Below the pieces are notes generated by a model, which saw only the letters and a program-made list of their open reading frames with translations, ran no database searches and was not told the DNA's origin. DNA of 64,000 nt from Callorhinchus milii (lineage: Eukaryota). The position numbers and the translations under genes are program-made. Each line of letters opens with the position of its first letter. Positions within the stretch are counted from its first letter, which is position 1. Below, piece after piece: positions 1 to 64,000 of this stretch. Location of the stretch: NCBI RefSeq assembly GCF_018977255.1, contig NW_024704742.1, forward strand, positions 137,828,001 through 137,892,000, in the 5' to 3' direction.

Positions 1-1136
1 TAGTACCTCACAGTTTTCTGCATTATTTAGCTGCATCGCTCTGCCCAATCTACTAGTCTGCTATGTCCTTCTGAATTTCCTTACAGTATTCTTCCCTGTT
101 AGCTACACTCCCTGTTATTGTCATCTACAGATTTAGGACTTTGGGCCGTCATTGCAGAATTCAGATAATTTATTTATCAAGTGCAAGGATTATTATTATG
201 TTATATGTTAAAGATCCTACTATTAGAAACTAGAAGGGCGTTTTTCCCGGTGTCCTGACCATCAATCTTAATCGTTCATTTCGCCTCATGGTTGTTGATG
301 TGATAATGCTTTGCACAAAAAAAATGTTTTTACCTACAAAAAACTACTCTTGACAGAAACTCCCCGTGAGGTGTTTTGAGACTGTTTGTCGTAATAAAAT
401 GCTGTGAAAATGTAAGATCTTTCTTCATGTGCTATCCATACATCCACAAAAGTCAATCCACTTTACAGTATATCCTGTGAAGCACTTTGGGACGTCCTCT
501 TGACGTGAAAGGCGCTATACCAAATTTTTTGGGGGTGGCGGGACGGGGAGTTGATCAGCCAGCCCATTCCGACAAATGGGGAAACCCATCACCATGCCTA
601 AGAGTATCCAAACCCAACTGAGAATTCCACGCATCCCACCTACACATGGAAATCCCAGAGATAGATTGTTGGAATGGAATGTGCACTCACCCTGGAGGGA
701 AGCATCCTGCTTACCTAATTCCAGAGTATTAGGCGCAGGTTGGCAAGAGCCATGGTTTGGGGACCCCGAGTGTGCGTTGGGGTATGACTGGAATCTAACC
801 AGCTAAAACCACATAACTTGCCATTGATATCACTTGCCATCATTTTCCCACTGCTTGTCCAGCTCGGACCACCCTACCTGTTAGGGCTTTGGCTTTCAGG
901 GTTAACAGCTGCTGAGTGGGAGGATTCCCTGCCCCTAGTGAGTGGTCTGGCTTCCTAGGTCCTGCCAATAAGCCAGGCTGCATTGCCCTGGAATACTGTG
1001 GACTCGCCTGGCTCAGAAACTGAACTAGAGACCACCACAGCTACAAGGAAACCCTGCTTAATCCTACATAACAAATACTCTAGAATTCAGATATTAGACC
1101 TATTCTTGATGCTGTTTTATTTGTGTTTTGTTCCAG

Positions 1137-1188
1137 GTTATATATATGGGCGTGGTGCTGTATACTCCTGCTTTGGCACTGAACGCAG
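1137..1188 (+). CDS. SLC5A6: SLC5A6 (Na+-dependent multivitamin transporter SMVT) internal exon, VIYMGVVLYTPALALNA
   Basis: ttccag|GTT...GCAG|gtac; 52 nt; matches human SMVT VIYMGVVLYAPSLALNAV. Upstream exons lie outside the window. Confidence 0.95.
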
Positions 1189-1944
1189 GTACTGTGAGAC
1201 AGATGCATTTGAAACATATTTATACACAGCCGGTGAGAGCGAGAGAGAGAGAGAGAGAGCTAGGCATGCAGACATCTAGATATCTGAAGCTGAGGATGTG
1301 AATGCTTACTCGAGTATCTAGTGTCAGTGGTTTTGCCCTTTGCATAACCCCTCACCAGTTGCTGACAACAACAACAACAAGATTCCATTTATAGAGCGCC
1401 TTTCACGTCGGGAGGACGTCCCGACGTGAAAGGCTAAGCGAGTTCAACAAATGGCAACTGGGTTGATCCATCCCTGGTTAACACTATAGAGCAGGGTGAT
1501 CAACCGGCAGCCCGTGGGCCGAATTCATACAGCCTGTCCCACACCCCACACTCTAATTCATCTGCCCCCCCACCCACCCTCCAGAATCCATAGATGTTAT
1601 GTTTACAAAAATAGTTATGTTTCTCAAATAGAACATCCAGCCCTCAGCAGTCAAGAGGTTGGCCCACCTGCATAGTGTAATGACTGTCTTTGCATTTGAT
1701 TCACGAGCTTTAACATCAAAATGTCTCTTGAGTGCTTCACAGGGAACTGCTGTCAAGGGTAGGGTCTGTTGGTAGGCAGAGGTGACAGCTTTGGGTATTA
1801 GCAATGGGCGTAGTGCAAACACTACAGCTGAGTACATTGTGATCTGTCAGCACAAAGGCAAGGCTTTCTGAGTCGCACAATTATGAGACAGCAATTGTCT
1901 TTCTCCATTGTTGGCCAATCATACAAATCATACAATCATACAGT

Positions 1945-2510
1945 CCGACTCTGCCACTACCTCACCGCTCAGGCCACTGAAACACTTGTTCATACCTTCA
2001 TCACCTTCAGGCTCGACTATGCAAACCCCCTGCTTGTCGGCCTTCCCAACTCCTCCCCCCATAGATAATCCAGCACTCTGCAGCCAATGTCCACACCAAA
2101 CTCTGTGACCCCATCTCCCCCATTCTCGCCTGACTCCATTGGCTCCCTATCCTTCAGAGGATCCAGTTCAAAATCTTGGTCCTCACCTACAAAGCCCTCA
2201 ATGGTCTCGCCCCACCCTGTGACCTCCTAACCCCTTACCAACCCGCATGCTCCCTCCGCTCAGCTGGCTATGGCCTGTTCCACGTCCCCCGATCCACCCG
2301 CCCCAATCACTCCGCCTCGCCCCCTCCTTAGCCTCCTTCAAATCCCGCCTCAAAACCCTCCTCTTCGACTATGCCATTGGTCACCCCCTTCCCCTCCCTT
2401 CTCTCCCCTGACCCCAGCTCAGGTCTGAATTGCTGTACACTGTCCAGCGCCTTGGAACAGCCTCCCGACGTGAAAGACACTATACAAATGTAATCTTGTT
2501 CTTGTTGTTT
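1945..2510 (+). mobile_element. L2 LINE 3' fragment
   Basis: LCHYLT..ETLVHTFITFRLDYAN; L2 tail. Confidence 0.88.
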
Positions 2511-2994
2511 ATCATATCTGAACATCTGAGGACTGAAATTCCTATTCAGTCTAGCGCTGCAAGCCCATCTGGCCCATTCATAGACTCATAGAATTATACA
2601 GCACAGAAGGAGGCCATTCAGCCCATCGTGTCTGTGACGGCTCTTTTAAAAGAGCTACCAAATCAATCCCACTCCCCCGCTCTCTCCCCATAGCCCCTGC
2701 AAACTTGTCCTCCCCAAATAATTATCTGCTTCTCTCTTAAAAGTTGTTATCAAATCGGCTTCCCCCAGCCTTTCAGGCAATGGATTCCAGGTCCGAAAAA
2801 CTCGCTGTGTGAAAAAATTTCTCCTCACCTCCCCTCTGTTTCTTTTAACAACTATTTTAGATCAGTCTCCTCGGGTTACCGACCCACCCGCCAGTGGGAA
2901 TAGTTTCTCTTTGTTCTACCCCATTTTCTCCTTTGTCTTCCTTGCCTTGGCTATCCCCTCTCTGATAGTCCTTAAAAACCTCTCCCTCCCAACA

Positions 2995-3135
2995 TGCCCC
3001 AGTTCTGACAAAGGGTCGTGGACCCAAAACGTTGACTCACTTTCCTTTCTCCATAGATGCTGCCTGACCTGCTGAGTGATCCCAATGACTTCTGTTTTTG
3101 TTTTAGATTTCCAGTGTCTGCAGTATTTTTCATTT
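2995..3135 (+). mobile_element. Penelope-like element remnant with decayed hammerhead motif
   Basis: ctgacaaagggtcgtggacccaaaacgttgactc...gatgctgcctgacctgctgag...gatttccagtgtctgcagta resembles (from memory) a widespread shark Penelope-like repeat end. Confidence 0.6.
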
Positions 3136-3657
3136 TGTTATATTAATCCCCAACACCTAGCCTATGATTAACTGCTAACTGACTTCTTTGCCTGCTTACA
3201 TATAAGGTTGACACTACCTCAAAGATTTGCCACTCATCTGCTGAATGAAAGAATTCTCTCTTGCTCTCTTGCCATCTCTCTTTCTGAAGAATTCTCATTC
3301 TTACCAAGTTCCTTAGCAGAATTCTCACTCTGTTCCACCTCACTCAGTTCCCTCCTCACGCTGCTGGGCTCTCTGCTCAAATCACAGATTGGAGTCCTGT
3401 AGTGTATTGGTTAGAGCACTCGCTTCGCAAGTGAGAGGACCTGGGTTCGATTCCCAGCCAGGGCAAAAAATTAGGCAAGTTTCCTTACTCCACACGCCTC
3501 TATTTATCTCGCAGAAAGTAGGAACTAAAATAGTTAGTTGATTGGCAAATCGCTTTCCAAGAATAATAATCCCTCTACACAAAATGTCACCCAGAATTCC
3601 AGCCTTGGTTGTTACCATGTGACCGTTTTTCAACTTGACTTCCTTGGTTTCTTGCAG

Positions 3658-3725
3658 TAACCGGTTTTGACTTGTGGGGTTCAGTTCTAGCGGTGGGACT
3701 CGTGTGTACAGTCTACACGGCATTG
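3658..3725 (+). CDS. SLC5A6: SLC5A6 exon, (V)[22 protein letters not shown]
   Basis: ttgcag|TAACC...TTG|gtaag; phase fits previous exon; human [22 protein letters not shown]. Confidence 0.95.
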
Positions 3726-4344
3726 GTAAGTATCGAACGAACCAGATCGTGATTTGGATCTGGGGGCGGGAAGCTCAGTGATGAGACAAGAAATCTGTGT
3801 AATTCACATTGGTTGAGATCCGAGCCCATGTAACTCGTATGTTGACGAAATGTTACAACACAGAAATGGGCCATTTGGTATACCACATCTGTGCTTGTGT
3901 GTGTGCGCTTAATATTGTGTGTATGTGTTCCAGGACGCTACCTCGCGCGAAGGACGCTATATAAATGCAAGTTGTTGATGATGTTCTGTGTGCGTGTGGC
4001 ATGTCTGTACGTGAGCTGTGCTGTTGATGTGTGGTATGCATTTTCTTTCAACCACTCCCTGTTTTTCTGATTGGCTTTGTGATGACTATATTTATCTACT
4101 CAAATAAAGGGAGTTAATAGTGGAAAATAGGACTGAATGTTGATTCTCTGCTTTCTGCCTTAGGGTTTGAGGGTTTAACCAACTGTCTCTTCATGACAAT
4201 TCTGTTCGGAAGATTTACCCTCACATTGACTATGGCAATATCTGAGTCTCGCACACTTGCACAAATTAAATTTGGTCACTCAAATTTGTGGGACACTGCT
4301 GTGCGCAATTGGCTGCTGCGTTTTACCCACAAAATACAGTCAAT

Positions 4345-5982
4345 CCTCTCCTCCACACTCGACACTCTTGCCCCCATCACCTTCCGTACTGTCTCTTACT
4401 CTCGCTCCTCCCCCTGGTCACCACGCACCTCCGCTCACTGAAGAGTCAGGTGCGGGCCGCTGAACGCACCTGGCTCAAATCTGGCCTAACGGTCCACCGG
4501 CAAATCTGGCTGGACCTCCTCAAAACCTACCGCTCCACTCTAGCCTCGGCCAAGTCGTCCTTCTACTCCAGGATAATCGTGGAGGCGAAGAACAACCCCA
4601 GGCCTCTGTTCTCCACCGCATCCCGACTCCTCCGTCCCCCCCGCCACCTGTCCCTCTGGCTTTGTTCGCATTCCTCTCAAAACTGCCACCATTACTCCCA
4701 CACTGAAAAAACCCTCCCTTGATGCGTCGCAGCTATCAAGCTACCGGCCCATCTCCAACCTCCCCTTCCTGTCGAAGGTTCTCGAAAGAGTCGTGGCCTC
4801 CCAGCTGCGCTTTTTCCTCTCCACCCATTCACTTTTTGAACCCCTCCAGTCGGGTTTCCGTGCTGCCCATAGCACAGAAACCACCCTGGTCAAGGTCACT
4901 AATGACATCTTGACCATCTGCGACCAGGGCTCCCTCTGCCTCCTCGACCTATCGGCAGCATTCGATACGGTCGACCACGCTATCCTCCTCCACCGCTTGT
5001 CCTCCCACCTCAATCTTCAAGACCCTGTCCTTGAGTGATTTAGGTCGTACCTCTCCCACCGTCTTCACTTTGTTTCCACAAACGGCTTTTCCTCCAGCCC
5101 CCGCACTGTCTCGTGCGGTATCCCTCAGGACTCTGTCCTCGGTCCCCTCCCCTTCACCCTCTATATGCATCCAAGGCCGCACTCTCCACCTCTCAAAGCC
5201 GTCAGGAACCTCGGCGTTTTGTTCGACCCTGAGCTGTCCTTTCTCCCTCACATCCGCACCACAACTGGCACCGCCTTCCACCTCCGGAACATCGCCAGAC
5301 TACGGCACTACCTCACCCCTCACGCGGCTGAAACTCTGGTCCACACCTTTATCAGCTCAAGGCTGGACTATGGGAACTCTCTCCTCGCCGGCCTTCCCGC
5401 CAACTCCCTCCACACTGCAGGTCATTCAGAACTCTGCAGCTCGTGTACTGTCCCGCACCAGGATTCGCGCCCACATCACTCCCACCCTCGCCCTCACTCC
5501 CACCCTCACCCTCGCCCTCGCTCGCCTCCACTGGCTCCCCATCCCCCAGAGGATAGAATTCAAGATCCTCATCCTCACCTACATTCACGGCCTCGCTCCC
5601 TCCTACCTCTCCGACCTACTATCCCCCTACTTACCTGCCCGTCCGTTCCTCTGGCTCCGGTCTGCTCCACATCCCCCGCCCCAACCCCCCTACCATCGGT
5701 GGACGGGCTTTCAGCCTCTCAGCCCCGAGGCTCTGGAACTCCATCCCCCAGTGCCTTCGCCGCTTCCTCCCTTTCCTCCTTCAAGGCCGGTCTCAAGACC
5801 TTTCTCTTTGACCGTGCCTTCAGCTCCCCTCTTGACTCTCTACCCCCTCCTCGCTCCCTCCCTTCCCTCCCCTCACTCTGACCATTTCCCCCCTGCTCGG
5901 GTCCCGACCCAACTGTCCAGCGCCTTGGGACGTCCTCCCGACGTGAAAGGCGCTCTATAAATGCAATCTTGTTGTTGTTGTT
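4345..5982 (+). mobile_element. L2-clade LINE, 5'-truncated with internal deletions, inserted into a SINE
   Basis: RT motifs YRPISNLPFLSKVLE, QSGFRAAHSTET, LLDLSAAFDTVDH, LHWLPI; tail gacgtcctcccgacgtgaaaggcgct..(ttg)n; host SINE resumes after 5982. Confidence 0.93.
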
Positions 5983-6068
5983 TACAGTGTACTCGGTGAA
6001 GCGCTTTGAAATGTCTCAATGATGTGATAAAGCACTATATCGAAGACAAGGATTATTATTATTGAATA

Positions 6069-6577
6069 ATGAAAGGGGTTAGACAGGGAAAGATTGTTCC
6101 CTCTCGCACAGCGGGAAATAGTCTAATAGTCAGAGCTACAAGTGAGATCAGGAACATTTCTTCACCCAGAGGATTGACTCAGAAATCAGATTGCCCCACA
6201 AAAATAATCAAAGAAAAATTTGGGAATTTTTTCACCCAGTGGGTGGTTGGGATATGGAACACTCTGCTGAGAAGGGTGGTGGAAGCAGAATCCATTGCAG
6301 TTTTCAAGAGGGAAGTAGACAGGCATATGAAAGAGAGAGGCTTGAAACAGGTATGCGGTAACAACAACTTGCATTTATATAGCGCCCTTCATGCCGGGTA
6401 GCATCTTGGCGCGCTTAACAGCGGCAGAGCCTAACACCAGGAGTGGGAAGGTGACCTTAGGCACGATCGAAGAGGAAGATCTTAAGGGGATAAGATAGGC
6501 GGTGGATTTGCTCTGTGAGCTGGTGCAGACTCAATGGGCCGAATGGCCTCCTTCTGTGCTATAGATTTCCATGTTTC
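6069..6577 (+). mobile_element. CR1 LINE 3' fragment (other CR1 pieces at 2580-2920 -, 17760-18180 -, 49020-49240 +)
   Basis: NFFTQWVVGIWNTL..VEAESIAVFKREVD; gggccgaatggcctccttctgtgct tail. Confidence 0.82.
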
Positions 6578-7130
6578 TAAGTGAGGATTGATTTGGAATG
6601 TTTAAAAGGCGAGATGGGCAGATACTCGAGGAAAAAGGGGGAAAAGACTGGGAAATGAGATTGAAAGATCTGACCTAATAAAATGGCAGATGAACCGAAC
6701 ATCCCCCTTCTTGTCTGTGTTCCTGGCCTGAGCGCAATGGGATGGCTTCTGAGGAAAGAGAGGCCATTCTCTGAGTGGGTGTGTCTGTGGCTCTTCGTCA
6801 CTGCTGAAGGCTATTTTCAGGCGGGGCCCTGCGGTGCTTCACTGTGCCTTGCGGTTTCCCTGCACGGAGTTGCTACATGTTTGCTGGTTATGCTGTTAGC
6901 ACCGACCTTTTAATTCCTTTTATGTTCTTCCCCTCTTCCTTTCCCCTGTCTCCATCTGTCTTATCCCATTGCTTTCTCTTTCTCTTCTCACCCTCAATTT
7001 CCCTCTCGCTCTTTACCGCCATTCTTCTCCCTCCTCCTCTCTCTCTTTCACTCCACCCCCCCCCTTCCCCCCTTACTTCCACTCTACCTTATTCTCTTCC
7101 CCCTCTCTATCCCTCTCTCCCCTCTCTCAG

Positions 7131-7285
7131 GGTGGGCTGAAGGCTGTTATCTGGACTGACGTCTTTCAGACCCTGGTGATGTTCTCGGGACAGCTGGCTG
7201 TCATCATCATTGGAGCCAAACAGGCGGGCGGGATGGGGAAGGTCTGGCAGATCGCCATGAAGGACGGCAAGATCTCTGGGATCGA
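7131..7285 (+). CDS. SLC5A6: SLC5A6 exon, [51 protein letters not shown]
   Basis: Sodium:solute symporter motif [10 protein letters not shown]; ~200-nt pyrimidine tract then cag|; donor GA|gtaag. Confidence 0.97.
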
Positions 7286-7846
7286 GTAAGCGATACAGAT
7301 ATAGAGTTTGGTTTGCAGACTCTTAAGCACAGTGATGGGTTTCCATTTATGTCAGAAACCTAGCTAACCAAAAACCAATTGTTTGTGGTCCGAGGCAGCA
7401 GGAGAAACTCGTCTCTCTTTTTTTAATTGTGGGTCAGGATCGGAGCAGTGTGTCTGAAGGCACGGTCAAAGAGGAAGGGCTTGAGACAGGCCTTGATGGA
7501 AGCAAGGGAGTGGGTGAGACGAAGGGATTCAGGCATGGAGTTCCAGAGGGTAGGGGCAGAAAAGGTGAAAGTCATTCTGCCAACGGTAGAGTGCGCAGGG
7601 CGGGAGATATGGCCCACCAAACAGGCAGCTGACAGGTGTTAAGGGGTGGCAGAGGTAGGGAGGAGCTCCACCATGCAGGGGTTTCAAAGTGGTGACAAAG
7701 ATGTGCAAATCGGCTGCGTTCACCTGCAAAATACATCGTGTTAAATCCTGTGAAACTTTGAGATGTTTTGATGACATGTTAAATTGTTAAATTATATCAA
7801 ATGCAAAGTATTATTGTTATTATTTATGTTTGTTTTTCCTCCACAG

Positions 7847-7987
7847 CCTGAATCCCGACCCCTTCGAGCGCCACACATTCTGGACGCTGTCCATCGGCGG
7901 AGTCTTTTTGATGCTGTCTCTGTATGGTGTGAACCAGGCCCAGGTCCAACGCTATCTCAGCTCCCGGTCTGAGCGGGAGGCTATACT
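7847..7987 (+). CDS. SLC5A6: SLC5A6 exon, [47 protein letters not shown]
   Basis: ccacag| ... CT|gtgag; [12 protein letters not shown] identical to human SMVT. Confidence 0.97.
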
Positions 7988-8231
7988 GTGAGTCCTGAAC
8001 GGCCACAGCACATGGTACTCTGAGCTTGATGTCTGTACCGTACTTACTCAATCAGTAACAGAAACATGGGGACATGGGAAGATAGTAACACAGGCACATT
8101 GTATCTATCGACTCACCTACAAAAGATATAGTCAATTCACTTTACAATGTATTCTGTGGAGCGCTTTGAGATGCCTTGAAGACGTGATAAGGCACTGCAT
8201 CAAATGCAAGTATTATTAGTATTATTTACGT

Positions 8232-8711
8232 GTCAGCCTGGCTCAGTTGGTAGCGCCTCTCCTCTGAGTCAGAAGGTTGTGGGTTCAAGTCCCATATTGG
8301 GATTTGGAATCACACAGTCTGAGCTGAAAGGCGCTCTATAAATGTAATTTTGTTGTTGAAGCTCCAGTGCAGCGCTGGAATGTTGTTGCATTGTTGGAGA
8401 TGCCGTCCTTCGGATGAGATATTAAACTGAGGCCCCATCTGCCTGTTCAGGCGGCTGTTAAAAGATCCCATGGTATAATTCAAAAAGAGAAGGGAGATTC
8501 TCCCGTTGTCCTGGCCAACAATCCCCCAAATAAAATTGGTGACTCGCTCAATGGCTGTTTGTGGGACACTGCTGTGTGTGACTGGCTGCCAAGTTTTGCC
8601 CACAAAATACACAGTCAATCCACGTTACAATATATCCTGTGAAGCTCTTTGAGACGTCTTGAAGATGTAATGAGGCACTATATCAAAATTCAAGGATTAT
8701 TATTATTATTA
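8232..8711 (+). mobile_element. tRNA-Deu-L2 SINE (SacSINE1/AmnSINE1-like); similar copies at 24750-25088, 26860-27120, 51880-52210, 58060-58310 (+) and 37330-37620, 40640-41050, 50200-50500, 59230-59550 (-)
   Basis: Pol III A/B boxes (tggctcagttgg; gggttcaagtccc); Deu-like core gccgtccttcggatgagatattaaac..aaagatcccatgg..tgtcctggccaa; L2-like tail with (tta)n. Confidence 0.85.
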
Positions 8712-9123
8712 CAACATTCCCAATACAGTGCTGGGGGGGCGCCATTCAGCTGAGAATCTTCTAATAGTTTATTAGAACATGGCACATTTTAATCTAATTT
8801 CCTTCTTTAATGTCGAGAATGTATGTGATCTTTGCGTGCTTGTTCTTTAACTTGAGAGCTCTGAGAAGCCATCCGCCGTGGAGGGCGCTATATAAAGGTT
8901 GTTGTTGAGAGGAATTTCGAGAGCCTTGAGGGGAACTTCAATCTCCCAAGACATGTGTCAGCATATTCCAATTGGATAAGTATTTGGCCAGGAGTTGGAA
9001 TGATGGGTGTAAGAGATGGCATGAGATTGTTTTGACTTTGGGAGACGCTGATCTGTTCCTGTCTTTGATGTGGTGTTGACTTGCGATTTGACATTTCTCC
9101 ATTCTCGTGCTGTTTGCTCCCAG

Positions 9124-9253
9124 GTCCTGCTATGTGGTGTTCCCGTGCCAGCAGATTGTGCTGACCCTCGGGTGCCTGATGGGCCTGGTCATGTACGCTC
9201 GCTACGGGGACAAAGACCCGCTCCAGAAAGGTTACGTCAAAACACATGATCAG
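9124..9253 (+). CDS. SLC5A6: SLC5A6 exon, SCYVVFPCQQIVLTLGCLMGLVMYARYGDKDPLQKGYVKTHDQ
   Basis: cccag| ... CAG|gtac; in phase; human [27 protein letters not shown]. Confidence 0.95.
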
Positions 9254-9540
9254 GTACACGGTCCTTTTATTGTGGAGTCCTGTAGCTTAGTGGGTAGTGC
9301 GCTCTCCCCGCAATCGAGAGGACCTAGGTTTGATTCCCGGCGGGGAAAAACCTAAGGCAAATTTCCTTACTCCACACGCCTGTTTACCTAACAGTAAGTA
9401 GGAACTCGGGTTGTTAATCGACTGGTGAATCACTTACCGGGGATAATAATCCCTCCCAGGGACAAGAGCACGAGCAGCTGAGCCGGTTTAGTGCTGTAGC
9501 CTGTTGTTGCACCCGGTGCTGAATCTTGTTTGAATTGCAG

Positions 9541-9629
9541 ATGGTGCTGTATTTTGTCATGGACGTTCTCCAGGACTTCCCCGGGTTACCCGGTCTCTTC
9601 GTCGCCTGTCTATTCAGTGGAGCGCTCAG
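9541..9629 (+). CDS. SLC5A6: SLC5A6 exon, [29 protein letters not shown]
   Basis: ttgcag| ... AG|gtaat; PGLPGLFxACLFSG motif. Confidence 0.96.
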
Positions 9630-10033
9630 GTAATTTCATCCCTTGTGTGAGTTAATGACTTTCAGGGAATTGAAGCTCACACCATTGGCCCAGGGGCAAA
9701 TGGCCTTCGAAGCTTGCATTTGGGCCTTGAGCCCCCAAACCTTCAGACAAGCAAGTGCTCGTACAATGGTTAGTGTCAAACGACAGGGTGACGTGTAACG
9801 GGAGCAGAGGAGAGTTTGCCTTGTGCCCAATACAGCTTCGTCTTTGTGTTCCATTGAGATTCACTAAATGCTAAAACACTTGTTGTTAGCTGGTTTTGGT
9901 GTCTCTGAAATCTGTGTCTAAATACAAAATTGCCCTAACCTCTCCCATTGTTTCTTTGATGATGATCTTACGCCCTTTAGTTAGCCCTCACCAAGCATTG
10001 GAGATAGTGTCCCCCATTTTCCTTCTCATAATA

Positions 10034-10373
10034 GGAGTGCTGTAGTGTAATGGTTGGCACGCTCCCTTCACAAGCGAGAGGATCTGGGTTTGACTCTCAG
10101 GGAGGTGAAACCTTAGGCAAGTCTCCTTACTCCACATGCCTCTGTTTACCTAGTAGTAATTAGGAACCTGGCTGTTGGTCAATTGGTGGATCACTTTCCT
10201 TGGATAATAATGCCTCAAAAAAATGTGGTCACTCAATCCACTGTTTGTGCTGTGCGCAATTGACTGCCATGCTTCACCCCCAAAGTATACAGTCAATTCA
10301 TTTTACAGTATATTCTGTGGAGCACTTTGAGACATCTCAGCGACGTGATAATGCAAGGATTAATTATTATTAT
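10034..10373 (+). mobile_element. Older, longer SINE subfamily; other copies at 3391, 9273, 12380, 13420, 45941, 63727 (+) and 50955-51305, 53100-53617, 60020-60160 (-)
   Basis: Same head and ggcaagtttccttactccacac linker, plus an extra ~55-nt segment and a gagacatctc..gtgataa tail variant. Confidence 0.85.
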
Positions 10374-10581
10374 AGTTTCTTGTCATTATGAAGCCTTGCA
10401 GCCAGGTGGCTTGTGCGTACCCCAGTTATTCTCGGGAGCTTTGCGGACTATCCTGATTTTACGATGTGAGAATCAGGGTTAAGCGCTCTGTGAAGGGCGC
10501 CACATAAACGCAAGTTGTTGAGAAGTTCAGTCTGAATTGATGTGCGGCTGATTGTAGTTTAATTTTTCTTTATCTTTTCAG

Positions 10582-10694
10582 CACAATTTCGTCTGCATTC
10601 AATTCCCTGGCCACGGTCACCATGGCTGATATTATTAGACCTCAATTTCCAGACATGACTGAATCTCAAGCCACATTGGTGTCCAAGAGCCTTG
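10582..10694 (+). CDS. SLC5A6: SLC5A6 exon, (S)[37 protein letters not shown]
   Basis: tttcag| ... G|gtaag; [15 protein letters not shown] identical to human. Confidence 0.96.
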
Positions 10695-11485
10695 GTAAGT
10701 AAGCCCCTAGCGAGGGCAGGACCCCTGGGACCCACCTAGTTTTCAAACCAAACTATTATATCCTTCATAGAACCCTAGAAGGTTTACAGCACATCGCGAT
10801 GCCATTTGGTACACTGTCTTTGCTGGTGCTCACCCACAAAGATACTAGGATAAACTGGGAGCTGGGGTCTGCCACCAGTGACCGTGCAGAAGTAGGAGGA
10901 GAAACTGATTGCAGAGGTGAAGTGATGATGGTGGGTCAAGTAGGACTCAAGCCATGAGAGGATGGTCCCCGAGAGTTTAGTCTTATCAACTTGTGTGTGA
11001 GCTCTGGGATTTGGTGAGCAGCGTTCTTCACTCGGATGGTTTGGAAGGAGGGAGAGAGGAAAAGAGTGCAAAGTCTATTTCAGACAAACTAAAGACTTAC
11101 ACACATGGAATCAATAGTTGATTTGAAGATTCTTAAACACGATGGAACAAATCCTTTTCATGCTTTATTGAACTGTGTTCACTGTTATGCAGTGGTTGGC
11201 TGGGTCCTTCTCTTTTAGATCATGACTAAAGACCTTTCTCTTTGACCGTGCTTACGGTTACCTCCTCTCCTCCCCCTCCCCCCACCACTGGTTCGATGTC
11301 GGGGTCCGCTACTGCTCAGTGCTCCGAGTCGCTACATCACGTGAGAGGCGCTCTATGAATGCAAGTTTCTGTGAAGAGCTTTGAGATGTCTCAACAAAGT
11401 GATAAAGCACTGTATCAAACGCAAGGATTATATTATTGTTGCTGTCTGTGTACAGGATGTAATTGAGTGTATTTGTGTGTTGCAG

Positions 11486-11553
11486 CTCTAGGTTATGGGC
11501 TGCTGTGCATCGGAATGGCTTACATCGCATCGTTGATGGGCTCAGTGCTGCAG
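11486..11553 (+). CDS. SLC5A6: SLC5A6 exon, (A)LGYGLLCIGMAYIASLMGSVLQ
   Basis: ttgcag| ... CAG|gtgtg; human [23 protein letters not shown]. Confidence 0.95.
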
Positions 11554-11647
11554 GTGTGACATGCCGTGGATTCCGCCTGTTATTCTGTGATGTTACAGCA
11601 CGTAACCCTTCGCAGCTTTGACGCCTCTTTGTCTGCTTCCCATCCAG

Positions 11648-11734
11648 GCAGCGCTCAGCATATTCGGGATAGTTGGAGGACCTCTGCTCGGGATCTTCTG
11701 TCTTGGAATGTTTTTCCCGTGGCCCAATCCCACC
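11648..11734 (+). CDS. SLC5A6: SLC5A6 exon, [29 protein letters not shown]
   Basis: Follows a 94-nt intron; atccag| ... ACC|gtgag; [15 protein letters not shown]. Confidence 0.96.
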
Positions 11735-13830
11735 GTGAGTTGTGTTTTTTTTTCTCTCTTGCCTCTGACTACGCCTCCTGTTTGGTGCCGATTTCACGCC
11801 CAGTGAATCTGTTCGTAAATACATTGAGATGCCAGCTCTAGCTGGCCAGCGATGGATGCAATGGCCACCAAAGGCCTGCTCGCTGGGCAGAGATTTACTG
11901 CTCACAGTGGAATATACACAAGGGTCGGCCTCGGGTGTTGGTGTGTAGATGTGGCCTCGGGTGGTGGGGGAGTCGTAGCGCAGCCCTGGGTGGGCGGGCA
12001 CAGCTTCTGGTTTGTGGCAGAGTGAGAAAGACACAGTTCTGGTTTGTTCTCCACATGCCACAGAAAACCCTGTAAGTTTCCGCAAATATCTTCTGATTCA
12101 TCTTTATATTTCCAGCTGTGGTTGGACAGGTTCACTTAGCCTTTAGCCAGCGGTGAGTGACTCTGCAGCTCTGAAGCTGATAAGCAACCCCCAGTCACCA
12201 GCTTGCCAGCACACTCCACACCTGCTTTCTCACTGCTACCCAATCCCCGTCACAGCTCCTCTCTCTCCTGATCAGCCTCTCACCACTGAATTGCTGGTAA
12301 TTTGGACTCAGGTCAAATTTGGAATTATTGCTTGTTATAAGTAAGCATTTTTTTGCTTCACTGAAGGAGATCAATAATTAGCGTAGTGCTTAGAGCACTC
12401 ACCTCAAAAGCAAGAGGACCACGGTTCAATTCCCGGGCAGGGTGAAACCTTAGGCAAGTTTCCTTACTCCACACGTGTCTGTTTACGTACCAGTCAGTAA
12501 AAACCCAGTTGATAGTCGATTGGAGGATCATTTTCCAGGGATAATAATCTATCCAACCCCAAAAATATTATAATAATAATGTGGTCACCCAATCCACGAC
12601 TCTTTGTGGGACACTGCTGTGCGCAATTGCCTACTGCATTTTGCCCACACAAAACGCAGTCACTGCACTTTACAGTATATTCTGTGAAGCGCTTTGAGAC
12701 TTCTCAATGACCTGATAAGGCGTAATACCAAAGGCAAGGATTATTATTAATATCAACCAGGGTTTGAAGAGACATCTGAAAGAAGACCTTAAGAGGTGTG
12801 TGTATAGGGCACTAAATCGGATTGAGAAAGTAAACTAGAGCAACAGTGAGGGCACAGAGCAGATTTACTTGGATGAATACGGGGTTCAGTGTGGGGTGGA
12901 GTTTGACTGGGTCTATTTGTATTGGTACAGAAAAGATTGAGGTCTTTGCAGTCTGCTTGAAGTCTTGAGAGCAACAAGGATTTGTTCAAGAGAGATGAGC
13001 ACTGAGATGCTACCCCACTTGGAGGGCGCTATATAAGTGCAAGTTGTTGTTGTAAAGTGCCAGAGTACCTCAATCTTCCTGTCCCTGGGTCAGATAATTT
13101 TGGATTCAGGCCCACTTTGGGGACTTGAGCTCACAGTCTAGGCTGACGCTCCAGTGCATCACTGACCTTAAACCCAGCTCCTGTTTGGTTTAAGGTTTCA
13201 GGTGGGAATGTCATTGACCCCACTGGAAATAAAGCAAGTTGTTCCAGTATTCCTCCCTCCCTCCAAACTCTCCAAAAAAAATTAGTTTTTCTCTTTGTTG
13301 CACAAGAGACATTGATGATGCAGAGTAACAAGTCGCCACACTTTAAAGTAACTCGCTATTCTGAGTGTTTTTGAGCTGTTTGACTGCGATCAGCTCCTGC
13401 ATAAAACACAAGCGTTACTGGAGTCTCGTAGCATAGTAGTTAGCGCAAACTGGCAATGTTTGATTCCCGAGCAGGGCGAAACCTTAGCAAGTTTCCTCGC
13501 TTCACACACCTATGTTTACCTAACAGTAAGAGGGAACCCAGTACTTAGTCAATTGGCAGATCGCTTTCCGGGAATAATAATCCCTCTAGTCCCCTCCCGA
13601 CAAAAATTGGTCACTCAATCCACGACACTGCTGTGCACAATTGGCTGCTGCATTTCACCCACAAAATGCAATCCACATTACAATCTATTCCGTGAAGCAC
13701 TTTGAGACATCTCAAGAATTTGATAAGGTGCTATATCAAATACAAGCATTATTATTATTACGGACATGTCTGAATCCTTCATTTTATCCTGCGGCTCACC
13801 TCTCACCCTTGCTCTGATATTTTTGAATAG

Positions 13831-14012
13831 GGAGCCATCGTGGGGCTGATGTCGGGCCTGGCAATGGCTTTCTGGATTGGCATCGGCAGCTTCGTGTCCC
13901 AGAGAGTCCCCGCAGATTCCTTCATAAATGCCACCAGCTTTGCGATCGACAATGGCACTGTGGTCTCCACCATATCCACCGCCGTCCTGACTACCGTGGC
14001 CAACAGCACTGG
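13831..14012 (+). CDS. SLC5A6: SLC5A6 exon, GAIVGLMSGLAMAFWIGIGSF...ANST; extracellular loop with three N-glycosylation sequons (NAT, NGT, NST)
   Basis: gaatag| ... GG|gtgggt; MAFWIGIGS matches human; donor chosen by phase with next exon. Confidence 0.92.
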
Positions 14013-14820
14013 GTGGGTATTACACCAATTCCTGGCAGGGCTTCAGTCATTGTGGGTGGGGTGCGGAGGAGAGAGTGAAATAGAGATTGAGTCTGTGCAA
14101 GGCTAACTTCAGTAGCTGCACACTGGACAGGGGACAACTCTTTCCTCTGGTAACGGGATCTAAAAGAAGGGGGCGCCATCTTAAAATTAGAGCCAGAACA
14201 ATAAGTAATCAGATCAGAGACTTGTGAAAAATCATTCGGTGCTCCAGCACAAAACCAGCCCAGTCTACACTGGTGGTGAACTTCCTCTTCGCCTGTGCCT
14301 TCGGTCATCTTCCCACCACCCACTGCCGTCCACCTCCCCTCACTCTAGCCCCACAGCGTGGGTACAAACCCTCAAGTGTCCAGCACCTTGGGTGTCCTAC
14401 TGACGTGAAAGGCGCTACATAAATCCATTTTGTTGCTGGTGTTGGTTTGCTTCAGGAGTCACCCAGCGGAGCCCCAACACCACCAACACCCCCGTCCCCA
14501 CACACAGACACACGCAAACACACACAATGTTTAATGTTATTTCATTTCTATCATATTCTGTTTAACAAGATTTATAGTCTTTATTTATAGTTTTCCCTGC
14601 ACAGTGAGGCAACAGCTGAGTTAATTTCATGTCAGACAAAAATAGAGGTCGAGGTTAGGCGAATTGGACAAATATTTGAAATAGAAAAATATATGATTGT
14701 GAAAGGCAAAGGCTGGGGAGTGGAACTGAGAGGTTTTCATGGGCTGAATGGCTTCCTGTCTTTGTGATTTTCTCAAATTCTACTCTGTGAGGTCTGTCTG
14801 ACTTTCCTTCTGTTTTCCAG

Positions 14821-14924
14821 TGCCTCGGGGTTGAGGAAGTTCTACTCTCTCTCGTACATGTGGTATAGCGGCTACAACGCTGCCATCGTGGTGGTGGTCG
14901 GGCTCATCGTCAGCTTGTTAACAG
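14821..14924 (+). CDS. SLC5A6: SLC5A6 exon, [34 protein letters not shown]
   Basis: ttccag| ... AG|gtac; FYSLSYxWYS and [10 protein letters not shown] match human. Confidence 0.96.
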
Positions 14925-15049
14925 GTACAGCTCACCCTCTGGCTGACCCCTGGCTCGCTGACAGTAACCTGCGAGCCAGTCCCTCCGTCCTGCTCAATGT
15001 GCTCCTGGTCGTGTGTCGTACACCGTGTGTAAATCTGTGTGTATGCTCC

Positions 15050-17760
15050 CCTCTCTTCCCGAATTGTTCTCTACTCACACAAATCACCCTGGTACACCAT
15101 CCACCTCCGCTCCCTTAAAGCCCAGGCGTGTTATGCTGAGTGCACTTGGCTTAAATCTCTCTGGACCATGTCAAATCCTACCGCTCCGCCCTTGCCTCCG
15201 CTAAATCATCGTTCTTCTTCAAGACAATCTTGGAGGCTAAGGACAACCCCAGGCTCCTCTTCTCCATCACAAACCAGCTCCTCCGCCCACCCTCTCACAC
15301 CGCACCTATCCTCACCTCAAATGCCAACTGCGAGGCGATGCTGGACTTCCTCAAGTCCAAAGTCGAGGGAATCCGCTCAGCTGCCTCTTCCACTGCATCT
15401 GCTACACCCTCCCCATCTCCCCTTCTCACCCCGGCCCCTATCCATCTCTCCCTCCACACCTTTGAACCCATCTCCCCCTCCTCTCTCATCACAACCATAA
15501 CCTGAATGAAACCCACCACCTGCTCCCTCGACCCGATCCCTACCCCCTCCTTACCTCCCAGATCCACCTTCTTGCCCCTCTACTCACTGACATCGTTAAC
15601 CTCTCCCTGTCCTCTGGTGCTGTTCCCACTCCATTAAAAAAGACTGTCATCACTCCTATCCTTAAAAATCCTCCCTCGACCCTTCTTTATTCCCTAACTG
15701 CCATCCCATCTCCAACCTTTCTTTCCTCTCCAAGGTCCTGGAATGCGTTGTTGCTTCTCAGCTTCACTCCTCCCTCTCCCACCACTCTCTTCTCAAAGCT
15801 CTCCAATCGGGTTTCGTGCCGCCACAGCACAGAAACAGCCCTGGTCAAAGTGGCAAATGACATTCTGTCCATCTGCGTCCCTCTGCCTCCTCATCCTCCT
15901 TGACCTCTCGCCTCTCCTCTCACCTCAACTTCCACGGCGCTGTCCTTGATTGGTTCAGATCGTACCTCTCACACTGCCTGCACTTCATCTCCTCAAACAA
16001 CAACAACAACAACAAGATTCCATTTATAAAGCGCCTTTCACGTCAGGAGGACGTCCCAAAGCGCTGCACAGTTGGGTCATGACCCGAGCAGGGGGGAAAT
16101 GGTCAGGGTGAGGGGAGTGAAGGAAGGGAGCAAGGAGGGGGGAAATGGTCAGGGTGAGGGGAGGGAAGGGAGGGAGCGAGGAGGGGGAAGAGAGTCGAGA
16201 GGGGAGCTGAAGGCACGGTCAAAGAGAAAGGTTTTGAGACCGGCCTTGAAGGAGGAAAGGGAGGAAGCAAGGCGAAGGCACTGGGGGATGGAGTTCCAGA
16301 GCCTGGGGGCTGAGAGGCTGAAGGCCCGACCACCGATGGTAGGGCGGTTGGGGTGGGGGACGTGGAGCAGACCAGAGCCAGAGGAACGGAGGGTACGGGC
16401 AGGTAGGTAGGGGGATAGTAGGTTGGAGAGGTAGGAGGGAGCAAGGCCGTGAATGGCCTTGTAGGTGAGGATGAGGATCTTGAAATCAATCCTCTGGGGG
16501 ATGGGGAGCCAGTGGAGGCGAGCGAGGGTGGGAGTGATGTGGTCCCGAAACCTGGTGCGGGACAGTACACGAGCTGCAGAGTTCTGAATGACCTGCAGTG
16601 TGGAGGGAGGGCCGGGAAGGCCGACGAGGAGAGAGTTCCCATAGTCCAGCCTTGAGGTGACAAAGGCGTGGACCAGAGTTTCAGCCGCGTGAGGGGTGAG
16701 GTAGTGCCGTAGTCTGGCGATGTTCCGAAGGTGATGGAAGGCGGTGCCAGTTGTAGTGCGGATGTGAGGGAGAAAGGACAGCTCAGGGTCGAACAAAACG
16801 CCGAGGTTCCTGAAGGCTTTGAGAGGTGGAGAGTGCAGCCTTGGATGCTGATGGTGTCAGCGCCTGAGGTGCGGAGGCGCTGACGTGAGCCAATCAGGAG
16901 GGCCTCGGTTTTTCGCACGTTGAGCTGAAGAAAGTTGTCTCTCGTCCAGGACTCGATGTCGGACAGGCAGCTGTCAGGACATCGGTGGTCGTGGAGTTGA
17001 GAGTAGAGGAGGAAAGGTAGAGTTGGGTGTCATCCGCATACAAACGTTTTCTCCGCTAGGCCCTGGAGACCATCTCGTGCGTCTTTCCTCAGGGCTCTGT
17101 CCTTGGTCCCCTCCTCTTTAATATCCAATATGCTCCCTCTTAGTGATATCATCTGCAGTCATGAGGTCAACTTCCACATGTATGCGGGTGACGCAAAACT
17201 GTATCTCTCTGCCTCCCCCCTTGACTCCAGGACCCACTGCTGTCCCTGACAGAATGTCTGTCAGACATCAAGTCCTGGATGAGAGCGAACATGCTACAGA
17301 TGAATGTCAACAACACCGAGGCTCTCCTGATTGGCTCCCGTCAGCACCTCCTCACCTCAGGCGCTAACAGCATCACCATCCACGGTTGCTCACTCTACCT
17401 TGCTAAGCCAGTCCGGAACCTTGGGGTCTTGTTTGAGCCACAACTATCCTTTCTACCCCACATCTGCACCACGACCCACTCTGCCTTTCCACCTCCGCAA
17501 CATTGCCCAGCTCCTAACCCCCTACCACCCTATTCGCTCCCTCCGCTTGGTGGGTTCCAGCCTGCTTCACGTTCCCCCGCCTTGCTCGCCCCACCATCAG
17601 CGGGCGGGCCTTCCGCTACTCTGCACCCACCCTCTGTAACTCCATCCCGCAGTCCCTCCGCCTCACTCCCTCTCTTACCGCCTTCAAGATCCAACTCAAG
17701 ACCCTCCTCTTCAATTGTGCTTTCGATCACCCCCGCCCCGACCCTCAGCTTGGGTCCTTA
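15050..17760 (+). mobile_element. Older L2 LINE (+) split by a nested L2 insertion
   Basis: EAKDNPRLLFS, TCSLDPIP before the insert; PQGSVLGPLLF, RNLGVLF after 17045. Confidence 0.88.
15999..17040 (-). mobile_element. Younger L2 LINE 3' portion (-), truncated at the YADD motif
   Basis: 215-aa open RT C-terminus (16149-16796); YADDTQLYL at its 5' end; (ttg)n tail; flanking caaac at 15994-15998 and 17041-17045. Confidence 0.93.
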
Positions 17761-18766
17761 AGAACATAAGAACATAAGAATTAGGAGCAGGAGTAGGCCA
17801 TTCGGCCCTTCGAGCCTGTGCCCCGCCATTCAATAAGATCATCGCTGAACTTCAGACCTAACTCTAATTACCTGCCCTATGCCCATATCCCCTAATCTCT
17901 ATTTTTTTTAAATCTATCAGTCTCAGCCTTGAAGATGTTCAAGGACTGAGGGAAGTCATGCTTAACTAATCTTTTAGAGTTTTTCTGAAGATGTATCTAG
18001 CAGGTCAGATAGGGGGGAATCAGTAGATGCGTTACATTCAATGTCCACGTCTAGATCATTGATGTAAATTGTAAATAGCTGAGGCCCAGCACTGATCCTT
18101 GTGGCACTCCACTAGTCACATCCTACCAATTCAAGAATGACCCGTTTATCCCTACTCTCTGTTTTCTACCCATTAGCTTCACTAATCTTTAACCTTTAAC
18201 TGTCTGTCCAGCGCCTTCCGACGTCCTCCTCCGACGTGAAAGGCGTTATACGAATGTAATTTTGTTGTTGTTGTTTTATTAAACGGATAATAAAACGGAT
18301 GTTGTTGTATAACGGATCCCGGGGCCGAGCCAGGGGGAGGGGTGGGGGGAAGGAAGGACCAAAGGCGCGGTCGGAAAGAAAGGTCTTCAGCAGAGACCTG
18401 AAAATAGGCAGAGAGGGAGCGAGACGAAGGGAGTGAGGAAGGCAGTTCCAGAGCCTCGGGGCGTAGTGGCTGAAGGCACAGCCGCCGAGAGTGGAGCGGA
18501 GGACTCATAACCATAACACCATAACCATGTGCGCACAGGACGCCATGTGTAAACGTGTGTGTATTAAGCATCATGTGTAAATGTACGCAGTGTGTGAATG
18601 TGTGTGTATTTCTGCTGTGTGTCACCTCCCTGTGTGCAAAATGACTTCCGCTTCTGCCCACAATAAATAGTCACTACACTTGCTGGAATTATCGCTGAGG
18701 CACTGTAACAAATGCAAGTTCTTTCTCTCTGTTTGAACTTAATCCTGTTCTTTGTGCACAATGCAG

Positions 18767-18888
18767 GCCCGACCAAAGGGAAGGATGTCAATCCATCGAC
18801 CATTGTGCCCGTACTCCACTACCTGCTCTTCTTCCTGCCCCAGAGCTGCAAACAGAAGCTAAGCTGTGGCGTGCGCTATCAGCAGGCG
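18767..18888 (+). CDS. SLC5A6: SLC5A6 penultimate exon, (G)PTKGKDVNPSTIVPVLHYLLFFLPQSCKQKLSCGVRYQQA
   Basis: atgcag| ... GCG|gttagt; human [26 protein letters not shown]. Confidence 0.9.
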
Positions 18889-19174
18889 GTTAGTAGCTGG
18901 GTTCTCTCTCTATCTCTCTCTGTCACTCTGTCTCTCTGTTTGGTCTCTCAATCTCTCCGCCTCACACCTCCCTTGCTGTCTTCCTTTTTGACCATGCCTG
19001 CAGTCACACCTCAGGCTCGGTGTCACACAGGGTCCGAGACGCTACCCCGTGTGAAGGGCGCTGTATACATGTGGATTCTGCCTCGATCATTGAGCCGAAC
19101 CTTTAACAGTAAAAGCAGCACATTTCCTGTGGCTGTTGCTGACCTTGACGTGTGATTGTGTTTCCGGTTGGCAG

Positions 19175-19351
19175 GTCAGTGAGGCCAATGGCCAGGAGAC
19201 TCTGGCACCCATCAAAGAGTGCAACGGGATGGGGGGAGTCAACATCAGGAGAGACAACAAGAACGATCCCGAGATCCCCGACGAGGCTGGGCCGGAGGGG
19301 GCCGGTGAGGTTTGCTGCACGACTGGCATCCTGCACGAGACTTCGCTCTGA
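19175..19351 (+). CDS. SLC5A6: SLC5A6 last coding exon ending GILHETSL* (class I PDZ-binding motif)
   Basis: ggcag|GTC; TGA at 19349-19351; human C-terminus CILQETSL; the 13 exons sum to 1488 nt, in frame. Confidence 0.92.
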   Translation, partial: VSEANGQETLAPIKECNGMGGVNIRRDNKNDPEIPDEAGPEGAGEVCCTTGILHETSL

Positions 19352-19694
19352 GGACAGTTCTATGGACCTGCTGATTTTTTTTAATTCCTCCTGTTTCGTG
19401 GGGGAGGAGGAGGGGTTGTCGGGGGAAGAGATGAACACTGGTAACTTTTTTGCTCTTGAGTTCTGAAGGTAGGAGCTGGCATTCAGGACAAGCTTCTGCT
19501 GCACTGTGGCCACATTGGCTGCTTTATCCAGGGTCTGGGTCTCAGGTACAAGTAGAGAACTGAGGCTTTGCATCTTTGCTGGTTTGGTAGGTGGGTCAGA
19601 ATGGGCGGGTTATGTGCGGGTGAGTGGGGTATGTGAGTGGGTGGGCTATGGGATGCGTGGGTGCAGTATTTGGGTGTTGTGGGGCGAAGTGGGC

Positions 19695-19700
19695 AATAAA
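19695..19700 (+). terminator. Candidate polyadenylation signal AATAAA for SLC5A6 (second candidate 20061-20066)
   Basis: Hexamer seen downstream of the stop; usage unknown. Confidence 0.3.
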
Positions 19701-22415
19701 TGACCGACTAATTTTGTCCATTTGCCAAAAAACTAAAATCTTTACTGGTGATAACCAGTATAATGGAGACCAATGGAAACACATAGAAACCCATAGAAGA
19801 ACCGGCACGGAATCACTGAGTCTGTGCTGATATCTGTACTTTAGGTTCCACACAAGCCTCTACCCTTCCTATCCCTCCTACTCTATTCCCTTCCCCTTGT
19901 ATGCATCACAGACGACTTGGGTTTGAGGAGGTGGGGGGTGGGAAGGAGATTTGCTATCTTGCCATCTTGACCTCTTGCCCACCTCACCTCCCCCGCCCCA
20001 AACCTTCCAGAAGGTCCACTGGACCACTGCTTGGTACCTCTTTACTCTGACCAAGTTACCAATAAACCTGGGACTCTTGTCACATTTCTCGGCTGTACGA
20101 GGGAAGGGGAGTGGGGGAGAATTATCAGGGAGCCCCAGAGTATCTCTCCCCCCCTCCCCCCTCCCAGTAATTATATCACTGTGATTTTTATTGAATTAGT
20201 TTCACTGTTTAATGTTTTTTGGGTAGTTTGATTCGCTGATTAACGCACACAAAGCGACGAGCTCTGACCTTTTTCCCATCGAGTACTATTCAGCTGGTGG
20301 GGACAGGGCTAAGAGTGCTTAAGTGCCATGACAGGCAAAATATACAGGCAGCCTATTTGACCTCATCCTTCCAAAATCACAACACTACTGTCTGCCCATT
20401 TCTTAAGAGTCCAGGCGTTCTGGCTTGGAAACACGTGAGAGTGTTAGTCCAAAGCTAATGTACAGAGAAACAAATATTTCTCTTTGAATTTATTGAAGTT
20501 TCATTTATACTGTAATTTTTCAGAGGAAACTCTGGCGTGTTATGAATAGTTCTCAAGTCCAAACGCGATCATTGTATTTGCTGCTAGGTTTAAGCTAATG
20601 AAACCTTCCCTTTGCAAAGAGTCACAAATAATTTTGCCCACAAAACACACAGGTAATCCACTTTACAGTATATTCTGTGAAGCGCTTTGAAAACATGATA
20701 AGACACTATATCAAATGCAAGGATTATTATAAATACGGTTCCTAAATTGTTACTGAGTATAATTGTAAAGAAATTTATATATTTATATAAATGAATTTAT
20801 ATATATATCAATGTATGTATAGAATTGCACTATTACTTGAGTGTAACATATATCCAGTTGTTCTGACCGTTAAACATTAAGTGTGTAATTGAAGGTATTG
20901 TAACACAATCAAGCGCTCTGCGACACTACCCTGTGGGAAGGGCGCTATATAAATGCTACTTGTGGTTGTGGGTGTGACAGATGAGGTTAGACCCTTCTGC
21001 GGTTAGGATGTTCGCTTGCTGCCGTGCAGTGACTGTACAGTACAGAGAACGCACAAACAGTGAACATACAGTCACTGGATTCCTAAACTGCAGCCAAAAT
21101 GATCGAGTGATGGAGAGAGAGCGAGTGTATTGTGGGATTAGAAAAATGGCTGGTAAATAGCAGGTCCAAAGATACCAGTGTGAGTCACCCTGAACCTCTT
21201 TCCCAGCTGCTGGTTGAACCTTAATTGGCTCCACAGGATGATGCTGAAGTTTGAACAGCAGCCTGAGCCTCACACACTCTCCTGGGATCCACTCTATCCT
21301 GTTAATCTGGTCCTATTGTAGAAATATGGGTTTAGAGCAGAGAGCTCCAGTGGGAAGTGAGCACCAGCACAGACACGATGGGGGGGAGAGAGAGAGAGCA
21401 GGGACTGGGGTTAGAGTAGAGAGCTCCAGTGGGGAACGAGCACCAAATAGGGCTGAATGGCCTCCTATGAAGTACTTTCTATCTTTCTATGAACATTTCT
21501 ATGAAATGGTTCTAAGCACAGAGAGCGATTCTCCTAAAGGAACATTTGCCTGTTTGCAGTTCATTTTAGCCCAAATATCGGATAACTGCATTCAGGAATA
21601 ATTGCCTGTTTGAGACCAATTCAAATTGCACTTGAGATGGGTGTGGGGACGAGTGATATTTTCTTCAGCACTTACTTCAGGTAAGTGGTTTGTTGCACTG
21701 TTAAAAACGAAAAGTAGTTGATGTAATATTAACATCATGCAGGGATGTTGTATTGTGTTCCGAGACTTGTTTGTGAGGTGAGATCTGGACCTCGACTGTG
21801 CTTTGCTTTATAAGAGAGAGGTTTGACTGTAAATGTAATTGTAAGCAAAGCACTGGGGCATTTAACAGCCTTGCTAACACCAGATTCATTGGGTTTATTC
21901 TGCTGTTTCAGTTTCTAATTATACGTTTGAGGTTGTCCTCAGGATATGTCTGGCTTTGTTGTTCACACTTTGGCCTCTGAGTTGGAGGCTTGCGGGTTGA
22001 AGCCTCACTGTCTTCTTTCCTATTGCTCTCCCACTCACTGGCCCGGGCTCACACAGAGATAGTCCCCACGTGGGTGAAGACCTGAAGGCTCTGTGGAACC
22101 GGCCCAGCAGACAGGGGAAGGATAAGAGACTGACACCTTGAGGAAGCTGGGAAGGGAGGTAGCCAGAGGTTTATAAAGCCCTACTGGGAGGAGGAAGAGA
22201 AGCAGAAAGTTACTTTATGCCGTTACAACATTGGTGGGTGGTACATTGTTCAATGTGACTGGAAAATCCTTTAGATACTTTTAGCAATTGGTGTAGATCA
22301 ATTTATTGGGGATTGGCAGGTGTGGGCATAGGGTCACATCATCAGTTGTGTGTTTATAACATAGTCTGATTTGGTTATAACGTGTTATGTGTGTGTTTAT
22401 AATGTGTTGTGTTTA

Positions 22416-23052
22416 CAACAGCAACACAGTTACATTTATAGAGCGCCTTTCATGTTGGGAGGATGTCCCAAGGCGCTGGAAAGTCAGGGGTCAGGGCCCG
22501 AGCATGCGGGAGGAGTGGGGTTGGGGTGAGGGAAGGCAGAGACGTGGGAGGGCGACCGAAGGCACGGTCGAAGAGGAGGATCTTGAGGAGCCTGGTGCGT
22601 GAGAGTACACGAGCTGCAGAATTTTGGATGATCTGTAGATTGTGAAGGGAAGAGTTGGGAAGGTCGATGAGGAGGGAGTTCCCTTAATCGAGCCTTGATG
22701 TGATGAATGTGTGGGTGAGGGTTTGGGCAGCCTGAGGGGTGAGGCAGTGGCGGAGTCTGGCAATGTTGCGGAGGTGGTGGTAGGGAGTGTTGGTCATGGT
22801 GCGGATGTGGGGAGAAAGGACAGTTCAGGGTCAAACAAGACACCCAGGTTCTTGACTGGTTTCGTGAGGTTGAGGTGCAGCCGTGGAGGTTGATGCTGTC
22901 AGTGCCCGAGGTGCGGAGACGCTGGCACAAGCCAATCATAAGGGACTCGGTCTTGCTGACATTCAGCTGGAGAAAGTTGTCCCTCGTCCAGGACTTGATG
23001 TCGGACAGGCAGTCGGTCAGGACCCCAGTAGTTCTGGAGTTGAGGGTGGAGG
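22416..23052 (-). mobile_element. L2 LINE fragment inserted in a degenerate (gtgtgtttataac) tandem repeat
   Basis: L2 tail at the left end, RT-like sequence; tandem repeat on both flanks (22350-22415, 23055-23260). Confidence 0.85.
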
Positions 23053-26000
23053 CACATTTACAATGTGATGTGTGCGCGTGTGTTTATAATGTGTTGTGTG
23101 TGTTTATAATATGTGTGTGTGTTTAGAACGTGTTGTGTGTATGTTTAGAACGATCATGTGTGTGTGTTTATAACGTGTGTATGTTTATAATGTATTTGAG
23201 CGTGTGTTTTATAACGTGTTGTGTGGGAGAGTGTTTATAATTGTGTGTGTGTGTGTGTGGGCTTGCATTGACAGTGTGAGGCTTGTGAGCAGTACTGCGG
23301 AGAGGGGGAGCATTAGCACAGGTACGATCTATTGACTTTGAAATTCAAATGAGTCTTTGTTGGATGCACATTAAAGATCCTACAATGCTTTGGGATTTTC
23401 TCCCTGTTAACTGGCCGACAATCCTCCAGACAAGTGTACACCAACAAAATACACGGGGAGACCTGCGAAGCGAAAGGTGCTATATCAAATGCAAGAGTTA
23501 TTATTTGATGTTATGAATTGGCCATTCACATCAATCAACCGAGTAGGTTGTGGGAATTTCCTCTGAGGACAAATTGGCCATCTCCAAAAGCAGCCGGTGC
23601 ACGTGACTGATTACGGAGAAGGGTGTTGAGACATCGCAGCATGATAAGGGCACGATAAACTGCAAGCTCTGATTGAGATACGCAAGCAATGTATGTACCG
23701 TGTGAGGAGGTGCCACTGTTTTTCAGTACGGTTTTGATTTCCTGTGTGGCTGTCTCACCGTGTGGAACTATAACCAATTTACATGTGACTGCCGTTTCAT
23801 AGGAGATGTTCGGCTTTATAATGCACCATTTGTAAACAACGTGTAAACCCAACTGTGCATCGTGCCGCGGGTTATTGTGTACTCTGGGCCGTGTATAAAC
23901 GTTATTCTCTGGGCCATTTGTAAACCATGGGCAGATGTCTTTGTCTGTGTGTAAACCATGGGTTATTGAGCTGAGCCGAGCCTTTAGTGCTGAAGCCGTA
24001 TGGATCACAGTATCTCAGCGTCGCTTTGGGGATCACTGGCTAAACCCAGCTTTACAAGTAGAGATAATTAGCACATCACATGCCCCTTTTTACCCCCGCC
24101 ACACATGCAGAGGCCATCCCAAATAGCAGTGTGCGGTTACCCTCTAAGTTACACCTTTCAGGGTACCTGTGATTCCCTCTGGTGGGGTCCCATTGCTACA
24201 GAACACGTGTCAAAATGTGTGTGTGCTGATCAGCGAGACGCTGATGGGAGTTTGTGGAACTGCGCGATCGGTGTAGTGTCACGCTCTGCGCTGTGCTGTG
24301 TTTTGCATTAGTTTTTTCAGAACTGAACGATGATTTCTGACTCAAAGATTGCACTGATTTTTTGTTGTGAAACATAATGACATCGACAGAAGTTCTAGTC
24401 ATTGTTTTAATGGCTAGAAAACAATCTGCCCCTCCACCGTCCCCCTGGCCTTTGCTTTGAGGCAACGTGTCACTGTTTTGATGAGTTCTGTATTGGTAGG
24501 ACCTGATAGTGCGGGGAAAACGGATCCACTGTTTATGTTGCTGTGAAGGAAACCTTCCACTGAGAAGAGAGGAAAAGCCTCTGCTGTCTCCTGTAGAACC
24601 ATAGACGTTTACAGCACAGAAAGGAGGCCATTCGGCCCATCGTGTCTGCCAGTTCCATCATGAGCAATCCGTTCAGTCTCAATTGCCTGGCCTTTCCCCA
24701 AACCTCTGTCGCTGACAGACCTAACAGAGTCCTGGTGGAAAGTTGTTAGTCTCATCGCTCTCGCCGCTGAGTTGAGAATTGAAGCCCCTCATTGGGACTT
24801 TGAGATCATGCTTTGAGTGTAGGCTGATGCTCCAGCACAGTTCACCTTCATAACGTCTCATCCCAAGCCCAAATCTTGGGATGAGACGTTAAACCGTGCT
24901 CACTACCCGTCTGTGTTCAGGTGGATGTTAAAAGATCCCGGGGAGCTTTTCCCGGTGTCCTGGCCAACAATCTCCCAGACAAAATATACAGTCACTTCAT
25001 TTTACAGTATAATCCGTGAAGCGCTTTGAGACGTCTCAAAGATGTGATAAGGCGCTATATTAGAAATCCTTAATGAAGGATTATTATAGACNAAAAATAA
25101 TTGGTCAGTCACTTCATGGCTTTGGCCAAATTGCTGCTTAGTGTCGACAAGTAGTTTTGCTTATAAAGCATTTGAATCGTTTTCATGTTAAGTACTGCAT
25201 CAAATGCAAAGATTATTACTGTGTTGTCTGTTACTTTGCAATACAGAGACCGGGAACCCTGTTTCCCAGCTGTGTCCTTCACACAATCCTGTTTAGCATT
25301 TTATTTCAAGCGGAAAAATAAACTGCTAGCTTTTATAATCATAGAATTAAACTGTAGCCGGTTGCGGTGTGTTGATTTCTGTGTTGATGCCTTCATGTGA
25401 TTCGGAGTAGGCGGCCGATGCTACCATTCCATTTTGTGACCACGCGAGTCATTAAAATCAAACCTGGAGAACTTGACGCTCTGTCTCTGTGGCTTGTGCT
25501 GATTTCGCCCTCCAACCTCCCCGATCCTGACCCCCAGCTCGGGTCCGAAACACTGATGGTCCAGCGCCTTGGGACGTCGTCCTCCTGACGTGAAAGGTGC
25601 TTTGCATGTGTCATTTTGTTGTTGTTGTTCAGTGCAAGTGTTTAACTTTCTCAAATGTTTGTGAGCCGTTATTTCAACGGCAAATATTGATCGGTCCCAA
25701 TGTTCGCTGCCACATCTTCCATAACAGGGATGGAGGGAGTGAGGCTGATACCCTTGTGTGAGGTCCTCTGTAGTTTCTTACCGGTGTTTTGTAACGGTGT
25801 GTGGGGGGGGGGGGTGTAGGGGTGGGGGGTGATAGACCTTTGTGAACATCCTATACATTCCAATGGGAATTCTGGAACATTTTATCTTGATTGATGGACA
25901 CTGACATAACATGAGGGTTGGGGCTATGGGAGGCTTGAAGATGTCAGGTCACTTTGCTCCCGGTCCTGTTTCCCCGTTAGTTATTTATTGGGAGGTGACC

Positions 26001-26999
26001 GTGTGATGTCACTCCCTCACCCACAGGGGAAGGTGCGATGTCCCAATCTTCGGTGTCACATCTTCCATAACATGGATGACCGCGCAAACCCCACTGGCTC
26101 CTGTCACAGAGCGGATCCACTTCCAGATCCTCACTCTAGTGTTTAAACCCTCCATTCCTTGCCGCCCATCTCTCTGACCTCCTCTCTCCCCACAGCAGTA
26201 CCCGCAGCCTCCGCTCTACTGGCTCCGGCCTTCTCCGCGTCCCACGAATCCTCCACTCCACCATCGGTGGCCGCGCCTTAGGCCACTCCACCCCAAAACT
26301 GTGGAACTCCCTCTCTCAACCCCTTCACCTCGTCCCCTCCTTCCCCATCTTCAGGTCGCACCTGAAGACCTTAGTTTTCGACCGCGTCTACGGTCAGCTC
26401 CCCCTCCCCCCGGCTCGGCCTCGGGCTCCGCCCATTATAAAGCTCTGAGACACCGCCCGGTGTGGAGGGTGCGATATAAGTGCAAGTTGTTGTTGTTGTC
26501 CCTAATCCACACGGGAAGCTGTGATGTAAGTTCACCGCTCCCTCCCTCAATCCCCCCACTTGCCCCCCCCTTCCCCATTCTCAAATCCCATCTAAAGACC
26601 TTTTTAATCGTCACCTTCCCACTCCCTGACCCCTGTCTCGTGGTCAGACTCCACCGCACTGTGAAGCGCTCCCGGGCCCTACCCTCCGTGAAGGGCACTG
26701 TAAAAAAGGGCGCAGATTGTTGTTTAAACCTAATGGTTAAAAGTTGTCTCCAGGCTGGAGCCGGTGCTCGGATCTCTCGCTCAGGAATGGATGTGAGAAG
26801 CCAGCAGTTTCTAGATGTTACGGGGGACACGGTTTAACCTCATCCCCATCCCAACCTGGATCAGCCACTCTCGCCTCCGAGTCAGAAGGTTCGTGGGTTC
26901 AAGCCACATGTGTCCTTTAGGTGAGATGTCAAACAGAGGTCCCATCTGTGTCTGTTCAGATGGATGTTAATGATCCCGCTATCAGGAAACGAGAAGGTA

Positions 27000-27036
<37 letters not shown>

Positions 27037-28639
27037 AGTGTCCTGGCGACAATTCCCCAGATAAAATTGTGGGACGATGCTGTGCACAAATGAGCTGCTG
27101 GTTAACCTGCAAAACACACGTCACCACCACAGAAGTCCATAGAATCATAGGAATCCTGCAAAGTGCTTCGAAACAACCTCCTGACATTGAATGGAGCGGC
27201 AGCAAATGTGAGGGTTATTATTTCTTCACCTGGAGGCTAATTAATGACCAAAATAAGGTTAACAGGAAGAGTGGTTAAGACAAGGTGCTGTGACTTGTTT
27301 AAAAATCCCCACTTAAGGGAGAGCTGGATGGGGGGAACAGGAGGGTGGGGATTCTGGAAGGATAAGATCAAATAGGATGAAGGTTCTTCATCTGAACCAA
27401 GAAGATTATTAGGCTGAGACCAGGTGGAATTTCAGGCCTCTTGTCTTGTGGGCAGAGGTTTATAGCCTGACCTTCTCCCCAACACATCGATACACAACAA
27501 CCCTGGGACCAGCTAACCCCAGATAACCTGGAGCTTCAATCACACTGAAGAGACAACAACGTTCGCCATTGATTCACACAGGGACAGGAGGAGGCCATTC
27601 AGGCCATCCAGCCTGCTCTGCCAGTTTATCAAATCGCGGCAGATCTTTAGACTCCCATCTCCCCCAACCTCCAGCTCTGTGCCTTCTCACCGACTCGCCG
27701 ACCAGTGAAAATAATTCCTCCCGTTTACGTCATCAAAACAGCAACAACAACAACAACAACAAGATTCCATTTATTGAGCGCCTTTCACGTCGGGAGGACG
27801 TCCCAAGTGGCGCTGGAGAAAAACCCACACCTTCCCCTTAATCAGGTCTCCTCCCAGCCCTGGGGTCCCCAAGCCTTGGCTCTTGCCAACCTGCGCATCA
27901 TTAGAAGAGGAAAGGTGCGTTCCTCCTCCAGAGAGAGACAGTGTTCTATTCCCGACACAGGAACTCTCAGAGGTTTGGTTTGGAGACTCAGGATCAGGAT
28001 CAGGATCAGGATCAGGGCGATTCAGACATGTGGCGAGACCAGGAATACCATCACTATCGCCCCCCGTGTGGTCACAACTGAACATCACAGCATTGCCCCC
28101 ACTACATTTTTTTCCTTAGTGGATAGCGCCACACGCTATCCGCTCACAGTGGTTACTGCAACAGTGGTTCGTTGACGTTCTTCTACCACCGCCTTGTGGT
28201 CACTGTCAGAAGTCGATACAACAATTTTCGGTAAAGCAGATCGATGTCTGTCTGACACTCGGGGAAACCATCACAGCTGCTTAAGAGCATCCAAACCAAT
28301 TCCATGCATCCCACCCACACTTAGAAATGTCTGAGATATTAATCGGAATGGAATGCACGGTCTCTCCCCCCGAGGGACGCATCAGGAAGGAGCAATCTTG
28401 ATACCATTATTATGAGGAATGTGTGAGGCAGGAATGTGTGGGACACGTAAAAAGGGGTGTAAGGCAAAGCTGGTTAGACTCCAGCAGTTACCCCTACACA
28501 TACTTTGGGGTTCCCCAGCCTTAGCTCATGCGAACCTGTGCATAATACTCTGCAGAATTAGGTAAGCAGGATGCGTCCATCCAGAGAGAGAATGCATTCC
28601 ATTCCAGACAAAGGAAGTTTTGCAGGTAACGTACCTGCA

Positions 28640-29715
28640 CCGTACCTGTTATTCTAACTGGAGGGTACCTCCCAGGCGTCGGTATTGGGACCAGTGCTCT
28701 TTTTTCATCTGTATCAGTGACCTGGGCTTGGGTATAGGGAGGACAATTTCCGAGTTGGCAGATGAGAATAAGTTAGAAAAGTAGTAAACGGTGAGGAGGT
28801 GCGCAGCAGACTGCAAATGGCCATAGACAGACTGGGGTAAAATGGGCAGAGACGTGGCAGATGTAGTTTACCCCACCCCTCCCCCATACTCGGGTCTGGA
28901 GAAATGCGAAGTGATGCATTTTGTGAGGAAGAATGAGGAGAGGCAATATACAACAACAACAACAAGATTCCATTTATAGAGCGCCTTTCACATCGGGAGG
29001 ACGTCCCAAGGCACTGATAAGCTGATGGTACAATCTTAAAGGGGGTGAAGGAACCTGGGGGTCATATAGTAAATCTTTGAAGGTGGCCGGACAAGTAGAT
29101 AAAGCTGTTAAAAAGCATCCGGGACACGAGGCTTTATAAACGGTCACAGAATACACAAGTCAGGAAGTTATGATGAACCTTTATATAAAACACTGGTGGG
29201 GCCTCAGCGAGAGACTGGGCTTAGTTCTGGGCCCCACACTTTAGGAAGGATGTCAAGGCATTGGAGAGGGTGCAAAGGAGATTGACCAGAATGGTACCAG
29301 GAATGAGGGACTTCAGTGATCAGGAGAGGCCGGAGACGCTGGGATTATTCTCCTGGGAGCAGAGAGGGTTAAGAGGAAACTTAATAGAAGTTTTCAAAAT
29401 TATAAGTGATTCGATCAGATGAACGGGAGAGACTATTCCCACTGGCGGTGGGTCGGGAACCCGAGGGCACCGGTTTAAAATAGTTGTTAAAAGAAACAGA
29501 GGGGATTTGAGGAGAAATGTTTACACACAGCGAGTTGTTGGGATCTGGAATGCATTGCCTGAAAGGCTGAGGGAAGCCGATTCCATATCAACTTTTAAGA
29601 GAGAAGTAGATAATTATTTGGGGAAGACAAGTTGATTTGAACGCTCTTTTCAATGAGCACAGACACGATGGGCCAAATGGCCTCATTCTGTTCTGTATAA
29701 TTCTATGATTCTGTG
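28640..29715 (+). mobile_element. CR1 LINE 3' region, interrupted by a short minus-strand L2 tail (28950-29012)
   Basis: KCEVMHF, KDVKALERVQRR, LGLFS..RGNLIEVFKI; tail ttctatgattctgtg. Confidence 0.88.
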
Positions 29716-30584
29716 ATGTGAAACTTTCAGTCTGGTTTTGGTATTGTTAAGCAGTGATTGGTTTCCGGTGTGTCAGAACAAAATCTACTGCGGTCTGAAT
29801 TAGATGTCTGATTCTGATGTCAGTCTCTTCACACATCAACTTCCGCTGGTTTGAGGTTGAGTAAAACCTCATGGTGTGATATTCATTCCGCTGCCTGTGG
29901 CTAGAGTTCAACATGACTTAGTGTGACCGACAACCACAGAACTTTCTCCCTGGAAAGAGGCCATTTAGCTCATCGTATCTGTGAAGCCCGTCAAACGACC
30001 AACTAGCGATGATCCTCCTTGGTGGGGGGGTGGGGGGGGGAGGGACGCGGGATGTCCTTCAACCTGAACTGGCTCCAAGGTGGCATGTTTGGCAATGTAG
30101 CCAATGTCAGAATCGAACACCCCCCCACCCCCTGTGATGGTCCGGTTCCTGAGCCAGGAGGGTCCACAGTATCCCAGGGCTCTCACTGCTGATGACAGCC
30201 CGGCCCGGCTCAGCGGCAGGACCTGGAAGGGCCGACCAGTCACCGGGGGCCGGGAATCCTCCCCCTCAGCTCCTGTTAACCCCACAGCCAAAGCCCTGAC
30301 TAACGGGGAGGGGGGTCCTCGCTGGACAAACGACAGGAAAGCTGCCAGACAGCGCTCTCAATGATTTACTTGGTTGGACTCCAGCAGTTACCCCAACGCG
30401 CGCCCTGGGCTCCCCCCAGGCCTCGGCTCTTTGCAACCTGTGCCTAATACCCTCCTGAATTAGGTCAGCGGGAGGCCTCCCTCCGGGGGGGAGAGAGAGA
30501 GAGAGAGAGAGATTATTGCGATCATCTGTATTATTATGATATGACTCGGTGTGTCTCCTGTTGGGGGCAGCAATGACCGCCAGT

Positions 30585-30603
30585 GACCCACAGGGGGCGC
30601 TGG
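30585..30603 (+). promoter_or_regulatory. Candidate CTCF site gacccacagggggcgctgg
   Basis: Core CAGGGGGCGC matches the CTCF consensus with two mismatches 5' of the core. Confidence 0.4.
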
Positions 30604-30619
30604 AGCTCCAGTCTGGGAG

Positions 30620-31307
30620 GCGGGTTGTTCCCCCCCTCTCCCTCCCACTCACCCCCTCCCCCTCCCTCCCACTCCCCCCTCTCCCCCCACTCCCCCCCTC
30701 CCCTTCCCTCCCTCTCCCCCACTCCCTCTCCTCCCTCTCCCCCTCCCCTCTCCCTCCCACTCCCTCCCTCTCCCCCACTCCCCCCCACTCCCCCCTCTCC
30801 CACTCCCCCCCCTCTCCCCTCTCCCCCCTCTCCCTCCCACTCACCCCCTCCCCCCTCCCTCCCACTCCCCCGTCTCCCCACTCCCCTCTCCCTCCCTCTC
30901 CCCCCTCCCCCTCCCTCCCACTCCCTCCTCTCCCCCACTCCCCCCCACTCCCCCCTCTCCCACTCCCCCCACTCCCTCTCCCCCTCTCCCCCCTCTCCCT
31001 CCCACTCCCCCTCTCCCTCCCACTCCCCCCTCCCCTCCCACTCCCTCTCCCCTCCCCCCCTCTCCCTCCCACTCCTCCCCCTCTCCCTCCCACTCCCCCC
31101 TCTCCCCCCCTCCCCTCTCCCCCTCTCCCTCCCTCCCCCCCTCTCCCCCCTCTCCCCCCCTCCCCTCTCCCTCCCCTCTCCCCCCTCTCCCCCCCACTCC
31201 CCCCTCTCCCTCCCACTCCCCCCCTCTCCCTCCCACTCCCTCTCCTCTCCCCCCTCTCCCTCCCACTCCTCCCCCTCTCCCTCCCCCTCTCCCTCCACTC
31301 CCCCCTC
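30620..31307. repeat. C-rich pyrimidine low-complexity tract (ctccctcccactccccc)n
   Basis: Directly visible; G4-prone on the minus strand. Confidence 0.95.
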
Positions 31308-31419
31308 TGTGGCTCCAGATAAGGCAAAGCATCATCATCTTCCTCCTCCTCCTCTTCCTCATCACTGGACACAGACACAGCCCCAGTGGCCGCTCCCGGG
31401 AGGGTGTTGGCCGTCAGGA

Positions 31420-32586
31420 CGGGGGGTGGGGGACGGGGGAGTGAGGGGACAGGGGGAGTGTGTGAGGGGGAGTGGGGGAGGAGAGGGGGAGGGGTGGGGG
31501 ACAGGGGGAGTGTGTGAGGGGGAGGGGGAGGAGAGGGGGAGGGGGGTGTGAGGGAGGGGGGGTGTGAGGGGGAGGGGGAGTGAGGGGTGAGGGGGAGGGG
31601 GTGTGAGGGGGAGGGGGTGTGAGGGGGAGGGGTGTGTGAGGGTGGGGGGTGTGAGGGTGAGGGGGTGTGAGGGGAGGGGGTGTGAGGGGAGGGGGTGTGA
31701 GGGGGTGTGAGGGGGTGTGAGGGAGAGGGGGTGTGAGGGGAGAGGGGGTGTGAGGGTGAGGGGGGTGAGGGGGGTGTGAGGGGGAGGGAGGGGGAGGGGG
31801 TGTGAGGGGAGGGGGGTGTGAGGGCAGAGGGGGTGTGAGGGGAGGTGGGGGGGAGGGGGTGTGAGGGGGAGGGGTGTGAGGGGGAGGGGGGTGTGAGGGG
31901 GAGGGGGTGTGAGGGGGAGGGGTGTGAGGGGGAGGTGGGGGGAGGGGGTGTGAGGGGAGGGGGGTGTGAGGGGGAGGGGTGTGAGGGGAAGGGGGGTGTG
32001 AGGGGAGGGGGTGTGAGGAGGGGGTGTGAGGGGAGGGGGTGTGAGGGGAGGTGGGGGGAGGGGTGTGGGGGGGAGGGGGGTGTGGGGGGAGGGGGGTTGG
32101 GGGGAGGGGGTGTGAGGGCGAGGGGGGTGTGAGGGCGAGGGGTGTGAGGGCGAGGGGGGTGTGAGGGCGAGGGGGTGTGAGGGCGAGGGGGTGTGAGGGG
32201 AGGGGGTGTGAGGGGGAGGGGGGTGTGAGGGGGAGGGGGTGTGAGGGGGGTGTGAGGGGGGGTGGGGGGGAGGGGGTGTGAGGGGGGGGGGTTTTGAGGG
32301 GGAGGGGTGTGAGGGGGAGGGGGGTGTGAGGGGGAGGGGGTGAGGGGGGTGTGAGGGGGGAGGGGGGTGTGAGGGGTGAGGGGGTGAGGGGGAGGGGGTG
32401 TGAGGGAGGGGGGTGAGGGGGGTGTGAGGGGGAGGGGGTGTGAGGGGGTATTGAGGGGGTGAGGGGAGGGGTGTGAGGGGAGGGGGGGTGTGAGGGGAGG
32501 GGGGTGTGAGGGGGTATTTGAGGGGGTGAGGGGGGACAGGGGAGGGGGGTGTGAGGGTGAGGGGGTATTTGAGGGGGTGAGGGGGG
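31420..32586. repeat. G-rich tandem repeat (gagggggagggggtgt)n
   Basis: Directly visible; dense G-runs, G4-prone on +. Confidence 0.95.
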
Positions 32587-32732
32587 CCCCGAGGCTTCGC
32601 TGAGAGACTGAGATATTTCTGTATGTGTTGGAGGGGAAGACTGGACACACGGACCCCCCCCACCCCCCACCCCCACCCCCCGGCTGGTCAGTGAGGGGGA
32701 GGGGGAGAGGGAGAGGGGAGAGGGGTGGGGGG

Positions 32733-33412
32733 GGTGAGTCTGTGTGTGTGTGTGTGAGTCTCTGTGAGTCTGTGTGTGTGTGTGAGTCTCTGTGTGAGTC
32801 TGTGTGTGTGTGTGTGAGTCTCTGTGTGAGTCTGTGTGTGTGTGTGAGTCTCTGTGTGAGTCTGTGTGTGTGTGTGAGTGAGTCTCTGTGTGAGTCTGTG
32901 TGTGTGTGAGTCTCTGTGTGAGTCTGTGTGTGTGTGTGGAGTCTCTGTGTGAGTCTGTGTGTGTGTGTGAGTCTCTGTGTGTGTGTGTGAGTCTGTGTGT
33001 GTGTGTGTGAGTCTCTGTGTGAGTCTGTGTGTGTGTGTGAGTCTGTGTGTGTGTGTGTGTGAGTCTCTGTGTGAGTCTGTGTGTGTGTGTGAGTCTCTGT
33101 GTGTGTGTGTGAGTCTGTGTGTGTGTGTGTGAGTCTCTGTGTGAGTCTGTGTGTGTGTGTGTGAGTCTGTGTGTGTGTGTGTGAGTCTCTGTGTGAGTCT
33201 GTGTGTGTGTGTGAGTCTCTGTGTGAGTCTGTGTGGGTGTGTGTGAGTCTCTGTGAGTCTGTGTGTGAGTCTCTGTGTGTGTGTGAGTCTGTGTGTGTGT
33301 GTGTGTGTGTGAGTCTCTGTGTGAGTCTGTGTGTGTGTGTGAGTCTCTGTGTGTGTGTGAGTCTGTGTGTGTGTGTGTGAGTCTCTGTGAGTCTGTGTGT
33401 GTGTGTGTGTGT
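32733..33412. repeat. Compound satellite [gagtc(tc)(tg)n]n
   Basis: Directly visible. Confidence 0.95.
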
Positions 33413-33486
33413 TGAGGGTATGTCTGTCGGGGGCTGTGTTGTATATACAGTAATTCCCGGTGTGAGGAGCAGGGCTGGGGTTACAG

Positions 33487-33766
33487 TGAGCGAGGGAGCG
33501 AGGGAGGGAGGGAGGAGAGAGCGAGGGAGGGAGGAGGGAGGAGAGAGCGAGGGAGGGAGGAGGGAGGAGAGAGCGAGGAAGGAGGAGGAGGGAGGAGGAG
33601 GAGAAGAGGAGGGAGAAGAGCGAGGGAGGGCGGGAGGAGCGAGGGAGGAGGAGGGAGGAGAGAGCGAGTGAGGGCGGGAGGGAGGGAGGAGAGAGCGAGT
33701 GAGGGCGGGAGGGAGGGAGGAGAGAGCGAGTGAGGGCGGGAGGGAGGGAGGGAGGGAGGGAGGGAG
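33487..33766. repeat. Polypurine (ggga/gga)n tract
   Basis: Directly visible. Confidence 0.9.
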
Positions 33767-34036
33767 GTGTTGGCCGGACACAATATTGGGATATTTTTCT
33801 CTCAGTGTAACCTCTCCTCTCTCTCTCTCTCTCTCTCTCTGTCTCAGAGCTGTGGATTAATTGCCCATTTATGGAGAGACCTCGGTGTTCGCTCCGGGAG
33901 TGTCCGTGTTGGTCTGTGTCCTGTATCGAGACTCGGATCATCGATCACTTTCCCAATCGCTGTTGATCGGGCGCTCATTGATCGCAGACGATCCACACTC
34001 GCCCTTCATTGGGTATTGCCTCCAGCAATCGGCTGT

Positions 34037-34304
34037 GGATTATTGATCGGATCGCTGGGGTTATTGATTAGGTTCTACTCTGGATTATTGATCTGGACCC
34101 CGGATTATTGACCAGGATTATTGACCCTGACGCGCTCTGGGATATTGACCAAGGATCTACTGTGGATTATCGATCGGATCGCTGGATTATTGATCAGGTG
34201 CTGGTGGAATAGTGATCAGGTCTCCTGATTATTGATCAAGACTCTGGAATATTGATAAGGATCTACCGTGGATTATTGATCAGGATTACTCTGGGTTATC
34301 GATC
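34037..34304 (+). repeat. Thirteen degenerate GGATTATTGATC motifs upstream of the TESK1 ATG
   Basis: Copies at about 34037, 34058, 34082, 34102, 34115, 34139, 34164, 34184, 34207, 34227, 34246, 34270, 34293. Confidence 0.85.
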
Positions 34305-34380
34305 CCCCCACCTTGCCCGTGGTGGGGAGTTTGGGGCGATGTGAGCCACACCCCCGCGGTTGATCTGACGGAGGCGGGGG

Positions 34381-34602
34381 ATGGAGAGGGAGGCAGGGCT
34401 CAGGCTGGCCCTGTCGGGGGAGGTGGGGTCTGGCTGCCCCCAGACCCCGGACACCGGCCCCCCCTGGGCTCCGGTCGGGGGCTGCAGCCGCCCACGGCCC
34501 TCCTCCTACCGTGCCCTGCGCAGCGCCGTCTCCACACTCGCCAGGATCGACGACTTCTACTGCGAGAAGATCGGCTCCGGATTCTTCTCCGAGGTTTTTA
34601 AG
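34381..34602 (+). CDS. TESK1: TESK1 (testis-associated actin remodelling kinase 1) first coding exon
   Basis: MEREAG...[36 protein letters not shown]|gtaaag; [13 protein letters not shown] matches human TESK1; includes the Gly-rich loop. Likely acceptor at 33847/33848 (long CT tract, gtctcag|), implying a ~530-nt 5' UTR and an upstream non-coding exon. Confidence 0.93.
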
Positions 34603-36078
34603 GTAAAGCGTGGTCAGGGACTGATCAAGCCGGACCCCCGACCCAGAGACCCCCTCCCCACCCCACGACCCGGCCCCCCCCTAGCCCGGCCCCCTGACCC
34701 GACCTCAGCTGCTTGCACTCTCGCTCCCAGTCGGGAGGTTATAATAATAATAATCTTTGCGTTTGATATAACACCGTGGTGTTAGGATGTCGCAAAGCGC
34801 TTCACTGTAAAGTGTAGTGACTGTGTATTTTGTGGGTGAAACGCTGCAGCCACAGCAGCGACCCACCAACAGCCATGGATTGAGCGGCCAATTTTATCTG
34901 AACAGGGCACAGATGAGAGCTCGGTTGTTGGTCAGGTGGCATTTCAGGGCCTCTTGGTATTGTGAGAGAGGGAGAGAGAGAGAGAGAGAGAGAGAAGGAA
35001 ATAGATCGAGAGGAAGAAAAGGGATTGCTGCAATATGGTGAGAGCGAGGAAGAGTGCAGGAGAAATGCGCACACACACACACACACGCACACGCACGCAC
35101 ACCGAGCGGAGGCAGGGAAAGAAAAAGGAGAAAGAAGGGAATGTGAGAGAGAGCGAGCGAGAGAGAGAGGAGAATATGTGAGAGAGAGAGAGAACATGAG
35201 AGAGAGAAAGAGAGAGAATGTGAGAGAACGAGAGGGAATGAGAGGGAAGAGAGAGGGAGTGGGGAGAGGAAAGAGAGAGAGAGAGAGAGAGGATGGGGCG
35301 GGGGCCGAGGGTACCTGTCCTGTTCAGCCTATTGTTAAACTTTAAGCCTTCGTGTTGTGTGTGACGTTAATCTGTGCTTAACTCTGGGTATTTAGGGCAT
35401 AGTGACCGACAGACTGAGGGACGAGGTGTGTGTGTGTGTGTGTGTTTGGGGGGGTGGGGGGGGGAGTGGGGGGAGAGGTCAGGAGAGCGCGAGTTCGGTG
35501 CGAGTTTTTAAAAAAAATTCCTGAATGTCTCAGAAAAGGGAGTTTCTCTCTCTGTCGCTCTCTCTCTCTCTCTCTCTCTCTCTCGCTCTCTCTCCTGGTT
35601 TCCTGGCCAACAAATAAACAGTTAAATCGGTCACTCACTCCACGACTGTTTTGGACACACTGCTGAGCCAAACTGGCTGCCGTGTTTCTCCCACAAAACA
35701 CACAGTCACTCCACAGTGTATCCTGTGACCTCCAAACCCCACATCAGCCTCTCCGCTCCCTCCGCTCGGTAGCCACCGGCCTGCTGCAAGTCTCCCGCAC
35801 TTCCCGCTCCACCACCTGCGGTCGGGCATTCAGCATCTCTGCCCCCCCCACCCCCCCCACCACCCACCCCACATTCTGGAACTCTATCCCGCAATCCCTC
35901 CGCCTCACCCCCTCTGTTGCCTCCTTCACGTCCCGTCTAAGGGCCTCGCTCTCCGCCGGTGCCTTCGGCCACGCTCGAACCCAGGTCTCTCGCTGCAAGG
36001 CGAGTGCTCTAACCACTGAGCGACATTCTTTTTTTAGCAGCGAGCGGGTAAAATGGAGGCTGTGAGCGGAAGCAGCGT

Positions 36079-37055
36079 CTACGACTGTGTGATTTTCAGG
36101 CCGGGCCCTGTCCTCGCTGAAGCCTTAGCCGCTGGGTTTTCCTTCAGCCGCTCGGAGTCGCAGTTCAGATTACGGTAGCGCGAGGTCCCGGCTGAGGGCC
36201 GGAGGCAGAGGGACGGGAAGGTGAATCCTCCCAGGCAGCAACCAGGGCACGACAGCATGTCGTCCTGTTCGATGCCGGGCGGGGAGCTTTCGGTGTTTTC
36301 CGTGCCCGGGGAACCATCCTCCTCCCCCTGACCGCCATCATCACCATCCTCAGTCTCGCTGTGCTGTGGTTTGCTCACTACCACATGCCCGTCGTCCCTG
36401 GCAACGGCGGCCATCTTGTCGTTAACCAGAGGCTCCCAGGGCTGGTCGTACCTGGCGACGGTGGCCGTCTTGTCGTTGACCAGAAGTGGCCAGGGCTGGT
36501 TGTCCATGGCAATGGTGGGGGCCTCGACCGGGCCGGAGGAGCAGGCAGTGGGCTCGGGCCCCTCCCCCGCTGGGGGCTCAGAGCCGCCCTCCGTCCCCAT
36601 CCAATACCTCGAGGGGAGGGGCGCAGAAAAGTCAAAGTGCACCAAGTTGCGGCGGGAGAGGGCGGGGCTGGAGGGGAGAGAACGGCAGTTCCGCGGCTGG
36701 AAGTTAGGCCTCGGGAACTCACACCTGACATCCATCATGGGCTCGGGGGTCACTGGCAGGTTCATCTGGTAGGAGGCCGGGGCCGGCAAGTCAAAGGTCA
36801 GGGAGATGACCGACTTGCTGGGAGAGTCGTACAACTTAATCTTCCCGCCCTTCAGGTCCTCCCGGCGCGAGAAGGGGTTGATCCTGGTCGGGGCTCGCTG
36901 GAGGGGGGAGAACTGGTCGTCTTCGCTGCCCGCAGCCAGGGGTTTGGGGGAGAACATGTCGGAGTGGCTGCGGGATAACCTGGTCTCACACTGAACCCGG
37001 AGGCTGCACGTCGGCCTTCGGACCTGGCTACGTGCTGTGTCTTTATCGCTCTTAC
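36079..37055 (-). CDS. TESK1: TESK1 last coding exon (C-terminal regulatory tail)
   Basis: RLSRSHSDMF, RINPFSRREDLKGGKIKL, CRSLPSSP, CPGCCLG..RYRNLNC match human TESK1; stop TAG at 36081-36079; the three minus exons total 1206 nt, in frame. Confidence 0.95.
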
Positions 37056-37669
37056 CTGAGGAGGGAGGGAGGGGAGGAGGGGAGGGGAGAAGAGGGAGAT
37101 GCAGAGGAAGGAGAGAGAGAGAGAGAGAACGATAAAGAGGGGGGGGGAGAGGAGAGAAAAAGAGAGGGCAAATGGAAGAGAGGGACAGAATGAGGGAGAG
37201 AGAGGAAAGATTTGAGCTTCAGGTTTATTGGGTTACTGACAGCCACAAAAAATACTTATAAATAAGGGTTTAATGAGTCTATAAGCGGCTCATACCGTTT
37301 CCAGGCAATTATTGTCAAATATATTTGCAGGTAAACGTGGCGCAGAGCCACGAGGTGAGCGAGTAAGTAATCTGGGGGACTGTCGGCCAGACACCAGGAG
37401 AGAGAGAGAGACTCGCTTCTCTTTTCCCGACAGCGCTGTGGGATCGTTAATGTTCGCCGCAACAGAACTCAGACGGGGAGTAAGGTTTAACGTTTCACCC
37501 GAAGGACAGCGTCTCTGACAATGCGTTGCTCTCTCTCTCGGGCTCTCTCTCTCCCCCCCCAGTAAGCCTGGCCTGTGAGCTCAGAGTCCCCCACACGAGG
37601 CGGGGGGAGCTCTTCACTCCGATCGTGCTGCCCTCCTGGTTCCCCCCCCCGTGCTGAGACTCTGGTTAC

Positions 37670-37811
37670 CGTGTGTTGCTGTCAGTCTCTCGGTGCCCGC
37701 TCGATCCCACTTGGGTGTTGCCGTTCCCTCCCCAGGCTCCCGGTGTTGGTCCAGGATGATCTCCAGCCGCTGTGTGATCACCGTGAAGGCCGGACGCCGC
37801 GTTGAGTCCAT
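37670..37811 (-). CDS. TESK1: TESK1 penultimate exon, MDSTRRPAFTVITQRLEIILDQHREP...ATH
   Basis: Minus strand cag|ATG ... G|gtaacc; human LEPSTRAPFTEITQHLEWILEQ; phase fits last exon. Confidence 0.9.
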
Positions 37812-38121
37812 CTGCCCCGGAGACACGGCAGAGAAACCACACAACGAACAACAATAATAATCCTTGCATTTAATATAGCGCCCCATCACATCGTTGAGGC
37901 ATCTCAAAGCGCTTATACTGTAAACTGAGGGCATATTTTGAGGGTGAGGATTTGAGCAGTGTCCCACAAACAGTCGTGGATTGAGTGACTCCCTTTTTTT
38001 TGGAGGGATTATTAGCCCCAGAGAGCGATCCGCCAATGGCATAACACCCGGGTTCCCACTTTGTGCTGGTAACCAGGCGTGTGGCGTAAGGAGTAAGGAA
38101 TCGAACCCGGGTTCTCTTGCT

Positions 38122-38435
38122 TAATAATCCTTGCATTTGATATAGCGCTTTTCACATTGGGAGGACGTCCCAAAGCGCTTCACAGAACACACTGTAAAGT
38201 GAATTGATTGTATATTTGTGGGCGAACGCGGCAGCCAATTGCGCACAGCAATGTCCCACAAACAGTCGTAGATTGAAAATGACCAATTTTTATTGTTTTT
38301 GGTTTTGGAGGGATTATTATTAGGCTCTGTGTGGAGTAAGGAAACTTGCCCAAGGTTTCGCCCTCTGCCTGGAATTGAACTCAGGTCTCTCACTTGCAAA
38401 GCGAGTGCTCTAACCACTGAGCTACAGGACTCCAC
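38122..38435 (-). mobile_element. Young SINE nested in the head of an older SINE (37855-38455), in a TESK1 intron
   Basis: Reverse complement of 44599-44930; host SINE head continues on both sides. Confidence 0.9.
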
Positions 38436-38593
38436 GAGTGTGCGAGTGCGCTAATCTCGCCTCGCAAGTCAGAGAACCCGGGACTTCACACTTATCATTG
38501 CTGTGAGACAGGACCGTTGAGGACAGGCTGAGGCAGGGCGGAGTTGGGGGTCTCAGTGTGGGGCAGGGGGTGGGAGGCCCTGATGTCACTCAC

Positions 38594-38680
38594 ATCACAA
38601 CAGTCCACAGCGAGACACAGGAAGGGAAGCGGGCAGTCTCCCACCAGATTCTGGAACGCAGCAACGTCCAGCCCGAAGTC
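38594..38680 (-). CDS. TESK1: TESK1 exon, DFGLDVAAFQNLVGDCPLPFLCLAVDCCD (end of kinase domain)
   Basis: Minus strand cag|GAC...GAT|gtgag; human DFGLDVPAFRTLVGDDCPLPFLLLAIHCCN. Confidence 0.95.
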
Positions 38681-39539
38681 CTGCCGGGAAAAACAGATAG
38701 AGAATATTAATAATATTAATAATAATAAAGTATTTTTGCTCATGCAAAACTTTTAGGAAGCTGAAATATATCAAGAATAGTAACACCCATTTATATGTCG
38801 CGTGGCAGTGCTATTGGTCTGGCTGTTCACCACTGAAAACCACCAAGAAACTACCTCTGCATCGTGATTTAAACTGAAATAACATAATAATCCTTGCCGT
38901 TTAATAATATTATTAATAATAATACTTGCATTTGATACAGCGTCTTTCACATCAGGAGGATGACCCAAAGTGTTTCACAGCATTTACTGTAAAGTGTATC
39001 GACTGTGTATTTTGTGGGTGAAGTGGGGCAACCAATTTGATTACAGCGACGTCCCCCAAACATCCGTGCAGTGGATGACCGATTTTATCTGGGGGGATTG
39101 TTGGCCAGGACACCGGGAAAGAGAAACTCCTCTTCTCCTTTCCAATTAGTGTCACTGGTCATTGATTTCATGGCTGTTTGCGGGCCGCTGCTGTGTGCAA
39201 ATTGGCTGCCACAAATACCCAGTCACTACACTTTACCGTGCGTCCCGTGAAGCTCTTTGAGCAGTCTCGATGACGTGATATCAAATGCAAGTATTATTAT
39301 GTGTTAAGGGTTGCAGGGGGTGTTGTTTCTATATCAAGGCACGAGGTGGCGCAGTGAGACTGACCTGACATGTCAATGGCTGTGGTTCTGATCGCTGACC
39401 TCTTGTCAGGGGAGGGGGGAAAGGACGGGAACATGAGCCACAATCACCTTAATACTACCCCCTGTCCCCACCGCCCCAGATGGGGACATGGCAAACAACA
39501 TGTTGATGTATTTTGAAAAAGGATTTTTTGGGGTCTGGG

Positions 39540-40595
39540 GAAGCCCATCACCGTGATCCGCCGGGTGTCTGACACACACACACACACACACACACACAAA
39601 CCCATCACCGTGATCAGCGGGTGACGGACACACACACAGACTCATCACCGTCACCAGCCGGGTGTCTGACACACACACACAAACACACACACACCCACAC
39701 ACAAACCCATCACTGTGACCAGCCGGGTGTCTGACACACACACACACACAAACCCATCACCGTGACCAGCCGGGTGTCTGTCACACACACACAAACACAC
39801 ACACACCCACACACAAACCCATCACCATGACCAGCCGGGTGTCTGTCACACACACAAACCATCACCGTGACCAGCCGGGTGTCTGTCACACACGCAAACC
39901 CATCACCGTGACCAGCCGGGTGTCTGACACACACACAAACCCATCACCGTGACCAGCCGGGTGTCTGACACACACACAAACCCATCACCGTGACCAGTGG
40001 GTGTCTGACACACACACAAACCCATCACCGTGACCAGCCGGGTGTCTGACACACACAGACACCCTCACCGTGACCAGCCGAGTGTCTGACCCACACAGAC
40101 ACCCTCACCGTGACCAGCCGGGTGTCTGTCACACACACAAACCCATCACTGTGACCAGCCGGGTGTCTGACACACACACACACCCATCACCGTGACCAGC
40201 CGGGTGTCTGACACACACACACACCCATCACCGTGACCAGCCGGGTGTCTGACACACACACAAACCCATCACCGTGACCAGCCGGGTGTCTGACACACAC
40301 ACACACCCGTCACCGTGACCAGCCGGGTGTCTGACACACACACACACACCCATCACCGTGACCAGCCGGGTGTCTGACACACACACAAACCCATCACCGT
40401 GACCAGCCGGGTGTCTGACACACACAAACCCTCACCGTGACCAGCCGGGTGTCTGACACACCCACAAACCCATCACCGTGACCAGCCGGGTGTCTGACAC
40501 ACACAAGCCCGTCACCGTGACCAGCCGGGTGTCTGACACACACACAAACCAGCCGGTGCTACACACAAAACCGTGACCTGCCGGGTGTCTGACAC
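39540..40595. repeat. Minisatellite, ~40-45-bp unit cccatcaccgtgaccagccgggtgtctga(ca)n aa, roughly 24 copies, running into the N-gap
   Basis: Directly visible. Confidence 0.95.
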
Positions 40596-40620
40596 NNNNN
40601 NNNNNNNNNNNNNNNNNNNN
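40596..40620. other. Assembly gap (25 N); a single N also at 25092
   Basis: Directly visible. Confidence 1.
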
Positions 40621-41179
40621 CATCTACAACAACAATAATAATTACTCAATTAATTAATTATCATACCATTTGATATAGTGTCTTATCATGTAATTAAGAC
40701 ATCTCAAAGCGTTTCACAGGCTGTACTGTGAAGTGTAGTGACTGCGTATTCTGTGAGTGAGCTAATTTTCACACAGCAGTGTCCCACAAACAGCCATGAA
40801 GTGAGTGGCCAATTTGACTGGAGTGTTTGTTATCCAGGATGCTGGGAGAGGGCAATTCCCTTCTCTTTTCATTATGGGATCCTTAACATCCACCTGAACA
40901 GGTATAGATGGGTATCGAACAGTGTCTCTGACTATGTGGGGCTCTCTCTCCCTCTCTCTCCCCAGAGCTGTGCTGGAGCATCAGCCTGGACTGTGAGTCC
41001 CCGACCTGGGGGCTCGAACCCACAACCCGAAAGGCGGGGGCTGAGCCAGTGTGAGACACAGAGCTGTTGCTCTGGGAACACATGAGCCTCTGCCTCAGGA
41101 AGTTGTACAACTGGTCGTTTAGCCACAATCTCTCACAGAGTCAGGATTTCAGCAATGGCTCACAGTAAATAATGGCTCC

Positions 41180-41650
41180 GCAACAACAACAGCAACAAGA
41201 TTACATTTGTACAGCGCCTTTCACGTCGGGAGGAGGTCCCAAGGCGCTGGACAGAGTACAGCATTTCCGACCCGAGCTGGGGTCGGGGGGGAAGGGGTGT
41301 GGCCGATGGCATGGTCGAAGAGGAGGGTCTTGAGACGGCACTTGAAGGAGGCTAAGAAGGGGGTGAAGCGGAGTGACTGGGGGATGGAATTCCAGAGGTT
41401 GGGGCAGAGTGGCTGAAGGCCCTCCCACCAATAGTGGGCGGGTGGGTCGGGGGACGTGGAGCAGCCGGAGCCGCTCAGTGGAGGAAGCGGGCGGGTTGGT
41501 AGGGGGTTTGGAGGTCGCAGAGGTAGGGGGGTGAAGCCATGGAGGGCTTTGTAGGTGAGGACCAGGATCCTGAACTGGATCCTCTGAAGGACAGAGAGCT
41601 AATGGAGTCGGGCGAGAGTGGGGAGATGGGGTTTTGGAGAGGACACAAAC
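41180..41650 (-). mobile_element. L2 LINE 3' fragment
   Basis: L2 tail and RIQFxILVLTYKALHG-type segment. Confidence 0.88.
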
Positions 41651-42181
41651 CACCATCTCCCCATCACGTCTCAGCCACTCTCGCTGCCACTGCCTGGTCA
41701 GGAGGTCCTGGGTCAAACTCCACGCTGGTTAGACTCCGGCAGTTACCCCAACGCACTGCTTCTATACAATCATAGAATTATACAACACAGAAGGAGGCCA
41801 ATCGGCCCATGTGAAGCGCTTTGGGATGACCTCCCAACGTGAAAAGCGCTATATCAAATGCAAGGATTATTATTATTATTATTGGGCAAGTTTCCTTACT
41901 CCACACGCCTGATAGTAATCCCTCAAGAAAAAAAACAATAATGAAATTGTTCACTTCAATCCACGACTGTTTGTGGGACATTGCTGTGCACAATTGGCTG
42001 CCGCGTTCGCCCACAAATATACAGTCAATTCACTTTACAGTATATTCTGTGAAGCGCTTTGAGACTTCGAGAAGATGTGAAAAGCGCTATATCAAATGCA
42101 ATGATTATTATTATTATTCCACCACTCTCTCCCAATAGATCTGCAAACCTGTTCTCCCAATTAATTATCCACTCTACTCTA

Positions 42182-43147
42182 TATGTATCCGGATGTCACC
42201 CAACTCTACCTCTCTGCCCCCACCCTCAACTCCAGGACCACTGCTGTCCTGACAGACTGTCTGTCGGACATCAAGTCCTGGATGAGGGCAAACTTCCTAC
42301 AGTTGAATGTGAACAAGACTGAGGCCCTCCTGATAGGCCCTCAGCACCTCAGGCTCCGGCACCATCACCCTCCATGGTTGCACACTTCAACTCACCAACT
42401 CACCGCCAGTCAGGAACCCGGGTGTCTTGTTCGACACTCAACTGTCTTTCTCCCCCACATTCAAGCCATGACCCGCTCTGCCTTCCCTCACCTCCGTAAC
42501 ATCGCCCGACTCCGCCACTACCTCACCCCTCAGGCACTGAAACTCTTGTTCGTGCCTTCATCACCTCCAGGCTCGACTATGCAAACCCCCTGCGTGTCGG
42601 CCTTCCCAACTCCTCCCTCCACAGGCTGCAGATAATCCAGAACTATGCCGCCCGTGTCCTCTCCCGCACCAAACTCCGTGACCCCATCTCCCCCACTCTC
42701 GCCCGACTCCATTGGCTCCCTATCCTTCAGAGGATCCAGTTCAAGATCCTGGTCCTCATATACAAAGCCCTCCATGGCCTCGCCCCACCCCACCTCTGCG
42801 ACCTCCTAAACCCCTAACAACCCGCCCGTTTCCTCCGCTCAGCGGCTCTGGCTGCTCCACGTCCCCCAACCCACCCACCCGACCATTGCCGGGAGAACCT
42901 TCAGCCACTCTGCCCCCAACCTCTGGAACTCCATCCCCCAATCACTCCGCCTCACCCCCTCCTTAGCCTCCTTCAAGTCCCGCCTCAAGACCTTCCTCTT
43001 CGACCATTCTATCGGCCACCCCCCTTCCCCTCCCTTGTCCCCCCCTGACCCCAGCTCGGGTCGGAAATGCTGTACACTGTCCAGCGCCTTGGGACGTCCT
43101 CCCGACGTGACAGGCTCTATACAAATGTAATCTTGTTGTTGTTGTTG
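42182..43147 (+). mobile_element. L2 LINE 3' ~1 kb
   Basis: YPDVTQLYL, DIKSWMRANFLQLNVNKTE, LRNIARLRHYL; full tail. Confidence 0.92.
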
Positions 43148-44384
43148 TACTCTCTTAAAAATTGTATGTGTGTGGATGGGTGTGTTTGTGTCTCTCTCTC
43201 TTTCAGTCTGTGTGTGTGCCTCTCGGTATATGTGTGTGTGTGTGTCTCCCTCTGGCATTGAATGGTTAATGGTCTAGGCCTCCAGGCACACTCCATTCCT
43301 GCTCCCAACAGCAGAGTGTCGTATTTCACAGAAGCCGTCCTCCGTTACACCACACAGGGGGGGCAGAACCAAAACCAAACACTCACACATGTCACCACAC
43401 ACACAGGCTACACGCAGCCCGGGTCACACACAGCCCAGCACAGCACGGCTCCATCATACACACACCTGCACATCACCACCCAGTGTGCACTGTCTACAGC
43501 TCCATAGTGAGCGTGTTCTCTACTGTGTATGTTTATCTAATTGAGTACATGTCTCTCTCGCTCTCTTCATCTACCCTCAGAATCAAGGCCTCCTCTGTGA
43601 CCGTTTCCTGAGCCAGGAGGGTCTGCAGTATTCCAGGCACTGCTGATCGGCCGGACCTGGAAGGGCAGAGCAAGCACTGTGGGCAGGGAATCCTCCCACG
43701 CAGCTCCTGTAAACCCTGCAGCCAAAGCCCTAACAGGGAGGGTGGTCCTCGCTGGACAAGAGGGAACGTTGGCCAGACAGTGATATCAATGACAAGCTAA
43801 TGTGGTTTTAGTTGGTTAGACTCCAGCAGTTACCCCAACGCACACTCTGGGCTCCCCCCTCAAGCCTTGGCTCTTGCCAACCTGAGCCTAATACTCTCCG
43901 GAATTAGGTAAGCAGGATACGACCCTCCAGGGAGAGGGAGAGAGAGAGAGAGAGAGAGAGAGTGCGTATCCCATTCCAACAATCTTTCTCTGGGATTTCC
44001 AGGTGTAGGTGGGATGCATGGAATTCTCAGTTTGTTTTTTTGCCCATCCGGGTGTCTGACACACGTGGAAACCCATCACCGTTGCTTGAGAGTCTCCAAA
44101 CCAAACCGGGAATTCCCTGCCTCCCACCTACACACGGAAATCCCAGAGATAGATTTGGAGACTCTTAAGGTTGGTGACGGGTTTCCGTCTGGGTCAGATA
44201 CCCGGCTGGGCAAAAAAAATATCCCCATCCGATCTCACGGAACCTGAGCCCAACACAGATAATAGGACATATCGGGATATGTGTGTGGATAAGGAAACAC
44301 GGATCCTCACTGCACGACTAGACTGGTAAATGATCATCTTGAACCTGCTGTAGGTTCAGTGATAACACAAACACGTGAGTGGCT

Positions 44385-44419
<35 letters not shown>

Positions 44420-44598
44420 AAACACACGCGCGCTCCCTCTTCCGAGATAATCCACAGTCCAACGGTACAGGATAATAATAATCAGCTTCTACTCCAGCGT
44501 CAGACATGTCACAGGCTCTCAAAGTGCCTCCTAGTGACCAGCTAGAGAGCGTAGTGACCAAGTTTGTGGGTGAAGGTTGCAGGTAACGTCCCATCACC

Positions 44599-44930
44599 GT
44601 GGAGTCCTGTAGCTCAGTGGTTGAGCACTCGCTTTGCAAGTGAGAGACCTGAGTTCAATTCCAGGCAGAGGGCGAAACCTCGGGCAAGTTTCCTTACTCC
44701 ACACAGAGCCTAATAATAATCCCTCCAAAACAAAAACAATAATAAATTGGTCATTTTCAATCTACGACTGTTTGTGGGACATTGCTGTGCGCAATTGGCT
44801 GCCGCGTTCGCCCACAAATATAGTCAATTCACTTTACAGTGTGTTCTGTGAAGCGCTTTGGGACGTCCTCCCGACGTGAAAAGCGCTATATCAAATGCAA
44901 GGATTATTATTATTATTATTATTATTATCA
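44599..44930 (+). mobile_element. Young tRNA-derived SINE with L2-type tail
   Basis: tRNA-Ala-like head gtagctcagtggttgagc..gagttcaattcc; near-identical copies at 38122-38435 (-), 55907-56229 (+), 63395-63724 (-). Confidence 0.92.
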
Positions 44931-46184
44931 CGGCCGCGAGGAGAACAAGAGATTTGCGGAGTCCACACCAAAGACTCCATATTGATGTATAAATTCTCTT
45001 CGCCCTCGATTTTCTCCTTGCCACCCCCTCCCCCAGCCCCAGCTTCCCAGGAGGGTATTTTACCCCCAAACCCCTCTTTTGGGGTAACGATACACTGTGA
45101 ATATATCTTCCCCCCCCCCCCCCCACCCCAGGCCGGCCATTTTGAATTCCTAGAGCTTGCCTGAACAGCGTTATTATGTGTTTTTTTCCATTTCTTTATA
45201 TGTATATAATATATATAAAAAATGTTTCTAATGGTGGAATGAATATTCTAGCCTGTGCTGTCTTACATGGAGCATCTTGGTCTGTTGGAAAACTCACCTG
45301 GGGATCTCTTAACCTGCGCTCACCATCGTGTAAACTGGGCCACGCGGTGGTACATGGTGGTGGGTGGTGAGGAATCATGGTTCTCTGTGGCTCAGGAGGG
45401 TACATTGAGGTTGCATAAATTACACAAGGGGCATCATTCCTGATTGTTGATTCTTATTGGTGTGTTGCGGTTGTGGTGGGCATCAATTTTGTTGGACACT
45501 GTCCTGAGAAGGGGAGAAGGGCACTTTGATCGTTCTTGTCTCTCTTCACGACCAGTGAGGTCCCAGGTTAAGCTTGTTATGTATAAGACCGGTGTACACA
45601 GCTAAGCTCCCTGGAGGCAGAGTTGGCTTCACATGGGCACGGCTATTTGCCAAGGCCTCTCACATAAGGACCTGGATTAAGCAGCTAGTACTGAGTGAGC
45701 CTGGTACATAACATTGGGCTTGGACCTTGAGAACATCAAGGAGGCTGGCACATCACAACCTGTCCTGTAAAGGTCCTCCCACCACCCTGAAGGCAAATGT
45801 CCATCAATTACTGGTTGGAATTTCCAAGGAACTAGGTTGGTTAAGCCACAACTGGATCATGGTGATCGCTTCTGGGCTCCTCACCAGGACAGATGTTAAG
45901 GCCTTAGAGAGGGTAAAGAGGAGGTTTATGAGAATGCTAAGGAGTCCCGTAATGTCGTGGATAGAGCACTCACCTTGCAAGCCAGAGGTCCCACAATTCC
46001 AGGGATGAGTGAAAATTTGGCAAGTTTCCTTACTCCACAAGCCTCTATTTTCCTAGCAGTAAATAGGAACTCATGTTTTAATTATTTGGCGGATCGCTTT
46101 CCGGGGATAATAATCCCTCAAAAAAAAATAATTTGGTTACTCAATCCACGACTGTTTGTGCGACTTTATCACGTCTTTGAGACA

Positions 46185-48940
46185 TCAACAACAAAGTTAC
46201 ATGTGTATAGCATCTTTCACGTATAGAGGATGTCCCAAGGTGATGCGGGGGACATGAAGCTGGCCTGCTGAGCAGAGGGAGCAGGCAGGATGGTAGGGGG
46301 TTAGGAGGTTGCAGAGGTAGGGGAGAGCAAGGCCATGGAGGGCTTTGAAGGTGAGATCAAGGATCTTGAACTGTATCATCTGTGTGATGGGAAGCCAGTG
46401 GAGTCGGGCGAGGATGGGGGTGAGGACACAGGCTGCAGATTTCTGGATGATCTGCAGCCTATGGAAGGTGAAGTTGGTGAGGCCGACAAGCAAGGAGTTT
46501 GCATAGACAAGCGTCAATGTTATGAATATGTGTCTGGGAGTTTTGGCAGCCTCCGGTGTGAGACTGGTGGAGCGGGCGATGTTGCTGAGGTAGGGGAAGG
46601 CAGATCAGGTCATGGCGCAGATGTGGGTTAGAAAGGATAGTTGAGGGTCAAACAAGATGCCAAGGTTCAGGACTGGCTTAGCAAGGTGGATTGTGCATCC
46701 ATGGATGGTGATGCTGTCAGGGCCTGAGGTGAGGAGGCGCTGACGGGAGCTAATCAGGAGAGGCTCGGTCTTGTTGACGTTCAACTGAAGAAAGTTAGAT
46801 CTCACCCAGGACTTGATGTCTGACAGACATTCTGTCAGGATGGAGGCAGAGAGTTAGAGTTGGGTGTCATCCGCACATACGTGGAAGTTGTCTGTGGATG
46901 AGGTCACCAAGAGGAAACATAGATGTTGTTATAGATGTGGTACAGAAGCCCGATTGGAGGGATTCATAAAGGGAGTGGCGGGAGAGGAAGGAGCGAAGTT
47001 GGGAAGCAACAACTCATTCCAGGATCTTGGAGAGGAACAGGAGGTTGGAGATGGGGCAGTAGGTTGAGAGCAGGAATGGGTCCGGGGGGGGGGTGGTTAG
47101 GGATAGGAGTGATGACAGATGTTTTTCAAGGGTTGGGAACAATACCAGTGATCAGGGAGATGTTTATGATGTCTGTGAGTAGACTGGCAAAGAGGTGGAG
47201 CTGGGAGGTAAGGAGAGGGGTAGGCATGGGGTCGAGAGAGCAAGTGGTCAGTTTCATACGGGGTATAGTGGCGGTGAGAGATGAGTGGGAGACAGGTTCG
47301 AAGGTTGGAGGGAGAGATAGGTAGAGGCCGGGAGGAGAGGGGGAGATGGGGAGGGTGTAGTAGATGGAAGGGCAGAGGCAGCTGAGCGGATCCATTCAAC
47401 TTCTGATTCAAAGGTGTCCAGCATCGCCTTTCAGTTGGCATTGGAGGTGAGGATGGGCAAGGCGTGAGAGGGTGGGTGGAGGAGCTGGTTGGTGATGGAG
47501 AAGAGGAGCCTGGAGTTGTCCTTGGCCTCCAAGATTGTCTTGGAGTACAACGACAATTTAGCGGAGGCGAGGGCGGAGCCGTACGGTTTGACACGTTGGA
47601 ACTGCCGATGGACCATTAAGTTCGATATAAGCCAGGTGAGTTCAGCGGCACACAACTGTGCTTTAAGGGAGCGGAGGTGGCTGCTATGGTGACTTTCGTC
47701 AGTAGGATACGGTTTGGGAAGTGAGGGGAGCAAGGGAATCGAAAGTGGAGGAGAGGGAGTTGTAGAGAAGGGTGACCGAGAAAGATAGGTCATTGCGGGA
47801 GGAAACCCAGAAGGGAAGGAGTTCAGATGACTCCAAAGTAGCCGAGAGGGAGGGGGGGAGATTTTTTTCCAGGGATGGTAGGAAATGGTGGTGGGTTGGG
47901 TGGCGGTGGGGAGAGGGATTGAGGAGTTAAGGGAGATGAAGTGATGGGCCGAGATCGCTTTGTCGATGATGGTGAGGTCCAAGAGGGTGAGGCCCCAAGT
48001 GATCACCAGGTAGAGGGGGTGACCGCGGATGTTTGTGGCAGAGTGGATGTGGAGGGAGAGGTTGTGGGAGGAGATAAGGGAGGAGAAGTCAGCAGAGGTA
48101 GATCAGGAGGGGATGAAGTGAAGTCAAAGTCGCCTCGCATGAGGAGGCTTTCGGAGCAGAGGGAGAGGGAAAATAGGGTGGAGGTGTCAGGAAGATAGGA
48201 GTAGGGCTTGGGTGGGGGACATAGATGAGGAGAACCTTAAGGGAAAGGTTTGGAGGGGTGATAAAGGGTAAGGTGATTGACGGAGGGGAATGTTCCAAAG
48301 GAGTAAGAGGATAGGTTGAGCAGGGACCGGGAGATGAGAGCCACACCACCGCCATGGCGGTTGGTTAGTTTGTGGTGTGTGATGGAAGGTGTAGCCGGGT
48401 GGTGTGGCCTCTATCAGGGGGAAGGTGTCACCTGGAGTGATCCAGGTTTCAGTGAGAGCGAGAATGTCTTCATCGACAATGAGGTCTTGGATGGTGAGTG
48501 TTTTGTTGGCGAGGGAGCGGACATTTTGTAGGCCAATGCAGAGGGGACAGTTGGTGGAGGAATGTGGGGGGGAGAGGGAGGACTGACGGAGGGTGGGGGT
48601 GTGGGTGAGGCAGGAGAGGTTAGCCCCCATGGTCAGGGACCGATGGATCTTGCAGGGGTGGGGGTGGGGGGTTCAGCGAGGCATGGTTAGTCCGCTGGCG
48701 TGGGTCATCATGGTGAGAGGGGACAATGTTATTGTCCCAGTGAATCCAGGCTGAGAGATTCAAAGGTGGCGTGCGGATGTGAGGTCACACGGCAGCCGGT
48801 CTCTGGTTGGATGTCGACGAGGAGACACAGCGATGGCCACGGCGAGAAATCCCACGTTGGTTCCGCGTGGCTCAGGTAGTTGGGCCTGAGTCCCCACGTT
48901 GGATCTGGACACCATTGGTGGGGGTGTGGGAGGGAGGCAT
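46185..48940 (-). mobile_element. Longest L2 LINE in the window; APE endonuclease plus internally deleted RT; degenerate
   Basis: IGLQNVRSLANK..ILALTETW..PPGYTFHH (EN), TCSLDPMPT, YADDTQL; tail at 46185. Confidence 0.9.
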
Positions 48941-49299
48941 CTGAAAGCACTTCACAGAATATACTGTAAAGTTTATTGACTGTATATTTTGTGGGCGAAG
49001 GTAGCCACAAGAACAGCAAGAGAATGTTTCACCCAGAAAGTGGTTGGAATGTGGAATATCCTCCAAGTAAGTGGTGGAGAAAGAGTCCATTGCAGCTTTC
49101 AAGAGAGAAGTAGACAGATATGTGAAAGAGAGAGGCTTGAAGGGAAGTGGGGATAAGGTTGGGGTGTGACTGAGGTGATCTCCTTGCTCTGTGAGCTGGT
49201 GCAGACTTGAAGGGCCGAATGGCCTCCTTCTGGCTGTAGATGTTTAGGTCCCTTAATACCAGGTTCTGCACAAATCGGCTGCCATGTTCACCTGCAAAA

Positions 49300-49937
49300 C
49301 AACCACAACAACAAGATTACATTTATATAGCGCCTTTCACGTCGGGAGGACGTCCCAGTGTACAGCATTTCACACCCGAGCTGGGATCAGGGGGAGAGAA
49401 GGGAGGGGAAGGGGGGTGACCGATGGTATGGTCGAAGAGGAGGGTCTTGAGGTGGGACTTGAAGGAGACTAAGGAGGGGGCGAGGCGGAGTGACTGAGGG
49501 TCAGAGGTTGGGGGCAGAGTGGCTGAAGGCTCTCCCGCCAATGGTGGGGCGGGTGGGTCGGGGGATGTGGAGCAGCCAGAGCCGACTGAGTGGAGGTAAC
49601 GGGCGGGTTAGTAAGGGGTTAAGAGGTCGCAGAGGTAGGGTGGGGCGAGGCCATGGAGGGCTTTGTGGGTGAGGACCAGGATCTTGAACTGGATCCTCTG
49701 AAGGACAGGGAGACAGTGGAGTCGGGCGAGAGTGGGGGAGATGGGGTCACGGAGTTTGGTGCGGGAGAGGACATGGGCTGCAGCGTTCTGGATTATCTGC
49801 AGTCTGTGGAGGGAGGAGTTGGGAAGGCCGACACGCAGGGAGTTTGCATAGTCGAGTCTGGAGGTGATGAAGGTATGAACAAGAGTTTCAGCGCCTGAGA
49901 GGTGAGGTAGTGGCGGAGTCGGGCGATGTTACGGAGA
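49300..49937 (-). mobile_element. L2 LINE 3' fragment
   Basis: Close antisense match to 42500-43147. Confidence 0.9.
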
Positions 49938-51666
49938 AAACATACAGTCACTACACTTTAGAAATAAACCCTGCGTAGCGTTTTGAAATGTTTTGACAGC
50001 ACTTGACTGTCCAGTGCCTTGGGACGTCCTCTCAGCATGAAAGGCCACAGAAATACAATTTGCTGTTAAATTAAGTGTAAGAATTATTCAAGGAACAAGG
50101 CCTTCAGTTTCTGATGTAGTAACACACGACAGACAGGAGGTGGCCATGTTGCACGTGGGCATCGCTGTAATATTATTATAAAAACAATCTTTGGTACGGC
50201 ATCTTATCACATCACAACATCTCAAAGTGCTTCACCCGAATCAGTGTAAAGTGCGGTGACTGTACCTTGTGGGAGAACGCGGCAGCCAATTTGCCCACAA
50301 ATAGCCTTGAGGTGAATGAGCAGTGATATCTGGGGAAGTTTTGCCCCAGGAAACTGGTCTTTTTGAGCAGCGCTGTGGGAACTTCAGCGTCCACCTGAAC
50401 AGGGTACAGACGGGGAGTGAGGTTTAACGTCCTTCATCTGAAGGGCGGTGACTCTGACAACGTGGAGCTCTCTCCCCCCAGCGCGGCACTGGAGCATATT
50501 CTCGGAATCAGTCTCCAAGATTCCATCCCACCACTTCCTCCGATTTGTCTCCTCATAATCCTGAGACCGGATTCGCTTCATACGTGTTCAACCACAACAA
50601 CACATTACATTTGCACAGCGCCTTTCACGTCGGGAGGACGTCCCAAGACTCTGGACAGTCAGGGATATGGACCTGCGCTGGGATTTGGGATCAGGGAGGG
50701 TGGAGGGCAGGGAGGGTGTGGGTAGGAGGGTGACCAAAGACACAGTCCATAGAAGAGGGTCTTAAGGCGGGCCTTGAAGGAGGCAAGGGACGGTGCAAGG
50801 TGAAGGGACTGCAGGATGGAGTTCCAAAGGGTGGAGGCAGAGAGGCTGAAGGCCTTTGGAAAAATGCCGTTTTTTTACAGAAAATTCCAGATTAAGAGTG
50901 GATTGAAGGATTGCCCCCAATTTTTTTTCTCTTTCTCCTAAACCTTTGACATGATAATCCTTGCGTTTGATATAGCGCCTTATCGTGTCTTCAAGACGTC
51001 TCAAAGCGCTTCACAGAAGATACTGTAAAGTGAATTGGCTGTATATTTTGTGGGTGAAATGCGGCAGCCAATTGCGCACAGCAGCGTCCTTCATCGACTG
51101 AGTGAGCACGTTTTTTTTGGAGTAATTATTACCCGTGGAAAGCCATCCGCCAATTGACTAACAACCTAGTTCCTACTTACTGCGAGGAAAACAGGCATGT
51201 GTTGAGTAAGGAAACTTACCTGAGGTTACGCCCTGCCTGTGAATCAAATCTGGGTCCCTTTGTGAGGCGAGTGCTCTAATCATTCCACTACACTACAGGA
51301 CTCCACAAAATAACATCAACATCAACAACAACAGAATTACATTTGTGTAGCGCCTTTCACGTCGGGAGGACGTCCCAAAGCGCTGGAAATATCTTCTCTC
51401 AATCTCTTCTGCTCCAGAGGAAAACGCACAGTATCTGTCCACACATCTCTATTTGAACAAGCAAGGACCTGAGAGGGAGAGCGAGAGAGAGAGCGAGAGA
51501 GCGATTAATCAAAGAGAGAACCACCACGGGGAATGTTTCCTCTGCCGATTAGCAGCCCTGGAGGTGTTCAGGGTGAGTGGCACATTGCTAAGCGGCCCAG
51601 GTATTCTCATTCAGCAGCAGATCAGCAATTTAAACTGCGATTAGATTAGCTTTTAATTATTTTGAA

Positions 51667-51687
51667 ACCTTTGAAATTTTCAAAGGT
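51667..51687. promoter_or_regulatory. Perfect palindrome with two inverted TCF/LEF-type sites, acctttgaaa-t-tttcaaaggt
   Basis: 10-bp arms, 1-nt spacer, within a repeat-free TAAT-rich island. Confidence 0.4.
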
Positions 51688-52413
51688 AATTAATGTAAGA
51701 GAAATCCATGGCCCTGATATTATAGCTGCAGAATCCTGGAGAGTGTGAGCTCAGGAGTAACAAACTCCCGCTTCCTGGGGCGGCCTGGCCTGGCCGAGAC
51801 CATGTGTTTGGTGGTGAGACATTGCTCCTGCCCACTGTGATGGTGAGCAACCATCTGTACCTGTCGTTAGGTCACCCACCATCAGCCTGGCTCAGTGGTA
51901 GCGTTCTCGCTTCAGCGTCAGAAGGTTGTGGGTTCAAACCCCACGTCAGGATTTGGAATCACACAGTCTAAGCTGATGCTCCAATGCAGTGCCGAGGGGA
52001 TGCCGTCCTTCAGATGAGACTTTAAACCGAGGTGCCGTCTGCCTGTTCAGGTGGACGTTAAAGATCCCGAGGCCCTGTTTGAAAAACGAAGGAAGTTTCT
52101 TTCTCTCCCGGTGTCCTGGCCAACAATCCCCCAAATAAAATTGCTCACTCACTCCACGACTGTTTGTGGGACACTGCTGTGTCAACTGGTTGCCACGTTT
52201 TGCCCACACAACAAAGGAAAGGCATATAAACATGGAAATCGAGATCTTTGAACCGAGTCCAAAGCACGCTGGCTATTCAGTGATTTCTGTGGTTGGGTTA
52301 GTCTTGTGTTCAGATCACTGTTGGTTTCTCTCACTGCTGATCTCACCAGCTGGAGCAGATGGGACGTTTTCACACCTACTCTTGTCAGCTCAGATACTAA
52401 ACAGGCTTTATAC

Positions 52414-52446
<33 letters not shown>

Positions 52447-52887
52447 TACTATATTTCTCTTCACTTCTCGGAGATTGAAATTAACCTTTTTTCTCTCTTT
52501 TACTTTTTCTCTATTTGCCCACAAAATACAGTCACTGCACTTTACAATATACCCTGTGAAGCGCTTTGAGACTTCTCAACGATGTGATAAGGCGCTACAT
52601 CAAATACAAGGATCTAATCTCTCTCATTCTTCTTTCTCTTTCTCGCTCTCCCTCTCGCTCTCTCGCTCTCGTACTTGCCAGTTGCCCCACTTTCACCTTC
52701 GGGTCTAATCCCACGTACACAGTCACTGCACGAGGCAGGACATTGTGATGTGATGGGCAGACATGCAGTGAGTGATGACCTCTGAACTGGAGACAGACGA
52801 TGTCTCAGGGAATCAGACCCTCCGCGGCCCCCTTCAAAAAAAAGATAATAATTCGGTCACTTGAATCCATGACTGTTTGTGGGACGC

Positions 52888-53540
52888 TGCTGTGTTTGTG
52901 GTGTGGGCAAGTGCTGCTGGTGACGGTGGCTGTACTGTACACAGTGAACTCAGAGAGCAAAGCAGTGAGGCTTCGAACTGGAGGTTGGAGCCTGAGGCCA
53001 CACTCACACATTCTCTTTACAAACAGGCAGAGCCGTTCCCAGCCTCACACCAGCTCCTCTCTCTGGGCAGCGTCAATGATTATCTGACAATATTCATCAT
53101 AGTAATCCTTGCATATTACAGGGCCTTGTCACGTATTCGAGACGTCTCAAAGCACTTCACAGGATACACTGTAAAGTGTAGTGACGGTAATTTTGTGGGC
53201 GAAACGCGGAGGCCAATTGCGCACAGCAGCGTCCCACAAACAGTCGTGGATTGAGTGACCATCGTGACCACATTATCATTATTATTTATAATTATTATTA
53301 CCCCCAGAAAGCGATCCGCCAATCGACTAACAAACATTCCTATTTATTGCTGGTAAACAGCAGTGAGAGGAGCTGGTGTGAGGCTGGGAACGGCTCTGCC
53401 TGTTTGTAAAGAGAATGTGTGAGTGTGGCCTCAGGCTCCAACCTCCAGTTCGAAGCCTCACTGCTTTGCTCTCTGAGTTCACTGTGTACAGGACAGCCAC
53501 CGTCACCAGCAGCACTTGCATCCACACCACAAACACAGCA
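52888..53540. repeat. Inverted repeat, ~178-bp arms (52888-53065 and 53361-53540)
   Basis: Arms are near-exact reverse complements; the same peptide appears in + and - ORFs of the track. Confidence 0.95.
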
Positions 53541-53617
53541 ATTCCTGCTCGGTAAACAGAGGAGTGTGGAGTCAGGAAACTTGCCTAAGGTTTTCCTCTG
53601 CCTGGGAATCAAACCCC

Positions 53618-54167
53618 ATGTGCAGTTTTGTCTCCTTATTTAAGGAAGGATGTACTTGCCTTGGAGGGGGCGCAGCGTAGATTTACTCGGTTAATACCAG
53701 GGATGGAGGGGATGAGTTACGAGGATAGGCTGCCCAATTTGGGCCTATATTCTCTAGAATATAGAAGAATTAGGGGGGATCTTATAGAAACCTATAAGAT
53801 CATCAAAGGGCAATGATAGAGTAGACAGTGGGAGATTGTTTCCCCGGTTGGAGAAACTAAAACCAGAGGTCACACCTTAAGATCAGACGCAGCCCTTTCG
53901 CACTGAGTTGAGGAAGAACTTCTTCACTCAAAGGGGTGAATGTATGGAACTCACTACCCCAAAGGGCTGTTGACGCTCAGTCCTTGAACATATTCAAGAC
54001 TGAGATACATAGATTTCTTATTGCAAAAGGCATTAGAGGATATGGGGGTAAGGCAGCGTCAGGTTATTAGCTGTAGTTAGATTAGAAGATCAGCCATGAT
54101 TGAATGGCAGGGCAGAGGCTCGAAGGGCCGAATGGCCTACTCCTGCTCCTACATGTTATGTTACGTT
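53618..54167 (+). mobile_element. CR1 LINE 3' fragment
   Basis: KDVLALEGAQRRFTRLIPGM..LGLYSLEYRRIRGDLIETYKI; gggccgaatggcctactcctgctcct tail. Confidence 0.9.
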
Positions 54168-55906
54168 AACCCTATACATTCCTAGAAGTCTATATCGGCT
54201 GCTGTGTTTCGCCCACAAAATACCTAGTTACTCCACTTCACAATATATCTTGTGAAGCCCCAAAACTCTGGAACACTCTCCCTCAATCCCTTCGCCTTGC
54301 CCCCTCTTTTGCTCCCACCTGAAAACCATCAGCTCCCTGCTCCCCCCAGGGTTAGAGTCAGGCTCCACTACTGTTAAGCGCTCTGAGATGCTACCCTGCC
54401 TGGAGAGCGCTATATAAGTGCAAGTTGTTGTTGAAGTGCTTTGGGACGTCTCAACGAAGTGATGAGCATCATATCGAATGCAAGGATTATTATTGTTATG
54501 TCATACAAGGTGCAAAGTTAATTGGGGTTTTTTAATGCTCATTTTGAGGTATTAATATGTATTACATAAGTGATCAGTGAGTTACAGTTCAGCCATGATC
54601 TTATAGAATGGCGGAACAGGCTCGAGGGGCTGAATGGCCTCCTCCTGTTCCTAGGTTTCTATACATTACTGACACAATAAAATGTCACACAGAGTAACCA
54701 GGCTGAGATGACACAGGTTGACACAGGGGAGGCTGTTGTAAATACGGAGATAAAGAACTGCTCCCTATTTGAGAGCTCACAGAACATGGCTGCCACAAGG
54801 CGGGCTATATATAGTGCTCGATGAAATATTGATGAAACCTGGCTTACTTATTTGTGCAGTACACCCAAAGCCAACGACCTCGGGGACAAAGGGAACTCAC
54901 AGGGTCCTGTCACGTCTCGGTATCTCGGAGCACTCTGCAGTTAACTGCTGTCAGCTGCTCGTGTGGGCAAGGGAGGAAGACGTCAAACTGAGGTCCAGTC
55001 TGTCAACACTCTCTCGCCTGCCCCAAACTCTGACCCCACTCGTCCCAACCTCACCTATTCCAAACTCCCCCCCTCTCTCTCCCCCCCCCTCTCTCTCGCA
55101 CTCCCTCCCTCCTTCAGTGGCCAAGCTATCAGTCAGCCAGTCCCATTCTCTGAAACTCTCTCCCGCAACGCCTCCGCTCCTGCCTTCAGAACCCTCTTGA
55201 AGCTCGTGATCAGCAAACCTGCAGACAAACTGCTCGTGGGTTTGGGGACTGAGGGCTCATCTGTAAAGTCCTCCACAGCCTTGCTTCTCCCTACCCCACG
55301 CTCCCTCCACTCAGCAGGCTCTGGCCTGCTCAATGTCCCCCATCCTGTCCATCCCACCATCGGCAGGAACTCCATCCCACAGTCCCTTCGCCTCGCTCTC
55401 CTCTCTTGCCTCCTTCAAGGCCCGTCTCAAGACCCTCCTTGGCCACCCTCCTACTCCCACCCTTCCTGCCCTCCACCCTTCCTGATCAACATCCCCAGCT
55501 CGGGTCCAAATCCCTGACTGTCCAGCGCCCTGGGACATCCTCCCGACATGAAAGGCGCTGCGTAAATGTCATGTCTTGTTGTTGAGGGTGGGACTTCAAT
55601 ATGAGCAAACTGACTGTCTCGCTTCCCTAAAAAGATACACAGTCACTACACTTGCCAGTAGCTTGCAGTACAGGGCGGTGAGGCAGTGTGATGTTGGGGT
55701 CGATGGGAGAGGACAGCGATGGTTGTGGTGAGAGCGATGTGTGCACGGACAGAGACTGGATCCGAGTCCTCAAACCCTGCACGTCAGTCACGCTACATGT
55801 CACTGTCTGCCCTCCAGCAGAGTGCTCCGTGGGTTATAGGTACAGTCACGGAGCCTGTCACACGCAATCAAATCAACTCCCCTTCCCCCCACGGTTCCAT
55901 TAGTGG

Positions 55907-56229
55907 TGCCTGAGGCTCAGTGGTTAGAGCACTCACCTCATAAGCGAGAGGACCTGGGTTCAATTCCCGGGCAGGGCGAAACCTTGGGCAAGTTTCCTTA
56001 CTCCACACAGAGCCTAATAATAATCCCTCCAAAACCCAAAACAATAATAAATTGGTCATTTTCAATCCACGACTGTTTGTGGGACATTGCTGTGCGCAAT
56101 TGGCTGCCGCGTTCACCCACAAATATACAGTCAATTCACTTTACAGTGTGATCTGTGAAGCGCTTTGGGACGTCCTCTCGACGTGAAAAGCGCTATATCA
56201 AATGCAAAGATTATTATTATTATTATTAT
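55907..56229 (+). mobile_element. Young SINE copy
   Basis: Same subfamily as 44599-44930. Confidence 0.9.
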
Positions 56230-56231
56230 GT

Positions 56232-56932
56232 GTCTCTAACACTGGGATCAGCCTCACTGCTCTCCTCTCTCTCACACTGGGATCAGCCTCACTGCTCTCC
56301 TCTATCTCTCACACTGGGATCAGCCTCACTGCTCTCCTCTATCTCTAACACTGGGATCAGCCTCACTGCTCTCCTCTATCTCTAACACTGGGATCAGCCT
56401 CACTGCTCTCCTCTATCTCTAACACTGGGATCAGCCTCACTGCTCTCCTCTATCTCTAACACTGGGATCAGCCTCACTGCTCTCCTCTATCTCTAACACT
56501 GGGATCAGCCTCACTGCTCTCCTCTATCTCTAACACTGGGATCAGCCTCACTGCTCTCCTCTATCTCTAACACTGGGATCAGCCTCACTGCTCTCCTCTA
56601 TCTCTAACACTGGGATAAGCCTCACTGCTCTCCTCTATCTCTAACACTGGGATCAACCTCACTGCTCTCCTCTATCTCTAACACTGGGATCAGCCTCACT
56701 GCTCTCCTCTGTCTCTAACACTGGGATCAGCCTCACTGCTCTCCTCTATCTCTAACACTGGGATCAGCCTCACTGCTCTCCTCTATCTCTCACACTGGGA
56801 TCAGCCTCACTGCTCTCCTCTATCTCTCACACTGGGATCAGCCTCACTGCTCTCCTCTATCTCTAACACTGGGATCAGCCTCACTGCTCTCCTCTATCTC
56901 TAACACTGGGATCAGCCTCACTGCTCTCCTCT
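56232..56932. repeat. Minisatellite, 37-bp unit ctctaacactgggatcagcctcactgctctcctctat x19
   Basis: Counted from actggg positions 56241 to 56905. Confidence 0.97.
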
Positions 56933-57289
56933 GTGTTAGCTCTGGGGACTGGTATCTGTCATTGGAATGAACAGAGTGTGTGTGCAGTGACCTCTGACGT
57001 TGCCATCGGGAGTTCTAGAGAGGAAGCGGATTAACACACGCTCTGGGTTTAATGATTTTCTCTTGTTTAATTATAAATCTGTTCACTCAGCCGTCTGTCC
57101 CAGTTTCACCGCAAATCCAGCAGTTGTCTTGCTAATGGCATGTGTAACCCACTCACGGGATGTTCAGTAATAACACAATGCCCACAATGTCAAACATTCT
57201 CAGATCTTTGGAGTAATTACCATCAGTTGTAGTGACTGTTTAAGCGTAATTTAGGCGTCAGGTTTGATCCACAGCTTTCCTTTCTCCCC

Positions 57290-57813
57290 CACATCTGTTC
57301 CCAGACCAGCACTGCTTCTTTCCCATATCATTGCCCTCCTCCGCCCATACCTCACACCCACGGCAGCTCACCCTCGGCCACACCTTTGTCACCTCTTGGC
57401 TGAGCTTTTCAAACGCCCTCCTCACTGGTCTCCCCAGTTCCACCAAACACACGATACAATTAATTCAGAACTCCACCGGCCCGACACCAACCTGCACAAA
57501 ACACTGGACCCTCATCACCCCAGTCCTTGTCAGGCTGCACTGGCTCCCAATCACCGAATGGATCGGCTTCAAGATCCTCTCACTCGTTTTCAGATCGTTT
57601 CATGCCCTCGTACCTCCCGTGTGCGATTTGCTCCCACACACCCCCATCTCCCCCGACCCACTCCACCACCCGCTGCCTCTGCTCCGGCCTCCTGTTCATC
57701 CCACGACCCCTCTGCTCCACCATCAGCGGCTGTGCTTTCAACCACTACACCCCAAAGCTCTGAAACCCCCTTCCCTCAATCCCTCCGCCTTGCCCCCTCC
57801 CTCCCCACTTTCA
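57290..57813 (+). mobile_element. Old L2 LINE fragment
   Basis: LIQNS..ITPVLVRLHWLPITEWIGFKIL. Confidence 0.8.
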
Positions 57814-60800
57814 AATAATAATAATCCTTGCATTTGATATAGCGCCTTATCACGTCTTCGAGACGTCTCAAAGCGTTTCACAGAATATACTGTAAAGTGA
57901 ATTGACTATATTTGTGGGCAAAAATGTACAAATATTTGCCAAAAGACCCTCCTTTTTGATCGTGCTTACGGTGACCTCCCCCTCCCTGGCTCAGGGTCAG
58001 ACTCCACCACTCCAGGTCGCTACCCCACGTGAAGGGCGCTATATAAATGCAAGTTGTTGTTGTGTTGTCGGAGATGCCGTCCTTTGACGTTAAACCATGT
58101 CTGTGCCCTGTTCAGGTGGACGTTAAAGACGTTAAAGATCCCGCGGAGTTGTTGGGAACAGAGGAGTTTCTCTCTCTCTCTCCTGGTGTCCTGGCTGACA
58201 ATCCCCCAGACTAAAAGATCGTTCACCTCAAAGCTGTTGGTAGGACCTTGGCTGTGGGCAACATTTTTGCCTATAAGCACAGTCACTACACTGGGCAGGA
58301 ATTCCCTGTGTAGCTTTGAGGAGTTTTGACTTAACGGGGTGCCGTAAACACACAAGGGCTTTCTCTCCACCCCTCCTGATCCCAACCACCAGCTCAGGTG
58401 CAGGTCCCTGAATGTCCAGCGCCTCGGGACATCCGCCTGACATGAAAGGTGCTGTACACATGGGATTTGTCGCTGTTGTTGTTCTCTTGTATATGGAATG
58501 GGAGGTGGCAGCTCGAGCACGGACAGGTTGGGTCGAGTGGCCTGCTTCTCTGTGACAATGACAAGATTACGATAATAATAATCCTTGCATTTGATACAGC
58601 GCCTCATCACGTCATCAAAACGTCTCAAAGCGCTTCACAGAATATACCGTAAACTGGAATTGGCTTTGTATTTCGTGGGTGAAAGATGGGATCTAATTGC
58701 ACACAGCAGTGTCCCACACAGTCGTGGATTGAGTGATCACATTATTATTGCTGTTTTGCGTGGGGGAGTGCACGGAAAAACAAGACTGTTAGCTCTCCCC
58801 AGCCGTGGATGTGGGGCAGTGAGAAACCGACAGAGAGAGAGAGAGAGAGCGACAGGGAGAGAGAGAGAGAGAGAGCGACAGGGAGAGAGGGAGAGAGAGA
58901 GAGGGAGAGGACTCAGAGAAAGAGAGAGACAGAGCTGTGTAGAATCCTTATTTGAGCTCTCGGAACGTCTGGTGGAGCGTGAGGCTTTCTTCCTCCTCCT
59001 CTAGTCAATGGTCGGGCTGTTGATTGACATACAATAATATAGTGGATATACTGTATAAATGCAAGTTGTTGTTGTAATGCTGGTTTCACCTCCTGATTGC
59101 CTCCCACAGTAGAGACTAACAGCTGAGCTGGTGGCCATGGAGCAGAGCTGATCATTGACAAACACCTCCTCCTCGTTGGCTCCAGTCCCTACACCACCTC
59201 ACCCTGAGACGGGTCGTCACTGCAGGCGGCCATTTTGCGCACAGCAGGGTCCCTCACACAGTGCGAAGCGAAGGAGCGATTGATTCATTCATTTGGGAGA
59301 TTAAATTAGCCAGGACAGAGGGAGGGAGAAACTCCCTTCTCTTGTCCAACAGCGACACGGGATCTTTAACGTCCACCTGAGCAAAGCACAGACGGGAGCG
59401 CGGTTTGATGTCTCATCCGAAGGCAGGCGTCTCTGACAATGCAGCGCGCTCCTCCCCCTTGAGCTCAAAGCCCCAGATGTGTGTGTGTGTGGGTGTGTGT
59501 GTGGGTGTGCGGGGTGGGCGGGGGTGGGTGGGCTCAAACCCACAAGCTGACCTCGAGGTGAGAGCGCGAGGGGCTGAGCTCGGGGGACATGTGCTGTGTC
59601 CCGTGAGGGACTTGCTGAGACAATTGGTGTTAAGTGGTGGTGCCAAGATAATCATAATGATAGTAATTAACGCTGCTGATGACGGTGTTAATTACCCAGG
59701 TATGGTTAAATAACACAAACATTGCCAGCTCATAGCCAACCCACACCAGCCACTCCCCCAGACACCGTCTCCGTTATAAAACACACTTAACATTTTCTGC
59801 GTCTGTGCGCTCCTCTCACCTGCGAACGATTACGGCTCAGAAAAAAAAATGTAAAACAATGATGACAATTGCCCACCCCTGTGTCCCAGACGTAGATTGA
59901 AGTGACCAAATTATTATTTTTTTGAAGGGATTATTACCCCCGTAAAGCAATCGTCCAATCGACCAACACCAACTTGCATTTATATAGCGCCCTCCACGCT
60001 GGGCGGCGTCTTAGAGCGCTTAAACAACCAGGTTCCTACTTACTACTTGGTAAACAGAGGCGTGTGGAGTGAGGAAACTTGCCCAATGTTTCATCCTGCC
60101 AGGAATTGAACCCGGGGCCTCTCGCTTGCGAGGCGAGTGCTCTAACCACTTCGGACTTCGCAATATACCTGTGCCTTTCACTTGGGGAACTAAATTAAAG
60201 CAGGTACAGAGCGAGCAAGGAAACCGAAACACATTCCACGATCAGGATTATCGTCTAAATTAATTCCTGCCGTTAAATTAAGCAATAGTTCAAAATATAC
60301 CACTTTGTCATCGCAAAGGGAGAGAGGCAATCGAACCAGTCAAATCCTATCAAAAAGAAAGATTGGTCACTGTGGGACACTGATGTGTGCAATTGGCTGC
60401 AGTGTTTTGCCCACAAAATACAGTCACTACACTTTACAGCCTATCAAATGTAAGGATTATTATATCCTGTGAAGCTTTGAGAGTCTCGAAGACGTGAAAC
60501 GATGCTTGATCACATGCAAGGATTATTATTATTTATCCCCATGGACATTTGCATCACCTAACTATTCTGGCCCAGTCCCCTCCCCACCCAACTCCCACCC
60601 GCACTCCCACCCCAACACAAACCCTTTAATATTTTTGCTTTTCAGATATTTTAAGATCCCGCGGCGCTATTGGAAAAGAGAAAGGAGTTTCTCTCTCTCT
60701 CTCTCTCTCTCTCCCCGTATCCCGGCTGACAATCCCCCAGAATAAATGGATCATTCTCTTCACCGCTGTTCGTGGGACGTTGCTGTTCGCAAATTGGTTT

Positions 60801-61717
60801 ACATCCAAAACGCACAGACGCCAGACTTAACAGCAAATCCTGTGAAGAGCCTTGTGACATTTTGACAACTTGATGAGGCGCTGTATCAGATGCAAGGATT
60901 ATTATAATTAATATTATTATTTATTAATCCACAAGATTCTGCCACAGCCCCGGTTCCAAGTCGAAGATTTCACATCCTTACAAGCCTCTGAGTGTGTAGA
61001 ACACGTCTCCTAACCTCTCGCTTTGCTATTTTAATTCTGTTTCATCTGGTTAGCGATTCACCGACCAGTGGAAATAATTCCTCCCTGTTTGCGTCATCAA
61101 CACTAGGGAGATGGTGGAAGCGGATCATGTCAAGTCTTTCAAGTGCAAGTTAGATAGATTTCTTTTAGAAAATAATATTTTGGAGTACAGTATGAGTCAT
61201 TTGAGACATTACATACAGTAAGTGTTGTATGGCTTGGAAGAACCAGACAACTTTGTATCTAAGGTTTCACCCACAAATATACAGTCAATTCACTTTACAG
61301 TGTGTTCTGTGAAGCGCTTTGGGACGTCCTCCCGACGTGAAAAGCGCTATATCAAATGCAAGAATTATTATTATTATTATATCAAATGCAAGGATTATTT
61401 TATTTTTACGTAAGGTTCCCAAAGCTTTCCACTGTGTTGTAGTCTAATCCACACAGAGTTGCTATCAACATTTCCATGACTGTAGCAAACGACTACTAGG
61501 ATGGTGGAAGGCAAACTAGATGGACCTTGGTCTTTTTTCGTCCAGCAAATTCTTATGCTCCTAAAAATCCACTTATCATTTAAACCTCTCCCCCAGGTCT
61601 CCTCTCCACCTGTGGGAGTGTGCATGGCTCTGGGTTGTCCAGGCTTTACCAGTGATACCCTGTTGTAGCCGCCGTTGCTGGCTATTTCCCTTAGAATCGA
61701 TCCCTCACTGACAGCAG

Positions 61718-62215
61718 ACTGTCTGACACACACAGAAACCCATCACCGTTGCTTAACAGTCTCCAAACCAAGCTGACATTTCCACGCATCCCACCTACAC
61801 ACGGAAATCCCAGAGATTGATTGCTCAAATGGGATGTGCACTCTCTCTCTCCCTGGAGGAACACATCCTGCTTACCTAATTCTGGAGAGTATTAGGCGCA
61901 GGTTGGCAAGAGCCAAGAGTGTGTGTTGGGGTAATTGAAGGAGTCTAACTTGCTAAAATGGCATAGCTTGCCATTGATATCACTCTCTGGCAAGCTTTCC
62001 TGCTGCTTGTCCAGTTAGGACCACCCTCCCCATTAAGGCTTTGGCTTGGAGAGTTAACAGGAGCTGAGGGGGAGGATTCCCTGCCCTGAGTGACTGGTCA
62101 GCCCTTCCAGGTCCTGCCGATGAGCCAGGCCGTACTGTTCTGTCATCAGCAGTGAGAGCCCTGGAATACTGCAGACCCATCTGGCTCAGGAACCGGACTA
62201 GAGACCGTCACAGAG
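61718..62215 (-). repeat. Unclassified ~500-bp interspersed repeat (family X); copies at 565-1040, 30130-30500, 43595-44220, partial at 7305-7375, 27830-27990, 28245-28610, 41725-41755
   Basis: Shared blocks gaaacccatcacc, cccacctacac..gaaatcccagaga, cctgcttacctaattc, ggttggcaagagcc, gggaggattccctgccc; strand assigned from the A-rich end at 44213-44219. Confidence 0.85.
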
Positions 62216-62397
62216 AGCTGGCTCGATTCCAACACTGGGCTGCACGAAAGAAAATATGCCCCCCCATCACCATACACAACCCACCCGCCCTCACCCCCAT
62301 CCTCCTCAGGGATTGGGGCAGTGTCTGAACTCTGCCCAAATCATGGAACAAGGAGCGGGGAGGTGTGTGGGGAGTGAGAGAGCAATATATTTTGCAT

Positions 62398-62403
62398 TTT
62401 AAT
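62398..62403 (-). terminator. Candidate polyadenylation signal ATTAAA for TMEM8B
   Basis: tttaat on + in an AT-rich patch ~580 nt after the stop. Confidence 0.35.
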
Positions 62404-62671
62404 ACAATACTTTTTACATTTATCAAGTGGAGAGAACATCAGGACCAGCATTTGCCCTCTCCCCCACTGTGGAGATTCTCTGAGGGATGTGGGGGGGCGC
62501 GGAGGTGAGGTCAGAGGAGGAGCCTTCAAATGGACTCAGACTGTCCAGTGCAGCAATAGAAAGTCCAGGGTTTGCTCTTCACTGGTCGTCAAAGCTCAGT
62601 TTCCGTCCAGACGTGTTGGGTTTGGTCAAACGATGGCCATTTTGGTTTGTTTCCTGATTCAATCATCAGCC

Positions 62672-62980
62672 CAGCCAACCAATGGTTAGCTCAACCAGTT
62701 CGTGATCAACTCAACTCAAGCAGCTACGAGTTAGCTCAGCCAGCCAATGGTCAACTTAACTGGTCAATGATCAACTGAATTGGCTAATAGTTAACTCAAC
62801 CAGCTGATATTTAACTTAACTGGCCAATGGTTAACTCAACCGGTTAATGTTTACGTTGATTGACCAAAAGTCAATACAACTGTTCCATCGTTACGTCAAC
62901 TGGTCAATGGTTAACTCAACCAGCCATTGGCTAATCTCAACAGTTCACTGGTTGACTCATCATCAATTAGTGGCCAATCA
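62672..62980. repeat. Degenerate 20-bp tandem array (consensus ~yrgccaatggttaactcaac), about 15 units, in the TMEM8B 3' UTR
   Basis: Exact 20-nt phase from 62741 to 62940. Confidence 0.85.
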
Positions 62981-63334
62981 TCAACTGCTGCAGATGCTGT
63001 TGATGGACACCATGGCTGGATCGACCAATCCCATCTCCTCGTGCTCGTTAACACACAGCTGGTACCCGCAGCCTCGTCGCTTGTTCTGGAGAGGAACCAC
63101 GGAGCTGGGGGCGGGGCCTCTGCCAGGGCGGGGCCTGGGGGGCAGCAGGAAGCCCACGCTGCCCGCGATCAGCATATGCCAGATACTGTGGATGTAGAAA
63201 TAGTTCTCCTCCGTCTCCACAAAAGTGTAGAGAGCCACGGCGGACATGGCGATCACCGTGCCGGGAAACAGGTAGAAAACCCAGCGCTTCCACGTGGGCG
63301 GGTAACAGCGGCGCCTGCGGATCGTGCGGATTGT
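62981..63334 (-). CDS. TMEM8B: TMEM8B last coding exon, TIRTIRRRRCYPPTWKRWVFYL...SINSICSS*
   Basis: Minus strand atccag|ACA; NYFYIHSIWHMLIAGSVGFLLPPR and RGCGYQLC match human TMEM8B; upstream exons beyond the window. Confidence 0.93.
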   Translation of the reverse strand, partial: TIRTIRRRRCYPPTWKRWVFYLFPGTVIAMSAVALYTFVETEENYFYIHSIWHMLIAGSVGFLLPPRPRPGRGPAPSSVVPLQNKRRGCGYQLCVNEHEEMGLVDPAMVSINSICSS

Positions 63335-63394
63335 CTGGATAGGGAGAAAGAAACATCAGAGCTCCGGAATATCATACAAGAACGTGAAGTCCTG

Positions 63395-63724
63395 TAATAA
63401 TAATAATAATAATAATCCTCGCATTTGATATAGCGCTTTTCACGTCGGGAGGACGTCCCAAAGCGCTTCACAGAACACACTGTAAAGTGAATTGACTGTA
63501 TATCTGTGGGAGAACGCGGCAGCCAATTGCGCACAGCAATGTCCCACAAACAGTCGTAGATTGAAAATGACCAATTTATTATTGTTTTTGCTTTTGGAGG
63601 GAATATTATTAGGCTCTGTGTGGAGTAAGGAAACTTGCCCAAGGTTTCGCCCTCTGCCTGGAATTGAACTCCGGTCTCTCACTTGCAAAGCGAGTGCTCT
63701 AACCACTGAGCTACACGACTCCAC
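63395..63724 (-). mobile_element. Young SINE copy, head-to-head with an older + SINE (63727-64000)
   Basis: Same subfamily as 44599-44930. Confidence 0.9.
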
Positions 63725-64000
63725 TGCACTGTAGTGCAGTGGTTAGAGCGCTCGCTGGGTTTGATTCCCAGGCGGGGCAAAACCTTCGGCAAGTTTGCTT
63801 ACTCCACACGCCTCTGTTTATTGAAGTAAGTAGGACCCGGTTGTTAGTCGATTGCGGGATCACTTTCCAGGGGTAATAATCCCTAAAAAGAAACCCTGTA
63901 ATTTGGACACTCAATCAATGACTGTGGGCAAATTGACTGTCACGTTTGGCCCACAAAATATACAGTCGATTCACTTAAACATATATTTCGTGAAGTGCTT

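Follow-up and report, generated by a model that had tools for sequence, protein, structure and literature searches.

The coding exons of a TESK1 gene are distributed over both strands of a 64,000-nucleotide stretch of the elephant shark (Callorhinchus milii) assembly, referred to below as the window (Table 1). The first coding exon is on the plus strand, where it translates openly from a methionine up to a GT donor, and the last three are on the minus strand, with AG and GT sites at their boundaries, matching phases and a terminal stop codon. A preliminary description of this DNA had reported exactly this split layout, and for the assembled sequence that report is accurate. The stretch between the two halves is free of gaps (0 N in 34602-36079; the only Ns in the window are at 25092 and 40596-40620), and neither AATAAA nor ATTAAA is present on the minus strand within 34601-36100, both as previously described. 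GC content is 63% at 36-37 kb and 66-72% at 30-33 kb.

Table 1. Features of the TESK1 region, in window coordinates.
Feature	Position	Strand	Evidence
TESK1 first coding exon, residues 1-74	34381..34602	+	74/74 identical to P0236; GT donor; on X5 and X6 spliced contigs
Beginning of the intron that follows the first coding exon, up to the join at 36025/36026	34603..36025	+	Unspliced contigs near exon 1; the remainder by position
Decayed L2-type LINE fragment	35867..35972	+	78% over 106 bases to 42914-43019
Body-less tRNA-like SINE head, at the end of the left piece	35975..36025	-	45-46/52 identical to three young copies; context upstream of copies
Join of left piece and reversed piece, almost certainly false	36025..36026	.	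Contigs of 4/4 runs stop matching at 36026
TESK1 3' UTR, first 53 bases	36026..36078	-	Covered by X5 and X6 spliced contigs
TESK1 last coding exon and stop, residues 343-667	36079..37055	-	324/324 whole codons identical to P0236; splice sites; spliced contigs
TESK1 second-last exon, residues 296-342	37670..37811	-	47/47 identical to P0236; spliced contigs
Young full-length SINE, intronic	38122..38436	-	97% to copies at 44.6-44.9 kb and 63.4-63.7 kb
TESK1 third-last exon, beginning with DFGLD (residues 267-295)	38594..38680	-	29/29 identical to P0236; spliced contigs
Minisatellite, unit about 41 bases, runs into gap	39541..40595	.	Tandem Repeats Finder 39572-40550: 18.3 copies of a 41-mer, 93%; edges read from sequence
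Assembly gap, 25 N; putative right end of the reversed piece	40596..40620	.	Ns seen; right-end role proposed
Young full-length SINE, right breakpoint of the preliminary description (not supported)	44599..44924	+	5-base atcac on both sides

The protein record P0236 (XP_042192131.1 / XP_007907093.1), named TESK1 [Callorhinchus milii], has 667 residues and shows no difference from the four exons of the window at any residue compared. By this identity to the named TESK1 of the species we assign the exons to the TESK1, and not the TESK2, orthologue. Beyond this record, the best matches to exon 1 come from sharks and rays, at 66-71%, and have the source names TESK1 or TESK2-like, and protein searches return a single cluster more than 70% identical to the last exon; the cluster containing P0236 is represented by a 499-residue model. 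Relative to P0236 the window lacks residues 75-266, and its last three TESK1 exons lie on the opposite strand. The exons for this 192-residue core had been described as missing, and we likewise find no credible tblastn match for it in the window (best E 5.6) and none of its six-residue words (0) in the six-frame translation; in a control, 58 of the 67 ten-residue words drawn from the stretch spanning the next two exons are found. With no match for residues 75-266, the whole N-terminal kinase domain is not encoded at the window locus; it is complete in P0236 and, judged by length, in the RNA contigs described below. Two further models, which we take to be genome-based, have part of the core joined to the last exons: residues 180-266 in P0215, the second named model, and residues 225-266 in P0237. 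Annotators may complete protein models from transcripts, and P0236 may have been completed in this way; it is therefore no proof of a collinear assembly.

Contigs assembled from other samples provide further insight into the arrangement of the gene. We aligned the contigs of four of the 24 listed runs (X1, X2, X5 and X6), none of them known to be from the source animal of the window, to positions 34300-39530. Since in X5 and X6 the contigs pass directly from one exon to the next at GT-AG sites, we take these two runs to be RNA; no holder among the listed runs is on record as RNA. In both spliced runs a single contig contains exon 1, 572 non-aligned letters and the three last exons in normal order. 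In record 17 of X5 (2769 letters), plus-strand positions 34300-34604 correspond to record positions 482-786, and the minus-strand pieces 38682..38594, 37811..37666 and 37051..36026 to 1359-1447, 1448-1593 and 1594-2619 respectively; record 22 of X6 (2649 letters) has the same pieces, reversed. With two letters added for each splice site, the 572 letters between exon 1 and the third-last exon become 576, or 192 codons, and from this length we take them to be the kinase core. The same spacing of 192 residues separates the two anchor motifs in 108 of the 129 relatives that carry both, among 214 proteins examined. The total coding length of 2004 bases, equal to 667 residues and a stop, had been worked out before P0236 was known.

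The match to the window ends at 36026 in all four runs, after which the contigs continue with 125 (X1), 171 (X2), 150 (X5) and 24 (X6) non-aligned letters. With the bar for bridging set at 31 letters, the 24 letters of X6 fall below it and three of the four runs count as bridging 36026. The unspliced contigs of X1 and X2 continue from exon 1 into the intron, to 34743 and 34768 respectively, and it is likewise unspliced contigs (record 2 of X1, record 10 of X2) that depart from the window at 36026 in these two runs. No contig crossing the 36025/36026 join is seen among the pieces listed for the four runs over 34300-39530. The stop at 36026 is not an effect of masking, since the aligner passes through SINE sequence elsewhere (X1 records 4 and 5). 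The preliminary description had placed a candidate breakpoint near 35975; because all four runs leave the window at 36026, we place the false join at 36025/36026 instead, at the opposite end of the SINE head.

We propose that this is an ordinary, single-copy elephant shark TESK1 that has been wrongly assembled, and not a biological rearrangement. As the RNA and DNA of other animals show a normal and complete gene, an assembly error is almost certain. Two features expected of a false gene loss are seen, namely intact transcripts in normal order in both spliced runs (X5 record 17, X6 record 22) and, among the pieces listed, absence of the join from the independent genomic contigs of both unspliced runs. 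The misassembly that the preliminary description had offered as one of its two main readings thus holds up, on one normal-order transcript in the spliced contigs and on unspliced contigs that lack the window's join. In this model the assembly would have broken twice, in the first intron, inside the SINE head, and at the 1-kb minisatellite found upstream of the third-last exon; the exons encoding residues 75-266, which belong between these breaks, would have been omitted from the locus. The piece with the last three exons (36026-40595) would then have been joined to the left edge the wrong way round, with a token 25-N gap remaining to the right. Exactly the picture observed would result if, during gap filling or scaffolding, the extension of the right edge had been reverse-complemented and placed on the left edge, and 40621 would then be the true neighbour of 36026. 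The simplest repair is to flip 36026-40595, the piece that ends in the minisatellite at the 25-N gap, with its right end proposed from the position of that gap. The minisatellite is likely to be the cause of the local break; its unit is found to the left of the gap only, with none to the right.

PBJelly leaves a run of 25 N for a gap that it overfills. The gap at 40596-40620 has exactly this length, which is also the minimum gap in the PBJelly accounts. PBJelly counts runs of at least 25 N as gaps and extends the flanks into them, and where a gap is overfilled without explanation its authors, in the available sections, suspect an inversion, an under-sized gap or an assembly mistake (English et al. 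2012, PMC3504050; PMC9635638); overfilling of gaps is also mentioned in the excerpted text of PMC8848313. The sections of the PBJelly accounts at hand do not describe the reverse attachment of an extension. 'Missing exon' and 'translocation' are among the types of false gene loss in draft assemblies, and about 26-60% of the genes of older assemblies have at least one such error, according to the available part of Kim et al. 2022 (PMC9516821). The TESK1 locus resembles the losses described there in its missing exons, in the splitting of a gene within one scaffold and in its GC- and repeat-rich DNA; it differs in that a strand flip is not named as a type of its own in that part of the source, and the elephant shark is not among the species of the paper. 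A literature search found no published report of a TESK1 misassembly in the elephant shark; the one paper found to mention both TESK1 and Callorhinchus treats the TESK1 of a teleost, and the excerpted literature on TESK1 gene structure (PMC4372362) has nothing bearing on the join.

The alternative that survives best, although it is very unlikely, is that the sequenced animal truly carries a rare TESK1 inversion at 36025/36026, with the kinase-core exons in the gap or deleted and the four other samples intact. Such an event would fit the gapless join bordering a SINE head, the abundance in the window of young SINE copies (92-97% identity) and the further structural polymorphism that seems to be present nearby (X1 record 3); contigs, moreover, lose rare variants. 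Against it, the join is unseen in all four runs among the pieces listed, and the assembly gap, the one-sided minisatellite and the missing exons coincide, which a real inversion does not need. P0236 has the window's alleles at every residue, including the one at window position 36273, where all four runs differ, and it is a whole protein. Such an inversion would be a null allele, probably in heterozygous form, and if true it would mean that a chimaera naturally carries a null allele of a kinase that regulates actin.

Recombination between inverted SINE heads at 36.0 and 44.6 kb, flipping 8.6 kb either in the genome or in the assembler, had been put forward in the preliminary description and is extremely improbable. 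The elements themselves are largely as described: the fragment that we too take to be of the L2 family is on the plus strand and adjoins a minus-strand SINE head, although the head runs to 36025 rather than ending at 36021, and it is without about nine first bases that are present in the young copies. The likeness of the two heads also stands, as they are inverted and identical at 45 of 52 positions, and flipping 36.0-44.6 kb would restore the exon order. The pairing, however, is not specific: the copies at 38426 (46/52) and 63715 (45/52) match the 36.0-kb head as well or better, and the longest word in common with the 44.6-kb head has 11 bases, against 22. As this head matches the 44.6-kb copy no better than others, a SINE-mediated inversion is unsupported. 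Such an inversion also predicts a transcript that enters a SINE head, whereas the pieces of all four runs end at 36026, diverging just outside the head and not within a shared repeat, although either head would match for at least three letters further. Positions 44608-44757 are 148/152 identical to a copy inside 34300-39530, and among the matches listed there is no 150-letter piece of X5 record 17 there, though there are 60-letter pieces. The 44.6-kb SINE may be flanked by a 5-base duplication (atcac), and a search for an isolated SINE 5' end that would mark a right breakpoint gave only complete SINE heads and unrelated words. Inversions between inverted repeats, such as those of F8 intron 1 and intron 22 or between Alu elements, have long and highly similar arms at both breakpoints and are not known to lose exons. 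The TESK1 locus is like them in having gene parts on opposite strands and inverted repeat copies in the region, but unlike them its arm is about 50 bases at 87% and unspecific, exons are missing and the join is absent from other individuals. We also considered an insertion polymorphism of the SINE head at 35975-36025, which is unlikely as the tails of X2 and X5 (171 and 150 letters) would be expected to match at about 35800-35974 and none does so among the pieces listed.

It is scarcely credible, and had already been judged less likely, that the split layout is real in the species, with an mRNA made by trans-splicing of opposite-strand transcripts or with halves belonging to two inverted paralogues: both halves are intact, expressed and united in one RNA contig, but both are also identical to one protein (P0236), only the one cluster exceeds 70% identity to the last exon, and the unspliced contigs of two samples exit at 36026, a position in the 3' UTR that calls for no splice site. 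Genomic support for a trans-spliced layout is thus lacking, since in X1 and X2 the unspliced contigs are at odds with the join, and the canonical splice sites at which the mRNA joins the TESK1 parts are equally expected from a collinear gene. The similar contig depths over exon 1 and the last exon (8.9 and 7.3 in X1; 6.9 and 6.4-7.0 in X2) also speak against this reading, weakly, because contig depth does not give copy number.

The elephant shark evolves slowly and is widely used as a reference for jawed vertebrates; a flipped TESK1 without its core exons could therefore be misread as a gene loss or rearrangement. Taken as the assembly error that we propose, the locus is of value for curation only, with the join pinned to 36025/36026 and 576 coding bases of the kinase core to be recovered. 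Where a gene switches strand without a gap within a few kb of a 25-N gap, an artefact should be the first suspicion.

Two minor observations concern the contigs of X1. Their depth is zero at 37625-37799, over the second-last exon, and such a hole proves nothing. Record 3 exits the window at 37427 with 748 non-aligned letters, and from this there seems to be other structural polymorphism near the gene.

As assembled, TESK1 is split between strands in the way that the preliminary description had claimed, with a first coding exon on the forward strand facing three exons on the reverse strand, all with good splice sites and phases. There are no Ns between the two halves, as the window has Ns only at base 25092 and across the 25 bases of 40596–40620, and the reported lack of a minus-strand polyA signal from the TESK1 stop to exon 1 is confirmed. 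Full-length relatives match the four exons only (eight queries, among the matches listed; three by tiled search, complete).

Among longer proteins, the best matches to exon 1 are shark and ray TESK proteins (66–71%), and the last exon matches, at 99%, a Callorhinchus milii model of 499 residues that bears the name TESK1. The cluster of this model includes P0236, the 667-residue TESK1 of the same species (XP_042192131.1 / XP_007907093.1), to which the window exons are identical at residues 1–74, 267–295, 296–342 and 344–667. Residues 75–266 contain all four kinase motifs described earlier as missing, and they are indeed not found in the window (best tblastn E-value 5.6; no shared 6-residue words), where 58 of 67 control words, taken from the part of the protein that spans the next two exons, were recovered. 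Because the four exons are identical to P0236 and residues 75–266 are absent, the two halves are those of one gene lacking 192 codons.

Contigs of four of the 24 listed sequencing runs (X1, X2, X5 and X6; two studies, four samples) were aligned on 34300–39530. That X5 and X6 are RNA is the tool's guess, and their contigs do jump from exon to exon at predicted splice sites. In X5 record 17 and X6 record 22 a single contig holds exon 1, 572 unmatched letters and the three last exons in normal order, reading in the same direction as exon 1. The intron GT and AG match by chance and so take up two letters of the insert on either side, which makes it 576 bases long (192 codons); 192 residues also lie between the anchors in 108 of the 129 relatives having both. 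Judging from this length, the unmatched letters would encode the kinase core. The window exons plus the insert make 667 residues, the length of P0236, which was found later.

X1 and X2, which have no library record, resemble genomic DNA, as their contigs cross exon-intron borders at depth 5–11. Two of these contigs, X1 record 2 and X2 record 10, cover the last exon together with 53 bases at the start of the UTR; their match ends at 36026, past which they have 125 and 171 more letters respectively with no match among the pieces listed. The X5 and X6 contigs also end matching at 36026, with 150 and 24 letters remaining, so that three of the four runs pass the tool's bar of 31 letters for a continuation past a break. 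The stop is a true difference, because the aligner takes other contigs through SINE sequence. As all four runs diverge here, the false join is placed at 36025|36026, where the SINE head has its 5′ end, rather than at the L2/SINE contact at 35975 that had been proposed as the breakpoint. That contigs run through this point unbroken suggests, among the pieces listed and allowing for the loss of rare variants from contigs, that the window's join is no common alternative in these samples.

With the mRNA order intact, the whole protein recorded and the join absent from four samples, the split TESK1 is almost certainly a standard gene misassembled and no real feature, as one branch of the first reading had it. 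We infer that the piece 36026–40595 is reversed in the assembly. It ends in a 1-kb minisatellite whose repeat unit is not found again to the right of the gap, and thus the sides of the 40596–40620 gap need not be neighbours. Turning the piece over would give exon 1, intron, missing exons, minisatellite, the three last exons, UTR and 40621 onward, and would require one false gapless join, whereas the flip first proposed would require two. Such a layout might be left by gap filling that put the extension of the right edge on the left edge in reverse. In the available text on PBJelly the smallest gap is 25 N, flanks are extended into gaps, and many overfilled gaps are put down tentatively by its authors to inversions and assembly mistakes (PMC3504050; PMC9635638). 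The layout also fits the 'missing exon' and same-scaffold split types of false-loss errors in draft assemblies, as the accessible part of one survey describes them (PMC9516821). In the literature, supplements aside, we found no report of TESK1 misassembly in C. milii.

A rare real inversion allele in the sequenced animal would also give a join missing from other samples, but is very improbable, as it would need a coincidence of gap, one-sided minisatellite and lost exons. The particular inversion proposed, mediated by the SINE copy at 44.6 kb, finds no support. The head at 35975–36025 is identical to that copy at 45 of 52 positions, to the copy at 38426 at 46 of 52 and to the copy at 63715 at 45 of 52, so the pair is not specific; young SINE copies at 92–97% identity are found repeatedly across the window, and one lying inverted to the head is therefore to be expected. 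With the 44.6-kb copy the head shares no word longer than 11 bases (versus 22), and that copy is flanked by a possible 5-base duplication. If the UTR continued into the 44.6-kb head, an extension of at least three letters past 36026 would be expected, and none is seen in the four runs; nor, among the pieces listed, does the 150-letter X5 tail fall on a 97%-identical SINE copy within 34300–39530, as that model predicts. The layout lacks two tested features of repeat-mediated inversions. Trans-splicing or two paralogues, rightly ranked low at the outset, would accommodate the collinear transcript or the facing halves but can apply only if the species truly has the genomic join, and X1 and X2 contradict this; both halves also equal one protein, and the key feature of trans-spliced genes is absent.

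Features of the window, with positions and strands
Feature	Position	Strand	Remarks
TESK1 first coding exon	34381–34602	+	GT donor at its end
TESK1 three exons	38680–38594, 37811–37670, 37055–36079	-	AG/GT sites, phases match
TMEM8-type gene, last coding exon	62981–63355	-	Pfam DUF3522, E 1.6e-10
Sodium:solute symporter gene exons	about 7–15 kb	+	Pfam SSF, E 1.6e-5 for 6900–7286
Inverted repeat, 180 bases, 97.8% identity	52888–53065 and 53361–53540		spacer ~295 bases
Minisatellite, unit ~37 bases, copies 96–98% identical	56233–56946		directly after young SINE tail
Dispersed repeat family	43560–44200, 61700–62250, 30100–30500, 28230–28620	both orientations	by eye

The four runs all carry bases other than the window's at coding positions 36273 and 36834; the former difference reads Ile to Leu and the latter is silent, and P0236 has the window's residue. 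X1 record 3 (1112 letters) matches 37169–37427 and then has 748 unmatched letters, unlike X2 and X5 contigs, which follow the window from 37398 onward; an insertion polymorphism in the last intron might explain its break at 37427, as might a contig that crosses a repeat. On the upstream side the spliced contigs go beyond 34300 by a further 481 and 487 letters, roughly as far as a (CT)n tract at 33812–33845 that is followed by CAG. The region 33812–34380 may belong to the TESK1 'first exon', with a long 5′ UTR including a decayed 20-base repeat, or hold a non-coding exon before it. Just upstream of TESK1, 30620–33770 is made up of low-complexity arrays over some 3 kb, in which a C-rich block comes first and is followed by G-rich blocks, a GT-rich minisatellite and GGAG repeats (GC 66–72% at 30–33 kb); it is likely another weak spot of the assembly.

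The TMEM8-type gene, which we take to be TMEM8B, converges on the + orientation of TESK1; TMEM8B is close to TESK1 in human. The symporter gene presumably resembles SLC5A6. No other place in the window matches the 180-base inverted repeat at its 97.8% level. By eye, the dispersed repeat family shares words with the unit of the 39.5–40.6-kb minisatellite.
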